A stretch of DNA of 64,000 bases from a virus, in the IMG/VR virus record IMGVR_UViG_3300031839_002042, positions 1 through 64,000 of that record. One strand, 5' to 3'. Under the pieces are notes generated by a model. That model was given only the letters and a program-made list of their open reading frames with translations, was not told where the DNA came from and did no database searches. Both the position numbers and the translations under genes were made by a program. Below are positions 1 to 64,000 of this stretch, piece by piece (position 1 is the stretch's first letter; each line of letters begins with the position of its first letter).

Positions 1-1218
1 ATGAAAGTCAATATTTACCTAGAGAACAAACCCGATGTTGATGGCAGGTGCAAATTATTTTTTTTCCTAAGTGGATCTGGAAAAAGAACAAAAGTCTATT
101 CAGGAGTCAAGGTAAAAAAAGAAGCCTGGGACGGAAGCCAGATCAGAAAGGGAAAATATGAACCTAAAGGAGATTTGAAAAACAGCATATTTCAAACAAA
201 GCTTTCTATTCTCCAAAAGATAATTTCTGAATACTCTATCAATCTATTGGATTTACACCCCGACAAACTTAAGGAACTCTATCTCCAGAAAGTTACGGGA
301 AACCAAGTTGAGAATACTATTTCTGGAAAATACACGATTGGGCAGATGGTAATTGATTATAAAGAAAAGTACAAGAGTATTCAAGCCCATAATACTTTAA
401 GGAATTTTGACCAGGTGAAAACCCATCTTGAGCAATATAGACCAGGAATAAGCATTGAGGAGATTGACAAATCATTTTTAACTGGCTATTGCACTTATCT
501 GGTTGGCCTAGGGCTCGAGAACTCCACAATTAAAGATAGACACCTCAAATGCATCAAGTCATTAGCAAAAGAAGGTATTGAACTTAAAATGAATGTATCT
601 GATGAAATCCACAAATTCAATTGGAAATCACAGCCAAAAATACCTTTTGCAGCTACCTGGAAAGAAGTTCAGGAAATCATGAAGCTAAAAGACTTTATCA
701 ATCCGAAATTCGAGCACATTCGGGATGCATTTGTTATTTCCTGTCATACAGGATTAAGGGAATCTGATTTGAATTTTTCTCCCCAGATGATCACGAAACA
801 AAAAGGGCAATGGATGTTGAGGGTGATCATGGTAAAAACAGGGTTGGATTACCAAATACCTTTATCAGATGAAGTTTATAATACCCTTAAAAAATACGAT
901 TTCAAAGTACCTAGCTACAGTCAGCAGTTTTATAATGAATCAATCAAAATAATTGTTCGCCCAGTAGTAAAAGGGATCTATCACAAACAAAAAGTTTCTG
1001 GATCCAATAAGCAGATTTTAGAGGTAGATAGATACAAGATGTTCAGTTCTCATACCGGTAGAAGAACCTTTGGGAGAAGGTTTATTGATATGGGAGGAAG
1101 CCTTATAATTTTATCTAAAATTTTTGGCCACAAAAACACTGAGACTACTTTAAAATATATCGGATATCAACCAAATGAGATCATTAACGAATTCAAGATG
1201 GTTTTCGGGATGAAGTAA
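1..1218 (+). CDS. int: tyrosine recombinase / phage integrase with Bacteroidota-type N-terminal arm-binding domain
   Basis: 405 aa; the C-terminus HTGRRTFGRRF...LGHKNTETTLKYIGY matches the catalytic R-H-R-Y region of tyrosine recombinases. The Lys-rich N-terminal domain is typical of Bacteroides phage integrases. Confidence 0.85.
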   Translation: MKVNIYLENKPDVDGRCKLFFFLSGSGKRTKVYSGVKVKKEAWDGSQIRKGKYEPKGDLKNSIFQTKLSILQKIISEYSINLLDLHPDKLKELYLQKVTGNQVENTISGKYTIGQMVIDYKEKYKSIQAHNTLRNFDQVKTHLEQYRPGISIEEIDKSFLTGYCTYLVGLGLENSTIKDRHLKCIKSLAKEGIELKMNVSDEIHKFNWKSQPKIPFAATWKEVQEIMKLKDFINPKFEHIRDAFVISCHTGLRESDLNFSPQMITKQKGQWMLRVIMVKTGLDYQIPLSDEVYNTLKKYDFKVPSYSQQFYNESIKIIVRPVVKGIYHKQKVSGSNKQILEVDRYKMFSSHTGRRTFGRRFIDMGGSLIILSKIFGHKNTETTLKYIGYQPNEIINEFKMVFGMK

Positions 1219-1231
1219 ATTTTGCAACGTA

Positions 1232-1699
1232 TTATTTTGCTCTCATTAGCCTCATTTCCCTTTCGGTTAATTCCACTGATTTTTCAAGATTATTGACTTT
1301 ACCTACTAGATATTCGATCTGTTGATGCATCGAATGGATTTTTTCATTGACGGATTGACTTCCGTAAACCGACCGCTCAACATCCTTAACCAATTGTGCT
1401 TCAGGGTCAATTACAATTGGTTTTGTGCCATATAGTAGATAGTCCGTAGATACTCCAAACTGTTCGTTCAATATCCTGATGTAATCAACACTGATGTAAT
1501 TGGTTGATTCAGCACCGTCAGTTACAGACTTTTTAAGCCCGGAAACCCGTTGGTTTCTTATTCCTGTCAATTCTTCGAACTGGCGATAGTTTTTAATCCT
1601 GCCAGAATCGATCAGATAATCTAAGGCAATCACCCAGTTTTTAGTGATTTCTAACCTTAATTCTTTTTGATCCATATATTTTTTATTCCTGATTATCAA
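1232..1699 (-). CDS. putative HTH transcriptional regulator, CI-like repressor candidate (convergent with int, divergent from early genes)
   Basis: 155 aa with an HTH-like segment (NYRQFEELTGIRNQRVSGL) and a C-terminal coiled coil; position matches the cI locus of a lysogeny switch. The true start may be the downstream Met (MDQKELRL). Confidence 0.5.
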   Translation of the reverse strand: MIIRNKKYMDQKELRLEITKNWVIALDYLIDSGRIKNYRQFEELTGIRNQRVSGLKKSVTDGAESTNYISVDYIRILNEQFGVSTDYLLYGTKPIVIDPEAQLVKDVERSVYGSQSVNEKIHSMHQQIEYLVGKVNNLEKSVELTEREMRLMRAK

Positions 1700-1778
1700 C
1701 TAGTTATAAAAATATGCAATAAAAAACGTAAATATTTTTACTTTATTCATTGAAGTTTTGTAGAATTACAACACAATC

Positions 1779-1809
1779 ATTTGCAAAAGCAAATTAAAGC
1801 ATTGCAACC
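1779..1809. promoter_or_regulatory. operator-like palindrome ATTTGCaaaaGCAAAT plus adjacent GCATTGCAAC in the divergent int/repressor-early intergenic region
   Basis: Perfect 6-bp inverted repeat; the same TTGCAA/GTTGCA half-site recurs at other intergenic sites. Confidence 0.4.
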
Positions 1810-1829
1810 TAACTAATTCTTACAACGAA

Positions 1830-2147
1830 ATGGAAGCAAAACAAAACGAATCTACAAAAAAACGCAATAATCCAAAATATAGATTTATCAGCCAGGAGAA
1901 ATCTGAGCGATTGAAATCTGTCATTGGAGGCTCTTGGTACCCGGATTTTGTAGAGGAATGGAAAAGGACTTTTCCCAAAGAAAAGCGCATTCCTACTAGA
2001 CCAACTGCAGGAAACGTGATCAACGGAAGGCACTCCAATAAACGCATCATGGAAGTCATTTTCAAAATGGCGAAGTCAGCTGATGAACTTAAGAAAGAGC
2101 TCAATTCTATTCTTGAAAATGCTGAACCAGAATCAGTTAAGTCTTAA
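1830..2147 (+). CDS. hypothetical basic protein, first early gene (Cro-like position)
   Basis: 105-aa ORF divergent from the repressor candidate; Lys/Arg-rich. Confidence 0.45.
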   Translation: MEAKQNESTKKRNNPKYRFISQEKSERLKSVIGGSWYPDFVEEWKRTFPKEKRIPTRPTAGNVINGRHSNKRIMEVIFKMAKSADELKKELNSILENAEPESVKS

Positions 2148-2169
2148 TACGCATAGAAGCAATATTTAA

Positions 2170-2505
2170 GTGAATCAATCAATCAAATCAAAAATGGAAT
2201 CAACATTAAATCAGGTGCATGTAGAATTAATAGAGGATTCTACAAACAAGTTGTTCGGGATTGTAATAATGGATCTGCGAGAAGGATTCTTCTTAAAAAC
2301 CACGAAACAGGATATCGAAGATTGGGTGAAAGAAAATGGTGAAGAGGGTATAGACTTCAATTCTGAAAAAGAATGGTTTGATGAATATCCTGAAGGAGGT
2401 CATTTCTACAATGAAAAAACATTGATCGCAGATGCCTGGGAGGATCAATTAAGAGACTACGCATTCGCACATCGTAAACTTTGGGTCCAGGATAACAATG
2501 AATAA
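2170..2505 (+). CDS. hypothetical protein
   Basis: 111-aa ORF; the track start is GTG. The likely true start is ATG 2194 (MESTLNQ), preceded by an (AATC)n run. Confidence 0.45.
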   Translation: MNQSIKSKMESTLNQVHVELIEDSTNKLFGIVIMDLREGFFLKTTKQDIEDWVKENGEEGIDFNSEKEWFDEYPEGGHFYNEKTLIADAWEDQLRDYAFAHRKLWVQDNNE

Positions 2506-2908
2506 TCACATCAATCTGGATGTGATTGAATTTCATCAAATAGAGATCACAGACCAACAGATCATTATTATCTGGAGCACATTCCCTTTATACAAGAAAC
2601 GAAAAACTGAATACCAGTTGACCGAATTCTACCAATGGGTATTAGATGATGACTACGACAACAGTAAAAGGACACTGGATCCTTTCTGGTTGATCGAAGA
2701 AATGAAAGATGTCATTCAATTCATGGTTCAGGATTTTCATGCAATCAACTGCGATGTTTTTTGGAGAAAAGAAGTAACCGCCTTGAAAGGGATTATTCAC
2801 GGTCTAAAAGGAAAAATCAGGTCTATGGAGCTTGTCATTTCAAAGCTTCAATCGGAAAAAAACAAGCTTCTCAAGAGGCTTTCGCAAGTAATCAAATCGA
2901 GTTTTTAA
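2498..2908 (+). CDS. hypothetical protein
   Basis: 136-aa ORF tightly packed with its neighbours (8-nt overlap). Confidence 0.45.
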   Translation: MNNHINLDVIEFHQIEITDQQIIIIWSTFPLYKKRKTEYQLTEFYQWVLDDDYDNSKRTLDPFWLIEEMKDVIQFMVQDFHAINCDVFWRKEVTALKGIIHGLKGKIRSMELVISKLQSEKNKLLKRLSQVIKSSF

Positions 2909-2924
2909 AATAAATAAATCAATC

Positions 2925-3449
2925 ATGCCAACAGGTAAAAGAAATGCAGCTAAAGCAGCTGCTAAAAATCAGGAAGAATTGGTGACTACAGCTGAAAATC
3001 AGGAAACAGAAGTAGCACCAGTACAAAAAGAAGAAGTAGCTATGTTCAATGCTGGAACATTGTTCATACCTAATTCTGAGTCTCTTGGAAGGCTTGAACA
3101 AGCTGAAACAGGAATGGATCTTACGGTGAAATATCGTAAGCAAGAAGAATGGTTTGAATTTAAAAACAAACCAGTTAGAGCTTATTTCATGGGGATCAAA
3201 GAAATCCCAAATGAGGAAGGGGAAATGATCATTGTTGGTGCATTCTTCACCAGTGATGGGCCATTTCTGGCAGGTCAAAAACTGCTAATTGATGCAGTAA
3301 AGCATTTGGAGCCTAATACACCTATTGAAATCACTTTCCTAGGTAAAAAGGAAAACAAGTCCTCAAAAGGGAGTACGAATATGTTTGAGGTGAAATTACT
3401 TCGCATCAACATTACTCCAAAACTGGAAGGAGGTAAGGCAAATGGATAA
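2925..3449 (+). CDS. hypothetical protein
   Basis: 174-aa ORF with 8-nt overlap to the next gene; the AAATCAATCATG start context matches several other genes. Confidence 0.5.
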   Translation: MPTGKRNAAKAAAKNQEELVTTAENQETEVAPVQKEEVAMFNAGTLFIPNSESLGRLEQAETGMDLTVKYRKQEEWFEFKNKPVRAYFMGIKEIPNEEGEMIIVGAFFTSDGPFLAGQKLLIDAVKHLEPNTPIEITFLGKKENKSSKGSTNMFEVKLLRINITPKLEGGKANG

Positions 3450-4860
3450 TTCAAAACCAAGCTTCCTTAAAATAGCCGAGACTTCCAGAGAAATTGAAGA
3501 ACAGGCAAAAGACTTAGACCTTTCATCCCTTGAAAAAGGCTTTACTGAAGGTGAAAACCTAGTAGATCCAGACCAGGAGGAAGAAAACCAAGGTCAGACT
3601 TACAAGCAGGCCATTATCAGCCGAAATGATTTTGAGTTGGGAGAATATCCTACTCTTGATCAATGGCTGAACTGGATGAACCTCAACTGGGATAAACCTA
3701 CACAACATATTTATTCCAAGGATCTAAGGGTTAACGGGCATTTTGTCCGTGACAGCTTTGAAAAATACCTGAAAGATTCTAGGGTTCAAATCGGTGAAGA
3801 TGGTCAGATCGTCAGAAATGAAGATGGTACCATTAAAGGTTTCTTTCAGAGTTCAGACCTTAAAAAGGCAGGGCGTACACCTAGACACCTATTCTTTGCC
3901 TTGAATGATCTACTCCCAGAGAAGGAGAAGAAAAGTCACTTTGAGCTTGGCACATTCATGCATGAAGCCATTCTGGAACCTACCAAGTTCAGAAGAGTAG
4001 TAGTAGAACCTAAAGCTTCCCTGGCATCACATGATGGTTGCGATATCCTTGTAAAATTCTGGACTGAAAAACTCCTAGAAACTTATGAATTGGAAGATTC
4101 AAAAATTCCTGCCAAGGATAGATTGGAATCCACTATTGAGCTTATCAAAGATCAAATCTCTTATGATGATGCAAAACCAAAGGTGGACCATAAGAAAGGT
4201 TTGATCGAAGGTTTGAAAACCGCTGCAGGTCTGGAATCAGTTTCCGAAGAGCATTATTCAATCATCAAAGTGATTGAATTGAACCTGAAATCTTATGGTA
4301 ACGGGATCATTCCTAGAATCATCAAGCATTGCAAGCGTGAATGTAGTGCATACTTGAAGGATTATAAAGGAACAGGCATACCATTGAAGGTTCGTCCTGA
4401 TGGGTTGCAGTTTGCTGAAAACATTGGTTTGGATGCCATTATATCAGTCAAGACTACCAAAGCACAGAACCTTTCAAAATTCATCTACGACTTTGCACAG
4501 TACGATTATGATCTATCGGATGGTATGTATATGGAAACCCTTTCAGAAGTAACTGACAGGGAGTTCAGAACCATAATTACCATCATGTGCCAAACTGTAG
4601 AGCCTTATGGTGTTGCAGTATTCTTCACCTCAGCTGAGGATAGGGAATTAGGTAAACACCGCTTCCTAAGATCATTGGATATTCTTGAAAACACAATCCA
4701 AAAGCAGATTTGGGACGGGTATGACATCTATGCACCGAGAGACAATCACGGAGTAATAGAATTGGTTCAACCATGGTGGGCATTCAAGAGACTAGAAGCT
4801 ACCAATCAGGAAGGGTTGGAAGGAATCCGGATCAGCGGAGAAGATTACTCAGGAGACTAA
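3442..4860 (+). CDS. putative PD-(D/E)xK-family nuclease (YqaJ/RecB-like exonuclease candidate)
   Basis: 472 aa; segment HFELGTFMHEAILE ... VRPDGL ... LDAIISVKTTK is compatible with a PD-(D/E)xK core; an SD-like GGAAGGAGG lies 7 nt upstream. Confidence 0.4.
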   Translation: MDNSKPSFLKIAETSREIEEQAKDLDLSSLEKGFTEGENLVDPDQEEENQGQTYKQAIISRNDFELGEYPTLDQWLNWMNLNWDKPTQHIYSKDLRVNGHFVRDSFEKYLKDSRVQIGEDGQIVRNEDGTIKGFFQSSDLKKAGRTPRHLFFALNDLLPEKEKKSHFELGTFMHEAILEPTKFRRVVVEPKASLASHDGCDILVKFWTEKLLETYELEDSKIPAKDRLESTIELIKDQISYDDAKPKVDHKKGLIEGLKTAAGLESVSEEHYSIIKVIELNLKSYGNGIIPRIIKHCKRECSAYLKDYKGTGIPLKVRPDGLQFAENIGLDAIISVKTTKAQNLSKFIYDFAQYDYDLSDGMYMETLSEVTDREFRTIITIMCQTVEPYGVAVFFTSAEDRELGKHRFLRSLDILENTIQKQIWDGYDIYAPRDNHGVIELVQPWWAFKRLEATNQEGLEGIRISGEDYSGD

Positions 4861-4903
4861 CAATCAACCACGGGGGAGCAATCCCCCACTTTCCCTATAC
4901 ACT

Positions 4904-5408
4904 TATGTTACACCACGCAATTAAGCAAACACAGGCATTGACCGTTGAGGCTAGAGCTCAATGGATCATTGACAATTCCAGACAGGATTTAGTACACACC
5001 AAACGTGATTACTTCTCCGATGAAGAATTGGCAGAAAAACACCAAAGATCAACCGAGTTGACAAGTCAAATTATAGAGTTGGCAGACCTTAAAAAAAGGG
5101 TGAACGATTCTTTGACCAAAGGTCGTGAAGAGGACATTGAAGTTTCTATTCCTGCTTCTCTTGGAATAACCAAGATCACAAAACAGCGGGATGAACTGGT
5201 GAGAATCGTCAAAAAAGGATATTCAGAATATGATGTGGATATCTATGGAATCCCTAACGAGGATGGGTTCATGTACTTCTTTGACAATGAAGGAAATGTA
5301 ATAGAGGAAAGGACCAAAAAACTATCCATCAAAGAGCGAAGGATATTCTTTGGAATGTTTGCCATGGATGATGATGAAGAAGAAAGCACATTCAAGGTCG
5401 CCAAATAA
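4904..5408 (+). CDS. hypothetical protein
   Basis: The track ORF 4773..5408 overlaps the upstream gene by 88 nt in another frame. The first ATG after the upstream stop is at 4904. Confidence 0.4.
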
Positions 5409-5439
5409 TCAGTTTTCAAATTTCTAACCATACAAATCA

Positions 5440-6246
5440 ATGTCAAAAAATATCAAAGTTGTAGTGCCTGAAAATTACGATCCTGCAAAACCGATTGTAA
5501 TCCACCTACTAGAGGGGGCTGCGCCAGAGCCTTTAAAAACAGTCCAAGAGCAATCTGTTAAAATCAGTGGGGATATTAATGCTCCAGCTATTTACGCCAA
5601 AAGCATATTTCCTAGATCTGGATCAGTAGGCTTTTCCAACGATTCCCCAGTAAACCGTTTTCCAAATGAACAGGCTATTGTTGAGTATTCCAACAATCCT
5701 AAAAATCCATGGATTGAACTTACGCTTAATCCTGGTCAATCAGTCAATACAAAGATAAACGGAGTTTTAAAACCGAATAAAGAAGTAGAGCTATTTGGGT
5801 TTAATGTAGACGGGAAGTTTACAAACAAAACTTTCATTGACCATATCATGAAGTACCCTCATTGCTTTGCTACCAAAGGAGTAGTAAAACAACTCAGAAA
5901 CGAGCTAAAGAACTTCTCAGCCCAGTTCAAAACACTGGTAAAAAAGGCTGATGATAGCAAAGGGAACACAGAGGATATAATCAGTACTGAATTCGACAAA
6001 ACCAAAGCGAACATCCCTGATCAAATCTTTTTGAAGATGCCTCTTTTTGAAGGTTGTGATCCAGTAGAATTTGAAGCTGAGGTAGAAATCAAAGTGGATA
6101 TGACTTCGGGTAAACCAGAAGCAAAATTTGGGTTCTTCACTATGGAACTTGAAGTGCAGCAGAGGGAATTCACTGAAAATATCATCAAGTCACAAGTGGA
6201 CTTATTAAAAGAAAAATTCACCTGTATCAGGGTAAACAACCAATAA
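5440..6246 (+). CDS. hypothetical protein
   Basis: 268-aa ORF with the ACAAATCAATG start context. Confidence 0.5.
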   Translation: MSKNIKVVVPENYDPAKPIVIHLLEGAAPEPLKTVQEQSVKISGDINAPAIYAKSIFPRSGSVGFSNDSPVNRFPNEQAIVEYSNNPKNPWIELTLNPGQSVNTKINGVLKPNKEVELFGFNVDGKFTNKTFIDHIMKYPHCFATKGVVKQLRNELKNFSAQFKTLVKKADDSKGNTEDIISTEFDKTKANIPDQIFLKMPLFEGCDPVEFEAEVEIKVDMTSGKPEAKFGFFTMELEVQQREFTENIIKSQVDLLKEKFTCIRVNNQ

Positions 6247-6252
6247 TCAACC

Positions 6253-6489
6253 TTGGCCAGAGCAATCTGGCCAATTTATACCCTTTCATTTCCTATGGAT
6301 CCAATCACACTATTTATACTCTTTTCCCTATTGAGTTTTGCAGGGAATGTGATTTTTCTAACGGCTTTAATGATCCAAAAATCCAAAATAAGATTGATGG
6401 ATCACCGATACGCAAATTTGATGGAGGAATTGACTAGGGTGAGAGCAAACTACAATCAGTTAAAAAATCAAGAAAATCAGGAACAATGA
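6253..6489 (+). CDS. small hydrophobic protein
   Basis: 78 aa with one predicted TM helix, wedged between two genes. Confidence 0.35.
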   Translation: MARAIWPIYTLSFPMDPITLFILFSLLSFAGNVIFLTALMIQKSKIRLMDHRYANLMEELTRVRANYNQLKNQENQEQ

Positions 6490-7508
6490 AAATTTTAGCA
6501 GTTGACACAGAAACCACCGGAACAAATCCCGGTAAACATTCGATCTGGCAAATTGCCGGTATAGTTTATATCGATGGGAAAGAGAAAGAGCGATTTGAAA
6601 TTTTGATGCAGCCAAATCCTAAAGCTGCTATAGATCCAGATGCTTTTAACCCATCAAAGAATAAAACCCCTGAGCAGATCCAGGAGGAAATTGATAAGTT
6701 AAAAACTTACATGCCGTTTGAGGAAGGGTATAAAACATTTGTCGGGATTTTAGGCAAGTATATAGATAAGTACGATTCAAAAGATAAGTTCTTTTTCCTT
6801 GCCCATAATGCTCCTTTTGACAACGATTTCCTAAGAGGTTTATTCCTTCAGAATGGAGACGATTATTTTGGCTCATGGTTTTGGCCTGATGTATTGTGCA
6901 CTAGAGTACTGGCTATACGTCAGTTGATGCCTATACGGCACACGATGCCAAATTTCCAGTTAATGACGATAGCCCGTCAACTCGGAATTGAAATAGATGA
7001 ATCAAAGCTTCATGATGCCACATACGATATTGATATCACGATCGAGGTATTCAAAAGACTCCGGTTAACCAAGACTGAAATCGATGGCATTTTTGAAGAT
7101 TTCAAGATGCAGGAGGCAATCCAATTGGCATTTGAGCAAATAGAAGGATTTGAAGCTATGGATGAAGAAGATCGTAAAACTGACGGAGTAGAAAATATCC
7201 AAATAGCAATGAACATCCTTAGAAAATTCATCAAACCTGCTGTCACAGCCTGTTTGGTCTTTTTCCTTGCATTCACTTTCAATATCTACCAGGTACAAGC
7301 TCAGTTTAAGGATAAGCAGCCCAAATCAGGAAACTACCTATCCTGGGCGCATAAGAACTACGGGTTCAAAGGTTATAAGCTCAACCGTGGACAGCGTAAA
7401 GCCTTGGGATTGTCTCAAGGGTTATTAGGTACGGGATTATTCGCTAACCGGAACAAAAATAAGCGAAACAAAAAATCAAAAAATCAACCAACAACATCAA
7501 AAAAATGA
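6486..7508 (+). CDS. DnaQ-like DEDDh 3'-5' exonuclease
   Basis: Motifs AVDTETTG (Exo I), FFLAHNAPFDNDFL (Exo II) and LHDATYDIDITIEVF (Exo III, H...D); the C-terminal ~90 aa hold a hydrophobic helix and a Lys-rich tail. Confidence 0.75.
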   Translation: MKILAVDTETTGTNPGKHSIWQIAGIVYIDGKEKERFEILMQPNPKAAIDPDAFNPSKNKTPEQIQEEIDKLKTYMPFEEGYKTFVGILGKYIDKYDSKDKFFFLAHNAPFDNDFLRGLFLQNGDDYFGSWFWPDVLCTRVLAIRQLMPIRHTMPNFQLMTIARQLGIEIDESKLHDATYDIDITIEVFKRLRLTKTEIDGIFEDFKMQEAIQLAFEQIEGFEAMDEEDRKTDGVENIQIAMNILRKFIKPAVTACLVFFLAFTFNIYQVQAQFKDKQPKSGNYLSWAHKNYGFKGYKLNRGQRKALGLSQGLLGTGLFANRNKNKRNKKSKNQPTTSKK

Positions 7509-8290
7509 AAAATCCTACCTACCTGCTATTTGCAGTATTGATCATGTTCTCATGTAATCGACCAGAGCCGAATTACGAAGGAGTACTAATGACTGACTAC
7601 GGTCGAAATGGTATTGAATCATTTAAAGTAGTAACTGGAGCCCAAGGGGTTTTGGGTCCAGGAAGTGAATTGTATCAGGTTCCGATGTGGGAGCAAAAAG
7701 GGGATCCTTCAGAAGTTAAGATTACCACCAAAGATGCAGGTACTTTCACTGTAGATCCAGCATACACCTATAAACCAATTCGTGGTAAAGGACCAAACAT
7801 AGTGCTCGATTACAAAAACTACAATGTCAATTACCCAGATGAATTCTTTGACTTAGTAGAAACCAATATACTTGATAAACGGGTCACTGATGCTTATAGG
7901 GAAGAAGCCAGATTCTACACCACTGATTCTTTGATGAACAACCTAGATGGGTTTGAAAAATCGGTAGAGAAGCGATTACTGAATGATTTTGAAATCAAAT
8001 ATTTCGAATTAACCACGCTTACTTCTGGATTAACTCCGCCCCCATCCATGGCACAGGCAGTAGAAGATAGAAATAAAGCAATCCAAGAAGCCAACAAAGT
8101 AAAGAATGAACTGGAAACTTCAAGGATGCTGCTTGAGAAGGCCAAAATTGATGCTGAAACAAACAGGATTAAGTCCAATGGACTGACCAAGGAAGTACTT
8201 GCGGAAAAATGGATTGAAGCGATCAAGACTTCAAGCAATAGAATCATAATTACTGACGGGAATACTCCTGTCATTTTAGGAAACAATTAA
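7505..8290 (+). CDS. lipoprotein, possibly SPFH/band-7-like
   Basis: Signal peptide with lipobox LIMFSC; an Ala/Glu-rich C-terminal coiled coil resembles SPFH proteins. Confidence 0.55.
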   Translation: MKNPTYLLFAVLIMFSCNRPEPNYEGVLMTDYGRNGIESFKVVTGAQGVLGPGSELYQVPMWEQKGDPSEVKITTKDAGTFTVDPAYTYKPIRGKGPNIVLDYKNYNVNYPDEFFDLVETNILDKRVTDAYREEARFYTTDSLMNNLDGFEKSVEKRLLNDFEIKYFELTTLTSGLTPPPSMAQAVEDRNKAIQEANKVKNELETSRMLLEKAKIDAETNRIKSNGLTKEVLAEKWIEAIKTSSNRIIITDGNTPVILGNN

Positions 8291-8302
8291 ACCCTTTCTT
8301 TC

Positions 8303-8494
8303 ATGAAAAATCTAATCCTAAAAGTCCTCTACTTCATTTTAGCCATCATCGCGATGGTTACTACGATCATGTTTGTTTTCCGGAGTGATCACCCGATGCT
8401 TTGGATAGTGGTTTTACTCATTTTCGCTATCATCCTAATCAAATTCCCTTACCGAAAGTACTTCGGTGACTCACCCTCTAAACGCAAGCTTTAA
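8303..8494 (+). CDS. small two-TM membrane protein
   Basis: 63 aa, very hydrophobic, immediately downstream of the lipoprotein. Confidence 0.45.
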   Translation: MKNLILKVLYFILAIIAMVTTIMFVFRSDHPMLWIVVLLIFAIILIKFPYRKYFGDSPSKRKL

Positions 8495-8928
8495 TGGAAT
8501 TAATCACAATATCTGGATATGTAGGTAAGGATGCCGAGCTTAAGGAAAGCAACGGCCGGAAGTACACTAAATTCAGTTTGGCCGTTGATAAATCTTTCAA
8601 AAACAGGGAGGGTGTAAAAGTGGAAAAAACCAACTGGTGGACAGTATTCAGCCAGAATGAAAACCTTGCCAATCACTTCAAGAAAGGAACTTACCTGACA
8701 GTAGTGGGAGAACCGTCATTCAGTACATGGGAAAACGACCAAAGGCAGGTATCTGTCAATCTCAGTCTGAATTTGATGAAGTTCAGTTTTGGCCCTTCAC
8801 CGTCCAATAATTCACAAAACCAGGCTACTGCACCTCAATCAAATTCAAGTCCTTTCAATAGACCTCAAACACCAACCATCACTGATGCACAGGTACTAGA
8901 GGATGAAGGCGATGATCTACCATTTTAA
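8494..8928 (+). CDS. ssb: single-stranded DNA-binding protein
   Basis: OB-fold signature MELITISGYVGKDAELK...TNWWTV, a Gln/Pro/Ser-rich linker and an acidic C-terminal tail DEGDDLPF typical of SSB. Confidence 0.8.
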   Translation: MELITISGYVGKDAELKESNGRKYTKFSLAVDKSFKNREGVKVEKTNWWTVFSQNENLANHFKKGTYLTVVGEPSFSTWENDQRQVSVNLSLNLMKFSFGPSPSNNSQNQATAPQSNSSPFNRPQTPTITDAQVLEDEGDDLPF

Positions 8929-8992
8929 TCCAAAAACCTCCTGAAAATCGGGAGGTTTTACACACCCTTAAAACAATTTGAATTCAGATTAA

Positions 8993-9874
8993 ATGGATGC
9001 TAAGAGAGTGATTAATACCAGGATGTGGGCAGATAGTTGGTTTGAAGAATTAAACAGCGCAGAGAGGCTTATTTGGCTTTATCTCCTGACCAATCAGCAA
9101 ACCAATCTTCTGGGTATTTATGAGATCAGCCTACGGAGAATCTCTAATGAAACAGGGGTTGATATTGATGTTTGCGAAACCATTATGGAACGGTTCGGGA
9201 ATGATTCGAAAGCCTTCTACAATGATGGGTATATCCTAATTGTGAACTGGATCAAGAATCAGCAGATGAATTCCAACATGATTATTTCAGCAAAAAAGAT
9301 TTTAGAGGCTTTACCAGAGAAAATAAAAAAGTGGCTTTTAAAGCTTGGAATCAGCGATTTTGAATCATTGGAGAATGGTTCGGTAACCATTGCCCAACGG
9401 TGGAAGGAAATTGAAATTGAAATTGAAAAGGAAATAGAAAATGAAATAGAAAGCGAAAATGGAAACGGTTCGCTTCCCGAACCGATAGCTATGGCTGTTT
9501 CTGAAGTTTCTTTTTTCAAACCCGATGGAAATGTCACCAAACAACCTGCCACTGAACAGCCAGATGAAAAAAAGAAAAAAGTTGCGCCAAAAAAGAAAAA
9601 TGAAATCCCGGAGCTTTCTGAGTTTCTAGACTATGCCAAATCGTGGATGGAAAGAAATGGGAAGGATTATGAGGGAAAGAGAGTGCAGATCGAGAGTAAA
9701 TACCAGGCTTGGAAGGATGCTGGCTGGAAAGATGGCTTTAACAAACCTATTTCAAACTGGAAATCAAAATTTCAAAATACAGAACCATTCATAAAATCAG
9801 ATGGAAAAAATTACCACACTACTAGAAAAACAGCTAGAGAACCCAACACTGGAAGTGGTTTTGGCAAACTGTAA
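8993..9874 (+). CDS. phage replication initiation / replisome-organizer protein
   Basis: N-terminus WADSWFEELNSAERLIWLYLL...LLGIYEISLRRISNETG resembles the phage replisome-organizer/DnaD-like N-domain; an EIEIEIEKEIENEIE linker follows. Confidence 0.55.
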   Translation: MDAKRVINTRMWADSWFEELNSAERLIWLYLLTNQQTNLLGIYEISLRRISNETGVDIDVCETIMERFGNDSKAFYNDGYILIVNWIKNQQMNSNMIISAKKILEALPEKIKKWLLKLGISDFESLENGSVTIAQRWKEIEIEIEKEIENEIESENGNGSLPEPIAMAVSEVSFFKPDGNVTKQPATEQPDEKKKKVAPKKKNEIPELSEFLDYAKSWMERNGKDYEGKRVQIESKYQAWKDAGWKDGFNKPISNWKSKFQNTEPFIKSDGKNYHTTRKTAREPNTGSGFGKL

Positions 9875-10622
9875 AGCTGAAGGGATCAAGGAGGAAGAAC
9901 TTGCGCTAGTACTTGATGATTACCTGAGAAAATACATTGGAAAGAAAAATTCAGAAGCTTATTGGGAGCGTATCAGACTACAATCACTGGAAGAACAGCC
10001 AGTACCGACTACCCAGCAGATGAAAGATCATTTCCTTAAAACCTATGAAAACCGATTCAAAAGAGAGTTTGTATTGGATGAATACTCGGAGCCATTGATC
10101 AACCTGCTTTGCATGTACTTCACAAACAGTCCAAACTTCGAAAGAACAGAGGAAAACTACAGTTTACACAAAGGGATATTACTCCATGGGGACGTAGGGA
10201 CAGGCAAATCATCTATCATGTCCTGTTTCCGGAAGAATCCAAAGCAGAGCTACAGGGTTATGCCTTGTCTGGATGTGGCAGTAGAGTTTTCAAAGAATGG
10301 ATATGAAGCTATGACACCATTTTCCAGAGGGGCCAAAAATCCAGCTGCTCGGGAATATTGGAATCAATCCTTTTTCTCCTGGTGCTTTGATGATCTTGGA
10401 GTTGATTCAGAGAAAAAGCATTTCGGCAATGAATCCAATGTAATGGCTGACTTGATTCAGATGGTGTATGATTCACGGAGGTTATCTGGAAAGGTGCATT
10501 TTACCACGAATCTTTCTGCAGATCAGATCAAAAATGTTTACGGTAGTAGAGTGGCTAGCAGGCTAAGGGAAATGGTCAACATTATAGAGTTTCCAAAAGG
10601 AAGCCCGGACAGAAGAAAATAA
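9801..10622 (+). CDS. DnaC/IstB-like AAA+ ATPase, helicase loader
   Basis: Walker A LLHGDVGTGKSS and Walker B CFDDLG; overlaps the 3' end of the previous gene by 74 nt. Confidence 0.7.
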   Translation: MEKITTLLEKQLENPTLEVVLANCKAEGIKEEELALVLDDYLRKYIGKKNSEAYWERIRLQSLEEQPVPTTQQMKDHFLKTYENRFKREFVLDEYSEPLINLLCMYFTNSPNFERTEENYSLHKGILLHGDVGTGKSSIMSCFRKNPKQSYRVMPCLDVAVEFSKNGYEAMTPFSRGAKNPAAREYWNQSFFSWCFDDLGVDSEKKHFGNESNVMADLIQMVYDSRRLSGKVHFTTNLSADQIKNVYGSRVASRLREMVNIIEFPKGSPDRRK

Positions 10623-10745
10623 CTAATTACTACTGACAATTTATGACTTATGGTAAATGGTAAAATTGAAAAAAGTGATAATTAGAGCCATTGTTTAACC
10701 AAACAGCAATTTTATACACAATAAACCACTTAAACATTAGACAAA

Positions 10746-11060
10746 ATGAGCGATTACCTTTCTAAAGTCCGTCAATTTTTCCTAAACAACCACCAGATCG
10801 AAGTATCATCTGAGGACTTAGATGAAATCAAAAAAATCATTCTTACAGGAAGCCAAGCTCAACTGCAGCAGATTGAAGAAGGATTATGTCAAAAGCAAAG
10901 GGAGAACTGTGCCAAATCAATCAGCGAGGCATTGGATAAGTATTATCATCCTGGAATGAGTCTAATGGAAATTCAAAAAATAGTGCAGAACGTAGCGTCT
11001 AATAGGGCCGAGACTCCTAACGTCACTGACACTGTAAGATTTTTAATAGTTGGCTCGTAG
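10746..11060 (+). CDS. hypothetical protein
   Basis: 104-aa ORF after a 120-bp AT-rich gap. Confidence 0.45.
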   Translation: MSDYLSKVRQFFLNNHQIEVSSEDLDEIKKIILTGSQAQLQQIEEGLCQKQRENCAKSISEALDKYYHPGMSLMEIQKIVQNVASNRAETPNVTDTVRFLIVGS

Positions 11061-11083
11061 CAATCAATCAAATCAATCAGGAA

Positions 11084-11308
11084 ATGGAAAAAACACTATC
11101 ACCAGCTGTGGAGAAATCCCGGTTAAAGCTCAGGATCGATTCAAAGATTCGGGAGATCAATCAAAAGATAAAGCATTTGGAACAGGATAAAGAGATCCTG
11201 GAATACGGATTAAGGAATCTAGAAGCAAATGAATTTGACTTATGGAAATGCAGCTTTGTTAAAAGCGATGTGATGAACTTAATCGGAAAGGAGGAATCCA
11301 ATGGGTAA
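11084..11308 (+). CDS. hypothetical coiled-coil protein
   Basis: 74 aa; CAATCAGGAAATG start context; ends in ...KEESNG, encoded by the SD of the next gene. Confidence 0.45.
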   Translation: MEKTLSPAVEKSRLKLRIDSKIREINQKIKHLEQDKEILEYGLRNLEANEFDLWKCSFVKSDVMNLIGKEESNG

Positions 11309-11537
11309 TCACGCTAACCATCCTTTATCTGAGGATTGGACTAAACCTGTGAATGATGTGGTGTCGATGCCAGACCATTTGGATCCATTATTCAATAAGC
11401 TAGGTATGCAACTTAGATTCCACACCATAACTGGAATAAGTGAGCAGGAAGCACTAATACGAATGGTTCGAATAGCTGAGGAATTCTTTCTGGATCCATC
11501 AAAAAAGAAAACAGGAAAGGAGGCTTCAAATGTCTGA
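11301..11537 (+). CDS. hypothetical protein
   Basis: 78 aa; AAGGAGG SD 6 nt upstream; ends ...KEASNV. Confidence 0.45.
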   Translation: MGNHANHPLSEDWTKPVNDVVSMPDHLDPLFNKLGMQLRFHTITGISEQEALIRMVRIAEEFFLDPSKKKTGKEASNV

Positions 11538-11685
11538 TTCCAAAAAATACACTATGCCATGGAGAGTAATTACTCCAGCAGGGTATATCTATGTAGAGTA
11601 CGCATCCGATTGTTTGGAGTATAAAAAAAACTACTGGTATGCGTATGGTAAAAATCCTGATTACAAAGGAGGTAGCAATGGATAA
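11530..11685 (+). CDS. small ORF (51 aa) not in the ORF track
   Basis: ATG at 11530 sits 6 nt after AAGGAGG, the ORF reads MSDSKKYTMPWRV...DYKGGSNG* and the stop overlaps the next SD/ATG, following the same junction pattern as its neighbours. Confidence 0.35.
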   Translation: MSDSKKYTMPWRVITPAGYIYVEYASDCLEYKKNYWYAYGKNPDYKGGSNG

Positions 11686-12136
11686 AGCACTAACAGTAAA
11701 AAACCCTTGGGCATGGCTAATTGCTCAAGGAATCAAGGATATTGAAAACCGTACTTGGAGAACTAACTTTAGAGGGAGGGTTTATATTCATGCAGCAGCC
11801 GTATGTGATCAAAGAGAAAGAACAATAAACAGATTATTTACTCCTGAACAAAGATTGGATTTAGATGCGAAAATGACTGATGAAATGATTCATGAATCAA
11901 GGTTATTTCCTATATCCCAAATCCTTTGCTCAGTAGAAATAATTGATTGTGTCATGGATCATTCCAGTATTTGGGCTGAAAAAGGCCGAGACGAACGAGA
12001 AAAGCAAATTTGGAACTGGGTTTTAGCCAATCCTCAGCCAGCACCGCAGTATGAGGGACTGAAGATCAAAGGAGCCCTTTCTTTCTGGGATGTGACAGAG
12101 GATAGAATAATCAGGGAGGAGGCATCAAATGGATGA
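11678..12136 (+). CDS. ASCH-domain protein (PUA-like fold)
   Basis: MDKALTVKNPWAWLIAQGIKDIENRTWRTNFRGRVYIHAA is a good ASCH N-terminal signature. ATG 11678 has an AAGGAGG SD; the track start 11639 is probably too early. Confidence 0.6.
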   Translation: MDKALTVKNPWAWLIAQGIKDIENRTWRTNFRGRVYIHAAAVCDQRERTINRLFTPEQRLDLDAKMTDEMIHESRLFPISQILCSVEIIDCVMDHSSIWAEKGRDEREKQIWNWVLANPQPAPQYEGLKIKGALSFWDVTEDRIIREEASNG

Positions 12137-12455
12137 TGTTTCAAAAAAAATAGAAGCAGTAAATAAGCTTGAAAAAGAGGTAAATGAATTGAGATATTAC
12201 TTACTCACAATTGACCCTATGAAGCAAGTTAAAAGGGGAATTGGTAATGATATAAACATAGTTCTTCAATGTGTGACAACTAAGAAATTTGCTATTTCTG
12301 CATCAAGGTGGATTGGGTTAGGGCATCATGAGTCAAAAATTGAAATACCTGATACTCTTTTGGAAAAATACTATTCAATTGCAAAAGATCATTTAAAAGA
12401 ACTTGAGCAAAAATTGGAAGAATTAGTAAATGGAAAGGAGGTATCAAATGTCTAA
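12129..12455 (+). CDS. hypothetical protein
   Basis: 108 aa; SD GGGAGGAGG upstream; ends ...KEVSNV. Confidence 0.45.
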   Translation: MDDVSKKIEAVNKLEKEVNELRYYLLTIDPMKQVKRGIGNDINIVLQCVTTKKFAISASRWIGLGHHESKIEIPDTLLEKYYSIAKDHLKELEQKLEELVNGKEVSNV

Positions 12456-13326
12456 AGACACAAAAATCCAATGGACAGATGTTACCTGGAACATTGCAGT
12501 AGGATGCACCAAGGTAGATGAGGATTGTAAGTACTGCTATATGTACCGTGGGAGTTTGAACAATACCCGATACGACCCAAAAGTAGTTAGGAAAACAAAG
12601 ACCGTTTTCAATCTGCCTCTAAAGATCAAGGAACCATCCAAGATATTTGTTTCTAGTCTGACAGATGTATTTCATCCAGAGTGCGACAGCTTCAGAAATG
12701 AAATGTGGGATATAATCAGAAAATGTCCTCAGCATACTTTCCAGATCCTCACCAAACGTCCAGAGAGGATCAGAGAACACCTACCAGCAGACTGGGGCGA
12801 TGGTTGGGATAATGTTTGGTTGGGTACCAGTGTAGGGAGTATGAAAGGTAGGCATCGAATTAATGAGCTGCTTATGGCTCCAAAAGCAAAGGTTAAATTT
12901 CTTTCATTAGAACCTCTTCATGAAAAGGTTTATTTAACAAGCATTAAGGAGTACTGTGATCCATGTTATTCATTTACAACTAACTCATTGACAGGTATAA
13001 CTTCAGAATGGGATGCAATGGGAAAAGGTGGAATTTATGACCATGGAAGTACACAAGGAGATAAAATAGACTGGGTGATAGTAGGCGGAGAATCTGGGAA
13101 TGAAAATGGGAAATACCAATATAGGCCATGTGAATTTGAGTGGATTGAATATGTCGTAAATGATTGTAAGTATGCCGGTGTTCCTGTATTCGTAAAGCAA
13201 CTAGGCACCCACTTAGCCAAGGAATTGAAGCTAAAAGACCGTCACGGTGGAGATATTACCGAGTGGCCAGAAAGTTTACAGATCAGGGAGTTTCCAGTAG
13301 AAAGGAAGGGGGTGGATTATGTGTAG
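12448..13326 (+). CDS. phage Gp37/Gp68-family protein (DUF5131)
   Basis: MSKDTKIQWTDVTWNIAVGCTKVDEDCKYCY matches the PF07505 N-terminus (IEWT..tWNp..GC...s.gC..CYA); ATG 12448 has an AAAGGAGG SD. Confidence 0.7.
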   Translation: MSKDTKIQWTDVTWNIAVGCTKVDEDCKYCYMYRGSLNNTRYDPKVVRKTKTVFNLPLKIKEPSKIFVSSLTDVFHPECDSFRNEMWDIIRKCPQHTFQILTKRPERIREHLPADWGDGWDNVWLGTSVGSMKGRHRINELLMAPKAKVKFLSLEPLHEKVYLTSIKEYCDPCYSFTTNSLTGITSEWDAMGKGGIYDHGSTQGDKIDWVIVGGESGNENGKYQYRPCEFEWIEYVVNDCKYAGVPVFVKQLGTHLAKELKLKDRHGGDITEWPESLQIREFPVERKGVDYV

Positions 13327-13618
13327 CACTAAATGGTACCAAATCCAACTTTTTAAAAAGGGTAAAATTGAGATTTTCCAGAATGTATTTCATCATAGGA
13401 CATCAGTTGAAGAAGGTGAAACATACATTGAAATTCATCATTCAAGAATTCATAATATAGGACTGAAAACCTTATCAACAAGGAAAATTAGTGATTGTTA
13501 TGACGTAAAAATTATCAATGAACCTGACTATGAGTTAAAGACTGAGTTTCCAAAGGATATAGAGATAGTCATTCATTCAACAAGAAGAAAGGAGGTTGAA
13601 AATGGCGGTTTACGTTGA
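13319..13618 (+). CDS. hypothetical protein
   Basis: 99-aa ORF; SD-like AGGAAGGGGG upstream. Confidence 0.4.
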   Translation: MCSTKWYQIQLFKKGKIEIFQNVFHHRTSVEEGETYIEIHHSRIHNIGLKTLSTRKISDCYDVKIINEPDYELKTEFPKDIEIVIHSTRRKEVENGGLR

Positions 13619-13883
13619 TGATATGTATAAGCTTTCAATTGGTCAATTCGGTAGAATGAAGATGTCTCACATGATTGCTGACAGTCATGAAGAACTTGTG
13701 GAAATGGCTGATAAGATTGGTGTACAAAGAAAGTGGATTCAATACAAAGGATTGCCAAATGAGCATTTTGATGTATCGATGTCGGCTCGAAAAAAAGCCG
13801 TTGAAAATGGAGCTATTGAAATTAGCTATCGTGAACTTGGGGAAATGGTTATGAAAAGAAGAAAGGAGGCCGATCATGGCTAA
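13602..13883 (+). CDS. DUF4031-family protein
   Basis: MAVYVDDM...GRMKMSHMIADSHEEL...NEHFD is characteristic of DUF4031. ATG 13602 follows AAAGGAGG; the track start is a TTG at 13596. Confidence 0.6.
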   Translation: MAVYVDDMYKLSIGQFGRMKMSHMIADSHEELVEMADKIGVQRKWIQYKGLPNEHFDVSMSARKKAVENGAIEISYRELGEMVMKRRKEADHG

Positions 13884-14157
13884 AGTATGGCGAAAAGAAC
13901 ATCCTTTCCCATGGATCTGCAATGATAGTGAGGATGATTTCAGGGCAGACATGGGAGAATATCTTCTAAGAGTTGAGCATATGGACACTGGACACTGGTG
14001 GTGGAGAGTTTATTACATGGAAGAAGCAATTCCAACTGAATTAAACGAACACGCAACCACTAGGGACAATGCAATCGGGAGGGCTGAAGGGGTTTATTTG
14101 GCCCATAAGCTGATGAACAATAAAAATGAAATCAGATTCTTTAAATCATCCATCTAA
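13876..14157 (+). CDS. hypothetical protein
   Basis: 93 aa; AAAGGAGG SD 6 nt upstream. Confidence 0.45.
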   Translation: MAKVWRKEHPFPWICNDSEDDFRADMGEYLLRVEHMDTGHWWWRVYYMEEAIPTELNEHATTRDNAIGRAEGVYLAHKLMNNKNEIRFFKSSI

Positions 14158-14486
14158 TGAGCAAACTAGAACAAGCGCTTGATATTTACGCAAAACTGAA
14201 ACAATGCCGTGATACTTTGTATAAATTCTTTACCGTGATCAAAAGCACTGGAGAGCAGGAATATCAAGAACGGATTGGATTGTTTCAATGTGTATTGGAT
14301 GGAGCAATCCATAAGCATGGTTTACCAGGTATTCTCCAAGCTGCAATCAAGTTGGGGAATGAAACAGAAGATGGAATGGAAATGATCAACATTTTTGCTG
14401 CAGCTTATGAGGACCAGTCAGGGAATGATTATCGGGAGTATTATTTGGAGAAAAGAAGAAAGGAGCGTGAAAGTGGCAATCCTTAA
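14157..14486 (+). CDS. hypothetical protein
   Basis: 109-aa ORF whose start overlaps the upstream stop (ATGA). Confidence 0.45.
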   Translation: MSKLEQALDIYAKLKQCRDTLYKFFTVIKSTGEQEYQERIGLFQCVLDGAIHKHGLPGILQAAIKLGNETEDGMEMINIFAAAYEDQSGNDYREYYLEKRRKERESGNP

Positions 14487-14898
14487 TTATACAACCAAGA
14501 TAGATCCTATCAAAACCATTGGAGAGATCCAGAAGATTCTGGTTTCCCATGGTGCCAGGAAGATTGTTTCTGATTATGATGATGATGGTACTCCATGTGG
14601 ATTGACTTTCCAATTGATTGTACGGGATCAGGTGACAGCTTATTCACTTCCGGCAAACTGGAAAGGAGTACTTAGGGCAATGGAAAAGCAAAAAGTAGCT
14701 AAATCACTTCAAAATAAAGATCAAGCCGTCCGTGTTTCGTGGAGAATTGTCAAAGATTGGGTTGAAGCCCAGATGGCTATTGTAGAATCAGAATTAGCAG
14801 GGATGGCAGAGGTATTCCTTCCCTACACGGTCATGAAAACCGGTAATACATTGTATCAGGAAATAGAATCGGGTTCACTTAATAAACTATTAGGATGA
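14473..14898 (+). CDS. hypothetical protein (GTG start)
   Basis: Track ORF 14395..14898; GTG 14473 (or 14467) lies 7 nt after AAGGAG, matching the neighbouring junction pattern. Confidence 0.4.
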   Translation: MAILNYTTKIDPIKTIGEIQKILVSHGARKIVSDYDDDGTPCGLTFQLIVRDQVTAYSLPANWKGVLRAMEKQKVAKSLQNKDQAVRVSWRIVKDWVEAQMAIVESELAGMAEVFLPYTVMKTGNTLYQEIESGSLNKLLG

Positions 14899-15287
14899 AA
14901 GTTACCAAAATATACGGTTGTGAGGGACGTGGTGACGGTGATGAAGCCTACCTAACCAGGTATACCCTTTTTGAAAACAACAGGGTTAAGATCTGCATCC
15001 ATGTTTTCCATCGATCCGACTCAGATGAATTGCATGATCATCCTTGGAACTTTGTCTCGTTGATCTTATGGCAGGGATATCGAGAGCAGACCCATGCAGG
15101 GAAATCAAGGAAGTGGCCATTGATGCTACTGTTTCGCAAAGCTGAGCATGCACATAGAGTGGAGCTTATCAATGGAAAGAAAGCGGTTACACTTGTGGTG
15201 ATGGGAAAAAGAATCCGGAAGTGGGGATTCTTCACCAAACAAGGCTGGTTGGACTGGAATACTTACTTTTACAATAACAGATGTTAA
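14895..15287 (+). CDS. hypothetical protein with an HxH...DHPW His-rich motif
   Basis: 130 aa; the His cluster IHVFHRSDSDELHDHPW suggests a metal-binding site; family not recognised. Confidence 0.45.
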   Translation: MKVTKIYGCEGRGDGDEAYLTRYTLFENNRVKICIHVFHRSDSDELHDHPWNFVSLILWQGYREQTHAGKSRKWPLMLLFRKAEHAHRVELINGKKAVTLVVMGKRIRKWGFFTKQGWLDWNTYFYNNRC

Positions 15288-15607
15288 ATATGAAAAACAA
15301 CGACAGAGAATCAATTGATTTAGCATTATTAATTATGGAAGGAATGGCTCCAGTTGTGAGTTGTCTTAATGGATTCATTATTCTTGCTCAAGACAATAAA
15401 GACTTCAAATCAAAATGCAAAAAAATTATTGAAGGAGATAACGTTGGCTTTTATTCAGTGACCAATCTGCTAAATGAATGGGATAGCTTTAAAAAAGCTA
15501 ATTATTGGGAAAGTGAAGCGATAGATGTTGATAAAATTCTAATAGAAAGATTTCAAAAAATCCTACAAAACCGTGAACGTGACGGGGAAAGGGAGGGGTA
15601 TCGCTGA
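15281..15607 (+). CDS. hypothetical protein
   Basis: 108-aa ORF, last gene of the + strand early block before a terminator. Confidence 0.4.
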   Translation: MLNMKNNDRESIDLALLIMEGMAPVVSCLNGFIILAQDNKDFKSKCKKIIEGDNVGFYSVTNLLNEWDSFKKANYWESEAIDVDKILIERFQKILQNRERDGEREGYR

Positions 15608-15776
15608 GATTGAGCCTAGTAAGGCAATGGCTACGGCCTATAAGACCAGGAACACGCAACAGATAGTAAGTTAACGCCCCAATCATTAGAAAAAAGTATT
15701 ATATTTGAATGGTTCTCCTACATCCAAAGTAAGAGCGAGGGAGCCGACCAACAGTCAGCTTCTCCCCTTAAAAAAA

Positions 15777-15812
15777 ATCCCCACCTGATTCAGATGGGGG
15801 TTTTGTTTTTTG
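15777..15812 (+). terminator. rho-independent terminator closing the early + strand block
   Basis: TCCCCACCTGA-tt-CAGATGGGGG hairpin (9-bp stem, one mismatch) followed by TTTTGTTTTTT. Confidence 0.6.
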
Positions 15813-15951
15813 TTCCTGATTTACTTTTTACGATATTTTTATCCATTCAGCGATAGCTAATGAAACCGATACAATAAAAACCAGTGCGAAAAAGAAGAAC
15901 ATTACTTTTCCAATTAGGTATATAACCCTAAATATTTTAGGATCTAAATGA

Positions 15952-16740
15952 TCAGCTAACATTGGTATGGTTGATTAGTCCGTGAATAAACTCCCTTCCT
16001 TTCTGTGTCCAAACAGTATGAATTGCAGTATGGGGTTTTCCATCGCTACCTGTATAAGTATGGGTTCTTGTTTTAGTGTAGCCCATAGATTGATATCGCT
16101 GATATAACAACCATGTACCACCTTGTTTGTAAATAACCTTCAAATCTCTCAACTTTCTATTGAGACTTACAGCGGACATTCCAAGTTCTTTAGCAATTAC
16201 ATTAATGGAAATGCAGTCCTCAGTAGCTAATACCTTTTCATAGTACTGCACTTTGGGTTGAACCTTGGTAATTACCTGTCCTTGTAGCTCAATAGTCTTT
16301 CTATTTCGGTCAGCTTCCTGTTCGGCCAGCTTTCTTTTTTCCCGTTCATCCTTTAAGCTCTGGGCCATTTGAATAATAAGATCCGGATTAGCTATCAACT
16401 CTTCTGTTTTGGCAGCAGTCAGATAACCTCCATGCTTACGGATAGAAGGAAGCACCTCAGAAGTAACCCATTTTTTGAATGCTTTCGCTTCTGGTTTGTT
16501 TGAGCGAAGCACCAAAGAGTAAAGACCAGATTCGTTAATAATAATTACTGATTGTTCCCCTCCAAGGGTGTAAACTTTATTTACATCCTTTTCATCTTCA
16601 TCTAAGGAAGATACAGCCATTCTTGGGTTTGAATGATTCAAAACATCACATACATCTTTAGCAACAAACCATGGTTCACCATCTTGGTCTATCACACGTA
16701 GTGAAGAACCGTTGAAATCAAAGGATTGGATATCAGACAT
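15952..16740 (-). CDS. phage antirepressor (Bro-N domain + KilA-C domain)
   Basis: MSDIQSFDFNGSSLRVIDQDGEPWFVAKDVCDVL...LDEDEK is a classical Bro-N motif. The C-terminus NVIAKELGMSAVSLNRKLRDLKVIY...GYTKT matches KilA-C. The start is taken at the internal Met. Confidence 0.8.
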   Translation of the reverse strand: MSDIQSFDFNGSSLRVIDQDGEPWFVAKDVCDVLNHSNPRMAVSSLDEDEKDVNKVYTLGGEQSVIIINESGLYSLVLRSNKPEAKAFKKWVTSEVLPSIRKHGGYLTAAKTEELIANPDLIIQMAQSLKDEREKRKLAEQEADRNRKTIELQGQVITKVQPKVQYYEKVLATEDCISINVIAKELGMSAVSLNRKLRDLKVIYKQGGTWLLYQRYQSMGYTKTRTHTYTGSDGKPHTAIHTVWTQKGREFIHGLINHTNVS

Positions 16741-17032
16741 GGCCCACCTCCATTCTATGAGCATTTTCAGCTGACTTGAAAAACTGTGATAACTGACGGT
16801 AGTGAAAAACCACCTTAGCCCGGTATTCTGATTCAGTGTTGTCTGAATCTTCTGAACCTACCCAGCTAAAGAATAAATCGTCTAAAATTTGACTTGTCTC
16901 TTTAAGGTCAACCTCCCGAGAAAGTGATGAAACAAGTTCTGCTTTTTTGTGTTGGCCGAAGATGGCGCTTTCTGAAGTAATCATAATAAAAGGATTTTTA
17001 GCATTTAGATGATCCGCATCCAACGGAGGCAC
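16733..17032 (-). CDS. hypothetical small protein upstream of the antirepressor
   Basis: 99-aa track ORF overlapping the antirepressor start by a few nt; weak. Confidence 0.3.
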   Translation of the reverse strand: MPPLDADHLNAKNPFIMITSESAIFGQHKKAELVSSLSREVDLKETSQILDDLFFSWVGSEDSDNTESEYRAKVVFHYRQLSQFFKSAENAHRMEVGHV

Positions 17033-17312
17033 ATTAAAAAAAGGACGGTGCCCACTTCCCGTTGCTAAGTGATCCTCTCGGGCACTGACATAGCCATTAC
17101 AGCACAGTCACGGGGTTAGGCACCGTTTATCAATGGGCATAAAAAAAGCCCTTAATAAAGATTAGGGCAGAACATCCACCCGAGTTAAATCACTTAGCAT
17201 TTCAAACATCTGATTTATTTTTCTGAAAAACAAGTATTTGAGATAAATTATTAACTGACAGTTGTAAAAAATAATCAAACATGGTATAATTCGATTCATT
17301 TTACTTCTAAAT

Positions 17313-17660
17313 ATGGATTTAAGACTTTTTGTTCTCATTGGAATAGTAGCCTGTGCTATTATGGTTATCACCTACTACAATCTTGCGCTTAAGAATGGAT
17401 GGCCTGTAGGATCTTTCTTTCAGCCAAACAGAATGTTGGGAGCAAAGATTTTTATAGCTATTACTGCTATTTATTTCTGTATAGCAGCAGGAATTGATTA
17501 CGGTTGGTATTATTCTTTAATAACTCCAGTAGTGGCTTTTTTCATTGCTTTTATTATGAACATGGTTTTCAAGATAAAAGTACAATGGGTGTCACTTATT
17601 GGTTTTTTCGTTTTGTTGATAGTGAATATTCTTATTCAGATTCAAATATTACCAATCTAA
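17313..17660 (+). CDS. four-TM membrane protein
   Basis: 115 aa with four hydrophobic helices, convergent with the XRE regulator; a candidate superinfection-exclusion or abortive-infection protein. Confidence 0.5.
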   Translation: MDLRLFVLIGIVACAIMVITYYNLALKNGWPVGSFFQPNRMLGAKIFIAITAIYFCIAAGIDYGWYYSLITPVVAFFIAFIMNMVFKIKVQWVSLIGFFVLLIVNILIQIQILPI

Positions 17661-17881
17661 CCACCTTGTTCCAGTAAACTCAGTTCCAAATTAATTTCTC
17701 CCAACACCTGCAGTAGCTTACCTAGTGTTGGCACTTTGGATCCATTCTCTATTAAGGATAAGTAAGTCTGCGTGATTCCTACACGTTCGGCTAATTCACC
17801 TTGTGTTAAAGCGAGGGCTTTTCTACGGTTTTTGATAACCTCCCCGATAACAGGGAGGTTTTTTAGATTGATTACCACCAT
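17657..17881 (-). CDS. XRE-family HTH transcriptional regulator
   Basis: LALTQGELAERVGITQTYLSLIENG is a canonical XRE/Cro-CI HTH. Confidence 0.75.
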   Translation of the reverse strand: MVVINLKNLPVIGEVIKNRRKALALTQGELAERVGITQTYLSLIENGSKVPTLGKLLQVLGEINLELSLLEQGG

Positions 17882-18021
17882 AACGTTGCGTTTGTTTTGA
17901 TGATTTCAACAGTAGCTGCAGACAGAGCAAAGGCAAAGCTGGTAGCGAAGATCCAGAAGGCTACTTTTCCAAGCGTTTCGATTACCTTCATGGTTTGTGG
18001 ATTTGCATTTTCGATTCTCAT
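17872..18021 (-). CDS. small membrane ORF (49 aa) not in the ORF track, cotranscribed with the XRE regulator
   Basis: Reads MRIENANPQTMKVIETLGKVAFWIFATSFAFALSAATVEIIKTNATLWW*. The ATG is preceded by CAAATCAGGAATC and the stop overlaps the regulator start (ATGGTGGTAA). Confidence 0.35.
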   Translation of the reverse strand: MRIENANPQTMKVIETLGKVAFWIFATSFAFALSAATVEIIKTNATLWW

Positions 18022-18078
18022 GATTCCTGATTTGTTTTTGATTGATAATTGATTGATTCAAGGATTGATTAGGTCCTT

Positions 18079-18264
18079 TTAGTTTAGATAAAGTTCTACG
18101 GCCAGTTCGATTAGTGTGTCCACATCATCTTCTATTGCAGTGTGATCCACCTCAGTTCTACCACATTCTGTGATTACCACTTCATACATAGTACTGGTAT
18201 CTCCATTAGTGATAGTGACCTCAATAAGTCCATTGTTTGGATTTTCATTTACTGTGATTGTCAT
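18079..18264 (-). CDS. small acidic protein
   Basis: The internal Met (MTITVNEN...) is preceded by the recurrent CAATCAGGAATC motif; the track start 18303 reads through that motif. Confidence 0.4.
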   Translation of the reverse strand: MTITVNENPNNGLIEVTITNGDTSTMYEVVITECGRTEVDHTAIEDDVDTLIELAVELYLN

Positions 18265-18312
18265 GATTCCTGATTGATTAAAAGTGAGCTCCCGAAGGAG
18301 CATTGATTTAGT

Positions 18313-18681
18313 TTAACAATAGATAATTTCATTGAAGATTGCCCATTGAATTAAGCAGTCTGTAGTTTCTGCATCCCCTTGCTCGTTTAAAAAGTCATCT
18401 GCATGCCTTTTCATTTCAGGGTGATTAAAAGCCTTATTAATTTTATCTAATGAAACTTCACCTAAAGTTTCGCTGAGATCTTCTGAGTCCACTATCTGGA
18501 TAGATAACCCATCACAAAGGTATTCAGCCATTATTTCAGCGAAAGATGATCCGCTTGGATATACTTTGTGCTTTCTAATAACACTTTTTGTTTCAGGATG
18601 TAGATCTAACCAATAGTTCGATCCACCTTCCCAAACAGTGACCATAAAATCTTCAAGTTGTGATTTAGTAAGTTTTACCAT
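18313..18681 (-). CDS. hypothetical protein
   Basis: 122 aa; ATG preceded by CAATCAGGAATC. Confidence 0.5.
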   Translation of the reverse strand: MVKLTKSQLEDFMVTVWEGGSNYWLDLHPETKSVIRKHKVYPSGSSFAEIMAEYLCDGLSIQIVDSEDLSETLGEVSLDKINKAFNHPEMKRHADDFLNEQGDAETTDCLIQWAIFNEIIYC

Positions 18682-18761
18682 GATTCCTGATTGTTTAGTT
18701 TAACCCCTATCCGTGGGTGATTCCTGATTGATTACCCAATATTAACTGATAGTTATATTAT

Positions 18762-18823
18762 TTGCAACATTTAGAGTAAAAAAAATTAAGAAAAATATTG
18801 CTATCTTTCCGCTAAATGTTGCA
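18762..18823. promoter_or_regulatory. 13-bp inverted repeat TTGCAACATTTAG ... CTAAATGTTGCA bracketing the region just upstream of terS
   Basis: Arms at 18762-18774 and 18812-18823 (12/13 complementary), ending 4 nt before the terS ATG. Confidence 0.4.
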
Positions 18824-18826
18824 GAC

Positions 18827-19423
18827 ATGGCGCAAAAGAAAGAAATAGAGCTTATCACAGGGGAAATTATCACGCTTTCAGAGCGTGAATTACTCTTTGC
18901 TGACACATACCTAGCTGATGCGAAAAGAAATGGTGCAAACGCTGCTATTATGGTTGGATATAGCCCGAGAACGGCCAAAGTCACTGCTTCACAGCTATTA
19001 ACCAAACCTAACCTCCTTAAATACATAGAATCAAAGACTAAACCGATGCTGGAAGCTCTTGGAGTTACCCAGGAGCGGTTGATTCGTGAGAGGGCTAGTA
19101 TGGCCTTTACGAATATAACTGACTTGGTAGATGACGATTGGAGGCTTAAGAAACCGAGTGAGATAGATCCTAAGCATTATCCTGCATTGAACAGCGTAGA
19201 GATCGAGGAAAAGGTATTGATAAAGGATGAGGATGATAAGGAAGGCATAGTAATCAGCAGAAAGATCAAGTACAAGCTTGCGGACAAAGACAAATCATTG
19301 ACTGTCCTGGAAGATCTTACTGGCTTGATCAAAAAGAGCGAGGATAAATCTGGAGAGGGAGGCTCGGTAGTGAATAATATCACAATAAATCAGCAGATCA
19401 ATAATCAATACAATTCGAGATAG
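18827..19423 (+). CDS. terS: terminase small subunit (Terminase_2 / P27 family)
   Basis: LSERELLFADTYLADAKRNGANAAIMVGYSPRTAKVTASQLLTKPNLLKYI matches the conserved Terminase_2 N-terminal DNA-binding region. Confidence 0.75.
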   Translation: MAQKKEIELITGEIITLSERELLFADTYLADAKRNGANAAIMVGYSPRTAKVTASQLLTKPNLLKYIESKTKPMLEALGVTQERLIRERASMAFTNITDLVDDDWRLKKPSEIDPKHYPALNSVEIEEKVLIKDEDDKEGIVISRKIKYKLADKDKSLTVLEDLTGLIKKSEDKSGEGGSVVNNITINQQINNQYNSR

Positions 19424-19522
19424 GAAAAGTGCAACTTAAAAAGTTGCTAGGTCAGGAAATTTCCCAGTGAAACACCAAGAAGAATCAATTAAGTATAATT
19501 TTAACTATAAAAAATAGTATTA

Positions 19523-19864
19523 ATGAAACAATCAACATTTAAACAAACATTTCTTTCCAAAGGAAAAAATGGAGAGGCACAAGGTGGGATTGTTGTGACA
19601 ATGAATTACACAACTAAAAACATTGAAGGAACAAACGCTATAACTCACGATGACTATGTTAAAAATAAGCCTCTGCATAAAATAGAAGCTTATGTGGACG
19701 GAAAATTATGGGATAGCGTTCTTGGGCTAGATAGTGAAAACATGGTGGAGAATGAAGCTCAGATAATGAAGGAAAAGCTTGAAAAGCATCTTGATACAAT
19801 ATCTAATTCTGAACCTGTAAAATCATTCGTTGAAAAAATGAATGATTTAGGATTTAAATCATAG
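19523..19864 (+). CDS. hypothetical protein
   Basis: 113-aa ORF followed by a short GC hairpin and TTTAATT. Confidence 0.45.
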   Translation: MKQSTFKQTFLSKGKNGEAQGGIVVTMNYTTKNIEGTNAITHDDYVKNKPLHKIEAYVDGKLWDSVLGLDSENMVENEAQIMKEKLEKHLDTISNSEPVKSFVEKMNDLGFKS

Positions 19865-19891
19865 CCCTTCGGGGCTTTTAATTCTTGAAAT

Positions 19892-20194
19892 ATGAGTTTA
19901 ACAACAGATAGAAATGACCCAAAACTTAAAGAGGGGCAACAAAACGAAACAGGACAGCATGATATTTATTTAGTGCTATCTGATGAAGAGAAATCAAAAG
20001 GATTTGTGAGGCCAGTAAGAAGAACTTATGTCCATTCTAAGTGTGGCGCAGCTACAACAATGGCTCAATCTATTGCTGAAACCTATGCAAGAGATCCTAA
20101 ATTCTACGGTAGAACATTTTGCATGGGTTGTTATACGCATCTTCCAGTGGATGAATTCACTTGGAGTGGTACTGATGAAAAAGTAGGATCATGA
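19892..20194 (+). CDS. hypothetical Cys-containing protein
   Basis: 100 aa; SKCGAATTMAQ ... CMGCY suggests a small zinc-binding domain. Confidence 0.45.
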   Translation: MSLTTDRNDPKLKEGQQNETGQHDIYLVLSDEEKSKGFVRPVRRTYVHSKCGAATTMAQSIAETYARDPKFYGRTFCMGCYTHLPVDEFTWSGTDEKVGS

Positions 20195-20409
20195 AAAAGA
20201 TAGGAGTGACTTGCGACCTGTATAAGGTCAAGAAATTTAGGAGAGGGCTTCAAAAAGATGGTTTTGACTTTGATTTTGATGGTCCAAGTGGTATAGCTGG
20301 AGTTCATTTGTTTCGTGTTCAAACGACAGAAGAAGAATTTGAATCTACAAAATCAAAGCTTTCTAGAACATTGCAGAGACTTGAATTAGAAGTTAAAAGA
20401 TCGAATTGA
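20191..20409 (+). CDS. hypothetical protein
   Basis: 72-aa ORF overlapping the previous stop (ATGA). Confidence 0.4.
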   Translation: MKKIGVTCDLYKVKKFRRGLQKDGFDFDFDGPSGIAGVHLFRVQTTEEEFESTKSKLSRTLQRLELEVKRSN

Positions 20410-20709
20410 ATGAATATCCCTAAACGATTTCAACTATTTGCCACAGTCTATGAAGTCATGTTCGACACTTACAGATTATCGAAGGAAGGTAGTTTGGGTG
20501 AATGTGATTGGCAGTTCGGTAAGATTTACCTTACTGAATCACTTGATGATAAGTTGTTAGATGAAAGTACTCTTTTAGATAATTTCTATCATGAGAAAGT
20601 ACATGCGATTCTAAGATCTATGGGTGAGCACAAACTTTCTAGGGATGAAAAGTTTGTAGAGATATTTTCCAGGCTTTTACGGCAATCAGACGAAACAACG
20701 GAGATATGA
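20410..20709 (+). CDS. hypothetical protein
   Basis: 99-aa ORF. Confidence 0.4.
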   Translation: MNIPKRFQLFATVYEVMFDTYRLSKEGSLGECDWQFGKIYLTESLDDKLLDESTLLDNFYHEKVHAILRSMGEHKLSRDEKFVEIFSRLLRQSDETTEI

Positions 20710-20909
20710 TTATTAATCCTAAATATGAAATAGGACAAATAGTCTATTTAAAAACTGATTTAGATCAATTACCAAGGATAGTCTTTGGCTACATCATCTA
20801 TAGATCAGTTGAGATTATTTACAAAATAGCGCATGGAACGAATAATTCAGAGCATTACGAATTTGAGTTGAGCGATGAAAAGGATGTTTTATTGAAATTA
20901 ACTAATTGA
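20706..20909 (+). CDS. hypothetical protein
   Basis: 67-aa ORF. Confidence 0.35.
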   Translation: MIINPKYEIGQIVYLKTDLDQLPRIVFGYIIYRSVEIIYKIAHGTNNSEHYEFELSDEKDVLLKLTN

Positions 20910-22903
20910 CCAAACCCATTCTAAATATCATTGAAGAGAACGAGCGCAGAAAAGCTTTGTTATTCGCCCACTACGATCCAGTAATGGGCGAAGGTTCTCC
21001 ATTGCGTAGATTTCCATTTTTTGTAACATCACAGCAGTCCAGACCTGTTATGTTGCCTATCTCCATGATATCACTTCCTGAAATTGTCCAGGTGATGGAG
21101 GCCGAGGCACGTTCTGCAGAGAATTACGCTATTGACAATGGATTGGATCCAGAGGTTTTCACTAGTGCCATCAACGAGGCAAGATTTGACCATGATTTTG
21201 AGTTCTGGGCAGCAATGACCGTCAAAATCAAGCCAAAGGAAGGAGGAAAACATATTCCTTTTGTGTTGAATGGACCACAGCGGAAACTATTGGCTACACT
21301 GGAAGCTATGAGGCATGAAGGAGTTCCTATTCGTGTTATCATCCTGAAAGCCCGTCAGTGGGGTGGTTCTACACTGGTGCAGATCTACATGGCGTGGATC
21401 CAGATACGGCACAAAACCAACTGGAATTCCCTGATTGCTGCACACATCAACCAGGCAGCTACCAACATTCGTTCGATGTATAAAACATTGGCGCAGTATT
21501 ACCCACTTGACAAAATAGCATTATCCCCATTTGAAGGCACCCAGAATATCAAGATCATACGAAAGCGTGACAATAAGATCACGATTGGATCTATGCAGAC
21601 TCCTGAATCCATACGTTCGGATGATATTGCAATGGCCCACCTTTCAGAAGTTGGTTTGTGGATAAAAACCAAAGGAAAAAAGCCAGAAGATTTGATTCAG
21701 TCTATCCTAGGAACTATCCCTGCCCTACCTTTATCCATGGTTGTGATGGAATCCACCGCTAAAGGCGTGGGCAACTTCTTCCATCAAACATGGTTGGATG
21801 CCAAGAAAAAAGGGACTTATCGACCTGTTTTTGTAGCGTGGTTTGAGATTCAGACTTATTTCATGCCATTCAAGGATGAATTGGAGAAAGCACAGCTGAT
21901 TGCAACCATGGATGAATATGAGTTGTACCTTTGGAGTATTGGGGCAACATTGGAAGGGATCAAGTGGTACCGGTTCAAAAAGGGTGAATACAGAAATAAT
22001 ACAGTCAGTATTGCATCCGAATTCCCAAGCGATGAAATAGAGGCATTCCAAAGTTCCGGAGCTAGATTTTTTTCTGTTTCCACTATTCAAAAAGCAAGAA
22101 GATACAACCGACCTCCATTGTTTGTTGGCGATGTGTTTGCAGATGCTTTGCGTGGACCTGAATCACTCAAAAACATCAAAATAGAACCAGAAAACCAAGG
22201 GCGATTGTCAGTATGGTCAATGCCTGAAACATTCACAGATGTCAAGTACACGAATAGATATGTTGTTTCAGTGGATATTGGCGGTCGAAGCAAGGAAGCG
22301 GATGATTCTGTAATCAAGGTCTATGATCGATTTTGGTTGATGGAAGGAGGTATTCTAGAACTGGCTGCATGTTGGGCAGGAAAGATTGATTTTGACCATT
22401 TGGCATGGAAGGCAGTACAGATTTGTAAGCTGTATGACAATGCTTTTATGGTACCTGAGATCAACAAAATGCGTGAGAATTCAAATACAGATGATTTTGA
22501 TGAAGGGGATCAATTCTACACATTGATTGATGAAGTGTTGGAATTTTATGACAACATTTTCTGTAGAACTACTCCAGAGCAAGTAAGGCAGGGGCTTCCT
22601 AAAGCATGGGGTTTCCATACAAACCGTCAGACAAAACCAATGATCCTAAATACATTGAATGCAGCATACAGGGATGATCAGGTTGCAAACTATGATGTAA
22701 GATCCATGGATCAGGCAGACAGTTTTGAAATCAAAGGAAATGGTTCTACTGGTGCGGTAGAAGGTGCACATGATGACCATGTTATTGCCGATGGGATTGG
22801 AGTTTGGGCAGCGTTAAAACATATGCCTCCAGTAGTAGAGGTAAAAATCAATGCTGAAAGATCAATCAAGCGAAGAAAACTGAACGAAGCTAGTTTTAAC
22901 TAA
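20906..22903 (+). CDS. terL: terminase large subunit
   Basis: 665 aa; P-loop-like VIILKARQWGGSTLVQ is typical of terminase ATPase domains; acidic nuclease-like C-terminal half; follows terS. The track start is a TTG. Confidence 0.7.
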   Translation: MTKPILNIIEENERRKALLFAHYDPVMGEGSPLRRFPFFVTSQQSRPVMLPISMISLPEIVQVMEAEARSAENYAIDNGLDPEVFTSAINEARFDHDFEFWAAMTVKIKPKEGGKHIPFVLNGPQRKLLATLEAMRHEGVPIRVIILKARQWGGSTLVQIYMAWIQIRHKTNWNSLIAAHINQAATNIRSMYKTLAQYYPLDKIALSPFEGTQNIKIIRKRDNKITIGSMQTPESIRSDDIAMAHLSEVGLWIKTKGKKPEDLIQSILGTIPALPLSMVVMESTAKGVGNFFHQTWLDAKKKGTYRPVFVAWFEIQTYFMPFKDELEKAQLIATMDEYELYLWSIGATLEGIKWYRFKKGEYRNNTVSIASEFPSDEIEAFQSSGARFFSVSTIQKARRYNRPPLFVGDVFADALRGPESLKNIKIEPENQGRLSVWSMPETFTDVKYTNRYVVSVDIGGRSKEADDSVIKVYDRFWLMEGGILELAACWAGKIDFDHLAWKAVQICKLYDNAFMVPEINKMRENSNTDDFDEGDQFYTLIDEVLEFYDNIFCRTTPEQVRQGLPKAWGFHTNRQTKPMILNTLNAAYRDDQVANYDVRSMDQADSFEIKGNGSTGAVEGAHDDHVIADGIGVWAALKHMPPVVEVKINAERSIKRRKLNEASFN

Positions 22904-23053
22904 AAAAAGCCATCCCGAAGCGGAACAGCTTTTATCAATGAACAAAACCAACGTAACTATGACTATCTGATGTAAAAATACTTTTTTATGTTGCGGATGC
23001 AACATTTTAATGAAAATTCATGTAATTTAATGCCCACATAATCAGCCAAATTA

Positions 23054-23086
23054 GGCCACACTCTTTCGGGAGTTGTGGCCTTTTTT
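23054..23086 (+). terminator. rho-independent terminator after terL
   Basis: GGCCACA-ctctttcgggagt-TGTGGCC followed by TTTTTTGC. Confidence 0.65.
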
Positions 23087-23105
23087 GCTTTAAACCTAAG
23101 TCAAT

Positions 23106-23606
23106 ATGTTACCAGCACTAGTAGCAGCAGCACCAGCCATTATTTCAGGCATTTCCAGAATATTTGGCAACAAACGAGCTAAGAAGCAAGAAGGGCAAGC
23201 TTCAGAAGGACTTAGCCAATTAGTTGAGCTATTTAAATCCCAGCTAGGACAGGATTATTTTGATTCTGCAGAGGCCAAAGGTGCAGTAAATGCAATCACG
23301 GCCAATGAGCAGGAAAATCTAAACCAGATTGATGCAGCAGGAGCTATCAACGGATTAACCGATGAAGCTAAAATTTCCATGAAAGGAAAGCAGAACAAAG
23401 CTACAGCCAGCGCATTTGCTGACTTGTCACGGTCTGCAAACCTTTGGAAACAGCGAAACCAGCAGATGTACCAAAGCTCACTAGGGCAATTGTTTGGAGT
23501 AGGTCAGAAAAACAGACAGAACTTCAATGACTCTATTAGCAACATTGTTCAGCCATTGCAGAGTAGTGTTGATGGTGCTATGAATGCAGGTTTGTTTGAC
23601 AATTAA
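23106..23606 (+). CDS. putative virion internal protein with hydrophobic N-terminus
   Basis: 166 aa; N-terminus MLPALVAAAPAIISGI is hydrophobic; Gln/Asn/Ala-rich; sits directly upstream of the giant gene. Confidence 0.4.
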   Translation: MLPALVAAAPAIISGISRIFGNKRAKKQEGQASEGLSQLVELFKSQLGQDYFDSAEAKGAVNAITANEQENLNQIDAAGAINGLTDEAKISMKGKQNKATASAFADLSRSANLWKQRNQQMYQSSLGQLFGVGQKNRQNFNDSISNIVQPLQSSVDGAMNAGLFDN

Positions 23607-23617
23607 TCCATAAAACT

Positions 23618-24925
23618 ATGCAGACTAGCGCAGCAGCATTCAACCACAAAAAAAGGTTAGGAGATCCTGCAAAGGATTTGGCAGATGCTATAAATGGGAA
23701 GAAGCTTCAATTAACAGATAATGGATTTGATGCTTCCACTATTCCTGTTTTTCAAGGTTCGAACCAAGTTAAAGAAGCTCAGCAAGTAACTGAAACGAAA
23801 CCTGCATCCCCATCTACCGCAGATTTTCTTTCTTCTATCGTGAATGGAGGTTCAAGATACACTCCTATTCAGAATACAGAAGAGCCAGTTCAGGACGAAG
23901 CTCTACAAGAGAAAATCAAACGTAGGGCAAAAATGAAGCTCATTGGAACAGCGATTGGCAGTTTAGGACAATTGGGAGGTGTAGCAGCTGGAGGTGATGC
24001 TACCAGGTTGGAAGATGGTGTTACTCCTTGGAATTTAAATCAATTACAAATTGCAGATGCAGACTATCGTGATCGTCTGAGAAGTTGGATTGACAGAGGT
24101 TTTACAGTCGATATGTATAACAACCGTCTACAAAATCAAGAAGCTTCAGAGAATTATGAAACTGGTGTAAGACAAGATCAGGCAGCACAAAAAGCCCAAT
24201 ATGATGCCCAATTGGCTGAACAGAGAGCTCAAGCAGCTTTAAATCAACTTACGGCCAAATCTGCCATAGAACAACGTGAGGATATGGCAAAACTGGGAAT
24301 CAATCCAGATGATCCTACAGCACTCGAGCAGTTTTTAGACCTCAACAGAAAGAAATTCGGGGCTGACATGAATTTGACACAAGCCCGGACAAACTCATAC
24401 AATCGATCAAATACTAAATCATCCGATAAAAATTTTGATTTGGATGCTATGAGAAGAGGCCGTGATGCCATGATCATGGATGAAGAGAAAAAACTTCAAG
24501 GATTAGATCCTATTGAGGATGCTGAAAAAATAAAAGCCATCAATGAGAGAATTGCTACGATTCGGAAGCATAATCCTGGTAGTAATGAACTATTGGATGA
24601 TGATATTTTAAAAAGGGCCTCCCAAATAGGAAATAAAGAACCTATCAACTCAGGAAGGGCCGTTCAATTTGATCAAGAACGAGGATTCACCAATATCCCT
24701 AAATCCCAGGATAAAATTTATCAAAACAATAAAAAGTCAGAGATAGAAAAATCTCTTGAAACCAGTGTAAACCAACTTATTTCCCCATCCTTTCAGAAAA
24801 TGGATCAAGTTTCACAAGGACAGATCTTTAATCAAATAATAATGGGTTTACTCGAGTCTGGTGAAGTTCAAACAGAAGCAGAGGCGGAAGCATACATACT
24901 TGAAATCTTAGAAGGCAACAATTAA
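23618..24925 (+). CDS. putative internal/ejection protein (Gln-rich, coiled-coil)
   Basis: 435 aa, low complexity with a coiled-coil centre; its stop abuts the giant ORF start (2-nt gap). Confidence 0.45.
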   Translation: MQTSAAAFNHKKRLGDPAKDLADAINGKKLQLTDNGFDASTIPVFQGSNQVKEAQQVTETKPASPSTADFLSSIVNGGSRYTPIQNTEEPVQDEALQEKIKRRAKMKLIGTAIGSLGQLGGVAAGGDATRLEDGVTPWNLNQLQIADADYRDRLRSWIDRGFTVDMYNNRLQNQEASENYETGVRQDQAAQKAQYDAQLAEQRAQAALNQLTAKSAIEQREDMAKLGINPDDPTALEQFLDLNRKKFGADMNLTQARTNSYNRSNTKSSDKNFDLDAMRRGRDAMIMDEEKKLQGLDPIEDAEKIKAINERIATIRKHNPGSNELLDDDILKRASQIGNKEPINSGRAVQFDQERGFTNIPKSQDKIYQNNKKSEIEKSLETSVNQLISPSFQKMDQVSQGQIFNQIIMGLLESGEVQTEAEAEAYILEILEGNN

Positions 24926-24926
24926 A

Positions 24927-27900
24927 ATGGAGCAAAACAATCCAGCAAACAATGATCTGCTTAAAAAAATCCGTGAAGCAAGGAAAGCAGCATCAAATCA
25001 GACCGACAAGGCAAGTTCAGATCTTAAAAATGCTACTCAAGATCCAGCTAAGAAATCAAATCCGCTTCTAAAGTTTGTTCAAAAACCACAAACTAACACT
25101 GCATTCACCCAGCCAGATACTTTTTCAAACCCTGTTCCACGAGAGCCACAAGCGGAACAGGGCTTTTCTACTCCTAGCCCATTGGTTAGTGATGGTTATC
25201 AAACCGTTACCAAACCATTGCCAAACCCTTCCAAACCATCCAATGTAAGAACACTGGATCAATTTAAGCCGTCTCTTCCTGTTTCAGAGATTCCAAGTCA
25301 AAACCCTACTTATAGAATACTTGGAGACCGTGATCTAAGCAGGGAAGAAACCATGCAGATGATTAGTCAGGCAAAATCAATGAAAGATCTGGAAAGGTTG
25401 CAAGTTGATAATGATCCTGAAGTAATGCAGGGATTTGAAAAAAGGATCAATGAGTTTAAAAATCAATCTTCTCAAACGCAGGTACCAGCCGAAAAACCTG
25501 TGATTGATAAACCTTGGTGGGAAGATACTTGGGATGGAATTAGATCCGGTACCAGATCGGCACTTTCTGCATTGTATGAAGGAGGTTCTGAAATAGCTGA
25601 TTATGTAGGAACTGGTGGACCAATGAACCCTAATTCTATTGGCCAATACAATATGATCAAGCAATTGCAAGCAAAAGGTTTGCGAGGTGCTGGATTAGGC
25701 GCAGGATTGAGAGAAATGGCCGACACAGAAAAGAAACGTGCGGATATCATCAACTCACAAGCAGACACTGAAAGTATAGGCTTCTTTGCAGGACAAATGA
25801 TGCCTTATGTTGCAGGAAGTGCTGCAGCAATTGCTTCGGCTCCAATTTCAGCACCATTGGCAGCAGGTTTGGGCACCGCAAACGTAGGTGCACTTGCTTT
25901 GGCTTCCGTTGGTTCTGGTTTGCAGACTTATGATCAATACAAGGCTGAAAAAGGTCAAGAAGTAGACCCTTATGCACGTCTGGGAGTTGGTCTTTTATAT
26001 GGCGGTGCAGAATTCGCCATGGAAAGGCTATCCCTGAATAAGTTGATGCCTAAGCAGTTCAAAGGAAAGGTAGCCTCAGCTATGTTCGGTGCTGTTCCTG
26101 GTGAAGTGATGGAGAAAGAGGCAAAACAACTGGTTGAAGAATTTGCTAATTCTAATTCCAGCAGAAAAGCAATGATAGATGGATTGCTTAAAGATACCGG
26201 GAAAGGTGTAATAGTAGAAGGATCCACCGAAGCAGCTACCGAAGTAGCCCAAGAATTCACCAATTGGTTGTATTACGAGAAAGAAGATAGAGGTAACTGG
26301 GAAGAACTTGCCAAAAATACCGCTACTGCATTTGCAGGAGGTGCATTGATGGGTGCAGGTTTAGGACCATTATCATATGGTTCTCAACGTTTGGTCAACA
26401 ACAAACGCAGGGAGCAAGCTGGTAAAGTTGTGATTGCACAGAATAGCAATACTGGTGAGGCAGTGGAGATTGTTGGAATATCCGGCCAGAAACCTAAGTC
26501 AGGTAAAAAATCCACAAGTTCCGGAAGTGTAGAAGGTACCGTTGGTTCATCATTAACCTATGATGTAATCCGTCCAAATGGCAGGGTTGCTCAATTAACC
26601 GAAGATGAAGTAGGTGAAGTGATAGAACTTCCTACAGATGTTTTCAAAGGTTTGCTTAACGGGAAAGTTGATGGTCAGTCTGCAGTAGAATCACGGTTGA
26701 ATCAAGAGATAGGCAGTGTAGCCCAGAACCAAGAAGAGGAATTTAAAGCCAAATACGAGCCATATACCTACAATGATCCTATCAATGGTCAGATGATCGC
26801 CATGGGTAAAAGAAATGGAGTTCCTGTTTATATCAAAACACAGACTCCAAACGGATTTCTCATTGTAGATGAAGAAGGTGTAGAAACTTTGGTGCCTCAG
26901 CAAGCATTAACAGAAGTTACACAGATGCCATTCGGTGCATTCCTGGAAACAAATGCTCCTGTTTCTCCTGAAACAGCACCTCCTTTTGATCCTACCAACC
27001 CGATTCAAGTAGGAGAACCAATAAATTATCAAGATGAAAACTGGATAGTGACTGGAATTGATATGGATTCAGGCACAATTCAACTTGAATCAGAGGATTC
27101 AGACGGAATTTTTGAAACTGTTCCAGTTGACTTGCTTCAGCAGTTGAGAAAACCAAAAGAAGAATTGCTTCAAGAATCAACCATGGACTTGGATAGTACT
27201 GGAGCAGGAAAACTCAGAAATATTTTTTCTACTGGTGATCAGGTAAAACTTGAAACCAAAGAATCAAAACTATCCGATTCAAGTCCATTCATGATTCAAG
27301 AAACATTGGACAATGTAGCTTCAAAGCTTGGTATTCCAGCTTTTAAAGCAGGTTCTGTTCATTTTTCTAAAGCGGAAGCTGAATCAAGGAAATGGCTTGT
27401 AGAAAACCTTGGTGAAAAAGGCGATGAAATTGCTGATATCATGGAGTTTCCTCAAGCAGCGAACAGATTAATCGACAGGATTATTCAGACAAAGAAAGTT
27501 GATTCAAAAAGCAATAATTCACAAACCACAACCATAAATGAGCCAATACAGCAAACCGAACCGCAGCAACAAACAGGACAAATTGATGTCCAAGAGGAAA
27601 AAAACCAAGAAAACAGCACCGAAGCATCCGAAGGACAAAAAGGGCTGGAAGGATCAGGAATAAACCAGAATGAAATTGATCGAATAAATTCTGAAAGCCA
27701 ATGGGAAGATGTTAAAACAGCATCAACCAGCGAGGATCTAGCAGAATTGTATGATGTGGAAGTCCAAAACTTGGAAGGTATTAACCCGATCGATAATGCT
27801 ATTGCACAGGTAATAGGTAAAGTCAACCCTGAATCATACGCTAGGTTTGGTGATAGGAACAATATTTCCAAAGGAAGTGCCGGTAATTGGATTTCTAAGA

Positions 27901-39900: not shown

Positions 39901-40184
39901 TTTATAAATCTGATGGAGATACAGCTTCGGCCAGAGCTTTACTTCAAGAAGAACGAGCTAAGTTTTTGATGATTGATGTAGCAAAATTGGTAAACGGTAA
40001 GTTGAAGAAAATCAATGATCAAATTGGTGCAATCAAAGAACGTGATGCTCCTGGAGATAATGAGAAGATAGAAAAGCTGTATGATCAAAGAAATCAGTTG
40101 ATGAATAAATTCAACACCTTGTATTATCAGCGTGTAACTCCTAAAAAAGAAGCACCAACAACATTGGAAGCATTATTCAAATAA
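24927..40184 (+). CDS. giant 5085-aa polyvalent protein, DarB-like anti-restriction / ejection protein candidate
   Basis: Uninterrupted 15,258-nt ORF. The MTase motifs are VLDPSSGIGNYFG (aa ~2194) and ISNIPFG (~2259). The SNF2 motifs are GAGKT (~2865), DESQ (~3029), LSGTPISN (~3081) and LIGSTETMGTGVNVQ...QRNGRGLRQGN (~3340-3380). LHEIIGH lies at ~3824 and an H-G-T / G-x-G-I-Y / E triad at ~3996-4041. Gly/Ala-rich hydrophobic stretches lie at both ends. A hairpin+T6 terminator follows. Confidence 0.85.
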   Translation: MEQNNPANNDLLKKIREARKAASNQTDKASSDLKNATQDPAKKSNPLLKFVQKPQTNTAFTQPDTFSNPVPREPQAEQGFSTPSPLVSDGYQTVTKPLPNPSKPSNVRTLDQFKPSLPVSEIPSQNPTYRILGDRDLSREETMQMISQAKSMKDLERLQVDNDPEVMQGFEKRINEFKNQSSQTQVPAEKPVIDKPWWEDTWDGIRSGTRSALSALYEGGSEIADYVGTGGPMNPNSIGQYNMIKQLQAKGLRGAGLGAGLREMADTEKKRADIINSQADTESIGFFAGQMMPYVAGSAAAIASAPISAPLAAGLGTANVGALALASVGSGLQTYDQYKAEKGQEVDPYARLGVGLLYGGAEFAMERLSLNKLMPKQFKGKVASAMFGAVPGEVMEKEAKQLVEEFANSNSSRKAMIDGLLKDTGKGVIVEGSTEAATEVAQEFTNWLYYEKEDRGNWEELAKNTATAFAGGALMGAGLGPLSYGSQRLVNNKRREQAGKVVIAQNSNTGEAVEIVGISGQKPKSGKKSTSSGSVEGTVGSSLTYDVIRPNGRVAQLTEDEVGEVIELPTDVFKGLLNGKVDGQSAVESRLNQEIGSVAQNQEEEFKAKYEPYTYNDPINGQMIAMGKRNGVPVYIKTQTPNGFLIVDEEGVETLVPQQALTEVTQMPFGAFLETNAPVSPETAPPFDPTNPIQVGEPINYQDENWIVTGIDMDSGTIQLESEDSDGIFETVPVDLLQQLRKPKEELLQESTMDLDSTGAGKLRNIFSTGDQVKLETKESKLSDSSPFMIQETLDNVASKLGIPAFKAGSVHFSKAEAESRKWLVENLGEKGDEIADIMEFPQAANRLIDRIIQTKKVDSKSNNSQTTTINEPIQQTEPQQQTGQIDVQEEKNQENSTEASEGQKGLEGSGINQNEIDRINSESQWEDVKTASTSEDLAELYDVEVQNLEGINPIDNAIAQVIGKVNPESYARFGDRNNISKGSAGNWISKKGTGKQIDLIAQEASDFYGGDNSVSTQDVIDFMEKFTSAENITQPSGNPKLKEISDKYFALTGKKLNKSKAAKIRKELKGKSISKNDKGELLESDDQIADYLSNNPSIGEFLSNEFSNEDGSLNYEEALKILDTDPDWFTVFPGGFKENEVNSIRTILTNKLNEQSGNQGTNSAVSPASEADGGNQSRNDLPEAENKVDQTGSGVVDSREQQKPDSTDPQPTGEPKSRGRKSSRSNPSSSTVKLDEKAQKLTDELKDLWGQFGAGDKLRSGVSGQDFELAGKIIAKSAELGLVKFEQIINWVGENLGQETLRQKFDSFKAAYAAQLIFNNPQNEDLNAISKKKADDFIVEEKSEQTLFEEEVSSYVDGYYTDKNGLERKIKGVKFYQDETNRILLRLEKGNIILNGKEIRDAIDNTGDGPKFSNTKSEQSEPEVKSVKNETDRPTRKDILNDSSNPFVKKFKGLSYDQVEKWRIANKQPEGKTADQFWKYYFALQAEHQYQTLKSRNPQFTENHKAKAKVNGKEVELTYTIGISDRRPIEERTMFSAVNFSASNLDHIQKGLHIQGYINNLPNWDGPQTLEEAFRRMIEQRAKESSKKIIPVTIDDFRITGPNEESVPETTPILDNSGLVQLDLFGNPINVKNAKPGKSTKNIQTLEDQEKSSRSKVETIKDRKSATKQLKVVDDLLSEIENELKLAGYYNAGDLADKNEYPHYEHEKVFKKDLVKFSKALAKELGWEHRTDKKGKPIYAQTNIAPAGGDGDFTLFDPNSNQGVYISVNVSPDYESPSDNDPLIIDGKTRNWGGSGGDNAFLWRYATKEQPYGDGQNRWADSKTSVAEFKKKILDQLPSASPATKPTSLTEMIEAGEGRIMVVKPTPDKVEQPESTSKKEESSSEKVELDPDWNQSVSKAAAAIKKLGLTIPKSKAESMFDPDLRLKQLVDFVNSYLNDTFGNENPITDGKQGSGSNGQVRPTSGQSTKREQTSTVRPNEGNRNSQEISSGEAGGNESTDGQTEGTGLRPDNSRGTGKRKTDGDSGNERVNDSEIDGFGKADQSKLEKKTKQRKKNEANFSIPEGFSYPDTFKVAERFDANIKAIELVVEMIKENRNESTPEEKQVLFGYSGFGGIPDIARNPNYTYERFDSDAMRSRVKKVYDLINEIDPDGKLGVLSSLKSSINTAHYTEPEIIRAHYDLISKMGFQSGKVLDPSSGIGNYFGSMPVPMSQDAILTGVEMDYLTSEIFRRMYPGSKAINKPLQDANIVEGTFDLAISNIPFGSTKIYDPSWKGKKQPIYRIAQQKIHNYFVVKMIESAKEGGLISILTSNAVMDTESNRPIRQYMADNTYFIGAVRLPNTAFKGASGTKVVTDILFLQKRKAGESVSQQNPFVESSTQTKDGSKYSLNEYFISNPQNILGEIVGGGQYDAETGYTVEGSAENLRSKIVAALEKSAVTINYSPANDIELAKDGRQTEAYSGKDTIRSGNVFEKNEDFYEAVERNSNGEFTGEKINVFKKYVEPFRDFISIRQSLNELIDNERFGQPDSVLDPLRKKLKSSYNKFNNNHGRLNEYKNVFSADIDSFQVLALEVLDEKGKFKGLADIFEKRTINPNIRPTSADNPQEAILISLNEYNKINPARMQELLGENWLEQSKGLLFELPNGTYESRDQYLSGDIWEKIQQVKDNPAFKENLTELEKVLPKPIPFELISIPLGARYVDIDVYNEFIKDTFNTRAKIAYLEGLDSYKMSFTIHSDEYSTSRINTNEVIEKAFSDQTIRINNTIRHSDGSTTTEFNPVETAAANAVVDKLKTAWKTWLAGKQDIGNKIAETYNRLFNSTVKRRFDGSHMTFPGLRGITPRTHQADGINMLVQNNGGIIDHVVGAGKTLIMVIGSMELKRLGVAKKPLIIGKKSTVPQIYEAFQKAYPGAKVLAPTDKDFTASKRKKILSQIAVNDWDAIILTHENYGNILPDPETAVQVMQEEIDLLKLTVEEMRGMEKSQMTRKEIKGMEKRIDNLTAKIKELSDLNKDTEIMDFGKLGIDHIMVDESQSFKNLTYSTVHNNVAGLGTKDGAKKTYNLLMGVRHLQKIHKGDKGTTFLSGTPISNTMAELYLILKYLRPNKLRELGISTFDAWAKTFAEKSSELEFGVSGALKAKERFRRFINVPELAKLYTDIADVRNDSNLKLPKPGIKGGKEDFVLIKPSRNLEKFYKKLIHYATSGDGSVMNIEGLDYSSEEAKKAKMLKITDLATKASIDLRLVYPQAPFDPNSKLANVAADIASVYKETAKHKGVALAFMDSGKTSQYNPLFNGEREIKRILIDIYGVKPDEIQLMADHQTDAKKEKLFKKVNKGEVRVLIGSTETMGTGVNVQERVLAMRHVDIPWRPSDYEQRNGRGLRQGNIIAEDFYNNEVDVKVYGVERSLDAYKFELLAIKQHFIDQIKNGATSDRIMDEGEGDEDNGASFSEFMAAATGNPIIKEKAKNDKLLDQLNTSRIAFANRQGRARAMIERYNKGIANAESVISQLELYNSIAQKTKINEDYQLLVGGKPYEKVGEAGDALLDMRPYSEQAIELMKKGGQNLTPQATANGWDLYVFDKKMIDGTPFKNYIIAVTDPETGKRYYPKSGELAQGSVYVANTLKKYVNSIENQILDNQSYIKDEATKYIEQSKKVLEEKWPDEEKYQKALADQSRIAAEVAVMNEQEGKKNAEDSDVSSPMFSDDDPNPSPDKPTFFKKPNSLSEMMDRASMRATINPVEKPASTKQVEQWANEISKNWETKPEIKVFDNASQVIKSFPELEEYKSEIAEVPGMMIRNPRTGATQVVLIASHSYLNNKEGVDITLLHEIIGHYGLREGLRQRAKGNEAEYIKKYQDLMDVIFEAKKNDPMMSDIASRYFGRKIDALTKIQQTTVADEYIAHLAQTGIKDTFTDRIISKFRELLRSIGIDLKFNDSDLLNLIGNSRRFVEGKRKVNGNITDGVKFIKVKQDQTQTPAFKAWFGNSKVVDENGEPKIMYHGTNNEFTEFKISTKGALGAGIYLTPYKEDALKHGKIAMPVYVKIENPKIVNNREEDTQLLGSSLIYRRKKGIETFDGVIDQYGQMLALDPTQIKSANGNNGDFDGTNPDIRFMKVSDGSMPTPVRKATEEVAKKSWSELATERLQDHMVMSKKLINEKTAGKDPVKDKADFYTKENLSKGRALVQSENFVNKYWNPFLETAKQIVKETGLKQSDISDYLKAKHHGERKKYFIDKERESFTAMQNAKYMFSPELQVEYSPLEWADKIDADFEKKIKKYDATWPTGMTDEWADETVSNFESTVAEKQVKTLNKQVKAMSVFVNKKRFTSGMISKTVYNELMTQYQNYVPLRDWAGLEGMNENVYSPLMSAKGRTSEAADPIPFLFTAAQEAIMRGENNLVRQSLLEFVKEHVSPGDYFIRSAWYVKTGEQDEFGNDIWKETQNKPTQAQIDSGDAMRSFDPDVHRSVQQQGERKNVLPVLVKGKKVFIEFKNSEIPMAMKNLNQEQVPGWLSPIRSYTRWLSSMYTQYSPEFGFRNLIRDMGFAGFNISTERGLKTAAKTYSQVAKSMKTLTQFFWNEGEYPTGKDGNYLKEYMEEGAMTGYSDLKEVKEIFETAKREIDGLNAKGWQGVKSKVGSGFETALKPIDVYNRTFENAMRFAYYKTLREDGVSKQQSAIAAKDLTVNFNRKGTWSAGLGSIYIFFNASVQGTQTLLSKFAKPETRKKAYGFAGSIMALGMIQSIILGLSSDDDDDGKTYYEKIPDYIRRNNIIIPLPKQGEYMKIPLPYGLNVFYAMGESLGRVITGQGKPGMEALGVASVASNAFSPLGGYDFTSDNQRPFQGVAQLFTPSALQPVTDLMLNQNFAGFPIYRENFTPTQYKRPDSQMYFEGVNPAIRTVTDALNSATGGDQVKSGLIDINPEWIEYGFEQYFGGPVQFGQNAYATLAAIAGGENILKDPYYRKVPLLRSFMQKSGTEYQIKQDYYTNYNEIQAAKQAYELYKSDGDTASARALLQEERAKFLMIDVAKLVNGKLKKINDQIGAIKERDAPGDNEKIEKLYDQRNQLMNKFNTLYYQRVTPKKEAPTTLEALFK

Positions 40185-40190
40185 AAAGAA

Positions 40191-40213
40191 AGCCTGAGAA
40201 ATCAGGCTTTTTT
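40191..40213. terminator. bidirectional rho-independent terminator after the giant gene
   Basis: AGCCTGA-gaaa-TCAGGCT followed by TTTTT; it also ends the convergent minus-strand gene. Confidence 0.7.
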
Positions 40214-40466
40214 AATGATCTACTTTTGATTTCCGAAGAACAAATAACCAGATTCCAAACATCATCCATGCGGAATAGTATGCAATGATTAGGTAATCAT
40301 ATGCTAACCCTTCGGGTACCATTCGGAAAGGCCACTGAACGATTAAGCCAAAAAATATCATTCCTACACATATCCAGCACAAAGTAAAAAACACTGAGAG
40401 TACTGAAATCATAAATATTGATTGCTTCCAGTTTTCCTTCGTGATATGTTTGTCGAATAATCTCAA
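40212..40466 (-). CDS. small membrane protein
   Basis: 84 aa with two or three TM helices, convergent with the giant gene. Confidence 0.4.
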   Translation of the reverse strand: MRLFDKHITKENWKQSIFMISVLSVFFTLCWICVGMIFFGLIVQWPFRMVPEGLAYDYLIIAYYSAWMMFGIWLFVLRKSKVDH

Positions 40467-40586
40467 AATCAGTGGTTAAAGAACTCCAAATGAAAAGAAA
40501 AAACCTCTTATTTACAATACTTTTTTACTGAATTCCTATATTTGATCAAAGCCGGGAAGTCCTAGCTTAAAATAATCAGGTCAAAA

Positions 40587-40627
40587 CCCACAGCCTTGCG
40601 TAAATGCGCAGGGATGTGGGTTTTTTT
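40587..40627 (+). terminator. terminator-like hairpin + T7 immediately upstream of the portal-like gene
   Basis: CCCACAgccttgcgtaaatgcgcagggaTGTGGG then TTTTTTT. The track N-terminus MRRDVGFF of ORF 40604 is this hairpin read as codons. Confidence 0.5.
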
Positions 40628-40639
40628 ATTTATACCCTC

Positions 40640-42679
40640 ATGGAAAAACCACTCAATTCATCCCAGGAAAATATGACCGGTTCGGGAATAGACTGGTCAA
40701 ATTACAAGGAGTATCGCTTGTCTGATGAACAGATTGAAAGTGCTACCAATTTAGTGTTTGATGATCCAGAATTAGAAGAGTATGCCTATCGCCTTTTAGA
40801 AGATTGTCATACTTATTATGAAAACAACGAAGATTTCAGAAAAAGAAGAGAGGAATGCAGGGATTTTTATAAAGGTGATCACTGGAATGCAAAAATGAAG
40901 CATCCCGATACCGGTGAATGGATTACCCAGAAAGAATATATCCAGGAACAGAACATGGTTCCGCTTAAGCAAAACCAAATCAGGCAGATTCTTAAAAATA
41001 TGCTTGGGCAGTTCCGGGATAATAACAATGATAATATGGTCGTTTCCCGAGACCGTAATAAACAACAGCTTGGGGAAATGATGACAAAAGCCCTGCAGTA
41101 TTCCAAGCAGGCCAATCAAGGAAAAGAACTAGATGTAAGGCTATTTGAAGAATTTTTAATATCTGGTTACTTCGGATGTAAAACTTCCTATAGGTACATT
41201 TCAAAACGTGACATTGAAGATGTATGGATCGACATGGTTCACGCAAATCGAATTTTTTATAACACAGGTATTACCGATATCAGATTACATGAAATCCATA
41301 CCATAGGTGAAATATTGGATATGAGATTGGAAGATATAATTTCCAATTTTGCCAAAAATGAAGCAGATGCACAAACTATCCGTGAATGGTATGGAGCCGA
41401 AGAATCCGGAAGAAGAAACCGTGCATCCTACGGTATGACACTTCAAGACAGTTCGATTGTAGACAACATTGATTTTTATACTCCAGAAGATCCTTCCACA
41501 TGTAGAGTTTTTGAAATATGGGAAAAAATCAACACCAAAGTGTTTTTTGTCCATGATCCATACCATGCAAAAACCTATACAACGACAGAAACAGAAGAAG
41601 AGCTTCAGGAGCAAAATAACCAACGTATTCAGGAAGGGTTGGCTTATGGCATTCCAATGGAAGCGATTCAAGGTACTTTGTTGGATTGGGAAACTAGATA
41701 TGAGGATATCTGGCATTTCTGGTTTTTAACTCCAAATGGAAAAATCCTTTACCATGGAGAAACCCCTTATGACCATCAAGAAACACCATACACAATAGGT
41801 TTATATCCATTGGTGGACGGTAATGTTTGGGGAATGGTATATGATATCCTAGATCAACAAAAGCAGATCAACAGGCTATTGACTATGATGGATAAAATCA
41901 TTGGAGCAAGTGCAAAAGGAGTTCTTTTGGTTCCTGAAGGAGCAGTTCCAGAAGGATGGGATATTGATGATTTTGCCAGTGAATGGACAAAATCCAATGG
42001 AGTCATTAAATATAAACCTCTCCCAGGAGGGCAAAAACCAGAACAGATCCAAGCAAACAGCTTGAATGTAGGTGCTATCGAACTACTTCAGATTCAGTTC
42101 AATTTGCTTCGTGAGATTTCAGGAATAACAGATGCTATCCAAGGACAACGCCCAGCTGCAGGAACGCCATCTAGTTTATATGCGCAACAAACAAACAATG
42201 CAGCACTGAACAACAGGGATTATTTTGATTTCTTCAATTCCAGACTAGTGGAAAGGGATTTTAAAATAGTGAAGCTACAACAGCAATACTATGAAGAAGA
42301 TCGAATGATTATAATTTCAGGTCAAGAGTTTGATAATGCGATTGATTATTATGAGGTAGATAAAGTAAAAGACCTTGAATTTGAAATGGCCATGGGCCCA
42401 GGAATGAACTCTACTGTATTCAGACAGGTCTATGAAGATGCACTATTCAAGTTCCTTGAAATGGGCTTGATAGACCGGGATATTTACTTGAAAACTACTT
42501 CTATGCCTTTTGCCGACAAACTAAGATCAGCGATCAACGAACAGCAGGTAGAGCTACAAAAAGCCCAGGAACAACTTGCTGCCACGGGTGGAGATCCAGC
42601 CGGTAACCCACAAGCCATGCAACTACTGCAGCAATATGCTGGAATGGGCGGACAACAGCCAATGCAAGGAGCAGCTTAA
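40640..42679 (+). CDS. putative portal protein
   Basis: About 680 aa, the size and position expected of a portal; Gln/Gly-rich C-terminal tail. No recognisable motif, so the call is tentative. The start is moved to ATG 40640. Confidence 0.4.
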   Translation: MEKPLNSSQENMTGSGIDWSNYKEYRLSDEQIESATNLVFDDPELEEYAYRLLEDCHTYYENNEDFRKRREECRDFYKGDHWNAKMKHPDTGEWITQKEYIQEQNMVPLKQNQIRQILKNMLGQFRDNNNDNMVVSRDRNKQQLGEMMTKALQYSKQANQGKELDVRLFEEFLISGYFGCKTSYRYISKRDIEDVWIDMVHANRIFYNTGITDIRLHEIHTIGEILDMRLEDIISNFAKNEADAQTIREWYGAEESGRRNRASYGMTLQDSSIVDNIDFYTPEDPSTCRVFEIWEKINTKVFFVHDPYHAKTYTTTETEEELQEQNNQRIQEGLAYGIPMEAIQGTLLDWETRYEDIWHFWFLTPNGKILYHGETPYDHQETPYTIGLYPLVDGNVWGMVYDILDQQKQINRLLTMMDKIIGASAKGVLLVPEGAVPEGWDIDDFASEWTKSNGVIKYKPLPGGQKPEQIQANSLNVGAIELLQIQFNLLREISGITDAIQGQRPAAGTPSSLYAQQTNNAALNNRDYFDFFNSRLVERDFKIVKLQQQYYEEDRMIIISGQEFDNAIDYYEVDKVKDLEFEMAMGPGMNSTVFRQVYEDALFKFLEMGLIDRDIYLKTTSMPFADKLRSAINEQQVELQKAQEQLAATGGDPAGNPQAMQLLQQYAGMGGQQPMQGAA

Positions 42680-42712
42680 AAAGTCAGATATCAAAAGTAT
42701 AAAAGCAAAAAA

Positions 42713-42740
42713 CCCAGACTATGATTGGTCTGGGTTTTTT
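42713..42740. terminator. bidirectional terminator between the portal-like gene and the minus-strand cassette
   Basis: CCCAGAC-tatgattg-GTCTGGG followed by TTTTTT. Confidence 0.6.
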
Positions 42741-43471
42741 CTTAGATAAGGCATTGATTGTCCCATATCGCTTTCATCAAACAAATAATGAGTATTGCAT
42801 TTTTCACAATGTGATTTATAAGTCCATCCTTGATTTATTGTTCCATCGTGAATAATTTTTTCTCCACATTCTACACACAAACCTTTTCTATATTTTAAAT
42901 CTATCTGGTCTTGGGAATAGTCTTTTACAATTTGAAAATTAACACTTTCTGATTTTGATAAACCACTATTAAAATCAATAGATAAATCTACAATCCCAAT
43001 TTCACCATGCTTAAGAAACTTTGAGTTAAAAACCCCTATTTTACCGTGATCAGTTTCGATTTCAATCTTGTTAGGATGGTTCTCAGGATGAACAAGTAAA
43101 TGCGCTTCGCCTTTTTTCATGAACGGAATAGGAAGAACATCAACCCTAAATCCAATCGGGATATTAGGTATCACCATAGCATCTTTTAGTTTTATACGTT
43201 CAGATAACACCAAATCAAGCCTGTCCCCAATTCTACATCCATGTTGTGAGTGTTCCCCATTAGGTTCTTTTTCGATACCAGCTTCATCCAACCGTTGGTG
43301 AACATAATCTTTGAAGGCTTGGAGTTTAGAAGGTTTTTCTTCCAAGTGATCAATGTACGCATCCAGCGCATGGATATATTGTTTCAATTCAGGGTTTTCC
43401 TGAAACATTTTAGCAACATCCTTTGGGGTAAAATCCTCCGGAAAGAAAGTGGTAATGGTGGGACGGTTCAT
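42719..43471 (-). CDS. hypothetical protein with C-terminal zinc-ribbon
   Basis: 250 aa; the C-terminus CVECGEKIIHDGTINQGWTYKSHCEKCNTHY is a C-x2-C ... C-x2-C ribbon. Confidence 0.5.
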   Translation of the reverse strand: MNRPTITTFFPEDFTPKDVAKMFQENPELKQYIHALDAYIDHLEEKPSKLQAFKDYVHQRLDEAGIEKEPNGEHSQHGCRIGDRLDLVLSERIKLKDAMVIPNIPIGFRVDVLPIPFMKKGEAHLLVHPENHPNKIEIETDHGKIGVFNSKFLKHGEIGIVDLSIDFNSGLSKSESVNFQIVKDYSQDQIDLKYRKGLCVECGEKIIHDGTINQGWTYKSHCEKCNTHYLFDESDMGQSMPYLRKNPDQS

Positions 43472-43472
43472 T

Positions 43473-43685
43473 TTATTGTTTTTTAGGTATAAATTTTAAT
43501 CCGTAACCAAATGAACCTGAATTATCTTTTCCATATTTGGCATTCAAAGGATTTTCATGCAACCATAGATAAAAGATGAATTTTTTGATATCGGTTCGTT
43601 CTTGTTTAAAATCCTCATACAAGTTGTGTTGAGCCCTAATTTCATCGCTTATTTCAAAGCATTCATGCACTGGTCTAAATTCCAT
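43473..43685 (-). CDS. hypothetical protein
   Basis: 70-aa ORF. Confidence 0.4.
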   Translation of the reverse strand: MEFRPVHECFEISDEIRAQHNLYEDFKQERTDIKKFIFYLWLHENPLNAKYGKDNSGSFGYGLKFIPKKQ

Positions 43686-43688
43686 ACC

Positions 43689-43946
43689 TCAATCAATAAA
43701 ACCTCTATTTTTCAATGTTTTTGGATCACAAAGGATCGCTTTATCCGAATATTCATGTTCTGAAAGCTCTAGATATACAGGAACTTTCCCATTGATCAGT
43801 TCTTTGCTGTCATAGGTACGGCCTTTCTTGCCTGACTTAGTGATTACTAGCTGTCCTGGGTTTTTCATAGGAGTATTAACATTAAATCTTAGGTAAGTCA
43901 TTAAAATTGATTTCTCTCCTATTCTCATTCTCTTTATGCTCTGCAT
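43689..43946 (-). CDS. hypothetical protein
   Basis: 85-aa ORF. Confidence 0.4.
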   Translation of the reverse strand: MQSIKRMRIGEKSILMTYLRFNVNTPMKNPGQLVITKSGKKGRTYDSKELINGKVPVYLELSEHEYSDKAILCDPKTLKNRGFID

Positions 43947-44160
43947 GAGAAATTACCACATTCAGAACATCCCGAAGAACTTGGATAAGTTGGCCACATT
44001 CAGCTATAGATAATGGCAGGTCAGCAGCTTTTCCCTTGAGTATCACTACATCATTATTAGTATCAGCTACAAAGTTTAAGGCTATGCCTCCTTTTGAAAA
44101 CTGAAATCCTGTAATATTAACCGTAGCCTGATCCTTACTTTCGCTCATTTTTTTGGTCAA
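43882..44160 (-). CDS. hypothetical protein
   Basis: 92-aa ORF; overlaps the downstream gene by 65 nt, so the true start may be later. Confidence 0.35.
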   Translation of the reverse strand: MTKKMSESKDQATVNITGFQFSKGGIALNFVADTNNDVVILKGKAADLPLSIAECGQLIQVLRDVLNVVISHAEHKENENRREINFNDLPKI

Positions 44161-44476
44161 TAGTATGAATCATGAAAAATAGACTTGTAATCAGATCACT
44201 AAATTCAGTAGGAACTGTAGTGATTTCGTATTGACCAAATTTGTTTCGATTAATATTGAACCCTTCTCTTCTGAGATAGGAAATATGCCTATCAATGGTT
44301 CTTTTTGAAACATTCAACTCTTTCGCCAACGTTCTTAAGTGAATTGGTTTTTCAGAAAGAATCTTCACTAATTCAAACCTTTCAGATATATTAGAAATGA
44401 AATTTACTTGGGTTTTATTCCTTTTCAATCGGTCATAATCTCTAACCAATACAGACATTTCTTCGACTTCCATCAT
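44135..44476 (-). CDS. HTH-domain transcriptional regulator
   Basis: LRTLAKELNVSKRTIDRHISYLRREG is an HTH_11/DeoR-like helix-turn-helix. Confidence 0.55.
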   Translation of the reverse strand: MMEVEEMSVLVRDYDRLKRNKTQVNFISNISERFELVKILSEKPIHLRTLAKELNVSKRTIDRHISYLRREGFNINRNKFGQYEITTVPTEFSDLITSLFFMIHTIDQKNERK

Positions 44477-44645
44477 AACTTAATTTTAGTGTTAGGGATC
44501 AAACCGATTATCAAGCCTTTTGGCGTACTGACAGGGAGCATTTTCTTATCCAGTTTTTTATGATCCAATCCATTTTCCTTGCACAGGACATCCAGTGAAT
44601 AATACAGCTTGTATTCATTCCCATTATGTAGTAAATACTCCATAG

Positions 44646-44972
44646 TTATACTTTTAAGAACCGAACAGACAGGTAATTTTTAGTAGGAACCTCTTTCAAT
44701 TCACAGCCAATTTCTCTGGATCTAAGTTCCATGGCAGATTTCTCATTGTTCCACATGTTTTTTAGAGCGGATTTAAGAATCACAGATCTATTGGAAATCT
44801 CCACTGTATCACCTGCGTTAACTTCAGAATAATCCTTTACCGCTCCATTGAAAGGAAGTTTATCATAATTCCATGTCATAGCTTGATTTTGTCTAATTGT
44901 TTTTGGTGGATTTATTGTGAATGCAATGAAAACATTGAATATCCCAAGGGCTATAGATTTGATTCGCTGCAT
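44646..44972 (-). CDS. small secreted protein
   Basis: 108 aa; N-terminal signal-like MQRIKSIALGIFNVFIAFT. Confidence 0.45.
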   Translation of the reverse strand: MQRIKSIALGIFNVFIAFTINPPKTIRQNQAMTWNYDKLPFNGAVKDYSEVNAGDTVEISNRSVILKSALKNMWNNEKSAMELRSREIGCELKEVPTKNYLSVRFLKV

Positions 44973-44985
44973 AAGATTGTTGTTT

Positions 44986-45013
44986 AAAAAGTCCCGGATT
45001 ACGGCACCGGGAC
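44986..45013 (-). terminator. rho-independent terminator on the minus strand, downstream of the tRNA-like element
   Basis: Minus strand reads GTCCCGG-tgccgtaat-CCGGGAC followed by TTTTT. Confidence 0.6.
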
Positions 45014-45062
45014 AAACCTGCTCGACACGCTAAAACACATTTGCTTCATTCGCTTGTGGTTG

Positions 45063-45087
45063 TGGAGAATACAGGATTCGAACCTGT
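45063..45087 (-). other. tRNA 3'-end-like fragment (T-arm plus acceptor 3' strand), candidate att core or pseudo-tRNA
   Basis: Minus strand reads ACAGG-TTCGAAT-CCTGT-ATTCTCC-A, a perfect T-stem/T-loop followed by a 7-nt acceptor strand and discriminator. No D-arm or anticodon arm folds upstream. Confidence 0.5.
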
Positions 45088-45304
45088 GAAGTACCACCAG
45101 ATGAAAGGCAGCCTGACTAAAGAAAAGCAATCATCCCATTCCCCTAGTTAAAATAAAAGGCCAACTCCTTTTTCGGCATCTAAATGTTCCGTAGTCGGGT
45201 TTTTTCGGAATTCTGACAGGTGTTGTTACTCCTGAAATTGTGATTGACAAATACCCATATCAAGCACTCCACACATGGACTATATAGGAACGGTATGTAT
45301 ATCT

Positions 45305-45661
45305 TTATTTTTTATTTCTTCTAATCTGATCTCCAGGAATGATCTGAAAATTCACCCTGTCACCTACTTGAAATGCACCAGGATATTCCACTATCCAAAC
45401 AGACCTTGCATTTATTCCTCCTGGGTTGATCGGGATGATTTTATAGAACACAAAGCCTTCGGACCATTTGTATTCCAGTGTTTTCATTTCTGAAACAGCC
45501 CAGATTGTAGGTTCCTCAGGAATATTCATGTTGCGCTTTGCTACGCAACCAAAAAAGGCCATTACCATAAATGAGATCACCACAATCATGACGATTAGCG
45601 TTCTCACTAAGTATTTCAAACCTTCTTTGAAAATATCTTCGAATGGATCTTCAGCTGACAT
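45305..45661 (-). CDS. membrane protein
   Basis: 118 aa with one TM helix (LIVMIVVISFMVMAFF). Confidence 0.45.
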   Translation of the reverse strand: MSAEDPFEDIFKEGLKYLVRTLIVMIVVISFMVMAFFGCVAKRNMNIPEEPTIWAVSEMKTLEYKWSEGFVFYKIIPINPGGINARSVWIVEYPGAFQVGDRVNFQIIPGDQIRRNKK

Positions 45662-46052
45662 GATTCGCCTCCTTTCTATTCATTTCCAACTTGTTTTTAT
45701 CGACCACTAATCCTTGATCGATATATTCATCTCCAAAAATCCAGAAGTGATGTTTTACCAGTTCTTGGTAATAGTGATACCTCAGATTACCAGATAGCAA
45801 TCCTTGGATATTTGATGCCGAAAACAATGGATTCCAACCAAATTGATCTCCAAGTGATTTTTCACTGCCTTCTGGAATATAATAATGAAGCCATGCAAGC
45901 CTATAGCAAACGGGTTTACCATTACCTTTTTCGATAGCTCTTATATGTGTTACAGATTGAAGAGGTAATAACTCACGATATGAAGTATCAATTAATAAAC
46001 CAGTGTTTAGGTAAAGTTTTAATTGATCAAAAGTGATTTTCAACTCAGGCAT
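45651..46052 (-). CDS. hypothetical protein
   Basis: 133 aa; SD-like GAGGAGG upstream. Confidence 0.45.
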   Translation of the reverse strand: MPELKITFDQLKLYLNTGLLIDTSYRELLPLQSVTHIRAIEKGNGKPVCYRLAWLHYYIPEGSEKSLGDQFGWNPLFSASNIQGLLSGNLRYHYYQELVKHHFWIFGDEYIDQGLVVDKNKLEMNRKEANHVS

Positions 46053-46431
46053 TTTTAACCTCCTCTCTAGTTACTTCCAGATGCGACACTTTTAAAAGTT
46101 CCTCAAAATTGACATGAGGATTAAACAAGATGGTACCATCCACTTTGAAACCTTCCATAATCTCATGCTTTACTGCAGCTTCAAAAGCACAATAGGCAGT
46201 TTTGATTACTTCATCATCCGTCATACCTTCAGACAGGTACCATTTACGGCCTTTCCATAGCATTTTTTCACCTGTATGGGTACATGGAGAAAAGTACTCA
46301 CATTGGATATAAAGCCTTCCATTGTTGTGCGCCTGGTCTGACTTTACCACAAACTGGAAATTACACCCGAGCAATCCTGCTGAAACTCTGTTCAGAAGAT
46401 TGATTACTTTTTGTTTTTTTGAGATTAGCAT
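46045..46431 (-). CDS. hypothetical protein
   Basis: Start moved to the internal Met MLISKKQ, whose ATG is fused to the CAATCAGGA motif. Confidence 0.4.
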   Translation of the reverse strand: MLISKKQKVINLLNRVSAGLLGCNFQFVVKSDQAHNNGRLYIQCEYFSPCTHTGEKMLWKGRKWYLSEGMTDDEVIKTAYCAFEAAVKHEIMEGFKVDGTILFNPHVNFEELLKVSHLEVTREEVKNA

Positions 46432-46510
46432 TCCTGATTGATTTGATTGATTCCTAAAATTTGCCACTGTTGGTAGGCACTGGCGACCGTCCTTTATCAA
46501 AAGCTCCTAG

Positions 46511-47104
46511 TTACTTCTTGGGTGACCGAAACAACTTCCCAGCATTTGGCAGTTTTGCTGCGCTTAATGGTTTACCAAACTTGGCAAAAGCCTTGTTTTC
46601 AAATGATTTATTAATTTTCCTTTTTCTGATTTTCCCAGTGGGATTATTGACGAAGGTTTTTTTCACCTCTGCATAATCCATACATACTACCTCACCTTTA
46701 CAAACCACAATTCCATTCTTGAAATAGGAAGGTGATTCATGGTATTTTTGCAACACTAAAAGGAAATCTTCTGTTTTGTCATAAACAACCGAAACAGCAT
46801 ATCCCTGAGCATGCATTTGAACCAAAAAATCAAACTGTTTCAAGGTGAGCTTATTTTTACCGACTTTTAATTCGATCCAAATTCCTTTGTTTTCACCGGA
46901 AGATCCAGTGAATAAAATATCACTTACCCCGTCTATTCCTTTCAAGGCTAAATACTTAACCTGCTCAAAACCAGTTCTTTTGCCTTCATTTGGGCAGTGA
47001 ATGAAAGGAGCGTTAGGATAGTTTATTTCTCCTTTTCTTATACAGTCCTCGTGAAGAATATCTTCCTTGGACAGCCATCCCCTCATTGTGGTAGGTTTTG
47101 CCAT
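46511..47104 (-). CDS. VRR-NUC domain nuclease
   Basis: GIDGVSDILFTGSSGENKGIWIELKVGKNKLTLKQFDFLVQMHAQGYAVSVVYD matches the VRR-NUC PD-(D/E)xK core; basic C-terminal tail. Confidence 0.65.
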   Translation of the reverse strand: MAKPTTMRGWLSKEDILHEDCIRKGEINYPNAPFIHCPNEGKRTGFEQVKYLALKGIDGVSDILFTGSSGENKGIWIELKVGKNKLTLKQFDFLVQMHAQGYAVSVVYDKTEDFLLVLQKYHESPSYFKNGIVVCKGEVVCMDYAEVKKTFVNNPTGKIRKRKINKSFENKAFAKFGKPLSAAKLPNAGKLFRSPKK

Positions 47105-47239
47105 ATTATTTCCTGATTGTTTGATTGATTGGATGTAAATCTAAAGTCAAAAAATTAAAATGCAATATTTTTCTTAATTTATTTTCCATAATACGTTGCA
47201 AAATACATTTTAAAACTATCTTAGTGCAACGAAAAGTGA

Positions 47240-47644
47240 ATGAGCAATAACAAGAAAGACAAGCTGGAAGTAAGCGCATTTAAACCCATTGAAACTTTCC
47301 ATGTCGGGAACATTGTCAAGTCTATTCGGGAACAATCAAGTCAGTTCCAGGACACGATTGATTTAGTGACAAATGACCGGAGTATCAGGATCAGTGACAA
47401 TAGAGGTAAGATCGCCAAGGATGCAGTAAAATTTGCCGAGAAAACTATTCTGGCTTATCAGGAGCCTGAAAAACTTGGAAAGCTTACACCATGGCAGCAA
47501 AGGGAGATTTTAGGAATGATCAATGACCTATTATCGGGAAAACGTGAGTGTGTCCACTTCCAGATGAATCGTAATTGTGATGGCATCAAAGAGCTTTTTT
47601 CAAACAGAGAATTTTCAATCAATCAATCAGATCAGGAAAAATGA
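47240..47644 (+). CDS. hypothetical protein
   Basis: 134-aa ORF. Confidence 0.45.
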   Translation: MSNNKKDKLEVSAFKPIETFHVGNIVKSIREQSSQFQDTIDLVTNDRSIRISDNRGKIAKDAVKFAEKTILAYQEPEKLGKLTPWQQREILGMINDLLSGKRECVHFQMNRNCDGIKELFSNREFSINQSDQEK

Positions 47645-47772
47645 CAGACTTCGACCGAGACGAAAACGTCTCCAACAAAAATTTTAAGCTGGCCGTATTG
47701 GCAGTTTTATTCATTGGAACCCTTGTAATGGTGGTTCTGGATTGTATGGACTTTTTTCAAAAATGGGGGTAA
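47641..47772 (+). CDS. small membrane ORF (43 aa) not in the ORF track
   Basis: ATGA overlap with the upstream stop; reads MTDFDRDENVSNKNFKLAVLAVLFIGTLVMVVLDCMDFFQKWG*; preceded by CAATCAATCAGATCAGGAAAA. Confidence 0.3.
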   Translation: MTDFDRDENVSNKNFKLAVLAVLFIGTLVMVVLDCMDFFQKWG

Positions 47773-49889
47773 AGATGCTAAGATCTAAACAAATGGAAAT
47801 CCCATTGATGGCTATCTCCCATCCAAAAAGCAAGTATTCTATAGATACTTTTGGAAACCTTGTTTACAAAGCAGATTCAGGAGAGAAACTCAGGATCACT
47901 CCAAATGACAGATTGTTTTATGTCGATCTATTTTGTGGTGCAGGAGGTGTTTCTACTGGAGTAATCCGTGCCGGTGCCAAAGTGATCATGTGTATCAATC
48001 ATGATCCTATCGCTATTGAATCACATAAATCCAATCACAAGAATGTAATCCATGCGGTAGAAGATATCCGAAACTTTGATCTGACAGAGTTGACAGGATT
48101 GATTCAGTTGATCCGCTTATTCAACCCTAACGCTAAAATATGCCTTTGGGCTTCTTTGGAATGTACTCATTTCAGTAAGGCAAAAGGAGGGGATCACAGA
48201 GACGAGGACAGCCGTACACTGGCAAACCATCTATTCAGATACATTGAGGCTATTGATCCGGATTACATAGATATTGAGAATGTCACTGAATTCATGTCTT
48301 GGGGGCCGTTGCGAATCAAGTGCGCCAAGCACCATGAAAACAGGTCTGACCTAAGTTGGGATGGCAGGTTTGAGTACCAATTCTACCGATATAAGGGAGT
48401 AAGAAGCCCTAAACTTTGCAAAGTAGATGGCAAGAAATACAAAGGATCAAAATTCATTGGATGTGAAATAGAGCTTAAGGATCGGTGCGAACTGCAAATG
48501 AAGCATGTTCCACATTATAGAATGGTACCTAAATCAAAGGATAAGGGTAAATTCTACATTGCCTGGATCCAGAAAATACAGGAATACGGGTATGATTATG
48601 ATTACCGAATTCTGAATGCAGCTGACTTCGGTGCTCTTACTTCCAGATCAAGATATTTTGGTCAGTTCAAAAAACCAGGACTTCCATTTACATGGCCTAC
48701 ACCTACCCATGCCAAGAACCCAAGAAGTGAGGGTATGTTCGGAGGGTTAAAAAAATGGAAAGCGGTAAAACCTGCTTTGGATCTGGAAGATGAAGGAAAA
48801 AGCATATTCAACCGAAAGAAAGAATTGGTAAATGCCAGCTTGAACCGCATATACAATGGTTTGGTGAAACATGTTGGTGATGGAAGGGAGCAAGCATTCA
48901 TCACTAAATGGATGTCAGGAAACAAGGTAAACAAGAGTATCGAAGAAATTTTCCCGACTGTTACTACCATGAATCACTTTGGGATAGTTACTCCTGAATT
49001 CCTGATGAAATATCACGGGAAAGGTGATAATACACTTGCTATAAGCAGTCCTGCCAGTACTTTGACTACCAAAGACCGATTGGCAAAGCTTCAAATAGTA
49101 TGGCTTGACAAGCAGTTCAGATCTGAATTAAACCATCAATCTGTTGACAGACCAGCAGGAACCATCCTGACTAATGATAAGCATTGCAAAATGACTGCAG
49201 TTTGGATAGACAAAGCTTATTCAGGTGAAAAGAATCACCAGGGAGTAGAGCAGCCACTTGGTACCATTATGACTAAAGATAAGTACTCGAACATTCAGTG
49301 CTTTATCATGAACAACTATACCAGTGGTGGGCAGGATTCAAGTATAGAAAATCCAGTTGGATCTATCACCACGGTACCTAAATCCAATGTGATTCATGCT
49401 GAAAAATGGTTGATGAACCATACCTATAATAATGTAGGGAGCACGATTGATAATCCTTCTCCAACACTGCTTGCCAGCAGGAAGCATTTTTACATCATGA
49501 ATCCTCAGTGGGACAGCAAAGGGAATGATCTGGATAGACCATGCTTTACCTTGATAGCACGGATGGATAAAGCACCTCCAAGCTTGATAGATGCTACTGA
49601 AGGAGAGGGTGCAATTATTATTTATGAGGATGATTCTGACATCATCAAGAAAATCAAATTGTTCATGGCCTATTATGGGATCGTGGACATCAAAATGAGA
49701 ATGCTCAAAGTGGATGAACTATTGAGAATTCAAGGTTTTGGAGATCAATACATCCTGAAAGGGAATCAGACTTTACAGAAAAAGTTTATCGGTAATTCCG
49801 TGGAAGTAAATCTGGCAAAAGCAAAGGTTACTTCAAGAATTAGTGCATTATCTGCATTAGAAAAAGAATGGGGGGTAATGATAGCATGA
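47742..49889 (+). CDS. DNA (cytosine-5)-methyltransferase with repeated TRD-like modules
   Basis: Motif I DLFCGAGG, catalytic SLECTHFS and ENV motif IENVTEF. The C-terminal half carries four degenerate repeats (NHQSVDRPAGTILTNDKH, NHQGVEQPLGTIMTKDKY, SSIENPVGSITTVPKS, STIDNPSPTLLASRKH). The true start is possibly ATG 47775. Confidence 0.75.
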   Translation: MYGLFSKMGVKMLRSKQMEIPLMAISHPKSKYSIDTFGNLVYKADSGEKLRITPNDRLFYVDLFCGAGGVSTGVIRAGAKVIMCINHDPIAIESHKSNHKNVIHAVEDIRNFDLTELTGLIQLIRLFNPNAKICLWASLECTHFSKAKGGDHRDEDSRTLANHLFRYIEAIDPDYIDIENVTEFMSWGPLRIKCAKHHENRSDLSWDGRFEYQFYRYKGVRSPKLCKVDGKKYKGSKFIGCEIELKDRCELQMKHVPHYRMVPKSKDKGKFYIAWIQKIQEYGYDYDYRILNAADFGALTSRSRYFGQFKKPGLPFTWPTPTHAKNPRSEGMFGGLKKWKAVKPALDLEDEGKSIFNRKKELVNASLNRIYNGLVKHVGDGREQAFITKWMSGNKVNKSIEEIFPTVTTMNHFGIVTPEFLMKYHGKGDNTLAISSPASTLTTKDRLAKLQIVWLDKQFRSELNHQSVDRPAGTILTNDKHCKMTAVWIDKAYSGEKNHQGVEQPLGTIMTKDKYSNIQCFIMNNYTSGGQDSSIENPVGSITTVPKSNVIHAEKWLMNHTYNNVGSTIDNPSPTLLASRKHFYIMNPQWDSKGNDLDRPCFTLIARMDKAPPSLIDATEGEGAIIIYEDDSDIIKKIKLFMAYYGIVDIKMRMLKVDELLRIQGFGDQYILKGNQTLQKKFIGNSVEVNLAKAKVTSRISALSALEKEWGVMIA

Positions 49890-50662
49890 GGTACCACATC
49901 ACACATACCGACCCACGTAGCGAATCATTTCTTACTTGCAATAGAGAGTTTCTGGCACATACGCAAAACCGTTGGGATCTAGCGGTAGATGATCCTCCTT
50001 ATTTCAGTGGCCCTGAGAAAAGGAAGTTTTACGGTGGACAAAAATCATCCACAGGAGTTAAAAGGTGTGAATATCCTGTTACTCAAAATTGGGAAATTCC
50101 AGATAAATCCTATTTCAAGCTTCTAGAGTCTAAAACCAAAAACCAGATCATTTGGGGAGCAAATTACTTTGACTTTGGAATCTACGAGCCTCACAAAACA
50201 CCACGAAAGGGAAAAGAATTTGATCAATGGCTAAGAAATCATCCCACTGGATGGATAGCCTGGGACAAAGTAAACGGAGCCAGTTCATACAATGATTATG
50301 AACTGGCATGGACTTCCTTTGATCGGCCTACAATCGTTTTTCCTTATATGTGGAATGGCATGTGCCAAGGGAAAAGTATTTCTGAGGGCTATATCATGCG
50401 TGGGAATAAAAAGCTAAATGAAAAGCGGATTCATACCACCCAAAAACCAATAGATCTGTATCGATTTATTTTCATGGAATACATGGAAACAGGACAATGG
50501 ATATTAGATCCTCACTCGGGTAGCCAATCGAGCAGAATAGCAGCATTCGATTACGGAGTCCATTACACCGGCTTAGAGATTGAAGAAGTTTATTTTGATA
50601 AAGGAAACCACCGTAGCGAGCAATATATCTATGCAAAACAGACACAACTTTCCTTTTTATGA
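49868..50662 (+). CDS. DNA N6-adenine/N4-cytosine methyltransferase (beta class)
   Basis: Catalytic motif VDDPPYF; AdoMet motif HTTQKPIDLY...ILDPHSGSQSS. Confidence 0.75.
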   Translation: MGGNDSMRYHITHTDPRSESFLTCNREFLAHTQNRWDLAVDDPPYFSGPEKRKFYGGQKSSTGVKRCEYPVTQNWEIPDKSYFKLLESKTKNQIIWGANYFDFGIYEPHKTPRKGKEFDQWLRNHPTGWIAWDKVNGASSYNDYELAWTSFDRPTIVFPYMWNGMCQGKSISEGYIMRGNKKLNEKRIHTTQKPIDLYRFIFMEYMETGQWILDPHSGSQSSRIAAFDYGVHYTGLEIEEVYFDKGNHRSEQYIYAKQTQLSFL

Positions 50663-50898
50663 ACCCACTATTACAACTCCAAAATTGGCTTTACAAGCTG
50701 ATCACAGATCCTATTATTTCTAAATCTTCCCATCAATTGAAAGAGGCAAAGAAACGTGCTGCAGGTGGTCAAAATCCTGCTAGAATGAACAATGCTACTT
50801 TTAAATATTATCGCGTGATGGTTAATAAGCTAGAGAAAAGAGAAAAATCAGATTTGGAAAAGAAACTATCCAAATGGAAATGGCTGAAACCCAACTGA
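50659..50898 (+). CDS. hypothetical protein
   Basis: 79-aa ORF. Confidence 0.4.
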   Translation: MNPLLQLQNWLYKLITDPIISKSSHQLKEAKKRAAGGQNPARMNNATFKYYRVMVNKLEKREKSDLEKKLSKWKWLKPN

Positions 50899-50899
50899 T

Positions 50900-51364
50900 A
50901 TGATAGAAATAATCACATTAATAATAGTTGTTCTCTTGCTTTCTGAGCGGATCATACACTATTACACCCGTGTACAAATAGGTGATTTTAAGAAAGCATT
51001 CAAAAGTTTATATGAAAGCCTGAACCTGTTAAATAAAATAAGGTGGTTCCTATGGAAAAAACATCCTAGACCTAGTAAAGAGCTAATGATTTCTTGGCAA
51101 AAAAGTTCCTGGGAAAAAGCCATAGATACTCCTGAAAAAGTAGAGTTTATGGAAGAATGGAACTTCAACCTTTTCCACATAAAATACAAAAAAAACAAAG
51201 TAGATCTAACGGAAAAAGAGGCCAATACACTGGCTACCTATAACCAACTGTATGATTCAATAAGTAAAGAATATTTCAAGTTAGAACTAGAATGGCTTAA
51301 ATCCCATAGCCCAACATTCTATTGGATCAGAAAACTAAAATTCATTAAACCTATATCACTTTAA
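50900..51364 (+). CDS. hypothetical protein with N-terminal TM helix
   Basis: 154-aa ORF. Confidence 0.4.
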   Translation: MIEIITLIIVVLLLSERIIHYYTRVQIGDFKKAFKSLYESLNLLNKIRWFLWKKHPRPSKELMISWQKSSWEKAIDTPEKVEFMEEWNFNLFHIKYKKNKVDLTEKEANTLATYNQLYDSISKEYFKLELEWLKSHSPTFYWIRKLKFIKPISL

Positions 51365-51375
51365 ATAAAAAAAAC

Positions 51376-51921
51376 ATGGAACCATTCGAATACCTACTAC
51401 ACTCAATCAAAACACTTCGCATTAAAATAGATGCGTTAATTCAGCTGGTTGACACTCCCGAACTCAAATCAGCCGAAACTGTAAAATGTCAAAACGAACT
51501 TATGCTTGGCAAAGCTTTCCTAGGTAAAATACTTGGAGAACTCAACCAACCTACGCCTTATGTCAATGACGGGAAGCGTGAATCAGTAAAGGATATAGAA
51601 CCGACTGATGCACGGGCAGATGTGTCAATTTTAGAACACTGGCCAACTCACAAGGAAGAAGATGGAGACATAAAACTTTGGTCTGTTGTTAAAAAAGTGG
51701 ATTATCTACGGGAGGAAATCAGAATTCTTATCGAAACAGATTTAACTGAGATTTCCAGAAATATGATTGATGAAATGCCTGTTTGTATCGATCATAGTAT
51801 TAGTGATCCACACATCCTGCTTGATGTTTATGAAGCTGAGGTATTGGTTTGTTTAACCAAAGCTAGATTCTGGTTGGGTTTTGAATTGGAGCGGATCAGA
51901 AAAACAGAGACAGGATCATGA
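51376..51921 (+). CDS. hypothetical protein
   Basis: 181-aa ORF. Confidence 0.45.
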   Translation: MEPFEYLLHSIKTLRIKIDALIQLVDTPELKSAETVKCQNELMLGKAFLGKILGELNQPTPYVNDGKRESVKDIEPTDARADVSILEHWPTHKEEDGDIKLWSVVKKVDYLREEIRILIETDLTEISRNMIDEMPVCIDHSISDPHILLDVYEAEVLVCLTKARFWLGFELERIRKTETGS

Positions 51922-52039
51922 AACGGCCTAAAGTAGTTCGGTTTAAGCGTAATAAGCCAACAGGAATTTTATTATTTCCAAAAATATCAAAGAGAAAGCT
52001 GAAAAAATTCAAAGAAGATTGGATTAAAGAGGTTATGAA

Positions 52040-52399
52040 TTGCGCACCAATTATATATCAAATTTCTCCAAATGGAAATGTTACGCAGATATGAAAAAAG
52101 CCCAAGCTAAATACATTAAAGATGTAGCTGCCCAGATGGGCACCAAGCAATACGTGACTAAGGAATGGGTATCTGTTTCGGGAGAGGACCTTCTATTATC
52201 TGGACACAAAACATTCAAAGGAGAGCCGATTGATAAGAATGCCAGCTATGAAATGCTATTCCCGGTATTCCATACAGATACTTTTGAAAAAGACCTAAAG
52301 AAAGCATTTCTAAAAAACGGAGATAAAGGTTTGTATGAAATTGTTTCAACAGAATATATTGCAAGAGTTCGCAAAGGTTTAATTAAACATGAAAAATAG
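52040..52399 (+). CDS. hypothetical protein
   Basis: 119-aa ORF. Confidence 0.45.
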   Translation: MRTNYISNFSKWKCYADMKKAQAKYIKDVAAQMGTKQYVTKEWVSVSGEDLLLSGHKTFKGEPIDKNASYEMLFPVFHTDTFEKDLKKAFLKNGDKGLYEIVSTEYIARVRKGLIKHEK

Positions 52400-52554
52400 C
52401 AACATAATGAAAAAATTTTGCAATATCTTTGTGTAGTTACTGCAAAAGAGTAATTTAGAGCCTGACATAAAAAGCCAAGCAAAACAGCGGCTATTTCGAA
52501 AACCAAAAATGGGATTCGGGATAGCCGCTTTTTCATTTTAAACACAAATCAATC

Positions 52555-53625
52555 ATGGGAACTAACAATCTATCCAGTGCAGGAATTTCAAATCAGGACG
52601 AAGACGTTTTTGACGTTTTCGAAGCAATTTCCAATGCTCCAGATGAAACAGAAGAAACAGAAATCGGGGATGAACTGAATGATCAGCTTTTTAATGAGAA
52701 AAAAACTACTCAGCAAATGATCAGTGATGAAGAGGAAGAAGAGGATCAGGAGGAAGAAGAAGATGATGATCAAGAGGAAGAAGAAGACCAGGACGATGAA
52801 GATCAAGATCAAGAAGAGGAAGAAGATCAGGAGGAAGAAGAAGATGAAGAGGATGATGAAGAAGAGCTCGTTCACCCATCCTATTCTGAGTTGGTTAGAC
52901 AAGAGCTACCAGACAGAGAATTCAATAGTGTCGAAGATTATGAAGCTGCAGTAATTGAGCTTATTCAGTCTCAAAAAGAGAGTATTCAAAATCATGATGC
53001 CATTAAGAGTGGAATCTTAACCATTGCTGGGGAGTACCCTGAATTTGCAGCGTTTGTTGCCTCCTTGAAAAAAGGTGAAAGCTGGAGAACAGCAGTAATC
53101 AAATCCGGTATTCTTCCAGAGGATCTACAAATAGAAGATCCAGAAGATGAAGATGCTGAATCAGTAGTCATTTCCAAACAAAAGGAAAAAGAGCGTAGAG
53201 CCAACGCAGCTGAAAACCTCAGAAAACTAGAGACTAATCAGCGTGAATCACAAAAAGTGATCTCCCAATATCAGAAAGAGAACAACATCAAGGATGATGA
53301 CATGAATAAAATCATGGGTGTTGCTCAAACAATCCTTGGTCCACTGGCTGAAGGGAAGATCACGAAAGAAATCATTGAAGCCCTTCGAAGAGCAGCCAAC
53401 TATGAAACCGCTGTTCAAACAGCAAAAACAGCAGGAGTGATCGAGGGTAAAAACCAAAAAATAAAGGTCGAGAAGAAGAGGAAAAAAGGTGATTTCCAGC
53501 CTAGAACCAGTTCAGGACCTATTGTAAGGTCAAAACCAAAAAGACAGGTTGATCCAATTCTACAAGACTTGGAACAAACCATTGACAGCAAGCCAATTAG
53601 TATGCTCAGCATGCTTAAAGATTAA
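52555..53625 (+). CDS. scaffolding-like protein with ~70-aa poly-acidic tract
   Basis: 356 aa, contains EEEEDQEEEEDDDQEEEEDQDDEDQDQEEEEDQEEEEDEEDDEEE and lies immediately upstream of the capsid-like gene. Confidence 0.5.
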   Translation: MGTNNLSSAGISNQDEDVFDVFEAISNAPDETEETEIGDELNDQLFNEKKTTQQMISDEEEEEDQEEEEDDDQEEEEDQDDEDQDQEEEEDQEEEEDEEDDEEELVHPSYSELVRQELPDREFNSVEDYEAAVIELIQSQKESIQNHDAIKSGILTIAGEYPEFAAFVASLKKGESWRTAVIKSGILPEDLQIEDPEDEDAESVVISKQKEKERRANAAENLRKLETNQRESQKVISQYQKENNIKDDDMNKIMGVAQTILGPLAEGKITKEIIEALRRAANYETAVQTAKTAGVIEGKNQKIKVEKKRKKGDFQPRTSSGPIVRSKPKRQVDPILQDLEQTIDSKPISMLSMLKD

Positions 53626-53663
53626 ATACCAACCAATTATTATTTAACCAACCACAAAGTAAA

Positions 53664-55067
53664 ATGAAAAAGTCAAACCTTTTAAAGACCGTCACCAAGA
53701 GAGCGTTTAGCGCCTTCTTGTTTGTGATTTGCGCTTTTTCGGTGATTTCGGTACTAGTACCGGGATCAGCTGAAGCCATTACGGCATTGGTCGGCATGGG
53801 TAGCAGTGGGGGTTATGCAGTGGCAGCAGTGGGAACACTGGTGTCTGGTGCAGACACCCGAGCAACTGCAACTGCAGCTAGGCCAAGAAGTGAAACTGAT
53901 CCTGGACACCTGATTGATGAAGTGTCTAGAGTTGTTACCAAAATACGCCCTGACGAATTCCCAATGGATTCGATTCTTAGGAAGATGAACAATTCCGAAG
54001 AAGCCAAGGATTTCGAAGTTTTCTTTGAAGAAGTGGAGTATCGAGGTAGAAAAGACACTGTTACTACTGCACTTGCTGCACCAACAGGAACTACTCAGGC
54101 GGATAAATACCGAGATATCGAAGTAGGAAATCCTGCATTGTTTGTAGAAGGTGAAGCAATTATCATTCAATCTATCAGTGGAGCATCCACAGTAGACGGT
54201 TCTCCATTGCGATTGAGAATTGACCGTAAAAATGATGATGGTACCCTAAAGGTACACGCTCTTAATACAGTAAACAACGTGGTACCTGCCATCCCAGATG
54301 ATACAGTAATCCTAAGAGGTGCAACTTCTTATGGTGAATTGAAAGCACAAGCTGGTGTATCTACCAACTACCCTGGGGTAAGATCCAACTATTGCCAAAG
54401 ATTTATGGCACAAGTGGAACAAGGTAAGATCAGAAGCAAAATTGCTTCAAAGTCAGGCTACGGCATGAAAGAGCAGAACTTCATGAGAATGTATGATATG
54501 CGTACAGAAATGGAGGAATCAAGCATTTTCGGGGTAAAATCAAAAACATTCTCTCTCAAGGACAATGAAGATGTTTACACTCAGCAAGGTGTTTTTCATG
54601 AAGATATCGGACAACTAGAGTACACTACTGCTTCTGGTATTGACAATAACAGATGGATCGATTGGACTAAAGATATTTTCTCCGACAATTCCGGATCTAA
54701 GGATAGAATCCTTTTTGGTGGAAGAAATATGATTGCTGAGATCCTTAAAATCGATATGGTTCAGAAACAACTAGATGCGAAAGCTGTAGAAATTGTTCCT
54801 GGTCTTAAGATTAAGAGCGTAGAAACTTCTTTTGGTAATCTATTGATCTACCATCACAAGTTGTTTGATCAGCTTGATTATTTGGATGATGGATTGGTAT
54901 TGGATATGACCAATATCAAAAGACGTCCTTTCCAAGCATTGAAGAAGGAAGCTCTTGAATTAGCTAAGTCAGGTCAGAAGTATGTTGATGCATACTTGAT
55001 CTCCGAAATTTCTTGTATCGAAACAAGATATTTAGGCACTCACTTCAGAATTAAGAAGACTGCATAA
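53664..55067 (+). CDS. putative major capsid protein
   Basis: 467-aa ORF directly after the scaffold-like gene; the call rests on position and size only. The N-terminus is hydrophobic and signal-like. Confidence 0.4.
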   Translation: MKKSNLLKTVTKRAFSAFLFVICAFSVISVLVPGSAEAITALVGMGSSGGYAVAAVGTLVSGADTRATATAARPRSETDPGHLIDEVSRVVTKIRPDEFPMDSILRKMNNSEEAKDFEVFFEEVEYRGRKDTVTTALAAPTGTTQADKYRDIEVGNPALFVEGEAIIIQSISGASTVDGSPLRLRIDRKNDDGTLKVHALNTVNNVVPAIPDDTVILRGATSYGELKAQAGVSTNYPGVRSNYCQRFMAQVEQGKIRSKIASKSGYGMKEQNFMRMYDMRTEMEESSIFGVKSKTFSLKDNEDVYTQQGVFHEDIGQLEYTTASGIDNNRWIDWTKDIFSDNSGSKDRILFGGRNMIAEILKIDMVQKQLDAKAVEIVPGLKIKSVETSFGNLLIYHHKLFDQLDYLDDGLVLDMTNIKRRPFQALKKEALELAKSGQKYVDAYLISEISCIETRYLGTHFRIKKTA

Positions 55068-55132
55068 TCTTATACGGTAGGCTGGTTTCAGCCTACCGTT
55101 ATTTTCAATTCACACTTATAACCAAATCAATC

Positions 55133-64000: not shown

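Follow-up and report, generated by a model that had tools for sequence, protein, structure and literature searches.

How does a prophage of a host whose genes lack Shine-Dalgarno (SD) sequences come to carry a dense run of genes that possess them? Bacteroidia are the textbook case of ribosomes that retain the anti-SD yet hide it. The window, i.e., the whole 64,000-nt stretch of viral DNA analyzed (IMGVR_UViG_3300031839_002042:1-64000), is a temperate prophage integrated in a Bacteroidota host that lacks SDs; the element adjoins host genes without SDs, which give no sign of routine strong-SD use by the host, and its closest genomic relatives are Cyclobacteriaceae prophages. The host family is probably Cyclobacteriaceae, a call based on three phage proteins with 57-74% identity.

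A sequence-only reading had described about 12 consecutive genes with perfect AAGGAGG sites. The block is real but smaller: of ten successive starts between 11301 and 14473, nine are preceded by a strong SD, six of the sites are perfect, and the start at 14157 has none. AAGGAGG followed by 5-6 nt and ATG is found at 11301, 11530, 11678, 12448, 13602 and 13876; variant SDs precede 12129 (GGGAGGAGG), 13319 (GGAAGGGGGTGG) and 14473 (AAGGAGcg, then GTG). These starts belong to a chain of 14 ORFs (11084-15607) with zero intergenic gaps, in which only the first ORF has a host-type, SD-less leader and after which a terminator-like hairpin is located at 15779-15799:

11061-11308, + strand: chain entry, G-poor leader AATCAATCAAATCAATCAGGAA ahead of the first ORF (11084-11308, 74 aa)
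11286-11308, + strand: junction 1, GAAAGGAGG, AAGGAGG at 11288-11294, ATG 11301, upstream stop TAA 11306-11308, overlap 8 nt, upstream tail GKEESNG
11515-11537, + strand: junction 2, GAAAGGAGG, AAGGAGG at 11517-11523, ATG 11530 (51-aa ORF, 11530-11685), stop TGA 11535-11537, overlap 8 nt
11665-11685, + strand: junction 3, AAAGGAGGT, ATG 11678 (ASCH-domain gene, 11678-12136), stop TAA 11683-11685, overlap 8 nt
12114-12136, + strand: junction 4, GGGAGGAGG, ATG 12129 (orphan gene, 108 aa), stop TGA 12134-12136, overlap 8 nt
12433-12455, + strand: junction 5, GAAAGGAGGT, ATG 12448 (DUF5131 gene, 12448-13326), stop TAA 12453-12455, overlap 8 nt
13299-13326, + strand: junction 6, variant SD AGAAAGGAAGGGGGTGG, ATG 13319 (99 aa), stop TAG 13324-13326, overlap 8 nt
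13586-13618, + strand: junction 7, AGAAAGGAGGT, ATG 13602 (DUF4031 gene, 13602-13883), stop TGA 13616-13618, overlap 17 nt
13860-13883, + strand: junction 8, AGAAAGGAGG, ATG 13876 (93 aa), stop TAA 13881-13883, overlap 8 nt
14155-14159, + strand: contrasting junction, TAATG, 1-nt overlap, start 14157, no SD
14457-14486, + strand: junction 9, AGAAAGGAG, GTG 14473 (141 aa), stop TAA 14484-14486, overlap 14 nt
14895-15607, + strand: chain end, starts 14895 (ATGA, -4) and 15281 (-7), both without SD

The recurring junction reported earlier resolves into two sub-types: AGGAGGnnTCAAATG stands in exact form three times (11530, 12129 and 12448) and in nearly the same form at 11301, and AAGAAGAAAGGAGG is found at 13602, 13876 and 14473. 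The near-identical tails of the upstream proteins (GKEESNG, GKEASNV, YKGGSNG, REEASNG, GKEVSNV, RKEADHG and others) are borne out, and arise because the SD is read as codons. At junction 3 it is read in a different frame, giving the tail YKGGSNG, and overall the motif is retained as K-E-x, K-G-G or E-G-G; its persistence across upstream frames argues for selection on nucleotides, not on the peptide. The proposed hidden 51-aa ORF is plausible: flanked by SD/-8 junctions on both sides, it scores positively for coding, and is complete in one public set of gene calls and truncated to 43 aa in another.

Predicted pairing of the block SDs is -9 to -13 kcal/mol with a 9-nt anti-SD and -13.5 to -19.7 kcal/mol with a 13-nt Bacteroidota-type 16S tail; matches to AGAAAGGAGGTGT comprise 6-11 contiguous nucleotides, with 9-12 positions paired. 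Published work (PMC7797042) supplied both the 'perfect SD' AGAAAGGAGGU and the tail ACCUCCUUUCU, the latter standing in for the host's own 16S; the SD of junction 7, AGAAAGGAGGT, is identical to the 'perfect SD' oligo of that Flavobacterium ribosome-binding study. With the extended tail the sites fall below the -13 kcal/mol that marks exceptionally strong, rpsU-type pairing, a comparison that is approximate since energies were computed with ViennaRNA duplexfold, not free_scan. The spacer is 4-7 nt at 12 of the 13 strong-SD starts in the window and 12 nt at the variant 13319. Complementarity to the 16S tail, spacing of about 4-9 nt and enrichment over chance, the hallmarks of an SD-type initiation region, are all present, and the host anti-SD would be expected to pair with these sites. 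That the pattern reflects chance, or start codons chosen with the SD as a guide, is barely credible: a few genes do have ambiguous starts (12430 vs 12448, 11639 vs 11678), but an SD-blind start rule still places SDs at eight of nine -8 overlaps, a strong SD precedes only 1.6% of internal in-frame ATGs used as decoys, at least nine of ten strong SDs would arise by chance with P ~3e-14, and homologue N-termini back the starts 11678, 12448, 13602, 13876 and 14473 (the last with the N-terminus MAIL). Among sense-strand AAGGAGG 7-mers, 8 of 17 are located 5-7 nt ahead of a gene start.

Strong SDs are markedly concentrated in the block, yet the remainder of the phage, previously held to be SD-less, is not fully so, and equally strong SDs precede four more starts:

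3427-3449, + strand: AAGGAGGT, ATG 3442 (472 aa, DUF3799/PDDEXK), stop TAA 3447-3449, overlap 8 nt
16733-16751, - strand: GGAGGTG, ATG 16740 (Bro-N/KilAC antirepressor), overlap 8 nt with gene 16733-16984
45651-45677, - strand: AGAAAGGAGG, ATG 45661, overlap 11 nt with gene 45651-46052
46045-46064, - strand: AGGAGGT, ATG 46052, overlap 8 nt with gene 46045-46431, whose own leader is AATCAATCAAATCAATCAGGA

All 13 strong-SD starts begin inside the preceding co-directional gene, with an overlap of 8 nt in ten cases and of 11, 14 or 17 nt (all phase-1) in three. By overlap class, SDs are found at 9/10 of -8 junctions (that at 2498 has AGGA only), 3/7 of those at -11 or longer, 1/9 at -4, 0/2 at -1 and 2/44 of intergenic or divergent starts, an enrichment at overlaps of at least 8 nt with Fisher p = 3e-7. 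Starts at -4/-1 overlaps and free-standing starts have G-poor, A-rich leaders, and the gene preceding each SD gene either has an A-rich leader of its own or is itself SD-coupled. Local MFE averages -7.9 at SD junctions, -4.3 at -4/-1 overlaps, -3.4 at intergenic starts and -9.1 in the coding background; the A-rich, weakly structured surroundings of other starts are thus missing at SD junctions, but the SD could still serve ribosomes free of bS21. Coupled co-directional genes are expected to have stop and start within about -8 to +6 nt of each other; the ten 8-nt junctions fall in that range, and the other three are longer. The confinement of SDs to overlaps of at least 8 nt would point to coupling rather than free initiation, and is compatible with the 'distinct translation mode' that the sequence-only reading had offered as its second option.

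Its first option, horizontal acquisition from an SD-using lineage, finds no support. Import of the block from a phage of such a host, e.g., of Firmicutes or Proteobacteria, would account for the canonical AAGGAGG typical of these lineages and for the 86-nt, 76% DNA match of the DUF4031 gene to Pseudomonas phages, but composition and codon usage are indistinguishable from those of the remaining prophage: GC is 0.386 vs 0.389 and GC3 0.336 vs 0.339, the codon-usage distance of the block is below that of 72% of same-size control runs, and its 4-mer content is mid-range. The nearest homologues are encoded by SD-less Bacteroidota-type contigs and Cyclobacteriaceae prophages (55-74% aa identity, against 31-40% in Actinobacteria phages); the 29 closest IMG/VR homologues of the DUF5131 protein (47-69% aa) all have SD-less, A-rich leaders, and the two most distant (32%) carry TAAGGAGGT. 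Moreover, the SD module stands at four further sites on both strands, and is borne by different genes in relatives. Import is therefore very improbable, and the block fails both tests of an acquired island, deviant composition and closest homologues in a donor lineage. The best explanation is that a rule valid throughout the prophage reaches its highest density in the block, which is not foreign DNA; an SD motif in a Bacteroidota phage should not be taken to indicate a foreign host.

The rule recurs in other phages. SDs are found at four of five -8 overlaps in a Mongoliibacter ruber prophage and, on one contig (L212), at 5/5 -8 overlaps vs 0/9 intergenic starts; in 16 SD-poor IMG/VR loci, counted after removal of the junction by which each was ascertained, they precede 8/13 of -8 starts, 6/21 at -11 or longer, 2/23 at -4 and 4/165 intergenic ones. 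An unbiased sample of 40 SD-poor viral loci contains 22 overlaps of -8, of which 18 lack an SD; a -8 junction can thus exist without one. The SD/-8 junction is preserved in orthologues at 29-47% aa identity, and the orthologue of the 13876 gene on another contig (L244) retains it behind an unrelated upstream gene, showing that a downstream gene takes its junction along when it acquires a new upstream neighbor. Such behavior, seen for orthologous downstream genes in different phages, together with the high mosaicism of these phages and the standing of the junction as the region's top direct-repeat family, with two sub-types, would suit a cassette linker, in which the 25-38-nt junction is chiefly a recombination or microhomology site for shuffling small accessory genes and the SD is incidental or secondary. 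This is distinctly unlikely: although a repeated boundary with changing neighbors is present, uninterrupted identity sufficient for homologous exchange is not, as copies are perfectly identical over at most ~16 nt and 63-88% identical overall. The conserved core is an exact 16S-tail complement correctly spaced from the start codon, which a linker does not need, and an SD belonging to the downstream gene would move along with it anyway.

The reading that is favored, with a probability of roughly 0.55, is that SD-assisted termination-reinitiation relays ribosomes along the gap-free 14-gene chain, so that downstream translation would depend on upstream translation. Two start signals are envisaged: the G-poor, A-rich, weakly structured leaders of free-standing and -4/-1 starts would represent the host's normal mode, and starts at least 8 nt inside the previous gene would rely on an extended SD (at its longest AGAAAGGAGGT), spaced 4-7 nt from the start codon, or 12 nt at 13319, and acting in cis on the ribosome that completes the upstream ORF. 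Once the upstream stop occupies the A site, the 16S 3' tail could reach the SD, which would then be ~8 nt behind the P site; upon peptide release, pairing could hold the ribosome on the mRNA and shift it back to the AUG, ~2 nt upstream for an 8-nt overlap, and a single loading event at 11084 might then be relayed across all 14 ORFs. Reinitiation at a -8 overlap is poorer than at -4/-1 (PMC10666635), and Haloarchaea use the SD for reinitiation only (PMC6728339). The Flavobacterium johnsoniae 30S subunit binds AGAAAGGAGGU slowly but measurably, with an on-rate 11-fold slower than that of the E. coli 30S (PMC7797042), a kinetic block that could be overcome in cis. As counterpoints, the F. johnsoniae anti-SD is sequestered in elongating ribosomes as well, and prfB frameshifting there normally proceeds without SD pairing (PMC10798248); Huber et al. 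class Bacteroidetes as SD-non-users for both initiation and reinitiation (PMC6728339).

Alternatively, the extended SDs may define a regulon of specialized ribosomes, recruiting free bS21-lacking ribosomes as at host rpsU, with no need for coupling; translation of the accessory genes would then be gated by bS21 status, e.g., during stress, ribosome assembly or infection. Pairing over 9-12 nt at -13.5 to -19.7 kcal/mol (13-nt tail) falls in the range given by McNutt et al. as typical of rpsU (PMC9976891), strong-SD reporters are better translated by bS21-less ribosomes (PMC9976891), and a 13-bp helix sterically expels bS21 (PMC13000457). Recruitment of free ribosomes, however, does not predict SDs that are limited to overlaps of at least 8 nt and almost absent from 44 free-standing starts, and a search of the window for a bS21 homologue or other obvious ribosome modifier found none; as an explanation on its own it appears rather unlikely. 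The two models are compatible, since bS21-free ribosomes could perform the coupling. An autoregulatory loop of the rpsU/rpsR 5'-leader type was rejected: the sites lie inside prophage coding sequence, and the window has no bS21 homologue.

A broader version of the relay, in which a portable 'stop-restart' module (extended SD, 4-7 nt, ATG, NNT, RA) evolved in temperate phages of Cytophagales and other Bacteroidota and a threaded ribosome frees the sequestered anti-SD, possibly expelling bS21 as at rpsU, is speculative and seems quite unlikely. Under that version, long accessory-gene chains would be translated by a mode rare among host genes, and what makes Bacteroidia SD-blind would be the kinetics of their free subunits, a limit that would not apply to ribosomes at termination. 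To our knowledge, natural clients of the freed anti-SD studied so far amount to essentially one, rpsU. The 13 near-perfect SDs of the prophage are natural substrates for asking whether terminating ribosomes can use the anti-SD, and other SD-poor phages with the same pattern offer additional ones. Gene callers trained on SD-less models misplace such starts; public calls of this contig disagree at 11530, 11678 and 12448.

T4 promoter-early stem-loops are repeated boundary elements that mediate phage gene shuffling. Like them, the junction is a short repeat bordering small accessory genes on their 5' side, with varied neighbors in related phages; unlike them, it contains neither promoter nor stem-loop, its repeats are far shorter, and its conserved core is an SD plus start codon. 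The prfB +1 frameshift site of Bacteroidia (PMC10798248) likewise presents a conserved intragenic SD to a translating ribosome near a stop in an SD-blind lineage, but there only 3 nt separate the SD from the P site, against ~8 nt at termination here, the P-site codons here are not slippery, and the proposed outcome is new initiation instead of a frameshift. With the extended SD of Bacteroidia rpsU (PMC9976891, PMC13000457, PMC13000453) the junctions share near-complete 16S 3'-tail complementarity (AGAAAGGAGGT) against a background of SD-less genes; by contrast, the 13 copies lie within coding sequence at prophage gene overlaps, neither at rpsU nor in a 5' UTR, and pair over 9-12 positions vs the 13-bp rpsU helix. 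In Haloarchaea (PMC6728339, PMC10666635), too, SDs are absent or non-functional at free-standing starts and present in the upstream 3' end at co-directional overlaps, and a chain of overlaps implies coupling. In contrast, the phylum here is the one group that Huber et al. found to use the SD for neither purpose, the SDs sit at overlaps of at least 8 nt rather than the common -4/-1 and are unusually long, and coupling is a proposal drawn from sequence. The SD-assisted relay would thus bring a known mechanism, in a new form, to a phylum for which no use of the SD at all has been reported.

Strong Shine-Dalgarno (SD) sites precede nine of the ten consecutive gene starts between 11.3 and 14.5 kb, six of them as a perfect AAGGAGG. 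The sequence-only reading had put the number of consecutive perfect starts at about 12; its observation holds at this lower count, and the look-alike C-terminal tails that it listed for the upstream proteins are borne out.

11301, 11530, 11678, 12448, 13602 and 13876, + strand: ATG starts with perfect AAGGAGG, spacer 5-6 nt
12129, + strand: start with variant SD, GGGAGGAGG
13319, + strand: start with variant SD, GGAAGGGGGTGG
14473, + strand: GTG start with variant SD, AAGGAGcg
14157: start within the block, without SD

Strong SDs are found before 1.6% of internal in-frame ATGs, a decoy rate at which 9/10 would arise by chance with P ~3e-14; the window has 17 AAGGAGG 7-mers on the sense strand, and eight of these lie 5-7 nt ahead of a gene start. 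The junction also emerged from an independent repeat finder, ranking first among the direct-repeat families of the region and falling into two sub-types, TAATCGGAAAGGAGGnnTCMAATG and AAGAAGAAAGGAGGnnGAnnATG. A repeat of this kind could be a cassette linker, yet its uninterrupted identity is short.

Scoring of every window start revealed four further strong SDs outside the block, at 3442, 16740 (-), 45661 (-) and 46052 (-). The claim that the window is SD-less elsewhere thus stands for free-standing starts, whose leaders are G-poor, but fails for these four. All 13 SD starts fall within the preceding co-directional gene, at its 3' end, with an overlap of 8 nt (ATGnnTRA) in ten and of 11, 14 or 17 nt in three. 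SD presence follows junction class (Fisher p = 3e-7), and this overlap rule explains the SD block.

Starts with a strong SD, by nt of overlap with the preceding co-directional gene: window; 16 SD-poor IMG/VR loci (ascertained junction taken out)
-8: 9/10; 8/13
-11 or longer: 3/7; 6/21
-4: 1/9; 2/23
-1: 0/2; 1/10
Intergenic or divergent: 2/44; 4/165

The two intergenic matches in the window, 47775 and 6349, are GGGGG-type and G·U-dependent, and both were removed on curation: the curated start list leaves out 47775 and replaces 6349 with 6295. The -8 overlaps are themselves enriched, standing at 10:9 against -4 overlaps in the window vs 22:139 in unbiased SD-poor loci (p = 2.5e-4).

A start-choice rule blind to SDs still yields strong SDs at 8/9 of the -8 overlaps, and homologue N-termini back the starts at 11678, 12448, 13602, 13876 and 14473. 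Public gene calls of the same DNA conflict over the 51-aa ORF 11530-11685 and the starts at 11678 and 12448: one contig is annotated with the 51-aa ORF and a 152-aa ASCH gene, while in the other the ORF is truncated to 43 aa, ASCH is 165 aa long and DUF5131 298 aa. Where a genome otherwise lacks SDs, gene finders are apparently inconsistent in their treatment of SD/-8 junctions such as these; look-ups of the exact DUF5131 product, from either start, returned no record.

The block sits in a chain of 14 ORFs (11084-15607) with zero intergenic gap, whose overlaps run 8, 8, 8, 8, 8, 8, 17, 8, 1, 14, 4 and 7 nt, with a further 4 nt at the final junction (14895). A host-type leader is present on the first ORF alone; in the same way, each of the other three SD sites comes after a gene that carries an A-rich leader itself. 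A GC-rich hairpin flanked on either side by T/A runs (15779-15799) separates the end of the + chain (15607) from a convergent antirepressor gene (15952-16740) and is likely a bidirectional terminator that would close the operon. Although upstream reading frames differ, the SD nucleotide sequence is conserved. Mean local MFE at SD junctions is -7.9 kcal/mol, which is the folding potential of ordinary coding sequence, vs -4.3 and -3.4 at other start types; occlusion of the SD by local structure as a coupling device was rejected because junction folding is no stronger than this background.

Free-standing starts have G-poor leaders, in which AATC/AAATC units recur directly before the start codon, e.g., AATCAATCAAATCAATCAGGAA; versions in related Cyclobacteriaceae prophages (L113, from a Cyclobacterium MAG; L114; and L212, an SD-poor viral contig) read AAATCTAAAATC. 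Such leaders may be a lineage-specific, SD-independent translation enhancer.

2170-2193, 2908-2924, 11061-11083, 52540-52554 and 55118-55132, listed without strand sign: AATC/AAATC leaders
18682-18700, 46432-46455 and 47105-47125, - strand: AATC/AAATC leaders

The habit recurs in other phages. The prophage of Mongoliibacter ruber DSM 27929, a cultured lysogen (NZ_PVTR01000001.1, about 275-296 kb), has nearly no genes in common with the window, yet shows the same SD look at 4/5 -8 junctions and at two further starts; SDs are missing from its free-standing starts. When IMG/VR was scanned for the junction pattern, 120 loci matched, 16 of them SD-poor; contig L212 has SDs at 5/5 -8 overlaps and 0/9 intergenic starts. 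An unbiased set comprising 40 SD-poor loci shows a weaker effect (-8, 4/22; -4, 9/139; intergenic or divergent, 15/525), so the habit is marked in some phage lineages and not universal. In two orthologous families with 29-47% protein identity, the SD/-8 junction is preserved behind unrelated upstream genes: by these sequence comparisons, the junction is a property of the downstream gene. The orphan 12129-12455, the capsid protein and the 9801-10622 protein each drew zero relatives when scanned against IMG/VR, so orthologous junctions can be compared for two gene families only. The cultured relative Bacteroides phage BS-TP4 (PQ571277.1, 1-50000) has strong SDs at 0/25 intergenic or divergent starts and at 1/8 overlapping starts (-13: ATAGGAGGAACTTTAATATG), plus a borderline SD at a -4 overlap, a weak echo of the overlap rule in Bacteroidales phages. 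A C5-cytosine DNA methylase gene in the window (47775-49889, +) overlaps by 4 nt an N6/N4 methylase gene (49886-50662, +), and their junction has a G-run, GGGGGGTAATGATAGCATGA, with a weak SD score via G-U pairs; in L113, the gene after a 57%-identical methylase overlaps it by 4 nt and has a true AGAAAGGAGGT.

The proposal that the block was horizontally acquired from an SD-using lineage is contradicted by its native composition. GC is 0.386 in the block vs 0.389 elsewhere and GC3 0.336 vs 0.339; 72% of control runs show a larger codon-usage distance than the block, which ranks 15 of 34 in 4-mer content. All 29 of the closest DUF5131 homologues from IMG/VR have A-rich SD-less leaders, so the DUF5131 gene did not bring its SD with it. 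In a cultured-phage protein search, the 141-aa and DUF5131 proteins matched distant Actinobacteria phages only, and the sole match of the block DNA to 50,697 phage records is 86 nt in DUF4031.

The window is part of a 98-kb JGI metagenome contig (L193), with identical pieces in two other samples; every public copy of the prophage, from three samples in total, is 100% identical, offering no within-lineage variation for a selection test. It opens with a Bacteroidota-type tyrosine integrase (Arm-DNA-bind_5, Phage_int_SAM_5), for which a search returned Bacteroidales plasmids only. The genes directly past it are ordinary chromosomal ones, among them GAPDH and monomeric isocitrate dehydrogenase (IDH), so the window is an integrated prophage. 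These adjoining genes have a GC of 39.6% and SD-less starts in 6/6 cases; no tRNA lies next to the integrase in L193.

L193 11676-20444, host genes beyond window position 1: GIY-YIG, 848-aa lipoprotein-like ORF, LON substrate-binding domain protein, GAPDH, trypsin-like protease, monomeric IDH
24927-40184, + strand: 5085-aa polyvalent ORF with Eco57I-type methylase, ResIII/SNF2/Helicase_C, ART-PolyVal ADP-ribosyltransferase and LPD38 domains

The capsid protein is SU10-type, and the polyvalent ORF lies directly upstream of a P22-like portal gene (40604-42679); BS-TP4 has a 5391-aa ORF at the matching position. By portal, the nearest named relatives are three Bacteroides temperate phages with the identical giant-ORF-then-portal order, and a protein search found no others among cultured phages. 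An ORF with a long Glu/Asp run (52555-53625, +) precedes the capsid gene and is scaffold-like; collagen-like G-x-x repeats (GPAGADGxDG) at 60536-62197 (+) mark a probable tail fibre protein. Block-associated proteins find their best genomic matches (57-74% aa) in prophages of a Cyclobacterium MAG and Mongoliibacter ruber DSM 27929, from which the host is probably a member of the Cyclobacteriaceae (Cytophagales). Published counts for three Cyclobacteriaceae genomes put SDs at 1.4-3.5% of leading genes; as a bound only, in the table of Huber et al. 1.8-3.0% of all overlapping pairs have strong SDs, vs 0.13-0.41% of leading genes. Promoter-motif (Bacteroidota), sigma-70/terminator, Rfam and tRNA scans gave nothing bearing on the SD finding, and the window holds no Rfam family or tRNA.

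Against the tail ACACCUCCUUUCU, taken from Jha et al. (PMC7797042) and possibly not the host's, the SDs form 9-12 paired positions at -13.5 to -19.7 kcal/mol; a 16S gene for confirming the host tail is absent from every locus retrieved. Positions 13586-13596 read AGAAAGGAGGT, identical to the 'perfect SD' oligo that F. johnsoniae 30S subunits bind with an on-rate 11-fold slower than that of E. coli 30S (Jha et al., PMC7797042). In Bacteroidia, pairing this strong reportedly typifies rpsU (PMC9976891), where a 13-bp helix sterically displaces bS21 (PMC13000457). The main rival explanation is that bS21-free ribosomes initiate at the window SDs as they do at rpsU: this accounts for SD strength but leaves the restriction to overlaps unexplained, and the window lacks a bS21 homologue. 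It may also combine with reinitiation.

The best-supported reading of the sequence is that the SDs would assist termination-reinitiation at overlaps. Overlap-linked translational coupling is widespread, with -8 overlaps reinitiating less efficiently than -4 or -1 (PMC10666635). By inspection of the geometry, an upstream stop codon in the A site would place the SD ~8 nt behind the P site; pairing on the terminating ribosome could produce a helix that would then bring the AUG, ~2 nt upstream, into the P site. The kinetic block on anti-SD access could plausibly be overcome by an SD threaded past the platform in cis. Against reinitiation stand the apparent sequestration of the F. johnsoniae anti-SD during elongation as well (PMC10798248) and the finding that Bacteroidetes overall make no SD use at overlaps (Huber et al., PMC6728339). 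Frameshifting was discarded by inspection: the downstream frame is +1, yet the P-site codons are not slippery.

The literature searched contained no description of SDs clustering at -8 overlaps, whether in Bacteroidota or in phages of this phylum. These junctions offer natural substrates for testing when the hidden anti-SD comes into use, and are of note to translation specialists. They resemble the haloarchaeal system, in which the SD serves reinitiation only (PMC6728339), in that one respect, and Bacteroidia rpsU in their extended SD; by the defining contexts of the two systems, the window SDs belong to neither.

Follow-up and report, generated by a model that had tools for sequence, protein, structure and literature searches.

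A probably packaged giant LPD38-class polyvalent protein and two partner proteins in a temperate Bacteroidota-type phage

Giant proteins that carry the LPD38 domain have been detected in the particles of other phages. JC1 gp69, which is 79% identical to Bcep22 gp75, yielded 51 unique peptides from CsCl-purified virions, and gp67 (196 aa) and gp68 (510 aa), encoded just 5' of gp69, were likewise detected in virions (PMC9144972). DC1 gp67 is the counterpart of JC1 gp69. The LPD38 protein gp47 of the Stx podovirus phi24B is abundant in virions and missing from the cryo-EM map, and its authors propose that it is an ejection or conduit protein (bioRxiv 10.64898/2026.04.10.717836). LPD38 is the sole signature of PTXU04_00025 (gp25), which is critical for infection. 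Phage P1 packages ~40 DarB per head and has the gene order ulx-darB-portal (PMC9024508). The available parts of PMC5512222 (Iyer et al.) describe the DarB family as LPD36 plus a methyltransferase (MTase) and a helicase, restrict LPD38 to phage-type polyvalent proteins, and give a zincin-like metallopeptidase for processing as a frequent, non-obligatory component of polyvalent proteins; no description of linked small or medium genes was found in those parts.

The window is a stretch of viral DNA of 64,000 nucleotides (IMGVR_UViG_3300031839_002042:1-64000). Its + strand carries, in order, terS, terL, a gene for a 166-aa protein (23106..23606), a gene for a 435-aa protein (23618..24925), a 5085-aa ORF (24927..40184), and a portal gene (40604..42679); the ORF list bears out this order and these coordinates as the initial annotation had them. 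The portal-terminase packaging system, an SU10-type MCP and an integrase are all in the window, and the phage is a temperate one of Bacteroidota type. terS (18827..19423; Pfam Terminase_2, 5e-24; phrog_51, 1e-21) and terL (20906..22903, listed start TTG; phrog_2, 1e-20) are not adjacent, at least three small ORFs lying between them. terL orthologs of 661–665 aa are found upstream of the same three genes in the related loci L003, L004, L006, L013 and L014. The gene first called portal-like encodes a P22-type portal of 691 aa (PF16510, 1.5e-42; phrog_156, 7e-60) that is 33% identical to the portals of Bacteroides phages BS-TP4, BKO1-TP3 and BF1-TP2. Elsewhere the phage encodes two stand-alone DNA methyltransferases, which act in the cell, a 1067-aa protein (57077-60280) that has a hydrophobic segment, and, 3' of the capsid gene, several genes without annotation.

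The small gene, the medium gene and the giant gene (the trio) form a single tight operon, with 11 nt between the first two and 1 nt between the stop of the medium gene and the start of the giant. Terminator-like hairpins, identified by comparing folding with shuffles, are present at both ends. The first, with a U-run, lies ~20 nt 5' of the 166-aa start (23053..23087, + strand; MFE -18.1 kcal/mol, z -4.5), and none of 200 shuffles folds as well. The second, bidirectional, follows the stop of the giant immediately (40186..40213; MFE -16.1 kcal/mol, z -4.8) and was reported on the minus strand by the terminator scanner. The giant and the portal are not contiguous, as this hairpin and a minus-strand ORF (40212..40466), convergent with the giant, intervene. 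Translation of that ORF gives a strongly hydrophobic product of 84 aa from a TTG or ~67 aa from a Met, probably a small membrane protein with two or three TM helices. A third, strong hairpin with a U-run covers the listed portal ATG (40583..40631, + strand; MFE -27.9 kcal/mol, z -6.1). That ATG, at 40604, falls within the hairpin proper (40583-40624), and the portal probably starts at Met13 (nt 40640).

The giant (ORF list, Pfam, PHROG) is a 15.3-kb ORF without interruption in DNA of ~39% GC, far beyond chance, and this gene alone occupies ~15% of the 98-kb contig. Family alignments and hhalign delimit a conserved N-terminal domain (aa ~190-620, 25494..26786) with hydrophobic Gly/Ala stretches (aa 291-330 and 465-486) and an EGsTEA motif. 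It aligns with the N-terminus of BF1-TP2 gp68 (hhalign E=4e-5, probability 70%), is visible in L017, aligns weakly in DC1 and JC1, and has no match in Pfam. A DarB-type N6-adenine DNA methyltransferase domain follows (aa ~2042-2420, 31050..32186; PF07669 Eco57I, 1.5e-6, aa 2249-2338; phrog_11801, 2e-57), for which a phmmer search of the PDB returned 2f8l (hypothetical protein lmo1582) and the BseCI methylase. An NIPFG motif in this domain was spotted by eye; no tool located it. On the C-terminal side of the methyltransferase is an SF2/SNF2 helicase (aa ~2839-3382, 33441..35072; ResIII, 7e-5; SNF2-rel_dom, 4e-10; Helicase_C, 2e-7), the fusion that defines a DarB-like protein, and the MTase-helicase core matches phrog_10089, 'DarB-like antirestriction', with E=2e-284. 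The giant thus carries activities of the anti-restriction type, as had been claimed, and in addition an ART-PolyVal ADP-ribosyltransferase (aa 3986-4099, 36882..37223; PF18760, 6e-16). Between helicase and ADP-ribosyltransferase the sequence reads HEIIGH (aa 3825-3830, 36399..36416), a candidate zincin-like metallopeptidase site. No Pfam model matches this region; LHE[IV][IV]GH.GLRE recurs in BF1-TP2 gp68 and in the L017 giant. The Pfam scan of the giant at E<=0.01 gave no LPD36 N-terminal to the MTase, and no peptidoglycan hydrolase domain was found in the protein. The precomputed JGI domain list contains WH_1 and DUF8437. Pfam and PHROG detected no MuF (Phage_Mu_F) domain in any protein of the trio; MuF-C does occur in some other LPD38 carriers (P0159; phi24B gp47).

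The C-terminal module of ~800 aa (aa ~4279-5071, 37761..40139; PF18857, BLASTP, AF2) contains LPD38 at aa 4751-4944 (PF18857, 1.1e-35, passing the curated cut-off). A single ORF of 5085 aa thus unites MTase, SF2 helicase, ART-PolyVal and LPD38, and on this domain content the giant is a phage-type polyvalent protein of the LPD38 class. Besides an NFNRKG motif and a DDDDD patch, the module has a basic stretch and, at aa 4721-4739 (nt 39087-39143), a TM-like helix; it shows the features of its family, being helical, ~800 aa long and at the extreme C-terminus. BLASTP aligns it with DC1 gp67 (3e-55), BF1-TP2 gp68 (2e-42) and BS-TP4 gp3 (1e-55). The family comprises 8743 representative clusters (50% identity), nearly all with the module C-terminal in proteins of 1-6 kaa, and the basic stretch, TM-like helix and acidic patch are kept in 28-36 of 38 members. 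The conserved N-terminal domain and the ~800-aa C-terminal extent both exceed the 189-position Pfam LPD38 model. An AF2 model of the module (pLDDT 80.7) predicts a compact helical domain; it has no match in the PDB, and its BFVD matches include the PTXU04 LPD protein and no solved ejectosome component.

The two partner proteins have no recognizable domain in Pfam or PHROG scans. The small one, defined by hydropathy, family alignment and HMM, has a hydrophobic Gly/Ala N-terminus (aa 2-20), a basic stretch, and a helical region with a G-L-T-D-E-A motif. An HMM of its family (6 close members) gives 29.2 bits to a 201-aa protein of L015 and 12.1 bits to BF1-TP2 gp70, against 9.0 bits for the best of 500 shuffles each; the family is homologous across the clade of the window, L015 and BF1-TP2. 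JC1 gp67 is not related to it. The medium protein has a basic stretch and a Gly-rich segment (aa ~100-128) followed by a charged helical region; its earlier description as a Gln-rich coiled-coil protein is overstated, as Gln makes up 8.7% and Ala 9.9%. It falls in only 3 clusters among 5.8 billion proteins, and its position is constant, the gene always lying between the small gene and the giant in L003, L004, L006, L013 and L014. No homology could be demonstrated between it and JC1 gp68, DC1 gp66 or the proteins that hold the same position in other clades.

The complete trio occurs in these five loci and in L015, BS-TP4 and BF1-TP2; L017 has the medium protein and the giant, and its 264-aa upstream ORF is outside the small-protein family. 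Neighborhoods vary: some trios lie beside RecT, PrimPol or DnaJ genes and others close the morphogenesis module, and the surroundings in L015, L017 and BF1-TP2 are of the replication/recombination type. Order and tight junctions persist far from any head gene in L015 and BF1-TP2, and small and medium genes were never found without an adjacent giant among the loci examined. A synteny comparison had been proposed with the initial annotation, and in it the trio itself recurs and its surroundings change; genomic position is not the conserved feature. Among relatives the ends of the giant are kept and the middle is swapped: MTase, helicase and ART here, InPase/LPD5/LPD1 in L017, LPD23/ART in L015.

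The genes for T7 gp14-16 and P22 gp7/16/20 follow the capsid and tail genes and do not lie between terminase and portal. The suggestion that virion-internal and ejection proteins are encoded at equivalent positions therefore fails on the gene maps of T7 and P22, and it holds for ulx-darB-portal of P1 (PMC9024508). Placement had also been taken to argue that the anti-restriction activities are delivered with the DNA. That argument is weak, because neighborhoods of the trio differ, hairpins bracket it, an antisense ORF separates it from the portal, and T7 and P22 are not equivalent. Delivery is instead supported by homology: since members of the LPD38 class were found in purified virions (JC1 gp69, phi24B gp47), the best reading is that the giant is very probably packaged and injected with the DNA. 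We somewhat favor the view that the trio is a portable cassette, consisting of a packaged polyvalent protein with conserved delivery ends and a payload middle, and two co-packaged helpers. The giant would be synthesized late, enter the procapsid at low copy number, and be expelled through portal and tail in an at least partly unfolded state, either before the DNA or along with it. The delivery chassis would consist of the Gly/Ala-rich domain at the N-terminus and the LPD38 module at the C-terminus, serving in capsid targeting, passage and possibly engagement of the envelope or membrane. In the interchangeable middle, the DarB-like methyltransferase and SNF2 helicase would shield incoming DNA from restriction, the ADP-ribosyltransferase would modify host proteins, and the probable HExxGH peptidase may cut the polyprotein into units. 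From operon linkage and the analogous JC1 pair we infer that the 166-aa and 435-aa proteins reside in the virion, where they may act as loading and ejection helpers analogous to P1 Ulx/Hdf/DarA; JC1 gp67 and gp68 are not demonstrably homologous to them, so the JC1 mass spectrometry transfers by analogy only.

Hydrophobic stretches had been taken as fitting a channel-forming role, and hydropathy confirms them in the 166-aa protein and at three places in the giant. They would suit a trans-envelope conduit, formed by the giant with or without the two small proteins, that functionally replaces T7 gp14-16 or P22 gp7/16/20, with conserved hydrophobic segments inserting in host membranes to form a DNA path and the enzymatic payload secondary. 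The conserved basic, TM-like and acidic element agrees with this reading, as do the Gly/Ala stretches of the N-terminal domain, the hydrophobic start of the 166-aa protein and the SLT-like motif that opens the JC1 giant and is also found at the start of T7 gp16; no other recognizable ejection protein was found in the window. The LPD38-only PTXU04 protein is critical for infection, which speaks for a core function and not an accessory one, and the phi24B authors propose this role for gp47 (bioRxiv 10.64898/2026.04.10.717836). We nevertheless consider a conduit doubtful: only ~3 hydrophobic or uncharged segments occur in 5085 residues, no likeness in sequence or fold to a solved ejectosome component was detected in the PDB or among the BFVD matches, and the true ejection proteins could be the 1067-aa protein and the products of the unannotated genes past the capsid gene. 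AF2 sets the TM-like helix inside the folded helical domain, so it could be part of a buried core. The channel-forming role is putative, with the conserved C-terminal element as its one supporting feature. It is similarly hard to extend the favored view to a self-contained, horizontally mobile 'effector-delivery cassette' with a freely swappable payload, which we regard as an unlikely generalization. The partners and the two terminal modules could then be all that is needed for a polyprotein of several thousand residues to enter unrelated capsids and be threaded into the cell, the basic/TM/acidic element inserting in the membrane; the LPD38 module, with no solved homolog, would in that case be an ejection or translocation device that is widespread and structurally uncharacterized.

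It is very improbable that the giant goes unpackaged and works in the cytoplasm of the cell that makes it, where it could, for example, methylate progeny DNA and remodel host proteins. Its site near packaging genes would then come only from late co-expression or from insertion at a permissive site, in keeping with the hairpin-insulated trio, the replication/recombination neighborhoods of some relatives, and the two methyltransferases already working in the cell; yet the LPD38 giants examined by virion mass spectrometry in the papers on JC1 and phi24B are all in particles, LPD38 is confined to phage-type polyvalent proteins in the available text of PMC5512222, and a 15-kb gene is a heavy cost where small MTases already serve. 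Hardly more probable is that the 166-aa and 435-aa proteins have nothing to do with the function of the giant, as head-assembly, scaffold or decoration factors or upstream morons. Their want of recognizable domains, the medium protein's lack of detectable cross-clade homology and the unrelated upstream ORF of L017 would be consistent with this, but the order and tight junctions hold away from head genes, the small family is homologous between clades, and neither gene was seen without a neighboring giant.

Packaging and ejection of the trio, the reading we prefer, can be compared with several known systems. T7 gp14/gp15/gp16 and P22 gp7/gp16/gp20 are capsid-internal, are expelled before the DNA, and in some cases have hydrophobic segments, so a functional analogy is possible; they are far smaller, lack anti-defense enzymes, and have no similarity in sequence or fold to the giant or its partners in Pfam, PHROG, PDB or BFVD. 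The Dar proteins of P1 (Ulx, DarB, Hdf, DarA, DdrA, DdrB) are packaged in the head, are thought to enter with the DNA, and need small helper proteins. P1 shares the MTase-helicase dyad, and its ulx (17 kDa)-darB-portal (Prt) order parallels the small-to-giant-to-portal order here; it differs in being a myovirus and in the size of DarB (2255 aa), and no homology of Ulx, Hdf or DarA to either partner protein was noted. phi24B gp47 (2811 aa, with LPD5/LPD1/MuF-C) and PTXU04_00025 (2198 aa, no annotated payload) are LPD38 giants as well, both shorter and neither with MTase-helicase domains; the C-terminal fold of PTXU04 gp25 matches the predicted model of the module. The Bcep22-like podoviruses (Lessievirus: Bcep22 gp75, DC1 gp67, JC1 gp69) and Erwinia phage Pavtok (gp27) have similar giants of 4500-5000 aa with the same DarB-type core (phrog_10089) and C-terminal LPD38 module, in podovirus-type genomes with P22-type portals distantly related to this one. 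One or two mid-sized virion proteins are encoded before the giant and small minus-strand ORFs after it, as here. They differ in host phylum, in upstream proteins without detectable homology to the two partners, in an SLT-like lytic transglycosylase motif at the N-terminus that the present giant lacks, and in location, the giant gene closing the morphogenesis module ahead of lysis rather than lying between terL and portal. The JC1 giant is proven to be virion-associated. The phage-type polyvalent proteins of Iyer, Burroughs, Anand, de Souza & Aravind (2017), as presented in the available parts of PMC5512222, are multi-effector proteins with MTase-helicase, ART-PolyVal and LPD38 domains, predicted to be packaged and injected and encoded in portal-terminase genomes, all as here. 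Packaging and ejection have already been published for relatives, and the system described here belongs to a known kind.

An ORF scan reproduced exactly the coordinates of the initial annotation for the small partner (166 aa, 23106-23606), the medium partner (435 aa, 23618-24925), the giant polyvalent protein (5085 aa, 24927-40184, plus strand) and the portal (691 aa, 40604-42679), which is of the P22 type (PF16510, 1.5e-42). The terS gene is at 18827-19423 (Terminase_2, 5e-24) and terL is at 20906-22903 (phrog_2, 1e-20). The junctions within the trio are 11 nt and 1 nt, and strong hairpins with U-runs flank the operon at 23053-23087 (z = -4.5), 40186-40213 (z = -4.8) and 40583-40631 (z = -6.1). 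A nucleotide search of the terL-trio DNA against cultured phages gave no match. The giant ORF is not an assembly artefact: an identical 435-aa protein and giant start are found on independent JGI and Logan contigs, and relatives have equally long ORFs.

All relatives recovered, six related loci (L003, L004, L006, L013, L014 and L015) and the Bacteroides phages BF1-TP2 and BS-TP4, encode a small protein (166-202 aa), then a medium one (331-468 aa), then the giant, but the neighborhoods differ. The trio is directly 3' of terL in L003, L004, L006, L013 and L014, and adjoins RecT and PDDEXK genes in L015. In BS-TP4 it adjoins the portal gene, with terL on the portal's other side, and in BF1-TP2 it is on the opposite strand, away from that phage's adjacent terL and portal genes. 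In the Bacteroidales MAG contig JAGLOO010000037.1 (L017), a PrimPol gene and HTH regulators flank the genes for a medium protein and a giant, and the 264-aa ORF upstream of these two is outside the small-protein family. Because the neighborhoods vary and the operon is tight and hairpin-bracketed, the conserved feature is the cassette itself and not its position between terminase and portal. The comparison is evidence that Bacteroidota phages carry the giant and two dedicated partner genes as one portable unit.

The two partners differ in how far their relationships can be traced. The hydrophobic N-terminus ascribed to the 166-aa protein is borne out by hydropathy (aa 2-20). An HMM of six close members of the small-protein family scores the L015 homolog at 29.2 bits and BF1-TP2 gp70 at 12.1 bits, against a best score of 9.0 bits in a control of 500 shuffles each, and for this reason the small family is considered homologous across clades. 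The small-protein HMM reveals no relation to gp67 of phage JC1 or to the L017 264-aa ORF. The 435-aa protein had been called Gln-rich, which is an overstatement, since Gln makes up only 8.7% of it. It is rare (3 clusters among 5.8 billion proteins), and a scan for related loci in IMG/VR returned nothing. Comparisons of its family with BS-TP4 gp2, BF1-TP2 gp69 and gp66 of Burkholderia phage DC1 by BLASTP and hhalign were not significant, and family HMM scores across clades were inside shuffle noise. The medium proteins therefore appear to be conserved in position, with homology across clades not demonstrable. In L017 (7512-9583) the 418-aa medium protein has a partial paralog in the 264-aa ORF upstream of it. 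The two share the block ...LKGVSITPDL..MMY.G...KPRALKDID.NENVQDESIRDL..., which points to the medium gene having been duplicated in tandem, with the copy standing where a small gene of the 166-aa type would be.

At 5085 aa, the giant is among the longest phage ORFs of those examined; in 2021 the record length for a known phage protein was ascribed to Pavtok gp27 (5007 aa). Pfam and PHROGs matches identify an Eco57I/TaqI-type adenine methyltransferase (aa ~2042-2420), an SF2/SNF2 helicase (aa ~2839-3382), ART-PolyVal (aa 3986-4099) and LPD38 (aa 4751-4944), and phrog_10089, "DarB-like antirestriction", aligns with the central 1900 residues (E=2e-284). The architecture is that of a phage-type polyvalent protein as in Iyer et al. 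(PMC5512222), who describe the methyltransferase-helicase dyad with P1 DarB as archetype. A HEIIGH motif (aa 3825-3830) recurs in relatives as LHE[IV][IV]GH.GLRE. Neither its region nor the first 2100 aa of the giant has a credible Pfam match at E≤1, and a sequence search of the N-terminal 2050 aa against PDB returned no matches.

Conservation is concentrated at the two ends of the giant. Its C-terminal ~800 aa, which contain LPD38, are homologous to the extreme C-termini of BS-TP4 gp3 (5391 aa, 1e-55), BF1-TP2 gp68 (3633 aa, 2e-42) and the "DarB-like" DC1 gp67 (4650 aa, 3e-55). An exhaustive phmmer search with this module recovered 8743 representative clusters (4954 with E≤1e-30); the module nearly always sits at the C-terminus of proteins 1000-6000 aa long. 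Conserved features inside the module are a basic stretch, a hydrophobic helix of ~20 residues and an acidic run; a 19-aa hydropathy of 1.3 or more is seen in 28 of 38 members, and at least three consecutive D/E residues in 36 of 38. A sequence search of the module against PDB gave no matches, and the best Foldseek match of its model to PDB had E=0.055 and a TM of about 0.1. The second conserved element is an N-terminal domain (aa ~190-620) which includes the Gly/Ala hydrophobic stretches and also an EGsTEA motif. Close relatives conserve this domain well, the BF1-TP2 giant matches it at E=4e-5, and it can be recognized in the L017 giant and weakly in DC1 and JC1. The payload between these ends differs among the giants. 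The L015 giant (3851 aa) has LPD23 and ART without methyltransferase or helicase, the L017 giant (3101 aa) has InPase, LPD5 and LPD1, and BS-TP4 gp3 shares only the C-terminal module with the giant of the window. In L003 (IMGVR_UViG_2788500522_000002, 11803-17010) two separate ORFs of 187 aa and 1530 aa seem to make up the giant, and a 512-aa ORF comes after them. The break falls directly ahead of the conserved N-terminal domain and could reflect a truly split gene, a frameshift or faulty assembly. BS-TP4 (L001; loci 26961-34898 and 35987-37477) has another very large gene, gp14 (2645 aa), which is without similarity to the window giant and is the target of a diversity-generating retroelement with reverse transcriptase gp17 (PMC12694917).

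Homologs of the giant have been found in virions. In JC1, a Bcep22-like podovirus close to DC1, the DarB-like gp69 gave 51 unique peptides from CsCl-purified virions. Peptides of gp67 (196 aa) and gp68 (510 aa), the products of the genes just upstream, were detected there as well (PMC9144972); these two are not detectably related to the 166-aa and 435-aa proteins. For phage phi24B, virion proteomics shows gp47 (LPD5, LPD1, LPD38, MuF-C) to be abundant while the cryo-EM map lacks it, and its authors propose a capsid-packaged ejection or conduit protein (bioRxiv 10.64898/2026.04.10.717836). P1 packages about 40 DarB per head, assisted by small proteins, and has the gene order ulx-darB-portal (PMC9024508). 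Casjens and colleagues consider giants such as Pavtok gp27 putative ejection proteins that would have to pass at least partly unfolded (PMC8402733). Given this homology to proteins found in virions, it is fairly probable, at the least, that the giant is packaged, and delivery of its anti-restriction activities with the DNA, as first suggested, is the best-supported reading.

The position of the trio between terminase and portal had also been taken as evidence for an ejection role, with T7 and P22 ejection genes said to be in equivalent positions. The T7 and P22 maps disagree with this, their ejection genes not being placed as the trio is. The Lessievirus and Pavtok giants are at the end of the morphogenesis module, and in other relatives the cassette is far from any head gene, so the positional argument is weak. 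That the giant or the trio forms a channel is a separate proposal, and a rather doubtful one. Hydropathy does confirm three hydrophobic or uncharged stretches in the giant (aa 291-330, 465-486 and 4721-4739), the conserved TM-like element of the C-terminal module would suit a channel, and PTXU04_00025, whose sole annotation is LPD38, is critical for infection. However, the searches returned nothing similar to known ejectosome proteins, and other unannotated virion genes could fill the role, such as that of the 1067-aa protein at 57077-60280. This protein, whose gene is downstream of that for the capsid, contains a single hydrophobic segment (aa 251-274), gave no informative match in family searches and has no similarity to the DC1 "internal virion protein" gp61. 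It may be a tail or ejection protein, and possibly the actual component of the conduit.

The window is part of a 98,420-bp JGI metagenome contig with a temperate-phage gene set that includes an integrase (1-1218), an Ant anti-repressor (15952-16764), a RecE-like exonuclease and a DnaD-like loader. The integrase is tyrosine-type (phrog_1, 5e-22), and together with Ant it indicates a temperate lifestyle; given the 98-kb contig, the window may be a prophage whose host flanks lie outside it. The major capsid protein is SU10-type (53664-55067). About eight small minus-strand genes (42719-47104) split the head module between the portal and scaffold/capsid genes; the largest protein of this block (250 aa) has no PHROG match. 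Two stand-alone DNA methyltransferases, C5-cytosine (PF00145, 1e-29) and N6/N4 (PF01555, 2e-9), are encoded at 47742-49889 and 49868-50662, between the portal and capsid genes, and with the adenine methyltransferase domain of the giant they bring the predicted methyltransferase activities to three. A very stable hairpin (-27.9 kcal/mol, z -6.1), followed by a U-run, encloses the listed portal ATG (40604), and the true start is probably Met13 at nt 40640 (MEKPLNSS...). Between giant and portal, a minus-strand ORF (40212-40466) is convergent with the giant and shares a bidirectional hairpin with its 3' end. Its product, a very hydrophobic small protein of ~67-84 aa, is probably a membrane protein with 2-3 TM helices and could be an immunity, superinfection-exclusion or lysis-related protein. 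Bcep22-like phages have two small minus-strand ORFs directly after the DarB-like giant (PMC9144972).

In some phages 15-25% of the genome encodes giant polyvalent proteins of this kind, and for at least one of these proteins a critical part in infection is established. Cultured gut Bacteroides phages with the same cassette (BS-TP4, BKO1-TP3 and BF1-TP2) make these ideas testable. The idea of polyvalent or DarB-like proteins that are packaged and injected is already published, for JC1 in 2022 (PMC9144972), for phi24B in 2026, in Iyer 2017 (PMC5512222), and by Gill 2011 as cited in PMC9144972 and PMC8402733. The locus is a new, very large representative of this system, to which it adds, incrementally, a portable three-gene cassette in Bacteroidota phages, a chassis-plus-payload architecture with conserved end modules around an exchangeable payload, and a module of 8743 representative clusters without a solved homolog.

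Follow-up and report, generated by a model that had tools for sequence, protein, structure and literature searches.

Mobile elements often carry tRNA genes that are partial or degenerate (van der Gulik et al. 2023, PMC9897764). These pseudo-tRNAs are derived from tRNA genes and fail the canonical criteria while keeping a recognisable T-arm and acceptor strand; typically, they are 3' or 5' portions of the molecule found as direct repeats at the element ends. Gene finders and the human eye alike readily misread them; the former are known to fold unrelated upstream sequence onto true tRNA 3' fragments (PMC9897764). Phage attP cores can also copy the 3' end of a host tRNA.

Another kind of tRNA likeness is represented by the tRNA-like domain of tmRNA (SsrA), which is charged with alanine without an anticodon. 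This domain combines G3·U70, A73 and a canonical T-arm with a reduced, non-canonical D region, and belongs to a molecule of ~350-400 nt bearing a tag reading frame and pseudoknots. Alanyl-tRNA synthetase (AlaRS) reads the acceptor stem, not the anticodon, and Ala minihelices are AlaRS substrates; a synthetic Ala minihelix and microhelix were reportedly found to be such substrates by Francklyn and Schimmel in 1989. These laboratory constructs contain the coaxial acceptor/T-arm helix with G3·U70.

The locus described here, carried by a prophage, most resembles the degenerate and partial tRNA genes of mobile elements. It shares with them the derivation from tRNA, the recognisable T-arm and acceptor strand, the failure of canonical criteria, and the ease of misreading. 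In contrast to them, it is internal, unpaired, and possesses both acceptor strands. The annotation has to be corrected: what looked like an orphan tRNA 3' end is a complete, though degenerate, gene of the tRNA-Ala type. With moderate confidence, we read it as a solitary, full-length relic that does not decode and derives from a tRNA-Ala gene, either phage-borne or captured, the body of which has been replaced or scrambled.

End stems and architecture of the element

Within the window, i.e., the whole 64-kb stretch of DNA that was analysed, the element and its surroundings are arranged as follows, from upstream to downstream on the minus strand:

45305..45661, minus strand: upstream ORF encoding 118 aa, without a family; read-through into the element, if any, would probably come from here
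45150..45177, minus strand: weak A/T-rich hairpin and T-rich tract, reported as terminator-like by the consensus scanner; 5 pairs, -5.5 kcal/mol, z = -0.38
45063..45144, minus strand: whole tRNA-Ala-type element, 82 nt (GGGGAAT, 50-nt body, T-arm, ATTCTCC and A73)
45138..45144, minus strand: 5' acceptor strand GGGGAAT (positions 1-7), pairing with 45064-45070, including G3·U70
45088..45137, minus strand: non-canonical 50-nt body in place of the D arm, anticodon arm and variable loop
45071..45087, minus strand: canonical T-arm, ACAGG/CCTGT stem and loop TTCGAAT, unique in the window
45063..45070, minus strand: 3' acceptor strand ATTCTCC (66-72) and A73, as read from the sequence
45014..45062, minus strand: 3' trailer, 49 nt, from the element to the terminator; no significant structure, fold z = +0.26
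44986..45013, minus strand: terminator-like hairpin GTCCCGG-tgccgtaat-CCGGGAC with T5; -13.3 kcal/mol, z = -2.06
44646..44972, minus strand: downstream ORF, 108 aa, orphan, matching only itself

The minus strand reads ACAGG-TTCGAAT-CCTGT at 45087-45071, then ATTCTCC at 45070-45064 and A at 45063, so the perfect T-arm with a 3' acceptor strand, reported in the original prediction, is indeed present at 45087-45063. The same prediction took it for a 3' fragment only, which is contradicted by GGGGAAT at 45144-45138. This heptamer, located 50 nt upstream of the T-arm, pairs with ATTCTCC at all seven positions (G1-C72, G2-C71, G3·U70, G4-C69, A5-U68, A6-U67 and U7-A66). Since the 5' strand closes the acceptor stem, the element represents an 82-nt closed molecule, not a 3' fragment; the Rfam tRNA model (RF00005) also spans 45144-45063 end to end, over model positions 1-71. 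The interval originally assigned, 45040-45090, contained a real motif but covered only the 3' third of the element.

Both end structures conform to a canonical tRNA: the acceptor stem of 7 bp includes one G·U and is followed by the discriminator A73, and the T-arm has a 5-bp stem and a 7-nt loop, TTCGAAT, of the T54-T55-C56-R57-A58 form. As read from the sequence, the acceptor stem holds the alanine identity set, namely G3·U70, A73, G2-C71 and G4-C69. No CCA is encoded in the element, A73 being followed by CAA; the host's own tRNA-Lys gene does not encode CCA either. The minihelix is intact, with all 12 bp and the T-loop consensus perfect, and it is joined to a body without detectable similarity to tRNA-Ala.

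The Rfam tRNA model gives the element 21.8 bits against a gathering cut-off (GA) of 29 (local E 0.074), and the Rfam search of the element returned no gathering-level match. In the alignment, the acceptor stem and T-arm are matched, and the D and anticodon arms are replaced by a 40-nt insertion. This sub-threshold score, together with the negative ARAGORN result detailed below, is what could be cited in favour of a chance resemblance in an intergenic spacer. Such a reading is effectively refuted by the rarity of the parts. The T-loop core GGTTCGAATCC occurs a single time in both strands of the window (128 kb), and the 25-mer of T-arm and 3' acceptor strand has no second occurrence in the window when up to 3 mismatches are allowed, with 0 matches in 100 shuffles (an expectation of 0.00). 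For the closure of the stem, probabilities were derived from the 7-mer frequency in the window and the spacings yielding a 70-95-nt molecule: an exact GGGGAAT at tRNA-compatible spacing has p≈0.001, and any Watson-Crick or G·U complement p≈0.008. This control matters because of the documented misfolding of upstream sequence onto 3' fragments by gene finders (PMC9897764). The motif is real and not a product of chance.

As a side observation, the second GGGGAATGG of the window falls inside the portal gene, which is consistent with chance.

The 50-nt body and its relation to tRNA-Ala genes

At the element, ARAGORN finds 0 genes in its default setting, at the 95, 90 and 80% thresholds, and in the intron, mitochondrial and tmRNA modes. 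It reports the element only at 70%, as 'tRNA-???', or in the mitochondrial mode at 80%, as 'Glu (ttc)', in both cases amid spurious calls. Thus, no complete cloverleaf is recovered by relaxed ARAGORN down to 80%, and both covariance models used (Rfam tRNA and R1, see below) skip the D and anticodon arms, which bears out the original view that no canonical D or anticodon arm is detectable here.

Inspection of the body leads to the same result. The candidate D loop, CUUUUCUU, is devoid of any G, hence of G18-G19, and the preceding linker is of 4 nt, not 2. The best-folding anticodon arm has an 8-nt loop, and its 7-nt register, CUUUCAU, forms 4/5 pairs, three of them G·U, with a C×C mismatch where the loop closes. 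The body has no UGC anticodon. When the end stems are forced, the element folds at -23.0 kcal/mol into a cloverleaf-like structure, in which the body forms two 6-bp hairpins with 8-nt loops, CUUUUCUU and UUUCAUCU, and a 5-nt linker; 22% of body shuffles fold equally well. Evidence of structure from folding was dropped, given this outcome of the constrained fold and an unconstrained MFE with z = -1.04.

Hence, the 50-nt body contains no recognisable D or anticodon domain. Judging from its sequence, the element cannot be called a decoding tRNA: with no G18-G19, no anticodon loop of 7 nt closed by a sound 5-bp stem, and no covariance-model support for the body, it should not decode. It appears very improbable that the locus encodes a non-canonical decoding tRNA, charged with alanine and using either the UUC-containing loop CUUUCAU or the 8-nt anticodon loop UUUCAUCU for decoding of the missense or frameshift type. 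One can draw a four-way, cloverleaf-like junction whose variable loop measures 5 nt, yet it would lack G18-G19 for the elbow and would have a 4-nt linker at positions 8-11 instead of 2 nt, with the Rfam score below threshold. The loop CTTTCAT aligns with CTTGCAC of a phage tRNA-Ala lineage (see below). The 'Glu (ttc)' call, although placed at the element coordinates, is found among 11 spurious ARAGORN calls within 450 nt.

Membership in the tmRNA class is likewise contradicted. The element shares with the tRNA-like domain G3·U70, A73, the canonical T-arm and a reduced, non-canonical D region, but its 82 nt hold neither a tag reading frame nor pseudoknots. Only 50 nt separate the strands, and the ARAGORN tmRNA search (including the relaxed one) and Rfam were negative. 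As for the synthetic Ala minihelices, the element preserves exactly the part of which they consist; unlike these constructs, it occurs naturally and has 50 additional nt of body, and its charging is a prediction.

The end stems point to tRNA-Ala genes. The same acceptor strands and T-loop are found in canonical tRNA-Ala genes at 54 viral loci and in four genomes, where the 5' strand GGGGAAT belongs to genes ending ATTCTCCA; the same acceptor stem is seen in ARAGORN-called tRNA-Ala genes. With canonical tRNA-Ala(UGC), the element has in common GGGGAAT/ATTCTCC with G3·U70, A73 and the T-loop TTCGAAT, whereas it differs in length (82 nt vs 72-77 nt) and in that the D arm, the anticodon arm and UGC are unrecognisable. 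The 22-25 nt of its 3' end are identical in canonical tRNA-Ala(UGC) genes from four of ~185,000 species genomes (L062-L065), three of them MAGs labelled Muribaculaceae and one a Bacilli MAG. The original prediction would be refuted if no host tRNA shared this 3' end; four tRNA-Ala(UGC) genes do match, none of them from Algoriphagus, the host genus (see below). A true orphan fragment of the same 3' end occurs in Chryseobacterium rhizoplanae (L061).

The similarity ends at the body. In global alignment, it matches tRNA-Ala bodies no better than shuffled bodies do (p = 0.24-0.45): p is 0.24 against the GGGGAATGGGA lineage, 0.25 against ordinary tRNA-Ala, and 0.45 once the first 4 nt are left out. 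A phage tRNA-Ala(UGC) lineage starting GGGGAATGGGAC (L007-L057), in which the genes reside in arrays of 10-30 tRNAs, has G8-G9-G10-A11 in common with the element. Its traits include G8-G9, a D stem with G10-C25 and a covarying 11-24 pair, the loop CTTGCAM, and an invariant CAG before the T stem. The covariance model R1, built from 19 members of this lineage, assigns the element 35.9 bits (E 5e-8), a score inflated because the lineage was picked with a pattern that the element itself matches; the body is skipped in the alignment (35 model positions vs 41 nt). The element cannot be placed in the GGGGAATGGGAC lineage: its body is not alignable by R1, is at the level of shuffles (p = 0.24), and lacks the UGC anticodon. 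The element is also solitary, in contrast to the arrays of this lineage, with no common synteny or protein homology.

The GGGGAATGGGA lineage had been considered as the ancestor. This proposal was mostly withdrawn after the body shuffle test (p = 0.24-0.45) and in view of the ascertainment bias of R1. Beyond the stems, the likeness to this lineage amounts to 4 nt only, and there is no synteny with it: when all ORFs of the window were compared by tblastn with the regions flanking the 54 viral tRNA-Ala loci, no matches resulted.

Prophage boundaries and the attachment site

The window is a prophage inside a 98-kb metagenomic contig, with ordinary chromosomal genes beyond both ends. A GAPDH encoded in the flank shows full identity to the one of Algoriphagus aestuarii, which makes the host an Algoriphagus (Cytophagales, Bacteroidota). 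The prophage ends in a 240-bp direct repeat with 3 mismatches, which holds a complete tRNA-Lys(UUU) and a duplicated copy of its 3' end. The first repeat copy (L069:11963-12202) adjoins the integrase, at 287-526 nt before window position 1; the second (L067:14927-15166) corresponds to window-equivalent 67353-67592. Host Algoriphagus genes are found beyond both copies. The repeat is a conventional, integrase-proximal tRNA attachment site, and the prophage is ~68 kb long. These findings settle the prophage boundaries in the Algoriphagus chromosome and remove the false lead of a second attachment site.

The element itself is far from the integrase, as was originally noted: the integrase gene (1-1218) is 44 kb distant, with a tRNA-Lys attachment site of its own 287 nt upstream of window position 1. 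It was proposed that the motif marks a second attachment site or a scar bounding a minus-strand cassette. An attachment core or scar, whether as a secondary attP/attB or as what is left of an element once integrated in a tRNA-Ala-like target inside the phage, is quite improbable as an explanation of the locus. The element does have, as attP cores do, a 25-nt identity to real tRNA-Ala 3' ends: its 3' stretch, CAGGTTCGAATCCTGTATTCTCCAC, is the same as in tRNA-Ala(UGC) genes. The matching genes, however, come from taxa other than the Algoriphagus host, and the prophage uses the tRNA-Lys site beside its integrase. Tracts of tRNA left by integration are common (PMC9897764), and orphan fragments of this very 3' end occur, e.g., in Chryseobacterium (L061); nevertheless, the authentic 5' strand (p≈0.001) is explained neither by a 3' core nor by a scar, as both acceptor strands are there and not one part of a tRNA only.

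The search for a direct-repeat partner, which the original prediction had called for, also gave a negative answer. No second copy of the Ala-type 3' segment was found in the window at <=3 mismatches or in the flanks L066, L067 and L069 at <=5 substitutions, and the 5' part of the element has no further copy in either flank or elsewhere in the window. The ORFs neighbouring the element contain no recombinase domain. A scar bounding the cassette is further contradicted by position: the minus-strand cassette extends over 42719-47279, and the element is located in its middle, not at its edge. A small residual probability is retained for the attachment-core or scar reading mainly owing to the position of the element at a mosaic junction, with relatives devoid of the spacer and of the downstream orphan gene.

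Two further searches concerned repeats. The palindrome TCCCGATAGCWATCGGGA, first suspected to be tRNA-specific, proved to be a dispersed repeat and is absent from the window. The local repeat search revealed trivial repeats of 10-11 nt only.

Genomic context and possible fate of a transcript

The element resides in a 332-nt spacer (44973-45304) between two small same-strand ORFs with unassigned functions. Among 5.8 billion proteins searched, the 118-aa upstream protein has only 3 distant relatives (P0002-P0004), and in all of these the next ORF comes directly, without a spacer; the sole match of the 108-aa downstream protein is itself, on 4 contigs. No relatives of the flanking proteins were found in viral contigs. 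Since the spacer is absent from the relatives (L003-L006) and the downstream gene is an orphan, the spacer, and probably the downstream gene too, is specific to this phage. The element is thus located at a mosaic junction specific to this phage.

Outside the immediate copies of the locus, similarity is equally scarce. A similarity search of 50,697 phage records with the spacer and 24 kb around it gave no match, and exact searches of viral contigs with the 25-mer and with each body hairpin gave none either; no homologues of the body were found in viral contigs or metagenomes. The scan of metagenomes for Ala-type elements with a long body returned 7 loci, none homologous to this body; the collection scanned does not contain the source contig. 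They include ARAGORN-negative elements (L071-L073), unrelated both mutually and to the body described here. All four recovered copies of the locus are 100% identical, and the other contigs with the locus, from three or four samples, have 100% identity to the window over 1.8-11 kb. Because the copies do not differ, covariation, constraint and decay are not measurable from them, and the element is a putative relic.

This pattern, i.e., a perfect minihelix combined with a diverged body, suggests that the body was replaced once and recently, or that the minihelix is under selection. It does not fit uniform neutral decay. A decayed phage tRNA, one of the options offered by the original prediction, is essentially what we favour, with the corrections that the gene is full-length and not a 3' fragment and that the decay is confined to the body. 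Of the two remaining possibilities, a single recent body replacement is favoured by the mosaic junction, the missing promoter, and the lack of homologues.

The alternative, a functional tRNA-like RNA with an alanine-accepting acceptor/T minihelix under selection, resembling the tmRNA domain minus its mRNA part, is considered unlikely. Retention of the full Ala identity minihelix alongside a diverged body is the pattern expected from selection on the minihelix alone, and Ala minihelices are established substrates of AlaRS. Still, the identical copies give no measure of conservation, the body has no homologue found and a fold no better than shuffles, and the spacer is missing from the nearest relatives. 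The existence of other ARAGORN-negative, long-body Ala-type elements in metagenomes (L071-L073) speaks for this alternative, but their being unrelated to each other and to the present body speaks against it. The element is on the same strand as its neighbours and has a dedicated strong terminator 49 nt downstream, yet no promoter motif was detected: the 186 nt upstream contain no Bacteroidota -7 box (TAnnTTTG, >=5/6 positions) in a simple-consensus scan, and there is no sigma-70-like site between the upstream ORF and the element.

A functional RNA of this kind, once processed by RNase P and given its CCA, would be charged by AlaRS or bound by factors that recognise tRNA. As a decoy or sink, it may sequester AlaRS, EF-Tu, SmpB or a nuclease of a tRNA-targeting defence. 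It may also donate alanine to a non-ribosomal transferase or, at the 3' end of the upstream mRNA, serve as a signal for RNase P processing and stabilisation. The most explicit version, in which a temperate Bacteroidota phage would encode a minimal alanine-accepting tRNA-like RNA with a selected minihelix and a drifting decoding body, operating as an alanylated decoy or sink or as a donor outside translation, seems improbable. To our knowledge, no class of phage-encoded, non-decoding aminoacyl-tRNA mimics has been established. If the minihelix proved to be expressed and charged, it would offer a simple handle on how phages manipulate the tRNA-handling enzymes of the host or its tRNA-targeting defences.

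For the relic favoured here, the lack of a promoter motif means that transcription, if any, would most likely result from read-through from the upstream minus-strand genes, as the element would have no promoter of its own. The transcript would end at the strong terminator 49 nt past A73. What is known of tRNA biochemistry predicts that RNase P would still cleave the intact minihelix ahead of G1 and that trimming would occur at A73; then, a CCA tail would be added and charging by AlaRS might follow.

Both flanking hairpins named in the original prediction exist. The hairpin with T5 is found exactly at the predicted 44986-45013, with the stability listed above, and its end is 13 nt short of the next ORF's ATG; the hairpin was missed by the consensus scanner since its 9-nt loop exceeds the 8-nt limit of the latter. 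The weak upstream A/T hairpin, no better than shuffles in its folding energy, is present at 45150-45177 and ends 6 nt (TAACTA) upstream of G1.

Attachment repeat at tRNA-Lys

The true att of the prophage is a 240-bp direct repeat, the two copies of which differ by 3 mismatches. Ahead of each copy stands the 5' part of a tRNA-Lys-like gene, cut short. All four features are located in the sequences carrying the integrase-side (L069) and far-side (L067) flanks as follows:

Attachment repeats and truncated tRNA-Lys-like parts
L069:11963-12202 (287-526 nt to the left of the window's first base), att direct repeat, integrase side
L067:14927-15166 (window-equivalent 67353-67592), att direct repeat, far side
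L069:11930-12006, truncated tRNA-Lys-like 5' part, integrase side
L067:15123-15195, truncated tRNA-Lys-like 5' part, far side

The repeat contains a complete tRNA-Lys(UUU) gene and, 63 nt downstream, an extra copy of the tRNA-Lys 3' end (CCCCAGCGGGATCAC). Such a length is unusual for an att repeat and points to several rounds of integration at tRNA-Lys. The truncated parts end after GGTTCGAGTC, lacking the 3' T-stem and the 3' acceptor strand, and their "anticodon" loop is 8 nt long; in the integrase-side version specifically, the D-loop holds an inserted 18-nt palindrome, TCCCGATAGCAATCGGGA.

Canonical tRNA-Arg(UCU) and tRNA-Pro(UGG) genes (L067:14647-14843, window-equivalent about 67073-67269) are situated just inside the far-side att repeat and hence probably belong to the phage cargo. 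Thus, the prophage likely owns ordinary tRNA genes elsewhere; within the window, there is none. A single 5085-aa ORF (window 24927-40184, + strand), lying between a 435-aa ORF and a P22-like portal gene, fills 15 kb of the ~68-kb prophage.

A dispersed palindromic repeat

The palindrome TCCCGATAGC(N)ATCGGGA recurs as a dispersed repeat, with 58 copies across 51 IMG/VR contigs (L082-L132), further occurrences in L073:86-174 and at L069:11944-11961, and no copy in the window. It occupies many unrelated intergenic sites, frequently nested in larger hairpins, and occasionally resides in tRNA D-loops, e.g., in a tRNA-Ala(GGC)-like gene of the metagenomic sequence L073. In Bacteroidota and their phages, the repeat may serve as a protein-binding site or represent a small palindromic mobile element.

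Unusual tRNA-Ala genes and fragments

Odd Ala-type elements were also encountered in other sequences:

Ala-type elements lacking an ARAGORN call
L071:1478-1574, metagenomic element, 97 nt
L072:11-109, metagenomic element, 99 nt
L061:4137-4158, genuine orphan tRNA-Ala 3' fragment (GGTTCGAATCCTGTATTCTCCA), Chryseobacterium rhizoplanae NZ_FXTC01000001.1

In both metagenomic elements, the T-arm and the Ala-type acceptor stem are intact and enclose long, odd bodies; the L071 element resembles a tRNA-Ala in which an AT-rich loop of 29 nt takes the place of the anticodon loop. The Chryseobacterium fragment, devoid of the 5' part, is the kind of object which the original prediction believed the window to hold; in that genome, an element has probably integrated at this site.

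A distinct lineage of phage tRNA-Ala(UGC) carries G8-G9 where nearly all tRNAs have U8-A9. Its D stem covaries, CAG invariably precedes the T stem, and the variable region spans 7-20 nt. Its members (L007-L009, L013-L017, L019, L024, L027, L029, L034, L037, L039, L041, L044, L048, L051, L052, L055, L057, L074, L075 and L077) always belong to large phages, where they lie within arrays of 10-30 tRNAs.
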